Positions 1 through 33,860 of a DNA stretch of 33,860 nt are shown here, in pieces. The stretch's first letter is position 1; each line of letters opens with the position of its first letter. Under the pieces are notes generated by a model. The model was given only the letters and a program-made list of their open reading frames with translations. It was not told where the DNA came from and made no database searches. Source of the DNA: a virus (taxonomy: Duplodnaviria > Caudoviricetes); IMG/VR virus record IMGVR_UViG_3300037461_000406, positions 1-33,860 of that record; one strand, written 5' to 3'. Position numbers and translations under genes: made by a program.

Positions 1-3000
1 CCAGTGAACATCCCGTCCGGGGGCTGCATCCACCCACGCACGAGATCCCGTACTCGTTTGCGTCCGGTGGTTTCGTCGTCGAACTCCAGATCTTTAGGCT
101 TGGCGAGAGTGTTCACGTGCGCCGGGTCACTTTCCATGTCTTTCAGATCGGCAAGCAATCCCGGCGACGCCGCGTTTCCATAAGCATCGGTTTTGCGCAA
201 CGCAACCGTAGGCGCGAAGTATCCGCGGCGCATCCACTCGTAGACGTCGTTGGCGTGGACCACGTTCATTCCGAGGAGTTTAGCCCGCATGTATTTGAAG
301 AAATAGATCAGCCGGGCGAAGATCTCCTCCAACCACGAAGGAGGCGGTTGTTTCTGCCGGTTGCCGAGGTACTCCGCAAATTTGTCGGCCCGAGCCTCAC
401 TGTCGGGATACGCCTTGGTGAATTTGTCGTAGATCGCATCAGGTAACAGCCACTGCTCTACTACGTGCCAGAGCTCGTGATACGTGACCTCTTTGAAGGA
501 TTCCGGAGTCTTGTTCATCCCGAGAGACAAAGAAATGACCGCATGAAGAGGATTTCTCCAGGAAGTCAGTCCCCGCACTCCGATAGCCCCTTCCACGACT
601 CGGCGCTGAACTTCGGCTATACTGGCGTTGAACTGTTTCGCGTAACTCTCCCAGCTATCCGGCCTTACCGTTTGCGGGTCTAATGTGAGCCACGGTTTCA
701 GCACAACGTCGATCCGTTTCATCACGTCCGGAAACTGTGCGAGCCCAGACTCCTCTAACGCCTCCCGCAGATACGAAGCTACCTGATTGCCCCGTCGATA
801 CCCGCGCAGAAATTCCAGCATGGACCGACCCGACGAGGTGTTAATCGCGTCGTGGATCGCAAAGGACATGGACATTCCGCCCTTTGTGATGACCCAGTCC
901 CGACGAGGGATCATTGTCGCCCGGACCCCGGTAAAGGGAGGCACGTTTTTCTTTTCAGCAGACGTCATCCATGTCAGCCGGTCCTCGACGTCAGCCGCTT
1001 CGATCTCACCCAAAACTCTCCAGTACCTGTTGTTCGCGAGATCCCACTGCTTCTCCTCGCTGTATCCGGCGAACTTGGGGTCATGTGCCATTAGCCAGTT
1101 AAACTCGACCTCGGGACTGGACCCTCCGGAAAATCCTTCGATGTTCTGGATCGCGTGCTGGGTCTCGTGGATAATGGTCTCCACGAACGACGCATCTTTG
1201 TTGAATTGCGCACTCCCGACTCCAATCAGATTCTCGTTGGGATCGTAGAACCCTCCCACGCCCGGGAACACTTCGACGGAAACTTCTTTAAGCTGCGGGT
1301 AGATTCTGTAGAGATCAGGATGGTTCAGGATGTCTCCCAGTTTAACGGGGCTTAGAGACCGGCGTATGGGACCGTCCATCTTGACCGTCGCCGCTTTTCT
1401 CCACCCGACGGGACGGTTATTTATCCTCCACACCGCAGAAGAGGTGGACTTAGGATCGAGGACGTGCATTTTGGCGTCATCAATCTCGAATCTCCAGTAG
1501 GAGTCGGCGCCGAGATACCACCCGGTCTGTTTCCACACGTCCCCGGGAGAGGCTCCCTTTTCGGACAGTAAATCTCGCGCAACTCCAAGCTGAGTCTGCT
1601 TTCCTTTGTCCCCAAACGCACCCACGACGCCGCCGAGGAGAGGGGCCTCTTCTAACTTCGGCTCGGCACCAGGCTTTTCTCTTTCGGGTTCGCTAAAGCT
1701 ATCAAGTACACCTCGTCCTTTGCCAGCCGCGTCTCCTTGCTTCCCAGCGCGTGCAGCTTCTGTGCTAGATACGAGGTAGGCGTTGGCTGCCCACTCGTCT
1801 CCTTGTTGGATTGCTCGGGCATAAACGTCGGCTCCTTTCTTCTTCCCAAAGTATTTGAGAATGTGATGTTGATAATCCGTGGAGGTAAGTGCCTCGGGGA
1901 TGGGCTCGCGAGTCAACGCCTCGGACGCCACCGGGGTATTCTCCAGCGTGCCGTCTACCCCGACATGTTTATAAAAATTAACAAGATTGTCTACAAACTC
2001 CCGAGATTCCGCGAGCTCCTGCGGGATAAAGGTCTCAAACCACCACGCGGCCTTGGCCCGTTTGATGTTAAAGTCCTGAATGTGGTTTTTCCGCAGGGCT
2101 TTGTCGATTTTCTTCAAGTCGTCGTCCGCAAACCGGAATCTGAAGAGGTTTCCGTCGGGAGCCCCGGACTCGGACATCAGAAGAACTATGTTCTGCTTTT
2201 TCTGTGCGCCGATTATGTGGCTAAACGCCGCACGGATTGCGGTGATCGGGCCTTTCACGGTCATGGAAAGCCCGTACTCCGGTTCGCCACTGGTACTTGA
2301 CTCCAGACGTGCGAGAGTGGCCGAGTAGCTCTGGATACTAATGGGGTAATTCTTGAGCTCCTTCTCCACGTGATCCAGCAACTTCTTTGCGGGCTCCGCC
2401 GACGCCTCGGCTAGATCGTAAAGGTTGTCAGGCAGTTTCACGATGCCGGAAACCCGATCGCTCAGAGCGACAGTCACGATCTTGGGGTGCTCTTCCACTT
2501 CGGTCTGGTCAAACGTAAAGACCCAGGTGTTCCCATTCTCGGAAAGCGAGTATCCTTTGAAATCCCCGGACCGTTTGATCAGCCCGGCTAATGCGTTAGT
2601 ATAGACCTGAGACGCAGTCCGCTGCCCCTTCTTCACTAAAGAGTCGTTTTGCGCCCGTTGCCACGCGAGCTCTCGATACCCGAGGACATCCTTGTCGGCG
2701 TCGTAGATCTCGTTTTCGTACACCATGATCAGGTGCGGTTCGGCGCTCCAGAAGTAGGATTCCCTTCGAACGCCTGGGCCGTACCAGTAACTCAACGACA
2801 CGTAATCATTGTCCGGAGTGGCCGCGTCCATGCGCGCCTGAACATCCCCCTTGGACCAGGGGTTAGGCGCGACCCCCTCTTTCTTGTGCTGGAGCTCCAG
2901 CAGTTCATCAGCTTCCTCTCCCGTGAGGCCGGAGGTCCCGAGCGTGCTGAACGTCCTGGACTTTTCCTGAAGATCGCCGAGGCGCTGGAGTTCCTTGTTC

Positions 3001-4358
3001 GTAAGTTTCTTAGGGGGCCGGGCACCGCGCACGGTAAAGTACAGTTGCCCGTGAAACGAAACGATAGCCTGGGGCTCCAGAGAGATCAGGCTCACCATGT
3101 TATAAGACAGGGATTTCTTAGGCGCGATCTGAATAGACTCGTCGAAGTGGGTGGCTGACCCCCAGTGCCCGGCGCCCGTCGCGTACCACAAAGCCGCCTG
3201 GACTGCCGGAACGGGCATGTCCCACCGCTGCGCCGCGTCCACTATGTCCTCGGTGACTTCAGCTTGGAGATGCTTGGGCACCCGAAAGACGTTGCCCCAC
3301 ATGACATTGTGGCCCCAAAGCCGGGCTATGTGCCGGTCCACCACGACCGCGCCTTCCTTGGTCTTGGGATGGAGCCCCGCAAACACCATGGCCCCGATCT
3401 TCTTGCCGTACATGTCCTGGTACTCGGCCAGGTTAAGGTGGGTGAGATCCTCTTCCCAGATCCTATTTACCTTGGCCGCGATATTCTTGGTGGTGCCCTT
3501 GCCTTCGCCGCCCTCTATGGACCCGAACTCCTCCAGCCCGTTCATGACTTTCCCGAACGCAGTCTGCGCGCCCTGCGGAGATGCTCCAGCCGATAACACA
3601 GCCTGGATCATGAGCATCTTGTCTTTCTGGGGCTGGGTGTACTGCTTTCCTTCAAACCGAGTCATGTAGTCGTTCCAGTTACTATACCACTCGGTCTCTT
3701 TCTTGAACTCGTTAACCAGCTTGTCGATCAGCTTGACCCGGTCCTGTTTCTTCTTGGGAAGGATCGGAGTGTTCAGGACTTTGAATTCTTTCCCTGCTAT
3801 CTTTCGCCAATACTCCGTGATGGTTTCTTTGCCCTGCAAGAGATCTTTGGTCTTGGTGGTTCTCTCGTCACTGGCCTTCGCGAGCCCGTAGATCAAACCG
3901 CCTTTGTCCTCGGTAATGGAAACGATATAGTTGCTGCCCGCGGGAAATGGCCCGGGTCCCGTCCGCACCCCGGCTTTGCGCAATGCCTCTTCTGCCTCGG
4001 GAGTGAGCAAGCCGGCCTTGACCTTTTCTCCGGTCTCTTCGTCCACGATCTCTTCCGTTGACGTCGTGACCCACTGAGGCACCCGGCGCTCGGCTTTCTT
4101 TTTCTCCTTGAACATCTGGAGCTGCTCAGTCTCTCGTCCTACTTTAGCAAGTGACGCGGCCCCCTTCTGCATTTCGCCCAAAACGCTCTGACGATCCTTT
4201 TCCAGTTGGCCGATCAGATCCTCCAGCACTGATGCACCCGCGGCCTCTGGAGACGCACCTTTCTTCTCCGCTGCCTTTACTAACCCCAGAAGATTACGCA
4301 CTTCCACTTTAGAGAGCGGTCGCCCGTGTTTCAGAATGCACTGTTTTAGACTAGGCAT
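1..4358 (-). CDS. Giant polyvalent / internal virion protein, 3'-truncated by the window (>=1452 aa)
   Basis: Translated by hand from ATG 4358, which overlaps the upstream stop (TAATG): MPSLKQCILKHGRPLSKVEVRNLL...; I found no stop before position 1, which explains its absence from the ORF track. Motifs: VVVDRHIARLWG (~3313-3350) and AVQAALWY (~3183-3207), HhH-GPD glycosylase-like; VWKQTGWYLGADSYWRFEIDD (~1475-1540), LPD23-like; IIHETQHAIQNIEGF (HExxH at 1155-1169) followed by GEIEA; second HExxH YHELWH (465-479). Confidence 0.85.
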   Translation of the reverse strand, partial: MPSLKQCILKHGRPLSKVEVRNLLGLVKAAEKKGASPEAAGASVLEDLIGQLEKDRQSVLGEMQKGAASLAKVGRETEQLQMFKEKKKAERRVPQWVTTSTEEIVDEETGEKVKAGLLTPEAEEALRKAGVRTGPGPFPAGSNYIVSITEDKGGLIYGLAKASDERTTKTKDLLQGKETITEYWRKIAGKEFKVLNTPILPKKKQDRVKLIDKLVNEFKKETEWYSNWNDYMTRFEGKQYTQPQKDKMLMIQAVLSAGASPQGAQTAFGKVMNGLEEFGSIEGGEGKGTTKNIAAKVNRIWEEDLTHLNLAEYQDMYGKKIGAMVFAGLHPKTKEGAVVVDRHIARLWGHNVMWGNVFRVPKHLQAEVTEDIVDAAQRWDMPVPAVQAALWYATGAGHWGSATHFDESIQIAPKKSLSYNMVSLISLEPQAIVSFHGQLYFTVRGARPPKKLTNKELQRLGDLQEKSRTFSTLGTSGLTGEEADELLELQHKKEGVAPNPWSKGDVQARMDAATPDNDYVSLSYWYGPGVRRESYFWSAEPHLIMVYENEIYDADKDVLGYRELAWQRAQNDSLVKKGQRTASQVYTNALAGLIKRSGDFKGYSLSENGNTWVFTFDQTEVEEHPKIVTVALSDRVSGIVKLPDNLYDLAEASAEPAKKLLDHVEKELKNYPISIQSYSATLARLESSTSGEPEYGLSMTVKGPITAIRAAFSHIIGAQKKQNIVLLMSESGAPDGNLFRFRFADDDLKKIDKALRKNHIQDFNIKRAKAAWWFETFIPQELAESREFVDNLVNFYKHVGVDGTLENTPVASEALTREPIPEALTSTDYQHHILKYFGKKKGADVYARAIQQGDEWAANAYLVSSTEAARAGKQGDAAGKGRGVLDSFSEPEREKPGAEPKLEEAPLLGGVVGAFGDKGKQTQLGVARDLLSEKGASPGDVWKQTGWYLGADSYWRFEIDDAKMHVLDPKSTSSAVWRINNRPVGWRKAATVKMDGPIRRSLSPVKLGDILNHPDLYRIYPQLKEVSVEVFPGVGGFYDPNENLIGVGSAQFNKDASFVETIIHETQHAIQNIEGFSGGSSPEVEFNWLMAHDPKFAGYSEEKQWDLANNRYWRVLGEIEAADVEDRLTWMTSAEKKNVPPFTGVRATMIPRRDWVITKGGMSMSFAIHDAINTSSGRSMLEFLRGYRRGNQVASYLREALEESGLAQFPDVMKRIDVVLKPWLTLDPQTVRPDSWESYAKQFNASIAEVQRRVVEGAIGVRGLTSWRNPLHAVISLSLGMNKTPESFKEVTYHELWHVVEQWLLPDAIYDKFTKAYPDSEARADKFAEYLGNRQKQPPPSWLEEIFARLIYFFKYMRAKLLGMNVVHANDVYEWMRRGYFAPTVALRKTDAYGNAASPGLLADLKDMESDPAHVNTLAKPKDLEFDDETTGRKRVRDLVRGWMQPPDGMFT

Positions 4359-4609
4359 TAGTAAAGAGTCTCCCTGTTAACGATGGTCATTATGATTCGT
4401 AGCAGATCGTCGTCCTCTTTCAATATGAGTCTCCTTCGCGCCTCGCGCAGTTGCTCCTCATAATCAGGCTCTACGCGCCGGCGTCCAGGAGGTCTTCCGC
4501 CCGCCCATTCCGGGCCACCCGCGAGGATCAGAGACCCGGGAAGCCCGTACTTCGGCCAGGCAAAAACCGGAAGACTGTTCTCGGGTATGCTGAATACGTA
4601 GGTTCGCAT
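4358..4609 (-). CDS. Small hypothetical protein (83 aa)
   Basis: TAATG coupling at both ends; C-terminus 'RRRLILKEDDDLLRII'. Confidence 0.7.
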   Translation of the reverse strand: MRTYVFSIPENSLPVFAWPKYGLPGSLILAGGPEWAGGRPPGRRRVEPDYEEQLREARRRLILKEDDDLLRIIMTIVNRETLY

Positions 4610-5139
4610 TAGGGAATGTCACTGTAATCCTGAGCAATGGTCGAACGGTTGCCGTTAGAGTCAACGGTCATGACTATTCGGTCCACACTATCGGCGTCGT
4701 TGCGGAACGTGATCGCGGTGGTGCCGCCGCCCGTAGCCTCCCCCTTCACGAACGCAAAAATTGCCGAGAGCAGATGCTTTGCCTTTTTGGAATTCTCAAT
4801 CACAACTTCCCAGACGGCGGTGGCAATGTCGGAAGAAGTCACCGCAACAGCCACTGTGTAAATCACGACAGGCCGAAGCTGAATGTTACTTGTGGCGCTG
4901 ACGGCGCTTAGGATCACCAGGTCCGCATTGGTCTCGGCTTGTGTCAGGTCAAAGATATAAATACCCGGGGCATCGGTAGCGTCCAGCTCGGTCGGGTTCA
5001 CGTCGTTCGTGGCTGCGGTCGCCCCGCCGTCTTTGCTTATTTGGTCGGTGATGTTCGCAGCGTCTCCGGTTTTCGCGGCGCCTGTTCCGGCGTTCCAGGC
5101 AAACACAGCTACTTTTTGACTTGCTACGTTCTTAAACAT
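4609..5139 (-). CDS. Putative virion structural / fibre-associated protein (176 aa)
   Basis: Ala/Thr/Gly-rich, beta-strand-like ('TELDATDAPGIYIFDLTQAETNAD', 'TITFRN/VDSNGNRS'-type repeats); GGAGG RBS; coupled to neighbours. Confidence 0.6.
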   Translation of the reverse strand: MFKNVASQKVAVFAWNAGTGAAKTGDAANITDQISKDGGATAATNDVNPTELDATDAPGIYIFDLTQAETNADLVILSAVSATSNIQLRPVVIYTVAVAVTSSDIATAVWEVVIENSKKAKHLLSAIFAFVKGEATGGGTTAITFRNDADSVDRIVMTVDSNGNRSTIAQDYSDIP

Positions 5140-6628
5140 TGTGCCTCCAGGCGTCTTCCGGATAGTCTAAAGGTTGCAACTCCAAATGCCACACAATCGG
5201 GCCGTCCAGAGTTATATTGTCTAATATCAATGTCTCGTATCCAGCAAGAGATACAGTTATTTTGTGTGGAGAAAACTCATAAATCGTGTTGCCTCCAACC
5301 TCGTCATAGTAACCCCTACTGACTATTTGTTGCGTAATAGTCCCATCCGCCGCTGTTGTCGTGCTGAATCCATGTAATGTCTCGGCAACACTTGTTGAGC
5401 TACCATCCTTATTTTCCATTAACACAGTAGCTCCTGCAAGATTAGTCCCATTTTTATCTGCGATGTGAATGTCAATAGTGTAACGCCTATAAACCTTATG
5501 GTTATTGCCTGTACTAAGCCAGGTGAATGTCCATGCATCTACTATGGCATTGATGTATCCATTCCAGTAATTATTAAAGCGGCTGATAGCGAATGACGAT
5601 ATCAAAGGTCCATAACCATACAAATTCCTCGCATTCACTTGGTTAACATTGTAAAAATATGACGAATAAGTACAACCTACAGCCGTCATTCTATCAAAGG
5701 TTCCCGCTGACCCTGGAGATCGTAGGCCATAAGTCTGTGAGATGAACTTCAGGTCATAAAAATTTCCGTTATTGGGAGCATTCAAACTTATTTTACCGGA
5801 AAACGTACAATGCCATACTCTTGAGGAAGCATTACATGAACCAAGGGATACATTGCAATCCTTTCCTGCGTCGCCGGAAATGTCAGTAAACGAAATTCCA
5901 TACAGATATATTGTCCCTGTTCCGTCAATTAGATCCCCTGCATAGCTTTCGCTGGCGTATACGCATACCGCGCTAACATCACGAACGGTTTTGTATGTTT
6001 CATTTCGCAACCTTCCAAGAGTAAACACCGCTGCAGTTTTTACTGAAATGATGTCAACACTCGCGGCAGTAACCCAAGTGTTGTCTACAATCAGTAGATT
6101 GAATGTTGATGTGAAATAAGTTGATGTACTTCCATCTCCTACATTCAATATGCAATTCAGCCTATAGCTGGCTGCCCCTAGATCCCAAATCACTCCCCAA
6201 ATATCCTGAGTGACCGCAAGTGTACCATCTGCCCACACCGTTCCCGTACCATCAGCCGCATCAGAGCAGGAGATATTACTTATCGTTCTCCAACGCTTAG
6301 TGCTAGTGTAGGTTCCGTTCCCAGCACTAACATCAATGCTCTCCGTTTGTGCTACATCCCAGGCATCCGTTCCGGTAATGTAGAGATAGTCTGCTTCAGC
6401 CGTTTTCGCAGCAACGATGAACTTCACTACAATTGCTCGAAGCTCTACCGGCCTTACTGCATACGTCAAGGTAAACGTCTTACTGGGAGCACTAGCCGCT
6501 TTGAGTGATGTGCCAGTACCGGCCCTATCAGCGGTGACAAATGAGGCGAAGTCGGCAGGACTACCGGACGTTCCACCGGTGACGGCAACCGTATTGGTAG
6601 AAACTGTGTATGTGAAAGTCCCTGGCAA
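5132..6628 (-). CDS. Putative tail spike / fibre (beta-rich, beta-helix-like middle, Ig-like C-terminus; 498 aa)
   Basis: Thr/Ser/Gly/Asn-rich beta composition; C-terminal 'KNGTNLAGATV...TTAADGTI...KITVSLAGYET' resembles a carboxypeptidase-regulatory/Ig-like domain; TTG start directly after the upstream TAA; visibly lower GC than the flanks. Confidence 0.6.
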   Translation of the reverse strand: MPGTFTYTVSTNTVAVTGGTSGSPADFASFVTADRAGTGTSLKAASAPSKTFTLTYAVRPVELRAIVVKFIVAAKTAEADYLYITGTDAWDVAQTESIDVSAGNGTYTSTKRWRTISNISCSDAADGTGTVWADGTLAVTQDIWGVIWDLGAASYRLNCILNVGDGSTSTYFTSTFNLLIVDNTWVTAASVDIISVKTAAVFTLGRLRNETYKTVRDVSAVCVYASESYAGDLIDGTGTIYLYGISFTDISGDAGKDCNVSLGSCNASSRVWHCTFSGKISLNAPNNGNFYDLKFISQTYGLRSPGSAGTFDRMTAVGCTYSSYFYNVNQVNARNLYGYGPLISSFAISRFNNYWNGYINAIVDAWTFTWLSTGNNHKVYRRYTIDIHIADKNGTNLAGATVLMENKDGSSTSVAETLHGFSTTTAADGTITQQIVSRGYYDEVGGNTIYEFSPHKITVSLAGYETLILDNITLDGPIVWHLELQPLDYPEDAWRHNV

Positions 6629-6898
6629 TTACGGCCTCCAGTTCAACGCTTCCATAAATCCCGCGTCTGCTTTAAGGGTATCTCTTACAGTATCCAACGC
6701 TATCCAAGCCGCGGTAAATTCCGCCTTCACAGTTGCTGGAAGCTGATTGAATTTTCCCGCAGCGTTCATCGCCGCTAATTCGTCCAACGACCGATCAATC
6801 TCTCCCATGATCCTCTGAAACTCAGCCTTGGCTTCGTTGCTGTCGTCATACGCTGTTTTTGCCGTCCACCAGGCATCTAAATCAGTTGTAATACTCAT
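6629..6898 (-). CDS. Hypothetical helical protein (89 aa), possible fibre partner
   Basis: AAGGGAG RBS; abuts the fibre gene. Confidence 0.7.
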   Translation of the reverse strand: MSITTDLDAWWTAKTAYDDSNEAKAEFQRIMGEIDRSLDELAAMNAAGKFNQLPATVKAEFTAAWIALDTVRDTLKADAGFMEALNWRP

Positions 6899-6911
6899 TG
6901 TCGTGCTCCCT

Positions 6912-7388
6912 TTAGTTTTGCTTAATCGCTTTGATTTCTTTTATGTACCCGTTCTCGTTCCGGATGACTTCAAAATCCCACTTAGAGGGCGGTTTCTCCG
7001 GAACGTGAAGTAACTCTTGAAGATTATTCAACAGAGAGGTGATCTGTTTCAACGCCTGATCCACCCCGGATCGTGACGTTTTCAGGTACGCCATGACTTC
7101 GTTTGACACCCCTATGAGATCCATCTGGACTTTTTGAGATCCCTTGGTGTGGTCCGCCCGAAACTCGGCAATAACGTCGCGAAGTCTCTGAAGAAGTGCT
7201 TCGACGTTTTTCTGGTAAGTGTCAAGAATCCCCGTGATTTTCTCCGTCTCGGCCTCCAGGATCTTTCGTTCCCGGTCTTCCGGAGAATCGGGCAGGGCGT
7301 AGAGTTTCAGTTTAGACCCTTGGGAGTCCTCAACGTCCAGGTCTTCTTCCAGGAGTTCCGCCAGTTCTTTCTCACTTAGCATTTTCAT
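6912..7388 (-). CDS. Hypothetical coiled-coil protein
   Basis: Start moved to ATG 7388 (ATGA overlap with the upstream stop); C-terminal 'KWDFEVIRNENGYIKEIKA' beta-hairpin motif. Confidence 0.7.
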   Translation of the reverse strand: MKMLSEKELAELLEEDLDVEDSQGSKLKLYALPDSPEDRERKILEAETEKITGILDTYQKNVEALLQRLRDVIAEFRADHTKGSQKVQMDLIGVSNEVMAYLKTSRSGVDQALKQITSLLNNLQELLHVPEKPPSKWDFEVIRNENGYIKEIKAIKQN

Positions 7389-10300
7389 GATGTCAAGCAC
7401 TCCAGTATGGATCGGTATACGTTCAATTTAGACTCAATATCTTGTAGTGCCCGTTGTGCCGGCATTTTCACTACGATCTTTTTCCCTTTGTCCGTCACGG
7501 CGGGAACGCTAACGAGGGTTTTTTCCACGCGCCCCCGTTCCACTGTAGGCTGTTTGGTGTATGGCGTGGTGTCAAGCTGTTTCTCCGCAAACTTCGTCAC
7601 GGCGTCAGCAAAACTTTTATGCAGCTTCGGGTTTTTGAGATAGCTCCGTTCGACCACGTTCTCGTTGAGGTCGAGATCCTCCCGGGCCTCCACCATCCCG
7701 GCAATCTCAGTGCCTTTGTAAGCCGCGAGATTGTAGATGTTCACGTGGGAAATAGCGTCATCGTTTTTGCGGAGAAACGCCAGGGTGTTCAAATAGGTCT
7801 GCTTGGTTTCCCCCGGGAGGCCTACCATAATGTTCGGCACGAACGCGATCTTGTTAGCCCGGAGTTTCTCGACTGCGGCGTCTATGGTCTTTGTCCGAGC
7901 AGGTTTGTGAATCTTAGCCAGGATCTCGTCGTTGTAGGACTCGACGCCCAACTCCACGAACTTAATGTTGGCGCTTTGAAGAAACTCGTCATCGAACTTC
8001 AGTAATTGTGGAGCCGTAGTTTGCACCACGAACCCTTGAAACTCCGGGTTGAACTCTTTAATCTTGGTGAACAGATCTTTCACAAGACCGTAGTTTTCCG
8101 CCTGACCGAACGTCTTATCATCTAAGTAAACGAGGGAGAATTTGAGCCCTTTCATACCCTCAAGCTGGGCATCAATGCTTTCCGCGGACTCGGGTTTGAC
8201 CCCTTTCGGGACCGTGCAGAACGCGCATTTGTGCAAGCACCCTTTGGAAAGGCACAGTCGCGGGATCGTGGGAGTGCCCTGAAAATGCCTGGTATCGACT
8301 CCCGGGACTGGAGTGCGTCCTAGCGATTCATACGCGGACTCCAGAGAATCGTGAAACTCCACGTTCGGCGCGTCCTTGAAGTAGGACTTGTCAACGTACC
8401 CTCCGACGATGACTCTAACACTCGGGCCTACCTCGCTGGCGATCTGTTTAATGACCTGCTTGTTCACGTCCATCGCCGAGAACATGATCGCGTCGTACCC
8501 GGACTCTTTTATTTCTTTAGCCGCCGATACCGGGTTTCGAACAACCATCACATCGGAATCGGGAAGATTCTTGGCCGCGTTGGTGATCCATCCCGGGACT
8601 TCCCAGAAATCTTCCGGGCGCACATAGCCGGCGCGCCGTTGATACAGCTTGTCAAAGTATCTCTCACCGAACTCCTCGGTCTCTTCGGGACGCGCAACGG
8701 ACGGCGCGATCTGGACCAGGAGCTGTTTGCCTTCCTTTCCTTTAGGCTGGACGAGAATGTTCTGGAAGGGTTTGGCCTCCTGGGATACATCGCCGTAGGA
8801 CTTAGCCACCGCGGGCTTGGCTTGCTGCTCTTCAAAAGTCTTTCGGGTAGGAGCAGCCACAGGAATCTCCGGGACCGAAGGTTTGGCGGCCACGGCTTCC
8901 GGTGCTTCCTCCGCAGGTTTCTCTACAAGTCCGGAAAATCTGTCCGGCTGTTCATACGCCTCGATCGCCCGGGCATACTTGGCAGCCTCTTTAATGGCAG
9001 CCGCGGCCTCTTTGTTCTTGCTCGTCTGGTTGAAGAAATCCGCCTCGTCCAGCTTCTCTTGCCGGAGTTCCCGCCACTGCTCGGCCTGTTCCTCAGTGCC
9101 CTCTAGTCCGGCAGTCTGGGCCTCCTGCATACTCGCGAACACAGGTTCGGGCTCGATCTCTTCGAGCTCTTCCTCGGCGGGCGGTTTCGGGGAGGGCGGC
9201 ATCCCGGCCTCTTCGCCCGGGACAGCCCCCATTTCTTTTGGAGTGGTCTCGACGGGTTTGGGGAGAAACTCCTCCTCCAATTCTTCCAGAACAATCTGTT
9301 CAATAGGCTTTCCAGTCTCCAGGTTCTCCTTGATCGCCCCTGCCCGAACCCCCAGTCGTTTCTCGAAGTCCGAGATAAGTTTGTCCTTTTGCTTCTCGTC
9401 TTTGCGAAGAACGAATTCCTGGAGTGCTTTTCCGCCGCCCACCGTAGCCCCGGTCAGCATCGCGCCACTGGCCGCGCCAATCCCGCCAGCTTTAAGGGCC
9501 TCAAGAGTCTGCTTGTCGAAAGTCTTGAAGATGTAATCGGCTACGTCCTTGGGGGACATGGTAGGATTAGCCGCATAGTAAAGCCCCGCGACCTCGAAGT
9601 ATTGCTGGAGAAACTCTTCAGTTCCTTCCGCTATGGCGCTCTGGACCATCGCTTCCCCGAGTTCTATGGCCTCTTTCTTGACGGGGTTCTTGGCAAACCC
9701 CAGGGCGGACTTCATAGCGCCTATCTGCACTAAGTTTCCTGCGAACTCTAGAGGGGTAGTGGTCAAAGCAATAAACATTGCCGCTTCACGCGCCCGGTCT
9801 TCTTTGACGCCCTGTTTCTCAAGATCCTCCATAGCATTGCCGTAGGCGGTCATGAAGGTCAGGGCAAGTCCTGCGCCCCCGGACAACGCGCTCACAGCCA
9901 TAGGCGCGAGAAATCCGGCGGGAGCCGTAAGAATCTGCTCGGCAATGCTCGGTTTTCGTTTGAGGACTTCAGGGAAGAAATCGTTCACTACCCGCACGTT
10001 CTCCCGGATTTCCGGCTCGGCGGCGAGAAGGGAAGCCCGGACTTCGGGATCCTCAACCGGGGACGGAGGCGTGACTGCCCCCACTCCACCCTCGGCTACT
10101 TGCCGACGCATTCTTTCGGCAGGAGTCTCTTCGGGTTTGGCTAAAGGCGCGAGATAGAGAAGATCGTTCCACGTTTTGTGTATCTGCGGGATTGATCGAG
10201 TTGCCATGCGCCCGAACTGTTCAAACGATTTGGCGCCAAACGGGTCCTCCCCAGTTTCCCCGCCGCCAAAAATCATTGACAGAGCCCCGGGTATTTGCTG

Positions 10301-10726
10301 CCCCATCTGCATCTCAGCCGTGGCCCCTCCGGTTAAATAAGTGGGCTCCGGCTCTTGAGGCTGCGGCGTTACAGGCTGCCCCGTTTTGGTGTTGACTCCG
10401 CCCACGACCATGTTGGGGTGCCCTTCCAACTTAAACGCGGAGGGCCAGTGGAAAACCCCCTGGTCGTCGGCTTGCGGATAGGCTCCGGCGCGGTAGGCTG
10501 CGCGATAGTCATAGAAATGCCCGGGATCGTCCGGGTTCGGGTTGAGCCCGGTCTCTTCGCTCCATCCCTTGTACCACTCCTTGAAATCCTGTTCTTCGAT
10601 AGGATTCCATTCCGGAGGAGGCTCAGGCGCTTGGAGCTCCTGGGCTCCAGAGGGAAGTTGTTCGTTTGCCGCGGACTGCGAGGCGCCCGCCAGCTCTTCG
10701 TTGATGATGTCAAGAATAGACGGCAT
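7385..10726 (-). CDS. Internal virion (ejection) protein fused to a B12-binding-like + radical SAM module (1113 aa)
   Basis: N-terminal half has Gly/Ala-rich hydrophobic helices and 'AEGTEEFLQQ', typical of DNA-ejection proteins. C-terminal half has a Rossmann-like 'DAIMFSAM...VRVIVGG', CxxxCxxC (GCLHKCAFC, 8216-8239), 'LDDKTF', 'ELGVES' and 'IMVGLPGET'. Confidence 0.85.
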   Translation of the reverse strand: MPSILDIINEELAGASQSAANEQLPSGAQELQAPEPPPEWNPIEEQDFKEWYKGWSEETGLNPNPDDPGHFYDYRAAYRAGAYPQADDQGVFHWPSAFKLEGHPNMVVGGVNTKTGQPVTPQPQEPEPTYLTGGATAEMQMGQQIPGALSMIFGGGETGEDPFGAKSFEQFGRMATRSIPQIHKTWNDLLYLAPLAKPEETPAERMRRQVAEGGVGAVTPPSPVEDPEVRASLLAAEPEIRENVRVVNDFFPEVLKRKPSIAEQILTAPAGFLAPMAVSALSGGAGLALTFMTAYGNAMEDLEKQGVKEDRAREAAMFIALTTTPLEFAGNLVQIGAMKSALGFAKNPVKKEAIELGEAMVQSAIAEGTEEFLQQYFEVAGLYYAANPTMSPKDVADYIFKTFDKQTLEALKAGGIGAASGAMLTGATVGGGKALQEFVLRKDEKQKDKLISDFEKRLGVRAGAIKENLETGKPIEQIVLEELEEEFLPKPVETTPKEMGAVPGEEAGMPPSPKPPAEEELEEIEPEPVFASMQEAQTAGLEGTEEQAEQWRELRQEKLDEADFFNQTSKNKEAAAAIKEAAKYARAIEAYEQPDRFSGLVEKPAEEAPEAVAAKPSVPEIPVAAPTRKTFEEQQAKPAVAKSYGDVSQEAKPFQNILVQPKGKEGKQLLVQIAPSVARPEETEEFGERYFDKLYQRRAGYVRPEDFWEVPGWITNAAKNLPDSDVMVVRNPVSAAKEIKESGYDAIMFSAMDVNKQVIKQIASEVGPSVRVIVGGYVDKSYFKDAPNVEFHDSLESAYESLGRTPVPGVDTRHFQGTPTIPRLCLSKGCLHKCAFCTVPKGVKPESAESIDAQLEGMKGLKFSLVYLDDKTFGQAENYGLVKDLFTKIKEFNPEFQGFVVQTTAPQLLKFDDEFLQSANIKFVELGVESYNDEILAKIHKPARTKTIDAAVEKLRANKIAFVPNIMVGLPGETKQTYLNTLAFLRKNDDAISHVNIYNLAAYKGTEIAGMVEAREDLDLNENVVERSYLKNPKLHKSFADAVTKFAEKQLDTTPYTKQPTVERGRVEKTLVSVPAVTDKGKKIVVKMPAQRALQDIESKLNVYRSILECLTS

Positions 10727-10735
10727 TTAGTTCCC

Positions 10736-12208
10736 CTACTTTTTGACTCGTTTGTTCTCGGACACTCCTTGCTGACCGGACTGCTCGTACAGGAAGTTTT
10801 CAGGCAACGGAGCGCCTACTTTTTCCATTGCCGCTCGGAGTCTATTCAAGGCCTTGGGATTGTTTTGGTAAAGCCGGGCAAACGCCTGAATCGACTTGTC
10901 CATGGACTTGCCGGATTTGATCCCGGTCACGATCTTCGCCACTACCTCTTCAGGATTAGGTGAACTCGGAGCACCGACTGGTTGTGCGGGTTGGCCGCCT
11001 GGTTGAGGGGCTGCCGGACCTTGCTGAGGTTGGGCTTGTGGAGCACCCGGCTGTCCGCCCTCTTTCTTAAACTTGGCGCCGAACTGTCTCCAATACTCGT
11101 TCACTAACTGCCGTGACGCCTCCACCGCGTCTTTCATTTCCGGCGGCACTTGAGGATTTAGCATCTGCTCGAACATCGCCGCCGTCTTGGGATCTTTGTC
11201 CTTCATCATGGTAATCATCATCATCGTCATCGGGTTGGCTTGCGGAGAGAATTTGTTGATTAACTGTTGCGCCTGTTTGACGTTCGGCGGCATAGCGTCT
11301 TCCAGAGAATACATCCCAGTCCGTTTGCCCGTGTCCACGATCCTACCATCCGGATAAAACGCATGAACAGTCTGGACTCCTTCTGCATTGTAGACAGCAC
11401 GCATGATCGGGGCTTTGTTCTTGATCGCCTCTTGCCGAATCCGCTCTTTCTCCTGCGCGGCAAAGTCGGCCTGTTGCTGTTTAGTATCCATGTCGTACTT
11501 GCCCATCATCCATTTGTACTGCTCCAGCATCCCTTGCTTTTGAGATAGGGCTTGTTTGTACACCCGTTCGTGATGCTGTTTCTTGATCTGTTCCCAATAC
11601 GCCCGCTCGTCTTTGCTCAACTTCGGCAGGTCCAGGTAAATAGCTCGTCCCGCAAACACATGATTAAAGAGCTCGGGGAGTTCCTTGTCGCTCTGGACCA
11701 CGGCATCGTAAGGATTCATACCAAAGGGATTGCCCCCTATCTGGTCGAATACAATCTTCTCAAACTCGTCACGACTTGGACGCGGAGGCGGCACCCGGCC
11801 TCCCTGGATCCCCATGCCCTCCACGGGTTTGTTAGGATCATATCGTTTAGTTTTGTCATAAGGCATTCCTTCGCGCCGTTTGGCCTCTTCCGTGGGATCT
11901 AGCCAAGTCTCCGGCTGCACGAACATCTCGGGAAACATCCGTTGCATTTTGTCCGTGTCCCATTCCCCTTGAGGGTTCATCCCGAGCCGCGGGTCCGGAG
12001 GAGTCATCTCGGGACGTTCGGGCAGTGGAGGAGGCGCGCCCTCGGGCCGGGCTCCTTCGGCACTGGTAAATTCGGTGGCTCCCGGGGCAAACTGGGGGTT
12101 CTCCGTTCCCATGTTTGGCTTCGAGGCTTCGGGCATGTACTCCCATTCCTGGGGATTCTCGTTAAACACTTCCGGGCGATTAGTTAACTTTCTCGTATTC
12201 TCGGCCAT
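10736..12208 (-). CDS. Probable internal virion / ejection protein (490 aa)
   Basis: Gln/Pro/Met-rich, low-complexity and helical; lies between the tail genes and the large ejection protein; AGGAGG RBS. Confidence 0.6.
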   Translation of the reverse strand: MAENTRKLTNRPEVFNENPQEWEYMPEASKPNMGTENPQFAPGATEFTSAEGARPEGAPPPLPERPEMTPPDPRLGMNPQGEWDTDKMQRMFPEMFVQPETWLDPTEEAKRREGMPYDKTKRYDPNKPVEGMGIQGGRVPPPRPSRDEFEKIVFDQIGGNPFGMNPYDAVVQSDKELPELFNHVFAGRAIYLDLPKLSKDERAYWEQIKKQHHERVYKQALSQKQGMLEQYKWMMGKYDMDTKQQQADFAAQEKERIRQEAIKNKAPIMRAVYNAEGVQTVHAFYPDGRIVDTGKRTGMYSLEDAMPPNVKQAQQLINKFSPQANPMTMMMITMMKDKDPKTAAMFEQMLNPQVPPEMKDAVEASRQLVNEYWRQFGAKFKKEGGQPGAPQAQPQQGPAAPQPGGQPAQPVGAPSSPNPEEVVAKIVTGIKSGKSMDKSIQAFARLYQNNPKALNRLRAAMEKVGAPLPENFLYEQSGQQGVSENKRVKK

Positions 12209-12217
12209 GGGAGCCTC

Positions 12218-13030
12218 CTACCTCTTGGTATACTTAGACGTGCCGGCGAGGATGTCTTGTACTTCTCCGGGCTGGTTAGTGGGAATGCTTGTCGAGATCT
12301 GGCTGGCTTTCGACATAGCCTCCTGCCACCCCCGAGTATAGGTATTGACCGCTTCGCTGTACTGCCGAGCGTAATCCTGCGCGTACTCTTGCTGTCCTTG
12401 AGATTCAGCCTTAGCCAAAATGTTAGACATGCCGATTCCATACCCGGCGAGTGTGTCTCGCAGCACCATCCTTCGCACGTTAGGGTTCTCGTAATATCGG
12501 GACATCGCGGACTGGACTTTCATGTCCAGCGCCCGCAACCCGGGAGCCGCAATTCGCCGCGCTCTTTTCTTACCTTCCCGCTCGTCCCAGGTCGGACCGG
12601 CAAAGGTGGGAAGGTTCACTCCCTTGGGCAGCACGGTCTTGGAAATCCCGACGTTGTATTTAGGCTGCGCGTTTTGCCCACCCGTCTGCAATCCTCCGGT
12701 GGTCTTTGAATACGGCTGCGCCCACTGGTAATTGCTCCCTTTCGGGTAGTTCGCCGCGGAGTAGGGTTCCTGTCCACCCCCAGTCCCCGTGTCGTACCAG
12801 GGGTCTCCGGAAATTGTGTAGCCGGCGGGCTTCTGGTTACTGCGCCCTGTACCGTAGTAATCCCCGGGCACTGTAAAACCTCGGGAAGGTCCGGATGAAG
12901 GTCCGGCTTCCCCGGGTGTTTCTTCGCCCCCCGACGGTTCTGCCGCCCCAAACACCGAGCTCCAGTCCCCAGCGTCCCCGGCACCCTCGTCCTGGTCTTG
13001 GTCTGCGTAAGCCTCAGATAAAGTCGTCAT
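12218..13030 (-). CDS. Probable internal virion / ejection protein (270 aa)
   Basis: Gly-rich disordered N-terminus and Gln/Ala/Tyr helical C-terminus; first of the three-gene ejection cluster; TAATG coupling. Confidence 0.6.
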   Translation of the reverse strand: MTTLSEAYADQDQDEGAGDAGDWSSVFGAAEPSGGEETPGEAGPSSGPSRGFTVPGDYYGTGRSNQKPAGYTISGDPWYDTGTGGGQEPYSAANYPKGSNYQWAQPYSKTTGGLQTGGQNAQPKYNVGISKTVLPKGVNLPTFAGPTWDEREGKKRARRIAAPGLRALDMKVQSAMSRYYENPNVRRMVLRDTLAGYGIGMSNILAKAESQGQQEYAQDYARQYSEAVNTYTRGWQEAMSKASQISTSIPTNQPGEVQDILAGTSKYTKR

Positions 13031-13266
13031 TATTTACTCCGTTTTCCGCCGCTCTTTCGCAAATGTCTTCGTTCTTCGCGGGTCAGATATATTGAGGACC
13101 TGACCGCTGACTGGACGCGGGCGGTCTGTTCCTGTCGTCTCTCTTTTTCGACGAATGCGTTGAGATCGTCAAATGTATTGCCCATATTCTTCAAATGGTG
13201 GTAGAGCTGCAACGCGGTCTCTATGTCTTTCCGGCTGAAAGCCTGAAGTTTGTCCGCCAATCCCAT
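13030..13266 (-). CDS. Small protein, paralog of 13311-13622 (possible fibre chaperone)
   Basis: GAGG RBS; shares LQAF-x2-K-x-I-x13-G-x3-D-x4-F with its neighbour. Confidence 0.7.
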   Translation of the reverse strand: MGLADKLQAFSRKDIETALQLYHHLKNMGNTFDDLNAFVEKERRQEQTARVQSAVRSSIYLTREERRHLRKSGGKRSK

Positions 13267-13310
13267 CAGAAAAGTACCTCACTTACTCCCTCCGGGAGTT
13301 TTTGGCCTCC

Positions 13311-13622
13311 TCAACCAGAGCGTAAACGACCCGTATACGCATGTTGAAGACGAACCTTCCGGGCCATGTCACGGATCTCTTTCGGTAGTTCCTGTTCGAA
13401 CTTGCGTATAGCCTTGCCTTGTTCCGGGCCGGGAGAAGGAAGAAAGTAACCTATGGCCTCCATCTGCCCGACAATCGGAAGCATCTTACTGAAATTCCGG
13501 ACCTCGTCACAAGAAAATCCGTTGGCAATACTCCATTCGAGAACTATTCCGGTTTCCTGAATCTGCTTCAAGTTGAATGCCTGAAGCGTCCTACGAAGTT
13601 TATAGAATCTTTCGAAGTTCAT
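13311..13622 (-). CDS. Small protein (103 aa), paralog of 13030-13266
   Basis: Start reassigned to ATG 13622 (TAATG overlap with the fibre gene stop). Confidence 0.7.
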   Translation of the reverse strand: MNFERFYKLRRTLQAFNLKQIQETGIVLEWSIANGFSCDEVRNFSKMLPIVGQMEAIGYFLPSPGPEQGKAIRKFEQELPKEIRDMARKVRLQHAYTGRLRSG

Positions 13623-14863
13623 TAAAAGCAGTCCGTCCCACACGTCCAGTAGTATAAGTATCCAGTGCAGTCACAGCATTGCGCGTCGTTACAACCGTAC
13701 TCACTGCCGAGAACAGTGTCAGCCCCGCACGTGCTCCCAGTGCCATCCGTGTGGTTTCCAGTCCCGGCATTACGGCAATCATTCCCTGGTGGCGGAGAAC
13801 AATTGAGAATGCGATGCACATCCCACTTTGCCTGATAAGCACCACCCAAACCAGTATTAGAGTGGTATACAACCGCCCAAACCCCGTGAACACCACATGA
13901 ATGTCCAGAAAACCCACAACACACCACACTGTCACAAACAGCCGTGCGACCGAACCCGGCGATAGTCTCCCACGTACCATCAGCAGCGTTGATGCGAAAC
14001 GATACAGTGGTCCCGCAGTCATCCACCACCTGAATAGTGGCATACGCTACGTGCCCTCCCACTCCGCCGCAGTTGGTGTTTGCCAGTGAAAGGGTATTGG
14101 AAACTCCGGAAGTGCTTGCCGACCCGAGCGAGAATCCGGTGCTTGCTCCGAGAAGCGACCATGTGTAAGGACCACAACCATCCTGTACAAACACCGAGAT
14201 GCTATTGTTTTTCGCTACAGTGTCCGGGGTACTGGCGTCGTCGAACGTCATCGCGATATAGCCGGGCGCTGTACAACATTCAACAGGCCGACAGGTGACT
14301 TCCAAAATGGTCTGGCACTTGTTGCCCGCGGCGTCGGTCATGTACACTATAATCCGATCGTCCGGCTCTGTCGCCCAAGCGCCGCCGTTGGGCTTGATCT
14401 CGACGGGAAACACCCGCGTCGGATCCATGTTGATTTCCAGTTGTTCTCCGGGCAAAGAACCAAACTGGGTCAACAGAAAAGCACTCCATTGCTGATTATT
14501 AACGCACTCAAACGGAGACAGCCCCGACGGACATTGGGACAAATTCGCGTGGCACTCGACGTTCTTCTCACATGTAGACGGCGAATAACACGAGATCAGA
14601 CACACTCCTTTGACAGGCGTGATCGGGTCAATATCCGGACCCTTTGTGGGCGGTGCTGTCGGAGGCCCGGGCAAGTCCGGATACCGATATTCCATGTCAT
14701 CATACCCGTCCTTCCACGGCTGCATGAACTCCGAGTGCTTCTGTACGGCCTTGGTCATTGCGTGAAACCAAGTAGTCGATTCCAGAAAATCAACGACGGA
14801 CTCGTCCTTTTTCTTCTGGTTCGGCATGATGCCGTAATCTTGCAGAATCTTTGTCGCGCTCAA
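13622..14863 (-). CDS. Cysteine-rich putative tail fibre / receptor-binding protein (413 aa)
   Basis: Follows the nozzle gene; Ig-like beta segments ('GPYTWSL', 'IQVVDDCG'); 26 Cys by my count; TTG start with GAGG upstream. Confidence 0.6.
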   Translation of the reverse strand: MSATKILQDYGIMPNQKKKDESVVDFLESTTWFHAMTKAVQKHSEFMQPWKDGYDDMEYRYPDLPGPPTAPPTKGPDIDPITPVKGVCLISCYSPSTCEKNVECHANLSQCPSGLSPFECVNNQQWSAFLLTQFGSLPGEQLEINMDPTRVFPVEIKPNGGAWATEPDDRIIVYMTDAAGNKCQTILEVTCRPVECCTAPGYIAMTFDDASTPDTVAKNNSISVFVQDGCGPYTWSLLGASTGFSLGSASTSGVSNTLSLANTNCGGVGGHVAYATIQVVDDCGTTVSFRINAADGTWETIAGFGRTAVCDSVVCCGFSGHSCGVHGVWAVVYHSNTGLGGAYQAKWDVHRILNCSPPPGNDCRNAGTGNHTDGTGSTCGADTVLGSEYGCNDAQCCDCTGYLYYWTCGTDCF

Positions 14864-14975
14864 TAGCAGCCTCTAGGGTATTGATCCCGGGTTTCCATTT
14901 TGCCATGACGCCCTTGACTTCTTTGTCCCCCGGGCGGGTAATGATATTCTTCCGAAAACTTAACGATTGAGCCAC
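14790..14975 (-). CDS. Small hypothetical protein (61 aa), or the frameshifted N-terminus of the fibre gene
   Basis: GTG start with GGAG 7 nt upstream, overlapping the end of the nozzle gene; fills the gap to the fibre gene and overlaps it by 74 nt. Confidence 0.5.
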   Translation of the reverse strand: MAQSLSFRKNIITRPGDKEVKGVMAKWKPGINTLEAAIERDKDSARLRHHAEPEEKGRVRR

Positions 14976-17410
14976 GTTTTTATCTCCGCTCCCACCGCCA
15001 TAATAGTCATGCTGTCCGTAGCCGAGCTGTTTTGAATCTTGACGGCTACGTGCTGGTCCACGATGTTCAAACTGAGAAGATGTCTTCTGATGTCATCGTT
15101 GGTGCGTTCGGCAGTCATGCTCAATGTGATCGTGTCCTTCGCGATATTGTTCTGATATGTAGTGATCGTGATGTCCCCCGCGGACTGGACTTTACAGGTG
15201 AGCATGAACTGCAAGAAGTCCACGTATTGCCCGTACCCCGGAAACTCAATTCGAATGTATGTGTCGATCGCAGTGCTGACATCAGCCGTGCCGTAGTTGA
15301 CCTGATAAAGCTGGCCGTCGTCTACACCACCTCCGATCTGAGTTATGATAGAGTCGCCACTTCCAGCTTCCACATTCTCCCAGAATGATAACTCCTGAGC
15401 TCGCACGTCGAAATACCACGCACGACTGACGAGGTCGTACACTGGAAACACATTCGGCGTGGTGGCGCTGGCTCCACATACCAATCCAAGTCGAAGCACA
15501 TGGTCTATCGGATCGTGCTTCAGCCACATTTCTTTCTCGTACCCCCGACGAATACAATATGTCGTATCGTTGGGGTCGAAGTAATTCTGGATTTCATCAG
15601 AGATTATCGAAAAACTGGTTCCGTCGCACGCTACCACCCCATAACGAGAGATGAAGAACGCGACAGTTTTCAGTTCCTCGTCCGTCGCGGTTGCAGTATA
15701 TACGTTCTCTACAACATCGGCAGACTTCGCGTTCATCGTTCCCAGTTTCGTGGAGAGCACCAGCTTCCCGAATGTTGGGACGTCGTACCCTTGAAGCATC
15801 GTCACACATCCACCGATCTCTCCTTTTTCTTCCTGCCACACTAGGACGTTGTTGAAGAAGTTCTTCATGCAGACAATCTTGTGCGGGCGGCCATCACCGA
15901 CCTGAAGAATCCCGGAATCCTCACCCGTTATAACTTGAGGAGCATCCGAGGCGCTGATATAAACGTACTCCTGCCACTTATCCGCAAACGCCCAGAGCGC
16001 CCGTTCTTTCCACGCACAAGTTGCGTTTCCGACGTACCCCCAGTCATGAACATCATAGTAGGGCATAGTGTAAATCGCCGCCTGAGTATCAGCCGCGAGC
16101 TCGCCTGTGATAATCAGCTCGTACCAATACCCATGGATCTTGTTGCCTTCCATGGTTCTAGGCTGCACAGTCCCGGACGCAATTCGAGGAAATGTCATCC
16201 ATCCTGAGTTGGTGAGCACACTCGTGCCATCTTGAACGGTCCCTACTGACGCCCACGCCGCACCGTTCCAGTATTTCAATGACCCCAGCGAATCGCCGGT
16301 GGAGTTGGGGGTATCCCCCATATCGAAATATAATCCCTCAATAGGATCCAGGCTACAGATATAAATCTTCTTCCCGGTTGCTAGAGTATCCAGGTCTACC
16401 CGGTCGGCGGAGTAGGTGTCGTAGGTGCTGGTTCCTTCGACCAACACCACCACCGCAGGGATAGGAACGCCGTCCCATTTGGGAGTCAGGCTGGCGAAGG
16501 AGGCGTCATAAGTGACTGCCACAACCCCTACGTTATCCAGCACGTCAGCGGTCGAAACGATAAGATACCAATACCCCACCATCCCGAACAGGTATCGCTC
16601 TTGAACATCACTGGGTTCGGTAAAGCTGACGGTGCCGTCCTGCCCCAACATGGCGCTACTTAACGAAGTCCCATCTGAAAGCCCGGAGACCGTGGCCCAC
16701 GACATATCGTTTTTCCAATAGTACACGGCCATTGTCGTGGCGTTGTTGTTGACCGTCGCACTCAAATCGAACGTGAAAGACTTGGCGGGGACCTGGGTGC
16801 AGATAAAAATCCCATCCCCGGCATCCTTGTCATCCATTGCGGTAATTGTGGCCGCGGTGGACTGCCCGTCCGTTACTTCATCGGTGTAGTCGTACCCGTC
16901 TTCTAACACTCCTTTGAGCCCGGTGATGTCTGACCCGCCCGAATTGTAAAACACGAACTTGTCCACTCGGCTGGACGCGCCCGGGTACAACTTGAACTGG
17001 TCAACTCCATTTGCGAACAGCATCAGATCGTTCAGGTTCGCGTAAGACGCGGGCATAGGAGACGCCGTGCCACTAAATAATACAGTGCCCATGTCTCCAG
17101 TGGTCACTCCCGGGGGCGAGGTGGTTAACTTCTGGATGTCCCCGTCACTGGACTGGACCATGTAGATGTCTTCGGTGACTCGGGTCTTCTTGAACTGGTA
17201 GGCGGTCATGAGTTCGCTGGTGGTATAAGTGGCCCCTACCGTAGTGTGCAGTTTCCTTTGCCCCTTACGCTTGCGGAATCCGGGGTTCAACGGCTTTACG
17301 TTCTGCACCATGGAGAACTGCCCCATCTTGAGCAGTCCCTTTTCGCGCACGGTGACGGCCCCGCCCGAGACCGGGACCCCTTTGACGTCTATTTTGGTCT
17401 CAAGAGCCAT
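14960..17410 (-). CDS. Tail nozzle / tail tubular protein B (P22 gp10 / T7 gp12-like)
   Basis: ~816 aa, beta-propeller-like; N-terminal 'VQNVKPLNPGFRKRKG', later 'IISDEIQNYF' and 'VYDLVSRAWY'; directly after the adaptor; AGGAG RBS favours ATG 17410. Confidence 0.75.
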   Translation of the reverse strand: MALETKIDVKGVPVSGGAVTVREKGLLKMGQFSMVQNVKPLNPGFRKRKGQRKLHTTVGATYTTSELMTAYQFKKTRVTEDIYMVQSSDGDIQKLTTSPPGVTTGDMGTVLFSGTASPMPASYANLNDLMLFANGVDQFKLYPGASSRVDKFVFYNSGGSDITGLKGVLEDGYDYTDEVTDGQSTAATITAMDDKDAGDGIFICTQVPAKSFTFDLSATVNNNATTMAVYYWKNDMSWATVSGLSDGTSLSSAMLGQDGTVSFTEPSDVQERYLFGMVGYWYLIVSTADVLDNVGVVAVTYDASFASLTPKWDGVPIPAVVVLVEGTSTYDTYSADRVDLDTLATGKKIYICSLDPIEGLYFDMGDTPNSTGDSLGSLKYWNGAAWASVGTVQDGTSVLTNSGWMTFPRIASGTVQPRTMEGNKIHGYWYELIITGELAADTQAAIYTMPYYDVHDWGYVGNATCAWKERALWAFADKWQEYVYISASDAPQVITGEDSGILQVGDGRPHKIVCMKNFFNNVLVWQEEKGEIGGCVTMLQGYDVPTFGKLVLSTKLGTMNAKSADVVENVYTATATDEELKTVAFFISRYGVVACDGTSFSIISDEIQNYFDPNDTTYCIRRGYEKEMWLKHDPIDHVLRLGLVCGASATTPNVFPVYDLVSRAWYFDVRAQELSFWENVEAGSGDSIITQIGGGVDDGQLYQVNYGTADVSTAIDTYIRIEFPGYGQYVDFLQFMLTCKVQSAGDITITTYQNNIAKDTITLSMTAERTNDDIRRHLLSLNIVDQHVAVKIQNSSATDSMTIMAVGAEIKTWLNR

Positions 17411-17418
17411 AGCCACTC

Positions 17419-18339
17419 CTACCCTTGAATCAAGTAGCCCTGCCCGGGAACATCAATAGCCATGCCCGGGGTATTGAGCTGGAAGTCGGTGAAGATCGAC
17501 TCCATGGAAATATCGTCAGGTTGGTTGGAGTACGCCACTAACGCCTCCATGAACTGCTCGGCCCACAACTTGAGCTCGGTGGCGCCCGGCTTTTCCTGGG
17601 AGGCGGGGTGCAACTGTTTCACCATAATGACAGTGAGAGGCTCCACCAGCCCGTGCAATTCGTCGGGAAGGTCCGGGACCGTGCCGTAGATGTCACTGGT
17701 TGCCCAGGTAATAGCGGTGGTCGCCGTGGTCGCGGTTCGCGTACTGCCTACGTAATCCGAGATTGTCGCGGAGAGGCCCTGAGTGTAGTTGTCAATGGTG
17801 AGATTGTTGTAGTAATCGTTCCGCCCGGACGTGAGATCAGACGCGGCGAGGATCAGGCTATTGAGCCCGGACCCGGCAGTGGCAGCACCCCAGGTCAGTT
17901 TTCTCGGCTGCCGGAAGTATTTGAGGGTGTAGGTGTCAGTAACCCCGGCTTTGTTGAGCACGAGGGTCCGGCCCGACCGATAGTAAAGATTATCGGACCC
18001 CTCGGCGCCGGTGACAGGCGTAATCTTGGCAGTGGAAGGATAGACTTTATACCCCTGCGAATCTTCGAGCTGCATGATGCGTCCGAAGTCATAGGGCAGA
18101 GTGATGACGGAGCTCACCACCGAGACGCTCGAAGTGGAATAATAAAACTCCCGGGCGTCCGCCTTGAGCATCAAGGCAACCATCCGGGCCTGAGCGTCAT
18201 TCATTTTGTTGAGAAGGTAGGTGTTGCTGTACTTTCCGTGGGTCTCGGTGCCAGCCCAGAGACCCGCGGAATATTCGTTGAGGTCGATGCGCACATTATA
18301 AAGGATCTTGTACGCATTCTCGTTGGTGTGTCCAGCCAT
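17419..18339 (-). CDS. Head-tail adaptor / tail tubular protein A (306 aa)
   Basis: 'LLNKMNDAQ...ITLPYDF...LKYFRQP...PDLPDELHGLV' pattern of podovirus adaptors, with a beta insertion; synteny. Confidence 0.75.
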   Translation of the reverse strand: MAGHTNENAYKILYNVRIDLNEYSAGLWAGTETHGKYSNTYLLNKMNDAQARMVALMLKADAREFYYSTSSVSVVSSVITLPYDFGRIMQLEDSQGYKVYPSTAKITPVTGAEGSDNLYYRSGRTLVLNKAGVTDTYTLKYFRQPRKLTWGAATAGSGLNSLILAASDLTSGRNDYYNNLTIDNYTQGLSATISDYVGSTRTATTATTAITWATSDIYGTVPDLPDELHGLVEPLTVIMVKQLHPASQEKPGATELKLWAEQFMEALVAYSNQPDDISMESIFTDFQLNTPGMAIDVPGQGYLIQG

Positions 18340-18345
18340 TTAAGT

Positions 18346-18394
18346 CTCCCAACCGCACCCACTTTTGTACAAATGGGTACGTTTTGTCTGGGAG
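18346..18394 (-). promoter_or_regulatory. Intergenic RNA hairpin occluding the adaptor RBS
   Basis: On the minus strand CGTACCCATTT pairs with AAGTGGGTGCG (two G-U pairs) and CTCCCAG pairs with TTGGGAG, which contains the RBS. Confidence 0.55.
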
Positions 18395-18396
18395 GC

Positions 18397-19149
18397 CTAT
18401 TCAGGGATCGGAAACTCTCCCTTTATAAGTCGCTCCCACTTTTCTTTAACGATTGTCCTGATCGCGGGAGGGAACTCGGTAGATTGTAGCCGATCCAAAT
18501 TTCTCATGACCCACTCGCCGAATCGCTCTTTGTCCAACTTATTGAACTCTTTCATGAGCGCCACCTCGTCGGGGGTCGGAGGCTGTTTGACTTGAGGTTC
18601 TTCCACTTTTTCGGGTTGAGACTCAGCGCCTCTTTTGGACAGCTCAATCTTTTCTGCCGCAGTCCGCAACTCAAACGGAACATCCCGAGACTTCATCGCC
18701 TCGGTGAGTGCCGAGACCTGTTTCATGAGCATCTCCACCTGGGATTGCAGAGACGCATTCTGGTTCAGCACATTCCGCATCATTTCGTTGTCGGTCTGCT
18801 TGATAGACCAAGGTCCCACCAATTCAAGACCCAACTTCAGGGCATGGTCACGAAGATCATCCGTCGGGTCCACATACTCACGATTCGTGTTCTTCCGTCG
18901 TTCGTTGTCCTGGTTGAAGACTGTTACCTGGCGCATCCAGAAGTTCGTCCACGTTTGCATAGCCTCTTTGCGCCTGACCTCGGGGTCATCCCCGAAGTTC
19001 AGGATAATGACTCCACGCCGATCGAACTTGTTCAAAATATGCCGTGCCCTGTTGTCGGGCATGTCCGCGATGTCGCCGGGTTTAAGAGTTCCGTCTTTGC
19101 CGCCGTGCATCCAGAAAATCGGGTCTGGAGTAAAATTCGCAACAATCAT
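18397..19149 (-). CDS. Hypothetical phage protein with coiled coil (250 aa)
   Basis: Start reassigned to ATG 19149 (AGGAG RBS); sits between head and tail genes. Confidence 0.75.
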   Translation of the reverse strand: MIVANFTPDPIFWMHGGKDGTLKPGDIADMPDNRARHILNKFDRRGVIILNFGDDPEVRRKEAMQTWTNFWMRQVTVFNQDNERRKNTNREYVDPTDDLRDHALKLGLELVGPWSIKQTDNEMMRNVLNQNASLQSQVEMLMKQVSALTEAMKSRDVPFELRTAAEKIELSKRGAESQPEKVEEPQVKQPPTPDEVALMKEFNKLDKERFGEWVMRNLDRLQSTEFPPAIRTIVKEKWERLIKGEFPIPE

Positions 19150-19209
19150 GGTAGCTCCTATCATTCTCTGACGTGATCGCAACCAACGTAAGAGAGGAAG
19201 GTAAAATGG

Positions 19210-19713
19210 TTAAGCAGCTTTCACCCAAGGATCCCGCCCCGCTGCTCGGGCGGCCTTTATCTGGTCCAGCGTCAACGCGCCGGGTTTTCTGACCTCTTCT
19301 ATCTTGCGCAGTTCAGGGGCTTTGCTGCCCATGTTCGTGGCCTTACGATAGGTGTTCTTGAGCTGGATCTTATTATCCCGAGAAACTGCGCGGAAATGTT
19401 CCCGGGTATCCCGTTCCAGCTTTTCCTCGTAGTCCCACATGGTCTGCTCGCCCCGGCGAATTCGGGCATCCACTCCGCCGTTCTTCCACAAATCGGCTTC
19501 GTAGAGTTTGCGCATGTCCCGTCCGTCGGGTTGCCGGAACTGCGCGTCGTCCGTTTCCACCAAAAGCACGCCCCAAGGCTGCCCGAAGGCCCGTTGTCGT
19601 CGGATGATAAATCGCTCGGCCATGCGGTCAAACACGATGTCCAACTTATTATCATACTCCTTCAACGTCTTTACGAATGCCCTGTCAGGAACGGGCGGGA
19701 CTCCCTTATACAT
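19210..19713 (-). CDS. Hypothetical phage protein (167 aa)
   Basis: Start reassigned to ATG 19713 (GGAGG upstream; overlaps the sulfotransferase stop); 'LKEYDNKLDIVFD...LYEADLW'. Confidence 0.75.
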   Translation of the reverse strand: MYKGVPPVPDRAFVKTLKEYDNKLDIVFDRMAERFIIRRQRAFGQPWGVLLVETDDAQFRQPDGRDMRKLYEADLWKNGGVDARIRRGEQTMWDYEEKLERDTREHFRAVSRDNKIQLKNTYRKATNMGSKAPELRKIEEVRKPGALTLDQIKAARAAGRDPWVKAA

Positions 19714-20356
19714 TCTTCCCCTCCAGAGTGACTTCATAGTTAGGATCGTTCAGAACCATGATGTCGTTTGCGTCCTTGTAGAAATTGTCCTTGTCCACGC
19801 GCACGAGTTTCTTTTCAAACGTGGCGATTTCCCGCGGGTTCTCGTCCACGCCCTTGGCCGCTTCGGAGATGTCGAACTCCACCTCCAGGAATTCCATAAT
19901 CCCCCGAATGGTTGACTTGGGGTATTTCATGATTTCGGCGTATCGGACGTAATGAGTCGGGATGTTCATTCCCTCAAGGTATCGCCGAGCCCGTTGAATG
20001 GATGTCCAGGGATCGTCCTCCCAAAGAGTTCGTTGGACCATCAACGATGCCACGATCTCGGTGATGTCCCGCTGCATAAAAATAACCTTGACGGGCCTGT
20101 CCAAGGGGAGCAGCGCGATGTAAGGCGTGACTATTTTAATCGCCTTGTTCGCGGTCCAGGAAGGGGGGTGGTCCTGGATCTCCTTGATGTTGTCCAGTTC
20201 CAGCACGCCATGCGGGTCTACCGGATTCACGGGATTCAGGTGTCGATCGCTCACTAGAATATCAAACCCGGCGAATCGCAGGATCCGCATCATCATGCTG
20301 GTTCCCGAACGCGGAAATCCCGAGACTACTAGGGTGGCGCCGTCAAGGTCAATCAA
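19706..20356 (-). CDS. PAPS-dependent sulfotransferase (~216 aa)
   Basis: 5'-PSB loop 'VVSGFPRSGTSMM', 3'-PB motif 'VIFMQRD...VAS', and 'VRYAEIMKYP...IMEFL'. True start probably TTG 20356 (GAGGA 8 nt upstream); the ORF-track extension to 20593 overlaps another gene. Confidence 0.85.
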   Translation of the reverse strand: MIDLDGATLVVSGFPRSGTSMMMRILRFAGFDILVSDRHLNPVNPVDPHGVLELDNIKEIQDHPPSWTANKAIKIVTPYIALLPLDRPVKVIFMQRDITEIVASLMVQRTLWEDDPWTSIQRARRYLEGMNIPTHYVRYAEIMKYPKSTIRGIMEFLEVEFDISEAAKGVDENPREIATFEKKLVRVDKDNFYKDANDIMVLNDPNYEVTLEGKNV

Positions 20357-20360
20357 AAGG

Positions 20361-20531
20361 CTAATCCTCGGGCATCTGTTCCTTGATTCGTTTCTTGCGC
20401 TTGGCGATCTTGTCCTCGACGTCAAAGACACTGAACACGATGTCCTTTGGCTCGTCCGGTTTGGGCGAGGACGGGGACAGAATCGCCTCCTTTGCTTTCT
20501 TGTAGACATTCCGGAGGGTGTAGTCGGCCAT
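20361..20531 (-). CDS. Small Lys-rich hypothetical protein (56 aa)
   Basis: MADYTLRNVYKKAKEAIL...; GAGGAG RBS; begins 1 nt after the kinase stop. Confidence 0.65.
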   Translation of the reverse strand: MADYTLRNVYKKAKEAILSPSSPKPDEPKDIVFSVFDVEDKIAKRKKRIKEQMPED

Positions 20532-20532
20532 G

Positions 20533-20865
20533 TTACTCCTCGTATGTGGTTCCTTCCCAGAGCTCGCCAAAGGGAAGTTGAATTTCGATACACTCTTTGA
20601 ACGTGGACTGCAATCGCTTGCGCACTTCTTTATTCGGGCTTACGCACGAGATGATCGCGACTATCCCGAGCTCCTCGTATTGCGCGGCATTATGCGCGAG
20701 TTGTTCCTGATTGCGCAATCGCCCGACGTCTGAGTAGTCGGGATTCTTATAGAATTGCCGAAATGCCTCGCCGTCCAGCACAACACTGTTCGGAATTTGC
20801 GCAGCAATCTTCTTCGCAAGCGTTGTCTTCCCCGAATTTTTTCTACCAGTAAGCCAGTAAACCAA
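20533..20865 (-). CDS. cysC: Minimal adenylyl-sulfate (APS) kinase-like protein (110 aa)
   Basis: 'YWLTGRKNSGKTTLA' P-loop, 'VLDGEAFR', 'DYSDVGRLRN', 'IISCVSP...R', terminal 'YEE': the CysC motif order, but C-terminally abbreviated. Confidence 0.8.
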   Translation of the reverse strand: MVYWLTGRKNSGKTTLAKKIAAQIPNSVVLDGEAFRQFYKNPDYSDVGRLRNQEQLAHNAAQYEELGIVAIISCVSPNKEVRKRLQSTFKECIEIQLPFGELWEGTTYEE

Positions 20866-20868
20866 AAG

Positions 20869-21486
20869 TTACTCCCGCACGAAGGTAATCTTTTTATGAC
20901 AAGTTACACAAAGTGTGACGCCATTGCTCAAGTCGAATCGGAGTTCTGGATAATCTGCCCACGGCAGTTTGTGGTGCGCTTCCAGTTCTCCGCTGTTTTT
21001 CCGGCTTTTCTTTCCACAGGTCTGGCACGTGTAATTATCTCGTCTAAAAACTTCACGCCGCCACCAAGCGACGCCATCCCGTTTTCGTGTAATCCCGCCT
21101 TTCCATTTATAATGATATTCTCCTGCTACATCAGGACGCTTTCTTCCAGTCAAGGACTTGCGTATTTTCTCTTTTGTCTTCGCGCTCCGAGGATGCCTTG
21201 CCCATTCCGCTGACTTATTCTTATTCCACGGTTCCTGCTTCGGTTTAAAACCGGATGCTACGCCAACACAGTGCGAACTACAATACCGAACCTTTTTACT
21301 TCGGGCAACAAACTCTGTGCTACAGACGCTGCAAACCCTACGAAGCTGCGCTTTCTTCCCTTTGTTATGCGGAATGTTACCTTTATTGAACCCACTTACC
21401 TTTCCAGCGCAACTTCGCGAACAGTATCGTCGTCTGCTTTCTCTTGTGATAAAGACTTTTCCGCACAGTTCACAATACTTCTGCAA
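20869..21486 (-). CDS. Free-standing HNH homing endonuclease with Zn-finger and NUMOD3-like repeats
   Basis: Two CxxC...CSxxC units, 'KGNIPHNKGKK', 'TKEKIRKSLTG', 'WKGG', 'RDNYTCQTCG...EAHH...NGVTLCVTCH'. Start probably TTG 21486 (GGAGGT RBS) rather than 21519. Confidence 0.85.
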   Translation of the reverse strand: MQKYCELCGKVFITRESRRRYCSRSCAGKVSGFNKGNIPHNKGKKAQLRRVCSVCSTEFVARSKKVRYCSSHCVGVASGFKPKQEPWNKNKSAEWARHPRSAKTKEKIRKSLTGRKRPDVAGEYHYKWKGGITRKRDGVAWWRREVFRRDNYTCQTCGKKSRKNSGELEAHHKLPWADYPELRFDLSNGVTLCVTCHKKITFVRE

Positions 21487-21575
21487 TCTCCCGCACCTCC
21501 GCCAAAGATCCGGTCCCATCCATCGCGGAACTCTGAGCTCACGCGCCCGGGATGCCAGTCTGATGTATGGCTCAT
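21396..21575 (-). CDS. Small phage peptide with 'FRDGWDRIFG' motif (59 aa; not in ORF track)
   Basis: Translated by hand: MSHTSDWHPGRVSSEFRDGWDRIFGGG...; GGAG RBS; its 3' half overlaps the HNH gene. Confidence 0.55.
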   Translation of the reverse strand: MSHTSDWHPGRVSSEFRDGWDRIFGGGAGDCRSIVNCAEKSLSQEKADDDTVREVALER

Positions 21576-21576
21576 G

Positions 21577-21828
21577 CTACTTCTCCACGATCTTGAGAAT
21601 CTTCTTGCACGTGTCGTCTACTTCTTTAATCCGATCTTTCAAGTCGTTGATCTTATCCTTTATGGTATGAAGATCATCCTTAACATCGGATATGTCAATC
21701 CGGTGCTGGGAAATGAACCCGGCCCCGGAGCAATAACTGCATATCATGGATTCCGGGGAGCCCCCCGTAGGGAGCACCCCGGTTCCTGCACAAAAAGAGC
21801 ACTTTACTGCAATTTCGGTGTACGCCAC
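21577..21828 (-). CDS. DnaJ-type zinc-finger + coiled-coil small protein (83 aa)
   Basis: Two CxxCxGxG motifs (CSFCAGTG, CSYCSGAG) followed by a heptad repeat 'ISDVKDDLHTIKDKINDLKDRIKEV'. Confidence 0.75.
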   Translation of the reverse strand: MAYTEIAVKCSFCAGTGVLPTGGSPESMICSYCSGAGFISQHRIDISDVKDDLHTIKDKINDLKDRIKEVDDTCKKILKIVEK

Positions 21829-21845
21829 GAGTTACCTCGCTTTGG

Positions 21846-22820
21846 TTACGATACCGCTGTTCCAACACCTCCGGCTTCGTTGGCCGCAGGAGCGGAGACT
21901 TTCACTGTTGCACTGGCAGCCTCGGCCCAGTCAGTGACGTTGTAGGCGTGACAGTCAATGAACCAGGAACAGCCCTGGGTCGGGTGACTATCGAGCACTT
22001 TGGTTAGGGTCACGTCACGGTCGCCCTGGAAGAAGTCGCAGCGTCTGAACAAAGTCAGGGCCGCTTCACCACCAGGATCAGCCGCGTTGTACACAAAGCA
22101 GTGGCCCGCCTCGTTGGAATACGCCATAAAGAGGCAATCCTCGAATACCGTAGGCCCGGTGTTACCGGCCAGGTACACTTCATAGGCATCAGCCTCAGCC
22201 GCCTGTACCGTCCACGCACCAAACTTGCAGTGCAGGAATGCGTTGTCTTGGCATCCTGAAGCGATGTTCACGATCTTGTAAGCCGCAGCAGCTTCAGTGG
22301 CGTGAAGCGGACCGTTGAAGTCGCAGTTCATAAACACGTTATTCGCGTTGCCGGAATAAGTCAGGGACACGGCGGTACGAGCACTGGACTTGTTGTTACC
22401 CCACTGGAAATGGACATTCTTCCACTGAGTGCCCCGTCCACTGATCGTAAAGGCCGTAGCCACGTCTGCGCCAGTCAGGGTGATCCTGGACCGTCCATGT
22501 GTCGGAGACCAGGGAGCCGCACCGATAACTGTGGTATAGCTCTTCGACCAGGTGAACGCCGTTGTGCCCGAGGTGAACCCGGAGTTGGGCATAACCACCA
22601 GAATGTCGTTCCGGAAACTCCCCAGCGCGTTGTAGGCATTGGTGAGTGAAGTGTGGATATGGTCATTCTCCACGCCCATTTCGCCAAGCATCTGGTTGAA
22701 GTACGTAGTGGCGGAGTCCGCGGCAACGAGAAAATGCACGTCACCAATTCCCGGCCCAAGACCGGACTCGGACTGAATCCACTGAATCAGGCTCGGATGA
22801 AGATTTCGTTTCTGAATCAT
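21846..22820 (-). CDS. Right-handed beta-helix virion protein (head fibre / decoration; 324 aa)
   Basis: Directly after the capsid gene; 'NAYNA...NDILVVMP' cap, then repeated 'FxxCxF' rungs (FMNCDF, FLHCKF, FEDCLF, FRRCDF). Confidence 0.65.
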   Translation of the reverse strand: MIQKRNLHPSLIQWIQSESGLGPGIGDVHFLVAADSATTYFNQMLGEMGVENDHIHTSLTNAYNALGSFRNDILVVMPNSGFTSGTTAFTWSKSYTTVIGAAPWSPTHGRSRITLTGADVATAFTISGRGTQWKNVHFQWGNNKSSARTAVSLTYSGNANNVFMNCDFNGPLHATEAAAAYKIVNIASGCQDNAFLHCKFGAWTVQAAEADAYEVYLAGNTGPTVFEDCLFMAYSNEAGHCFVYNAADPGGEAALTLFRRCDFFQGDRDVTLTKVLDSHPTQGCSWFIDCHAYNVTDWAEAASATVKVSAPAANEAGGVGTAVS

Positions 22821-22867
22821 GAGTGAATCCTTTCACAGTTTTCCCCACTTTCGTGGATACTTTAGTT

Positions 22868-22906
22868 AAGAGGTAAAGGGTGGGGGTATTAGCCCCACCC
22901 GTTTTT
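22868..22906 (-). terminator. Intrinsic terminator / attenuator after the capsid gene
   Basis: 8-bp stem GGGTGGGG/CCCCACCC (22878-22900); weak U tract on the minus strand (TTTACCTCTT) and T5 on the plus strand, so possibly leaky and bidirectional. Confidence 0.65.
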
Positions 22907-22911
22907 AGTGA

Positions 22912-24249
22912 TTACCACACCAGAGAAGTCGGCTCGGTCAGGTCGTCCAGGAGAGTCAGCGCGTTTCTCTGCTCCACGCCGAGGTTGGCGTAGGTGCGGA
23001 GGAACATCGTCGCCTGGTCGTAATCCTGTCTCCAGTGCATCTTCTGCCCGTCCAACCCGCCCCAACCGATCGGGGTCAGTTCGTACTTCTTGATCGCCTC
23101 TTTGGGGAAGAAGTACATCCTGTTGGGTTGCGCGTGGGGATCGAAGACCATGTCGATCTGCCCATTCTGGGAGAACTTCAGGGTCTCATACCCACCGACG
23201 AAATTGGCACTGGCGTACCGGATGTCCGGAGCAAGAAGAGCGAAATACTTCCTGCGCTGTCCGAGGCCGGTCAGAATGCAGTCCGGCGCGACACCGGACC
23301 GGGTCATGCTGAGGTCCACCGCCGCGAGCATGAGGTCAATGGAGAGCTCACGATTCACGGAAGAGTTGCTCAGGATGTTGGCCTTGAACTCCGGGTCAGC
23401 GGAGATAGTGACGCCTTCAAACGAGGAGAGCACGGTCCCGTCGTCGAACATGGCATTGAGCCCGTCCAACTCGTACCGGGTCGTGGTCACGTGAGCCGCA
23501 GCCCTGGCACCGTAACGAACCACATAGGAGCCCGAGGCTACGGTAGAGGCCGCGATGGTGTAGGATCGGGCAGCCGCGAGGGGATGGTAGGCCTGGTAGG
23601 TCCCACCACCCGCGCCGGTCGGGGATTTCTCCATCTCGGCGGTCTTTGCGGTCGGGTTGATGCTCGCGATCCTCTGGGCAACGGCGCTCTGGTCAATCGC
23701 GGTGCTCTGGTAGAAGTCCACGATCATACCTTTGCGCAGATACCGGATGCCCCGGTCGTTGCTACAGGTAATGGTCCAGGTCGTGGAGGTGGACAGCGTG
23801 TCGGAAGTGGTGGACAACGTAGCCAGAAGCCCGGTGCCGTCACCCCAGCACTGCCGGTTCAAATCAACCACGAGGGACTTGTAAAGGTTGGAGATCGCGT
23901 CGCCCTGAACATCAGCGAACGCCATCAGGTCGCCTTTGCCGGCCTCAATAGCAAGACCGGAGAGCCGAAGCGCGCCGTAGATCAGCTTCGGCGTAATGAC
24001 GCCCTGCACGCCGTCGCCCGGAAGGGGCTCAGGAAGGTACGCATTTTCAGCGCGCCCACCCACGGCCTCGTTGTCGGCCTGGCGAAGCGCAAAATAGAAT
24101 CCTGCGCCGCCCGGCTTGTACTGGGCCTTGCGTCCGGACTTCATGAACATGTTGTACGTCATCATCTGCCGGGCAAAAAGATCCGTGATCTGATCACCGT
24201 AGATCCTTTTGAGCTGGTAGGCAATGGCAGTGGTATCAATCTGAGACAT
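22912..24249 (-). CDS. Major capsid protein (445 aa)
   Basis: Follows the scaffold, has an AGGAGG RBS and is followed by a terminator; 'DLNRQCWGDGTG', 'ELDGLNAM', 'GGYETLKF', 'YANLGVEQRNA' fit an HK97-fold coat with an insertion domain. Confidence 0.85.
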   Translation of the reverse strand: MSQIDTTAIAYQLKRIYGDQITDLFARQMMTYNMFMKSGRKAQYKPGGAGFYFALRQADNEAVGGRAENAYLPEPLPGDGVQGVITPKLIYGALRLSGLAIEAGKGDLMAFADVQGDAISNLYKSLVVDLNRQCWGDGTGLLATLSTTSDTLSTSTTWTITCSNDRGIRYLRKGMIVDFYQSTAIDQSAVAQRIASINPTAKTAEMEKSPTGAGGGTYQAYHPLAAARSYTIAASTVASGSYVVRYGARAAAHVTTTRYELDGLNAMFDDGTVLSSFEGVTISADPEFKANILSNSSVNRELSIDLMLAAVDLSMTRSGVAPDCILTGLGQRRKYFALLAPDIRYASANFVGGYETLKFSQNGQIDMVFDPHAQPNRMYFFPKEAIKKYELTPIGWGGLDGQKMHWRQDYDQATMFLRTYANLGVEQRNALTLLDDLTEPTSLVW

Positions 24250-24270
24250 GGAATAATTCCTCCTGGGAAA

Positions 24271-25236
24271 TTAGTGTGCGGCCTCCGCGCCTTTGAGAAG
24301 AATCTCAAGAAACTCGTTCTTCGCTTGGCCGAAGACCTGGTCAACTGAGGCATCTTTCGGTAGCGGCGTCCTCTGTGCGCCTTGCCCAGGACTGACAGGA
24401 GCTCCCTGTTGGGTAGTATCTACTGCCAATTTAGACTTTCCAGCGACATAGTCATTGATCGCGCTCTGCTTAATTTTTTGGACCAGGGTCTGGAAATTGG
24501 TGATGCCCTCTCGTGCCATCTTCCGGACTGCCATCTGGTCCTCTATATCTATCATGTTCGCGGGATTCTCTACCCCGAGAACCAATTTGAGAAGCCCCAG
24601 CTCGTGTTCGGGTAATGGAGTTTCTACGGAGCTGATGACTTTATCGACCTCAGTGTTGAACCCCTGAATCACCTTCTGCGCGTGCTCTCGGGACTCTACG
24701 GTGCTTTTGAAATTCTCGTGGGCATCCCGCAGTTCCTGATTTTCCCGCTCCAGACGTTCAGCTCTGGCCTCTGGGGTCTCGCCTTCGTACTGCTTGGCAC
24801 GTTTCTGCTCGTCCCAATTCTGCCTAACGCGGTTCGCGTATTCGGCGTCCTCGATAAGTTTCTTGGCGTCGCGTTCGCCCAGCAACTTTTTGATGGACAT
24901 GCCATCGGCGAGTTTCTGACCCAGTTCCTCTAAATTGAGGATGCCGTGCTCCTGGAGCAACTTATCAACGGCTGCTTCGGTGGCCCGGGCTTTCTTCCAC
25001 TTCGGGTCTTGGTCATACGGAAGAGGTTTCTCTCCCGGTTTATCGGAGGGCTGGGCGCCCTGTACGGCAGGACTCTTACCAGCGTCCTGGGTTGCTGGGG
25101 GAGTAGGGGTTGCTCCCGGTTGCCCCTGTGCCGGAGGGGGAGTCCCGGCGTTGCCCCCGTCGGTGGGAACAGCCCCGGACGTCGAAATCTTGGCGTCGGC
25201 AAAACTGATCCCGGCAAAAACGTCTTCTAAACTCAT
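24271..25236 (-). CDS. Capsid scaffolding protein (321 aa)
   Basis: Pro/Gly-rich N-terminus, 'PYDQDPKWK', long charged helices; immediately upstream of the capsid gene; AAGGAG RBS. Confidence 0.75.
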   Translation of the reverse strand: MSLEDVFAGISFADAKISTSGAVPTDGGNAGTPPPAQGQPGATPTPPATQDAGKSPAVQGAQPSDKPGEKPLPYDQDPKWKKARATEAAVDKLLQEHGILNLEELGQKLADGMSIKKLLGERDAKKLIEDAEYANRVRQNWDEQKRAKQYEGETPEARAERLERENQELRDAHENFKSTVESREHAQKVIQGFNTEVDKVISSVETPLPEHELGLLKLVLGVENPANMIDIEDQMAVRKMAREGITNFQTLVQKIKQSAINDYVAGKSKLAVDTTQQGAPVSPGQGAQRTPLPKDASVDQVFGQAKNEFLEILLKGAEAAH

Positions 25237-25285
25237 GTTTGGCTCCTTCGGCTAACTATGTAACCCGAGGGTTAAAATAGTGAGT

Positions 25286-25384
25286 GTGTCATACCATCTT
25301 TCGCACAATGCCACAATGTTGTCAACACACGGCACACCGACACGACTGCACAGTTAGTTAGACACTTCGTCTGTTAGTGTCTAA
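25286..25384 (-). promoter_or_regulatory. Putative promoter region of the head operon with a palindromic site
   Basis: 260-bp AT-richer gap containing TTGACA (25320-25325), a TGnTATGAC extended -10-like element, and TTAGACA-N13-TGTCTAA at 25358-25384. Confidence 0.5.
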
Positions 25385-25497
25385 TTTTCACCCACATATA
25401 ATGCTCTATAGTAAGACTAGGGTCAGAAATATGTTGAGAGTAGTGTGCAGTGTAGCAGTGTGTAGTAGTGTAGGATAAGGGACTAAGTTAAACTGAC

Positions 25498-25776
25498 TTA
25501 TCCTGGGTATTCTTTAGGCACACTTTGATCATAGAGTTTATGACACGTCGGACATAGGCAAATCCCATTGTCTAAATCGAACTGGAGTTCAGGATGTTTG
25601 GACCTTCGCAAAATGTGGGCTGCCTGAACAACAGGTCCATGATACCCACACGCCCGACAAGTCCAGCCATCTCTCGCGAGGACCGCACGCCTCCAATTCT
25701 GACTGTTAGGATCACTTTTCAGATCTCGGTCCTTCGCGTAGTTTCTGGGACTTTTTCCGGTCCTGACGGTCATCAC
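25498..25776 (-). CDS. Small HNH endonuclease (92 aa)
   Basis: 'WRRAVLARDGWTCRACG...AAHI...NGICLCPTCH'. Confidence 0.85.
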   Translation of the reverse strand: MMTVRTGKSPRNYAKDRDLKSDPNSQNWRRAVLARDGWTCRACGYHGPVVQAAHILRRSKHPELQFDLDNGICLCPTCHKLYDQSVPKEYPG

Positions 25777-26255
25777 TCACCCTCTAAGGGGTTTTCCTTC
25801 ACCATCTGGGTCCATTCCTTCAAACTCCGTTTTTTGCGGGGTGCGGGGTATTTTGCGTCTACGGCTCCCGGAGTGGAGTAATTCTCCATGGTCTCTTTCA
25901 CGTAAGCCCGAGTCTTGGGACCCGGAGGTCGGGTGTAAGTTCCGGTCACTCCCATGTGGTAAGCCTGGATCGCTTTGGCCTGGTCCCCGTCAAACTCCTC
26001 TAATAGGTCCGCGAGGTAGGCGGCCCCGGCTTTGATATTTTGCCGGGGATCCAGAGGGTCAGTTACCTTGTACTTCCGGGCTATCGGAGGGGTGATCTGC
26101 ATGATCCCGAGCGCCCCCTGCTTAGACCTCGCCCGCGGATTGAACGAGGACTCAGAGTAGGCCACAGCGTTCAGGAGGTCTCTATGGACCCCGTATTCCT
26201 GCTCGGCCTCGTCGAAGTATCTCTGAACCATTTGGTAGGTTTCGTAGTCGCCCAT
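25773..26255 (-). CDS. Lytic transglycosylase (SLT domain; 160 aa)
   Basis: Catalytic 'ESSFNP', 'GALGIMQ', 'DPRQNIKAGAAYL', 'AYHMG' (variant of AYNxG). Confidence 0.9.
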   Translation of the reverse strand: MGDYETYQMVQRYFDEAEQEYGVHRDLLNAVAYSESSFNPRARSKQGALGIMQITPPIARKYKVTDPLDPRQNIKAGAAYLADLLEEFDGDQAKAIQAYHMGVTGTYTRPPGPKTRAYVKETMENYSTPGAVDAKYPAPRKKRSLKEWTQMVKENPLEGE

Positions 26256-26416
26256 TACTTCTTCGCCTTTTTGTGCATGGCTCTCGCGCCTTTTGCATGT
26301 ACGCCTTTGATGGTTCCTTTGTTTTCCGACGCATAGAAGACCCGTTCTCCCTTTTCGGAGCCATACTGGTCCTTCATCGCGGCCATTATCTTGTTACCTT
26401 TGGCTGTGAGTGGCAT
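26255..26416 (-). CDS. Small basic phage protein (53 aa; not in ORF track)
   Basis: MPLTAKGNKIMAAMKDQYGSEKGERVFYASENKGTIKGVHAKGARAMHKKAKK; TAATG coupling at both ends. Confidence 0.8.
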   Translation of the reverse strand: MPLTAKGNKIMAAMKDQYGSEKGERVFYASENKGTIKGVHAKGARAMHKKAKK

Positions 26417-26484
26417 TATTTCTTTCCTTTCTTACCTTTCTGGGACATGGATCGCATCCCTTTTTTGTGTTCGGAGCACGGCAT
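26416..26484 (-). CDS. 22-aa Lys-rich peptide (not in ORF track)
   Basis: MPCSEHKKGMRSMSQKGKKGKK; perfect TAAGGAGGT RBS; stop overlaps the next ATG. Confidence 0.7.
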   Translation of the reverse strand: MPCSEHKKGMRSMSQKGKKGKK

Positions 26485-26497
26485 GGTAATTACCTCC

Positions 26498-28669
26498 TTA
26501 GTAGTTTCCCGCGGTTCGGCCCGCGGTGCCTCCACTTTCTCCGCCCTGTTGGGCCTCGGGCATCATGCCCTGGGGTCCAGCCATAGGCGCGCTGGGGGGA
26601 GCGGGCGGAGCGCCTCCGCCTCCAGGTTCAGTGATTCCCATGGCTGCCTTTTCCGCCATCTTCTGGTTGTTCTCTTCTTCTATAGCCTCCAACGCGGCCT
26701 GGTGCATATCCAAGTGCGCCCGAGCCCACATCTGCCTTTCCCTCGGAAGATCCGGAAACTCACTGGAGAGGATGAACTCCAGAAGGACTTTGGCATGAAC
26801 CACGTGGTTATCGTACCGGAACGTCGGGTCGTAGGTCTTGGGGAACAGAGCAATGATCTCGCCGGTCTGCTCGTCGATGATCGGCGCCCCGTCCTCGCCG
26901 GGTATAGGGGCGTTCGGAAGCGCGACACCCTTGATCTCGTCATCGCCGCCAAAAGCAAAGATGGAGTTTTCTTTCTCGGCTTTGTCCTGGTGCAGGTTGT
27001 CCTCGTCGGGAAGGGTCCCCATGCCCATGCGTTTCGCGATCTCCCGCCGCATCCTTGGCTGCAAAACCAGGTCTCCGAAGAATCCGTATTGCAGGAGTTT
27101 TAGGAATATCTCGTTCTTGCCAGCCTGGGTGGAAGACATCCCGCTGTCCAGTTCCAGCCGAACATCTGTGTTGCCGCGCAGATCGGATCCCTTGAATGCC
27201 CGGATCTTGATCTTGTTCCCTTCGCCGGGGATCTTCAGCATCCGGGTTTCGGTGAACAGGGACTGTGCGACGGTGAGCCGTTTGCGCTGGACCTTACCCC
27301 AGTTTCGATAAAACCTTTGAATATCCGGGCTATGGGAAGACTCCGCAGCTTCACGCAGAGTATCCACCATGACCCCAGACGCCCCGGAAGTCGGAGACTG
27401 CCCGCGCAGAATGTTCTTGGGATCCCCGCCGGCGTCCTGGGCCACGCCGCGCTGAACGTCTCTTTCCTTCAATACTTGTTCCGGGAGTGGAACGCCTGAG
27501 TGGATCTCCGGTTTGGCCCCTCCGGAATTTCGAGCGTCATATTCGACGGCCAACAGTGCCTGTCCCCGCTCGGACATGCGGCGAAGGGTGAGCTGTGCCG
27601 GGGAGAGAATCATCGGACGCCCCAGGGATTTCCGGTTGATAGAGAGCCCCTGGTCGATTTCGTTGATGGTGTTTTGCGGAGAGATCAGGTCATCCACCCC
27701 GCCGGTGGGCCAAAATGACCCGGGGGTGAAATTGTACGGGAAGTGCGTGATGCTATAGTCCCACCCGCCGGTTTTGGTGTCGGACTTAATGGGCATCACG
27801 TCCACTTTCTTCACGACTTGGTCCCCGGCCATTGCGTAGTATCTTCCTTCCTTGAACTGGCTGGTGGGGCGGTACTCGATCTCTCTAAAGAGCACGAGCT
27901 CCTCCTGGACATCCTCGACCGTTTGCTCGACGCCGTGAAACTTCCAGGGGGACACGTTCGCAACTAATTGAAGTAGTTGCCTTTCGTAGTCCACAAGTCT
28001 CTTCTCGCCCTCGTCCACCTGGACTAGCGTCTTGAAGGTGTCTTCCACCCACTCCTTGGACTTGAGCGACTTGATCCCAACAAAGGCCTTTTTCTCTAAC
28101 TTGGTCCCTAGAGGAGCCACCACGACATTGAAGGGCAGGAGATGCTCGGTCGCGACTTTGCCGGTGCCTACCCTGCTATCTCCGAGAAACACCCCATCGT
28201 TGACTTCCGCGAAGGTCCGGCAGAACCCCGATCCGGTCAAAATCATCCACATAGCCACCCATTCCTGGGTGTCCAGGATGTCGTAGTCATCGAGAGAGTC
28301 CATCCAGATCAGGGCTTGCTGGGCCAACTCCGCGGCCTCGATGTCCATGCGCTCCCGGGAGTTCGGCCAGACCCGGCTTTGGTATTTCTTGTTAAGCACG
28401 AGCGCCTTCGTGGACCGGACGTAATCCTTTATAATGTTCGACACCGGGGTAGGCACGTTGCCGGTCAAAGTGTACCGGCGCCCAAAGGTCCGGGACTCTT
28501 CGAACCACGACAACCATTGCTCGCCCAGGTAGTAGAGAATGTTTCGAAACCACGTCATTTCGAGCACTGAGCGTGCCGGATCTCGGGCAGGATCGACGAA
28601 TACTCGGTCAATCTCCTGTTTGACGTACAAGTCAGACATCTTGTCTTTCGGAGTGTATTGTTCAGGCAT
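26498..28669 (-). CDS. Portal protein (723 aa)
   Basis: 'NILYYLGEQW', 'SNIIKDYV', 'SFWPTGGVDDLISPQNTIN', 'SGASGV', 'DNHVVH'; downstream of terL. Confidence 0.85.
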   Translation of the reverse strand: MPEQYTPKDKMSDLYVKQEIDRVFVDPARDPARSVLEMTWFRNILYYLGEQWLSWFEESRTFGRRYTLTGNVPTPVSNIIKDYVRSTKALVLNKKYQSRVWPNSRERMDIEAAELAQQALIWMDSLDDYDILDTQEWVAMWMILTGSGFCRTFAEVNDGVFLGDSRVGTGKVATEHLLPFNVVVAPLGTKLEKKAFVGIKSLKSKEWVEDTFKTLVQVDEGEKRLVDYERQLLQLVANVSPWKFHGVEQTVEDVQEELVLFREIEYRPTSQFKEGRYYAMAGDQVVKKVDVMPIKSDTKTGGWDYSITHFPYNFTPGSFWPTGGVDDLISPQNTINEIDQGLSINRKSLGRPMILSPAQLTLRRMSERGQALLAVEYDARNSGGAKPEIHSGVPLPEQVLKERDVQRGVAQDAGGDPKNILRGQSPTSGASGVMVDTLREAAESSHSPDIQRFYRNWGKVQRKRLTVAQSLFTETRMLKIPGEGNKIKIRAFKGSDLRGNTDVRLELDSGMSSTQAGKNEIFLKLLQYGFFGDLVLQPRMRREIAKRMGMGTLPDEDNLHQDKAEKENSIFAFGGDDEIKGVALPNAPIPGEDGAPIIDEQTGEIIALFPKTYDPTFRYDNHVVHAKVLLEFILSSEFPDLPRERQMWARAHLDMHQAALEAIEEENNQKMAEKAAMGITEPGGGGAPPAPPSAPMAGPQGMMPEAQQGGESGGTAGRTAGNY

Positions 28670-28934
28670 CTTGGTCCTCTACTTTACGTTTCGTACAGAT
28701 TAAGGGAATCAGGCTACCTATTGCCGAACCAACCGCGTAGGCCAAGGCGATCCGCCAGTCCCCGGTTGAAATGAAATTCTTGAACACCAGCATTGCCACT
28801 AGGGTCTCCGCGAACACAGTCAGCGGGACCACCACATAGTTTTCCCGGATGGTGAAGATGGTTCTGGTTAGTGCGAGTGCCCACTCTACGAACCCAACGA
28901 AACCGTAGAGGGACAGGAGGAGGCTCAGTGTCAT
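28662..28934 (-). CDS. Small 3-TM membrane protein (DUF5698/UPF0316 N-terminal-like)
   Basis: Three hydrophobic segments; 'RTIFTIR...FAETLV...ALAYAVGSAIG'. Confidence 0.6.
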   Translation of the reverse strand: MTLSLLLSLYGFVGFVEWALALTRTIFTIRENYVVVPLTVFAETLVAMLVFKNFISTGDWRIALAYAVGSAIGSLIPLICTKRKVEDQDA

Positions 28935-28960
28935 CGGAAATCTCCCAACGCGGCATCCAT

Positions 28961-29221
28961 CTACCTCACGGCAATGCCCTGCGATTCCTCCAGCCGAACA
29001 GCTTCCCGAGCGAGCTCATTCTCCAGCTTCATCTCGGCCAGTTTGTCCTTGGGGGTCTTGCGCAGATTCTCTATGGACTGGATATATTGCCCCACATCCT
29101 TGGCAAGAATCGCGGATAACAACTCTCTTTCCCGGTCGATAGCTCGTTTGCGCTCCCGGTCGAGAGCCCAGTATGCGTAGGCTGCGAACAGCACGATCAC
29201 GCCAACTAGTCCTTCAAGCAT
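28961..29221 (-). CDS. Single-TM coiled-coil protein (86 aa)
   Basis: Start reassigned to ATG 29221 (GGAGGAG RBS); N-terminal TM helix. Confidence 0.7.
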   Translation of the reverse strand: MLEGLVGVIVLFAAYAYWALDRERKRAIDRERELLSAILAKDVGQYIQSIENLRKTPKDKLAEMKLENELAREAVRLEESQGIAVR

Positions 29222-29730
29222 GAAAACTCCTCCTTGATTTTCTTCAGCTCCTCGTCGATCAGGTACATCCGGACCCACTCGTAGGACTTGCCGAATACCT
29301 CCGCGATTTCCCGCAATGACATCCCCAGGTAGACATACGCCACGAGTGCGAATTGTTTCTGCTCGTCAGCGATCGAGTAAATCCGGTTGAGGACTTTCTG
29401 CGCCATTGTCTTGGTGTCGATCAGAGCGTCCAGCTCGTCGTGGTAATCCTCCGGAGAGTGGGAATCATCCAGTTCCACTATCTTGGTAGCCTGGGTCTTC
29501 TTGACCTTGTAGGCATACACAGACAGGGCCGACGCTTTCCGGAACGCATCCAACATGCCGTGCAACATGTTGCGCCCCTCCAGCCACGCGATCATCCCTT
29601 CCTGCACGTAGTCCTCGAAATCCAATGAGCCCGGGAGAATGCCTTGGTATCTGAGCATCAAACTCCTCGCTATTTTGCGGGCTGCCCTATACGCGAGCTC
29701 TACTTCTAAATCCTTATCCGTCCTTTCCAT
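29206..29730 (-). CDS. Sigma-70 family (region 2 + region 4) sigma-factor-like protein (174 aa)
   Basis: 'ARKIAR...DFEDYVQEGMIAWL' (region 2.1/2.2) and 'YLGMSLREIAEVFGKSYEWVR' (region 4 HTH). Confidence 0.75.
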   Translation of the reverse strand: MERTDKDLEVELAYRAARKIARSLMLRYQGILPGSLDFEDYVQEGMIAWLEGRNMLHGMLDAFRKASALSVYAYKVKKTQATKIVELDDSHSPEDYHDELDALIDTKTMAQKVLNRIYSIADEQKQFALVAYVYLGMSLREIAEVFGKSYEWVRMYLIDEELKKIKEEFSCLKD

Positions 29731-30215
29731 GTGTCGTAGTACCCCCTTACTCCAGTTTCGTAAAACGGCTCTCCAAAGCCGTCATCAGTGACGCCGCTCG
29801 GTGATTCCCCGGGAGTGGGAGGTGGCGGAGTTCCCCCGCCTCCTTTGTACCAGGGTATGAACTTGCTTGTCGTGGAAGGCTCGGAAGTCTTGGGAGGAGT
29901 CTGAGCAATGGTGGTCTGGACCTGGGCGCCCGGCGTCACCCCGGTCTTGGCGACTGTGTTGAGACTTTCGTAGGCTTTGCGGAGAGTGTCCTGGGTCTCT
30001 TTGTCGGACTCACCCTTTACCACGGTGGATTCTGTGGGAGTGACCTCTTCCTGACCGCCTACCGGCTGTTCGGCACCACCCTCACTACCTCCTAGTGGAA
30101 CGGTGTTTCGGCTGGTGATCCGGGACTTGGCCGGAGGCAGACTTTGGGTCCTTCGGCGCTGTGGTGCTCCAGTCTCTACCTCGTTCCAGAACGTGCTCCA
30201 ATCGTACTCTTCCAT
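29706..30215 (-). CDS. Pro/Thr/Gly-rich disordered protein (169 aa)
   Basis: GGAGGG RBS directly after the terL stop; low complexity. Confidence 0.65.
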   Translation of the reverse strand: MEEYDWSTFWNEVETGAPQRRRTQSLPPAKSRITSRNTVPLGGSEGGAEQPVGGQEEVTPTESTVVKGESDKETQDTLRKAYESLNTVAKTGVTPGAQVQTTIAQTPPKTSEPSTTSKFIPWYKGGGGTPPPPTPGESPSGVTDDGFGEPFYETGVRGYYDTWKGRIRI

Positions 30216-30226
30216 TTAACCCTCCA

Positions 30227-32611
30227 CTACGAAAACAGGTGCTTCAACGCGGGCATGGAGCGAAACAGATCCTCCGCGTCTATGTTGAACTCGTCGTCGA
30301 AATCGTCTTCGCGTAACCCCACGGATCTCGGGTCCAGGATTATGTCGGATCCTGCGCGTCCGGACTGGTCGGCAATTTGCCGTTGCAGGAGAAAGAGTTC
30401 CTGGGCTGCGGCGCGAGATGCGGTGTCAAGCTGAGCAATAGTTTTCGCGTGCGAGACGATAGCTGCTTCTCGCGAAATCGAATCAAAATCGGCTCCAATG
30501 GGTCGGGCCATGCAGATGTGGCACGATTCGTCATAGCAATTATGCGATACGATACCACTGCCCAGCGTAAATGAGTTGGACCCCGGCACATTCAGACAGT
30601 AGACATCATTCAACTCGTTGACGATTTCGGTCCAGAGCACCTTTACAGTGTTTCTTCCACTGCTCTTTGTGCCACTCCCGGCCTTCCACGCTACCGTGCC
30701 ATTTCCGTGCTCCGGCCTGCATCGCTCGGACCCAATTTGTGTGGTCCATCTGCCTGGCGTGGTAGACTCGGTGTTGCTTATTGGGGAGGATTCCCAAGTT
30801 CTCCGGGGCATTATTTGAACGGTCCCCGTCCTGATGGTGAACTTCCCACCCAGCAGGAATAGGCCCCCAGTTGTCTTTATAGACCGTGTGGTGAAGTCGT
30901 TTGCCGTGCCGTTGAAAATAGGATCCACACAGCCAGTAGCGGTCTCCACGGTATTCTTGACAAGTAGGTCCAAGAACGTCAGGTACTGTGCCTCCTTCCA
31001 ACCGTTTACGGTCAGGAATTGGTGATCCGGCGTACATGTTATAGTACCAGTCTCCGTTACTAGACGTAGAGTACGCGCATTCGTTCGGGTTTTCCAGCAT
31101 TTTGTGTAGACCTCCCATTCTCCGTTTTGGTTCAGTATATACCCAGTGGTGCCCACCAGATCCTTAATTTTCCAGACCCCGTGCCCTGTCAACACTTCCG
31201 TATCTCCGTGCAGACAATGGTCCTCCTGCCCCTCTTCGATAACCTCTATGTTGTCCTCGTCAAGTGCGATGCTGGGGATCGTGCGGATCCAGTCCGAGCA
31301 CGTCGAGTACACTACTAGCATGGGGAGCTCCGACTTGGACGCAGGGATCCTTAATCTGTTCCGGAATTGCCGGAGTTTCTTCTCGCGATCAGCGTCCCCG
31401 GGCCGCATCTTCAAAGAGATGTCTTGTCCGAACTCAGCTTTTGCAGTCGGGGAGGCGGCGAACTCATTAAACTCGTCAGCAGTTGACGGACCCTGTCCCC
31501 CGCCGAGATAGTTGGGTTTACGGCGGAAGGAGTCAGGTCCAGCAAGTCGGTCAATCTTTCGGCCTCCAATTCCCAGTTCTCTTTCTCTCTGTAGTATTCC
31601 ATGCGCAATCTCCCGGTCAGTCAGCCGCAGCCCGCGGTTGGGGTTTTTGCCGTCCCAGCCATACCACTCGCCGAACCGATACACTCTGTTATCGTTGTCA
31701 ACCCACCACCAGCCCACCGAAAAGGGAGCCCCGTACCCCCAGTCAAACGTCATGTAGATGGGGACGTGCTCGGGAACGGGCCAAATCGGGTCGATCACGT
31801 GGCGGGACGGGTCGATGTAGAATGCCTGGCCGATCGTGACGTTCCAATCGCCGCGCAACCAGGCCTCCAGCAACGCCTTGTCCGAGATTGCGGCCAGTTT
31901 CTTCTTGTAATCCCGGGCGTTTATGGACGGATTGTCCTCTAAGACTGAGTGAATATACACCCGGGAGATGTTCTCTACCACATCCTCAGTGCCCAAATCA
32001 AATCGGACTTCCACGTTTTGCACTTTGCCCCACGTGGACTGGTCAGTGAGTTTGTAAAGCAGCTTGAGCGTGGATGCCCCGGCGCCTCCAGGGTTCCCGG
32101 TCATGAACAAAGAGGTGTGGATGTCGCGTTTTGACCTGAGTGTGCCGCGCATTTTGTCGATAACGGTGGCGATGTAGCTGATCTGCGGAGCCTCGTCGAT
32201 GGTGACTTCGCAGAATTCGAAGCCCTGCCAGTCGTCGAGCTGTTTCACCTGTTGGAACGCGGTCAGGATTATCTCCGCACCCTTAGCGGGACCCGAAAGG
32301 AAGCGAACTAGATTGGATTGGTTCTCGCCGCCTATCCGCTCGGCGGGCATACCGCGGCGAATCAGCTCGTCGAATCCGCGTTTCAGGCCGCCTAAGTCCT
32401 TATATTTCTTGCGCGCCATGAGGCCACGCCAGTCGATGCCATACTTCGTGGCGCCCCGAATCTGCCGGCCTATGGCAGTCGCGGACTTCCCGCCACCCCG
32501 GGTCCCGGCGAACAATACCTCGTCGGCGGGGCAGGTAGCGGCCAGTGTTTGTTTGCCCGGGTGGGGCATCCAATACACGGGAAGGGGTTTGGATGTGTTA
32601 CCAGTCTTCAT
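30227..32611 (-). CDS. terL: Terminase large subunit, intein-containing (794-aa precursor, 568 aa spliced)
   Basis: Walker A 'AGTRGGGKS', Walker B 'VTIDEA', 'TGNPGG', 'WLRGDW', nuclease 'FDWGY' and, after splicing, 'EDH|CYDE'. Confidence 0.95.
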   Translation of the reverse strand: MKTGNTSKPLPVYWMPHPGKQTLAATCPADEVLFAGTRGGGKSATAIGRQIRGATKYGIDWRGLMARKKYKDLGGLKRGFDELIRRGMPAERIGGENQSNLVRFLSGPAKGAEIILTAFQQVKQLDDWQGFEFCEVTIDEAPQISYIATVIDKMRGTLRSKRDIHTSLFMTGNPGGAGASTLKLLYKLTDQSTWGKVQNVEVRFDLGTEDVVENISRVYIHSVLEDNPSINARDYKKKLAAISDKALLEAWLRGDWNVTIGQAFYIDPSRHVIDPIWPVPEHVPIYMTFDWGYGAPFSVGWWWVDNDNRVYRFGEWYGWDGKNPNRGLRLTDREIAHGILQRERELGIGGRKIDRLAGPDSFRRKPNYLGGGQGPSTADEFNEFAASPTAKAEFGQDISLKMRPGDADREKKLRQFRNRLRIPASKSELPMLVVYSTCSDWIRTIPSIALDEDNIEVIEEGQEDHCLHGDTEVLTGHGVWKIKDLVGTTGYILNQNGEWEVYTKCWKTRTNARTLRLVTETGTITCTPDHQFLTVNGWKEAQYLTFLDLLVKNTVETATGCVDPIFNGTANDFTTRSIKTTGGLFLLGGKFTIRTGTVQIMPRRTWESSPISNTESTTPGRWTTQIGSERCRPEHGNGTVAWKAGSGTKSSGRNTVKVLWTEIVNELNDVYCLNVPGSNSFTLGSGIVSHNCYDESCHICMARPIGADFDSISREAAIVSHAKTIAQLDTASRAAAQELFLLQRQIADQSGRAGSDIILDPRSVGLREDDFDDEFNIDAEDLFRSMPALKHLFS
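30539..31216 (-). mobile_element. Intein in terL (226 aa, residues 466-691)
   Basis: Block A 'CLHGDTEV', block B 'CTPDHQF', block F 'DVYCLNV', block G 'VSHN|C'. Confidence 0.95.
30606..31100 (-). CDS. HNH endonuclease nested in an alternative frame inside the intein
   Basis: 'RLHHTVY...GPIPAGWEVHHQDGDRSNNAPENL...HRVYH' (HNH_3-type). ATG 31100 has GGAGGT 9 nt upstream; the ORF track starts it at 31118. Confidence 0.85.
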   Translation of the reverse strand: MLENPNECAYSTSSNGDWYYNMYAGSPIPDRKRLEGGTVPDVLGPTCQEYRGDRYWLCGSYFQRHGKRLHHTVYKDNWGPIPAGWEVHHQDGDRSNNAPENLGILPNKQHRVYHARQMDHTNWVRAMQAGARKWHGSVEGREWHKEQWKKHCKGALDRNRQRVE

Positions 32612-32939
32612 CGGCGTCAGGCTTTTCCAAACACGCGGTGTCCGCGCAGGACTCAGTGCAATTTATGCACGGGTTGGAGGGAAGAAACTCCAAATCGTCC
32701 CAATCGTCCGGGTCTTCCGGCGCGGCCTTGACCACGTACTCCTTCTCGCAGTCGTAATCGCAACCCGCACAAAGCAGGTCGCACAGAGTCTCCGGCGCGT
32801 ACCCCGCGGCGATCAGAATCTTGCGCGCCATGTCGGGCAGGTCAGGGTCCACGCACTCCTGGGTCACGGAGATCTTGTCCTGGATCCCGTTTGTTCCTAC
32901 CGTTTCCAGTGTCAGCTTTGAGTAAGGGGTCTGATTCAT
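32598..32939 (-). CDS. Acidic Cys-rich hypothetical protein (113 aa)
   Basis: CxxxCxxCxxxC and CxxCxxxCxxxxC clusters; purine-rich RBS; overlaps the terL start. Confidence 0.65.
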   Translation of the reverse strand: MNQTPYSKLTLETVGTNGIQDKISVTQECVDPDLPDMARKILIAAGYAPETLCDLLCAGCDYDCEKEYVVKAAPEDPDDWDDLEFLPSNPCINCTESCADTACLEKPDADEDW

Positions 32940-33024
32940 ACTCTTCCTTCTCCTTTCGGTAAAAACTGTCCTCGTTAAAGCAAGCCCGGCCTAGCCAGCA
33001 CCAGAGCCGGGCCAGCCAGCCCAT
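32842..33024 (-). CDS. Possible small hypothetical protein (60 aa)
   Basis: Starts 2 nt after the upstream stop but overlaps the next gene by 98 nt. Confidence 0.35.
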   Translation of the reverse strand: MGWLARLWCWLGRACFNEDSFYRKEKEEYESDPLLKADTGNGRNKRDPGQDLRDPGVRGP

Positions 33025-33026
33025 GG

Positions 33027-33206
33027 TTACACCCCCAGGATTTTCCGCACCGCCTTAACGACCTGGTCCGGCGTAATGTCCGCGTCTTCAATCCACTTTT
33101 TGATGTCCGCCTCATTTTTGCTGAATCGGCTGTAGTTGTTGCGCATAATCAACGCGCCGACCACAATCCCCGCCGCTGCCACAATCGCCAAAGAAATTAT
33201 GTCCAT
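33027..33206 (-). CDS. Single-TM small protein (59 aa; not in ORF track)
   Basis: MDIISLAIVAAAGIVVGALIMRNNYSRF...KILGV; GGGAGG RBS. Confidence 0.7.
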   Translation of the reverse strand: MDIISLAIVAAAGIVVGALIMRNNYSRFSKNEADIKKWIEDADITPDQVVKAVRKILGV

Positions 33207-33219
33207 TTTCTGCCTCCCT

Positions 33220-33253
33220 TTAGTTAGTTACTAAGTTACTAAGTCTCTAAGTC
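33220..33253. repeat. Short tandem 8-mer repeat, copy 1
   Basis: TTAGTTAGTTACTAAGTTACTAAGTCTCTAAGTC. Confidence 0.85.
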
Positions 33254-33470
33254 ACTGTTTCGTCGGCTCGTCCACTTCAAACTCCACGATCGGGTAGCCG
33301 AGCTGCTTGTTCTGGTACTTTTCCGCCGCCTCCCGGGTCCCGAACACGGCAAACGCGCCTATCATCCCGTCGGCCCACGTACACGGCAGCACGAATCGCT
33401 CCCGGCGTTCGAGGTCGGCGACTTGCACGGACTGTTTGAGCTGCCCCACCATGTAGACTTTGCGCGTCAT
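33252..33470 (-). CDS. Hypothetical protein (72 aa), apparently leaderless
   Basis: ATG lies 6 nt after a -10-like hexamer; no RBS. Confidence 0.65.
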   Translation of the reverse strand: MTRKVYMVGQLKQSVQVADLERRERFVLPCTWADGMIGAFAVFGTREAAEKYQNKQLGYPIVEFEVDEPTKQ

Positions 33471-33476
33471 ACCCTA

Positions 33477-33504
33477 AAGATAACCATCCTTTGTGCTTTG
33501 TCAA
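33477..33504 (-). promoter_or_regulatory. Sigma-70-like promoter
   Basis: TTGACA (33499-33504) - 16 nt - TATCTT (33477-33482). Confidence 0.6.
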
Positions 33505-33534
33505 GCCCTAGACCACAAGATATTGTGTGCCGTC

Positions 33535-33592
33535 TTAGTTAGTTACTTAGTTACTTAGTTACTAAGTCTCTAAGTCTCTATGTAACTAACTC
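33535..33592. repeat. Short tandem 8-mer repeat, copy 2
   Basis: TTAGTT-AGTTACTT-AGTTACTT-AGTTACTA-AGTCTCTA-AGTCTCTA followed by inverted GTAACTAAC. Confidence 0.85.
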
Positions 33593-33663
33593 ACTATCAC
33601 TCAGTCTAACTAAGTCCAAATTTTTTCCCAAAAAATCTGCGGCGTGCCTCCCTGCATTAGTTA

Positions 33664-33692
33664 GTTAGACAGTTGGTGCCGCAGTGTCTAAC
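33664..33692. promoter_or_regulatory. Palindromic protein-binding site, second copy
   Basis: GTTAGACA-N13-TGTCTAAC; same arms and spacing as 25358-25384. Confidence 0.6.
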
Positions 33693-33778
33693 CCCAAAAC
33701 TTGGGTTGGGTATTGGGGATCCAGGGACTCTCTTGTGGCTAACGTGCGATCCGGGGGGCACCCCCTCCCCCGGGGGGC

Positions 33779-33860
33779 CTATTCGCCCTTCTTACTCCAT
33801 TCAGTCAGTGTCTCCGGCTCCTCCGGGTAGGTCAGGTCCTTGAACGCCTCGCCCTGGTGC
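33779..33860 (-). CDS. 3' end of an upstream gene (possibly terminase small subunit)
   Basis: Open frame ...HQGEAFKDLTYPEEPETLTEWSKKGE* entering from the right edge; identity inferred only from position. Confidence 0.35.
   Translation of the reverse strand, partial: HQGEAFKDLTYPEEPETLTEWSKKGE

Follow-up and report, generated by a model that had tools for sequence, protein, structure and literature searches.

To our knowledge, every injected phage effector described to date is a transferase, nuclease, polymerase, or hydrolase. Polyvalent proteins are giant multi-enzyme chains encoded among the late virion genes and predicted to be injected (PMC5512222). N4 gp50 and DEV gp71 carry an RNA polymerase as beads-on-a-string cargo that is thought to refold in the cell (PMC13434306, PMC11445570). 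Travel in an unfolded state is proposed for ejection proteins, of which N4 injects about four copies (PMC13434306), and such proteins are reported to lose cysteines (PMC11445570). A radical SAM enzyme acting on DNA, gp53, is known from Pseudomonas phage M6, where its gene adjoins that of a glycosylase-fold enzyme (PMC8989533). The original prediction for the locus analyzed here held that radical SAM domains had been noted in polyvalent proteins, but the main text of Iyer 2017 (PMC5512222) contains none of the terms "radical," "adenosyl," "B12," or "cobalamin." We found no description of the radical SAM family reported here in the open-access literature, and "radical SAM" is absent from the main text of a jumbo-phage survey (PMC7824862).

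The window, a 33,860-nt stretch of DNA from a virus of the Caudoviricetes (IMG/VR record IMGVR_UViG_3300037461_000406), encodes on its minus strand a stop-free ORF of 1113 aa (P0001; 7385..10726), whose translation contains all the predicted motifs: VIVGG (residues 772–776), CxxxCxxC, GVES (927–930), and GLPGET (969–974). P0001 corresponds to the first half of a giant ejection-type (polyvalent) protein that is split in two. The second half, on the same strand (3..4358), had been overlooked in the first reading; it is open-ended at the window edge, spans at least 1452 aa, has one cysteine (C7), and shows HExxH peptidase-like motifs. We assign both ORFs to one giant protein because they are joined in the nearest relative, P0060, a single chain of 4013 aa. 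P0060 is collinear with the window protein across the N-terminus, the radical SAM module, and the second half; it is unsplit and carries ART-PolyVal. Five small genes of lower GC (162, 89, 498, 176, and 83 aa; 4358..7400, minus strand) separate the halves and match no Pfam or PHROG family. P0001 has a C-terminal tail ending in L-E-C-L (7388..7537, minus), seen in split first halves and missing from P0060. Residues 923–966 of the second half correspond to LPD23, a polyvalent-protein marker (1461..1592, minus; Pfam E 1.6e-14). By these sequence markers, LPD23 and a DUF7178-like domain, P0001 and the second half together are a polyvalent protein. As in the polyvalent proteins described (PMC5512222), the chain lies among late virion genes and bears LPD23, and its relatives carry ART-PolyVal, LPD22/38, InPase, GNAT, and RadC. 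Its radical SAM cargo and its division by five intervening genes distinguish it from those in the main text of that study.

The N-terminal part of P0001 contains a conserved Gly/Ala-rich scaffold domain (residues 225–480; 9287..10054, minus). It has 124 matches including itself, mostly in giant proteins and near their N-termini, and LPD, ART-PolyVal, or InPase domains occur in 13 of the 24 scanned proteins sharing it. This domain likely inserts into the membrane, its hydrophobicity peak of 1.49 being only mild. P0001 itself has no PHROG match; its relatives match mostly unnamed giant-protein PHROGs, and the virion RNAP PHROG is matched weakly by one protein related to the N-terminal domain. 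The linker that follows (residues 481–666; 8729..9286, minus) has the predicted Glu/Ala/Pro-rich composition, with 20% Glu, 16% Ala, and 11% Pro over residues 481–660.

Residues 667–1050 (7577..8728, minus) form the radical SAM module, a B12-type Rossmann domain followed by a partial TIM barrel with no additional C-terminal domain. The module is present and intact as predicted, its extent being about 385 aa (7577–8728) rather than about 370 aa (~7600–8730); its start was set at residue ~667 because stand-alone relatives begin at the equivalent position. Pfam Radical_SAM matches residues 826–985 with an E value of 7e-14 (52.8 bits against a cut-off of 29.5). The predicted structure has a pLDDT of 93.7 and reaches Z scores up to 23.4 in structure searches, so that the proposed radical SAM fold is upheld by profile, model, and structure matches alike. 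The cluster motif (C830/C834/C837; 8216..8239, minus) is retained in 286 of 287 family members. With such conservation, the module would very probably perform active radical chemistry. Polar residues R823, Y867, Q902, E925, and N965 are invariant in the family; R703, R823, K871, and K1027 are conserved together with many aromatics and would suit a nucleotide ligand. The module scores far under every NCBIfam cut-off, the best being PhpK (64.5 vs. 600 bits). Several homologues are labeled methylthiotransferases in the source databases. We rejected this identity, as second-cluster cysteines are absent: P0001 has no cysteine before residue 825, where MiaB and RimO have three extra N-terminal ones.

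The module shares with the class I cobalamin-dependent radical SAM enzymes (MgmA/QCMT 9ccb, TokK, CysS, TsrM, and OxsB) a five-stranded Rossmann domain, a partial barrel, and CxxxCxxC (Z 15–23), but with 12–16% identity and without their extra C-terminal domain (PMC12931638). MgmA (9ccb) heads the VIA matches (Z 23.4, rmsd 3.4, 319 aligned residues) and has a similarly small two-domain build. It might be that the injected module modifies a conserved host protein or RNA, for instance as an MgmA-like cobalamin-dependent C-methylase, akin to ART and GNAT cargo redirecting host machines. RimO and MiaB follow in VIA at Z ~21, ART-PolyVal and GNAT occur in the same chains, the module is acidic (median net charge −6 in fused and −8 in short forms), and a target present in few copies would fit. 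However, MgmA shares only 15% identity with the module and is tied by AprD4 (6fd2; Z 23.3), auxiliary-cluster cysteines are missing (110 of 173 fused modules have exactly three cysteines), and the glycosylase company described below is left unexplained. We consider a host protein or RNA target possible but doubtful.

The Rossmann domain (8291..8728, minus) is of the five-stranded B12-binding type, with S750, GGY at 775–777, and a family-specific aromatic insert (YY..Y...GY.R..DFWE.P.W). In a structure search of 48,161 chains, the first 17 matches were without exception members of the B12-binding fold group (Z 9.3–10.8, rmsd 2.4–3.0, ~107 aligned residues), in agreement with the fold predicted for this subdomain. 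Receiver domains also reach Z 9.3, and two of the 17 are AppA SCHIC, which we take to be a non-B12 member of the group. Pfam B12-binding matches residues 735–778 under its cut-off (E 0.0045); the Rossmann-domain profile retrieved no B12 protein, nor anything of use, among PDB sequences, and Foldseek with this domain alone gave no match at E ≤ 0.001. S750 and GG775–776 are nearly invariant in the family. Position 748, presumably in register with the Gly of the cobalamin-pocket signature, is A, M, or L, and the GE[GA]E motif is found in 0 of 287 members; GEGE is a feature of class B radical SAM enzymes. AprD4, the best Foldseek match to the whole module (E 1e-15), binds no cobalamin (PMC12931638). 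AprD4 and ArsL have the same two-domain fold as the module, with 16–17% identity; both act in antibiotic pathways, and neither binds cobalamin. Use of a cobamide cofactor by the module thus appears about as probable as its absence.

The module defines a mostly viral family (58 + 147 + 163 matches) with two forms: cargo carried by giant virion-type proteins, and a gene of its own (stand-alone, ~385 aa). The family is nearly confined to uncultured viruses, with seven loci in 185,579 species genomes and no close match to the module among 50,697 GenBank phage records. Fusion to giant proteins is recurrent (173 proteins), which together with the collinearity of P0060 and the conserved scaffold on either side of the module shows that the window ORF is not an assembly chimera. 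One 57.5-kb contig from run X1 covers positions 3000–12500 with 0 differences, although X1 may be the window's own source and hence not independent; runs X2 and X3 yielded short pieces only, the whole stretch being found in a single run, and no RNA dataset was listed for this region. Even so, the probability of a chimera or chance fusion is practically negligible.

The few cellular relatives adjoin small-molecule genes: nucleosidase-like, aldolase, kinase, inositol-monophosphatase-like, and agmatinase-like. These neighborhoods evoke another target, a free nucleotide, nucleoside, or sugar-like molecule such as a defence signal or antiviral metabolite, on which the module might act as a cobalamin-free, AprD4-like dehydratase. 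AprD4's rank in Foldseek, the invariant polar residues, which would suit a polar ligand, and the common InPase, Nudix, and phosphatase co-cargo are consistent with it. Against it, a few slow enzymes would not drain an abundant pool, and the cellular copies occur only sporadically: sampling 400, 400, and 60 relatives of the genomes concerned turned up no further member, so that each neighborhood is a single case. A small-molecule substrate is likewise possible but doubtful. The same sampling led us to reject a conserved cellular operon. The Aliirhizobium region was not found in the 60 genus relatives searched, and no further plasmid or viral match was found for the Mesorhizobium relative.

Several lines of evidence bear on delivery. 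On one strand, terminase, portal, and capsid genes lie upstream, and the 270-, 490-, and 1113-aa genes come after these head genes and putative tail genes, the latter matching no Pfam or PHROG family. By position and composition, the 270-aa (12218..13030, minus) and 490-aa (10736..12208, minus) genes, both cysteine-free and lacking a Pfam or PHROG match, are putative first and second ejection proteins. P0001 is thus the largest of three adjacent cysteine-poor genes, like N4 gp50 and DEV gp71, but its cargo is an Fe-S enzyme instead of an RNA polymerase and there is no direct sequence match (PMC13434306, PMC11445570). Outside the module, the four genes concerned contain two cysteines in 2941 aa, against 20 expected from the rate in ten other structural-type genes of the window. 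The same purge is seen across the family: in 131 of the 173 fused proteins, whose median length is 2546 aa, the cysteines total just three or four, all four cysteines of P0060 lie within the cluster-motif stretch, and the nearest upstream gene is cysteine-free in 45 of 53 dereplicated fused loci. Additional cysteines in the module have a median of 0% in fused and 1.35% in short forms. Ejection genes are not alone in being cysteine-poor here: of the 28 other window genes, 12, mostly short ones, lack cysteine altogether, and the portal has one in 723 residues. Gene order, an N-terminal domain common to giant polyvalent proteins, and the cysteine purge nevertheless sustain the proposed ejection-type context, and P0001 is probably packaged in the virion and ejected.

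Alternatively, the module might work at a late stage within the cell that produces the virions, with packaged DNA or virion proteins as its target; it might be cleaved off; or it might be a non-catalytic passenger. Its position implies expression with the late genes, and the HExxH motifs of the second half could process the chain. This is improbable given that extra cysteines are purged from the module in the fused form only, that the cluster ligands are almost always retained, and that stand-alone genes sit among small early- and replication-type genes. Returning to delivery by ejection, unfolded travel implies that the Fe-S cluster would be loaded inside the cell. This weakens the earlier deduction of an anaerobic host from oxygen sensitivity, as do the phage M6 precedent and family members in Halovulum and Aliirhizobium, which we take to be aerobes.

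The commonest partner of the module, in fused and stand-alone forms alike, is DUF7178, a predicted Ogg2-like helix-hairpin-helix glycosylase-type domain found at residues 216–394 of the second half (3177..3713, minus). It was recognized with our own profile (E 6e-6) and, under cut-off, with Pfam DUF7178 (E 0.0018). The profile aligns with Ogg2 structures over its C-terminal half only (3fhf, E 0.002; 9o00, E 0.008); K109 and D129 are invariant in 9 of 9 sequences and in register with the Ogg2 Lys and Asp. DUF7178 is present in 62 of 120 module-bearing giants and 7 of 56 control giants (Fisher 4e-7, a value overstating independence because the label clusters on the tree, with 22 changes vs. 40 shuffled, and because the profile was built from enzyme-adjacent genes). 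It lies near 12 of the 35 stand-alone module genes whose known context reaches 5 kb or more; over all 50 loci, it overlaps the stop codon in 3. The module and DUF7178 may both merely be common early-acting cargo. An obligate enzyme–glycosylase pair was unsupported, with the enzyme in the fetched DNA of 0 of 12 independent DUF7178 loci.

Tentatively, we propose that the split giant protein is packaged and injected alongside the genome, that the module travels without cofactors and, by analogy with the N4 model, would be matured by host Fe-S machinery, and that bases in DNA would be altered by a SAM-derived radical as infection begins. The stand-alone enzyme, expressed early, would have the same role. 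Radical enzymes turn over slowly; together with the few injected copies, this favors a few-copy target. In favor of a DNA link, two stand-alone module genes come immediately after a gene for a Dam-type DNA methyltransferase. A base in DNA is a plausible target at somewhat less than even odds, whether in the phage DNA arriving next to the entry channel or in host DNA. The module would work alongside the predicted glycosylase or in sequence with it, either blunting modification-dependent defence or processing damaged bases. Its net acidity, unlike many DNA-binding enzymes, its nearest structures, which act on protein (MgmA) and sugar (AprD4), and the small-molecule genes around cellular relatives speak against DNA. 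Radical chemistry on DNA bases, here only proposed, would recall M6 gp53 and spore photoproduct lyase; gp53 differs in belonging to a thymidine hypermodification cluster, in acting after replication, and in matching SPL, and the available text does not describe it as cargo of the virion (PMC8989533). No thymidine hypermodification cluster was found among the recurrent neighbors of module genes. A more elaborate version, which we regard as rather unlikely, is an injected anti-restriction system in which a widespread cobamide-dependent phage family, injected cofactor-free and armed by the host with Fe-S and B12, would write a new carbon-linked mark on bases of entering DNA that the Ogg2-like glycosylase reads or removes.

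If delivery and activity hold, the cargo would be an enzyme needing an Fe-S cluster, a reductant, and perhaps B12, bringing radical chemistry to bear before phage gene expression. A DNA or nucleotide product, if found, would amount to a new chemistry of modification and perhaps to a new means of counter-defence. The stand-alone genes, naturally ~385 aa long, offer a ready construct, making the substrate question testable without the phage.

Near 8 of the 35 stand-alone module genes lies a gene of ~90 aa showing a SAM-lyase-like G-x-W/E-x-S/Q pattern, its residues compared with Svi3-3 by eye; the label is a lead only (no PDB match; Atlas 0.86). This company raises the idea that the module is a SAM sink starving SAM-dependent restriction, like the phage T3 SAM lyase. 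We regard this as very unlikely: Svi3-3 turns over 9.5 times per second, a rate far from that expected of a radical SAM enzyme on the general understanding that such cleavage is slow and requires a reductant, and a pocket with so many invariant residues points to a second substrate. A SAM-lyase-like domain in the second half was rejected (hhalign probability ≤5.3% against three small profiles).

P0001, a 1113-aa ORF on the minus strand (window 7385–10726), carries every motif named in the original prediction: VIVGG, CxxxCxxC, GVES, and GLPGET. Pfam Radical_SAM matches residues 826–985 above its cut-off (E 7e-14) and B12-binding weakly, below its cut-off. The 24 matching NCBIfam families all score far below theirs, the best being PhpK (64.5 vs 600 bits). 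The window is a phage morphogenesis region in which terminase, portal, and major capsid genes, also on the minus strand, are located upstream of P0001; a wetland metagenome sequencing run contains this DNA. A sigma-factor-like gene (29206–29730, minus) and a transglycosylase SLT gene (25773–26255, minus) lie among the head genes, and the terminase large subunit (30227–32611, minus) has an intein-like insert at residues ~502–691. Sulfotransferase and adenylylsulfate-kinase-like genes within this region (19706–20865, minus) may serve to sulfate a component of the virion or of the host surface.

Residues 660–1065 of P0001 matched 59 proteins of similar length (itself included), 147 of 1949–5000 aa (120 listed), and 163 shorter ones (120 listed). 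Among the 299 matches listed, 287 cover at least 300 residues: 173 fused within giant proteins, 105 of at most 460 aa, and 9 intermediate; some short members are fragments at contig ends. The survey proposed in the original prediction thus reveals recurrent fusion, and 286 of these 287 listed members retain CxxxCxxC. Complete stand-alone ORFs number 57 in the fetched loci, or 50 once dereplicated; they begin at the equivalent of residue ~667, and we therefore place the module boundary there. In a FastTree phylogeny, 78 short forms make up their own clade (support 0.94), and nearly all fused forms (171 of 173) fall within a single clade of 186. Most members are viral, with 77 loci in IMG/VR against seven, by one strict pattern, in 185,579 species genomes. 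Among GenBank phages just two weak matches turned up (23–25% identity), and no further copies were found in sampled relatives (400, 400, and 60) of two cellular carriers. Polyvalent proteins have been described (PMC5512222), but the claim that radical SAM domains had been noted in them finds no support in the main text of that paper, which does not contain "radical", "adenosyl", "B12", or "cobalamin"; its supplements may list the domain. We found no description of the module family in the open-access literature searched. The present analysis adds the split form and the stand-alone genes, together with the association with a glycosylase and the difference in cysteine content.

Modelled with AlphaFold2, the module reaches a mean pLDDT of 93.7. 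Foldseek ranked AprD4 first (E 1e-15), and VIA placed MgmA (Z 23.4, rmsd 3.4, 319 aligned) in a tie with AprD4 (Z 23.3, rmsd 3.4, 359 aligned), followed by CysS, RimO, MiaB, OxsB, and TsrM. A methylthiotransferase is excluded, because the extra cysteines are absent. S750 and GG775–776 are nearly invariant across the family and, by their motif register, would fit a cobalamin tail pocket. Arguing the other way, the motif GE[GA]E occurs in none of the 287 listed members, and position 748 is not Gly. The N-terminal domain alone models as the expected B12-binding fold, its best 17 structure matches all belonging to that group (Z 9.3–10.8, just slightly over receiver domains). However, this fold does not imply cobalamin binding, since AprD4 and ArsL share this type of domain yet do not bind the cofactor (PMC12931638). 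In a single case, a gene for the cobalamin adenosyltransferase PduO lies three genes after a cellular copy. We regard the arguments for and against cobalamin use as evenly balanced.

Residues 225–480 of P0001 matched 124 proteins (itself included), the match falling close to the N-terminus; most of these chains are giant. Of 24 scanned, 13 carry LPD, ART-PolyVal, or InPase domains. Only 4 of the 123 others contain the radical SAM module, which is therefore an optional cargo of a common scaffold. A six-frame profile search uncovered an open ORF at window 3–4358 (minus) with LPD23 and a DUF7178-like domain. P0060, the nearest relative (4013 aa), aligns with P0001 residues 30–124 and 526–1063 (60%) and, four residues further on, with residues 76–906 of this second ORF (55%). 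These alignments show that the gene in the window is split. The first half closes with a ~50-aa tail whose Cys is invariant and which is common to 12 further first halves in the alignment; a separate search gave 14 other matches. The P0060 alignment and this shared tail rule out an assembly chimera. They outweigh the proposed check on reads: one contig does span the stretch, but it is the sole one and may be the source of the window. The tail (L-E-C-L; 7388–7537, minus) is missing from unsplit P0060, as is the start of the second half (4134–4358, minus), whose sole Cys is C7; the two may re-couple the halves, perhaps via a disulfide. Five genes between the halves (4358–7400, minus) match no known family; their 498- and 176-aa products, rich in Thr and Ala, resemble fibre or decoration proteins. 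GC content is 0.44–0.48 at 5001–7000 vs ~0.55.

Outside the module, the 270-, 490-, and 1113-aa genes and the second half encode 2 Cys in 2941 aa, vs 20 expected from ten other structural-type window genes; 12 of 28 other window genes, mostly short, are also Cys-free, and the portal has one Cys. Among the matches listed, 131 of 173 fused proteins (median 2546 aa) have just 3–4 Cys, and the closest upstream gene has none in 45 of 53 dereplicated fused loci. Median extra Cys is 0% in fused modules vs 1.35% in short forms, a comparison uncontrolled for relatedness. At least 12 Cys occur in four of the 56 fused ORFs left after dereplication, and these four may belong to another type. A near absence of cysteine has been reported for the ejection proteins of N4-like phages (PMC11445570). 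We infer that the module-bearing protein is probably delivered into the host cell. Since giant ejection proteins are thought to travel unfolded or as loose beads (PMC13434306), the Fe-S cluster would be loaded inside the cell, so that its oxygen sensitivity, from which an anaerobic host had been predicted, indicates little about the host. Just upstream of the cysteine-free cluster, a 413-aa protein without family match (13622–14863, minus) has 26 cysteines.

Stand-alone genes most often neighbor DUF7178, which occurs in 12 of the 35 loci that have 5 kb or more of context and in 16 of the full 50; it overlaps the enzyme stop codon in three loci whose enzymes are 41–50% identical. Among giants it occurs in 62 of 120 module-bearing proteins vs 7 of 56 controls with the same N-terminal domain. 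Its profile, built from genes adjoining the enzyme, matches Ogg2 glycosylase/lyases (E 0.002) with invariant Lys and Asp, and DUF7178 (e.g., L062:5982-6587 and relatives), not named in the open-access literature searched, looks like a DNA glycosylase/lyase of the Ogg2 type. The association with the enzyme calls for caution, since DUF7178 occurrence is phylogenetically clustered (22 changes vs 40 shuffled). Fifteen DUF7178 loci were found, three being seeds; the fetched DNA of the 12 independent ones contains no enzyme, and one of these contigs has a fused form elsewhere. A small SAM-lyase-like gene lies near 8 of 35 stand-alone loci and 5 of these 12, so both look like shared early-gene regions. 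This ~90-aa gene family, whose residue pattern resembles that of SAM lyases (L016:6824-7105, L062:7568-7870, and six further loci), has an Atlas lead to DUF3574; of two further lyase-like families near the enzyme, one resembles DUF3293. A Dam-type methyltransferase gene immediately precedes two stand-alone genes.

Conserved basic and aromatic residues in the module would fit a nucleotide, although the module is acidic overall. The small number of injected copies of a slow enzyme would favor a few-copy target. Phage M6 gp53 provides a precedent: this radical SAM enzyme acts on DNA and is encoded next to an enzyme with a glycosylase fold (PMC8989533). We tentatively propose a DNA base as target. 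A protein or RNA target seems less likely, and a small nucleotide equally so, with cellular relatives sitting amid small-molecule genes in favor of the latter. These sporadic relatives adjoin aldolase II, aldehyde dehydrogenase, PduO, and nucleosidase-like genes (L084:9899-14827), kinase and inositol-monophosphatase-like genes (L085:8965-12145), and agmatinase-like and phosphotransferase genes (L102:5866-9160).
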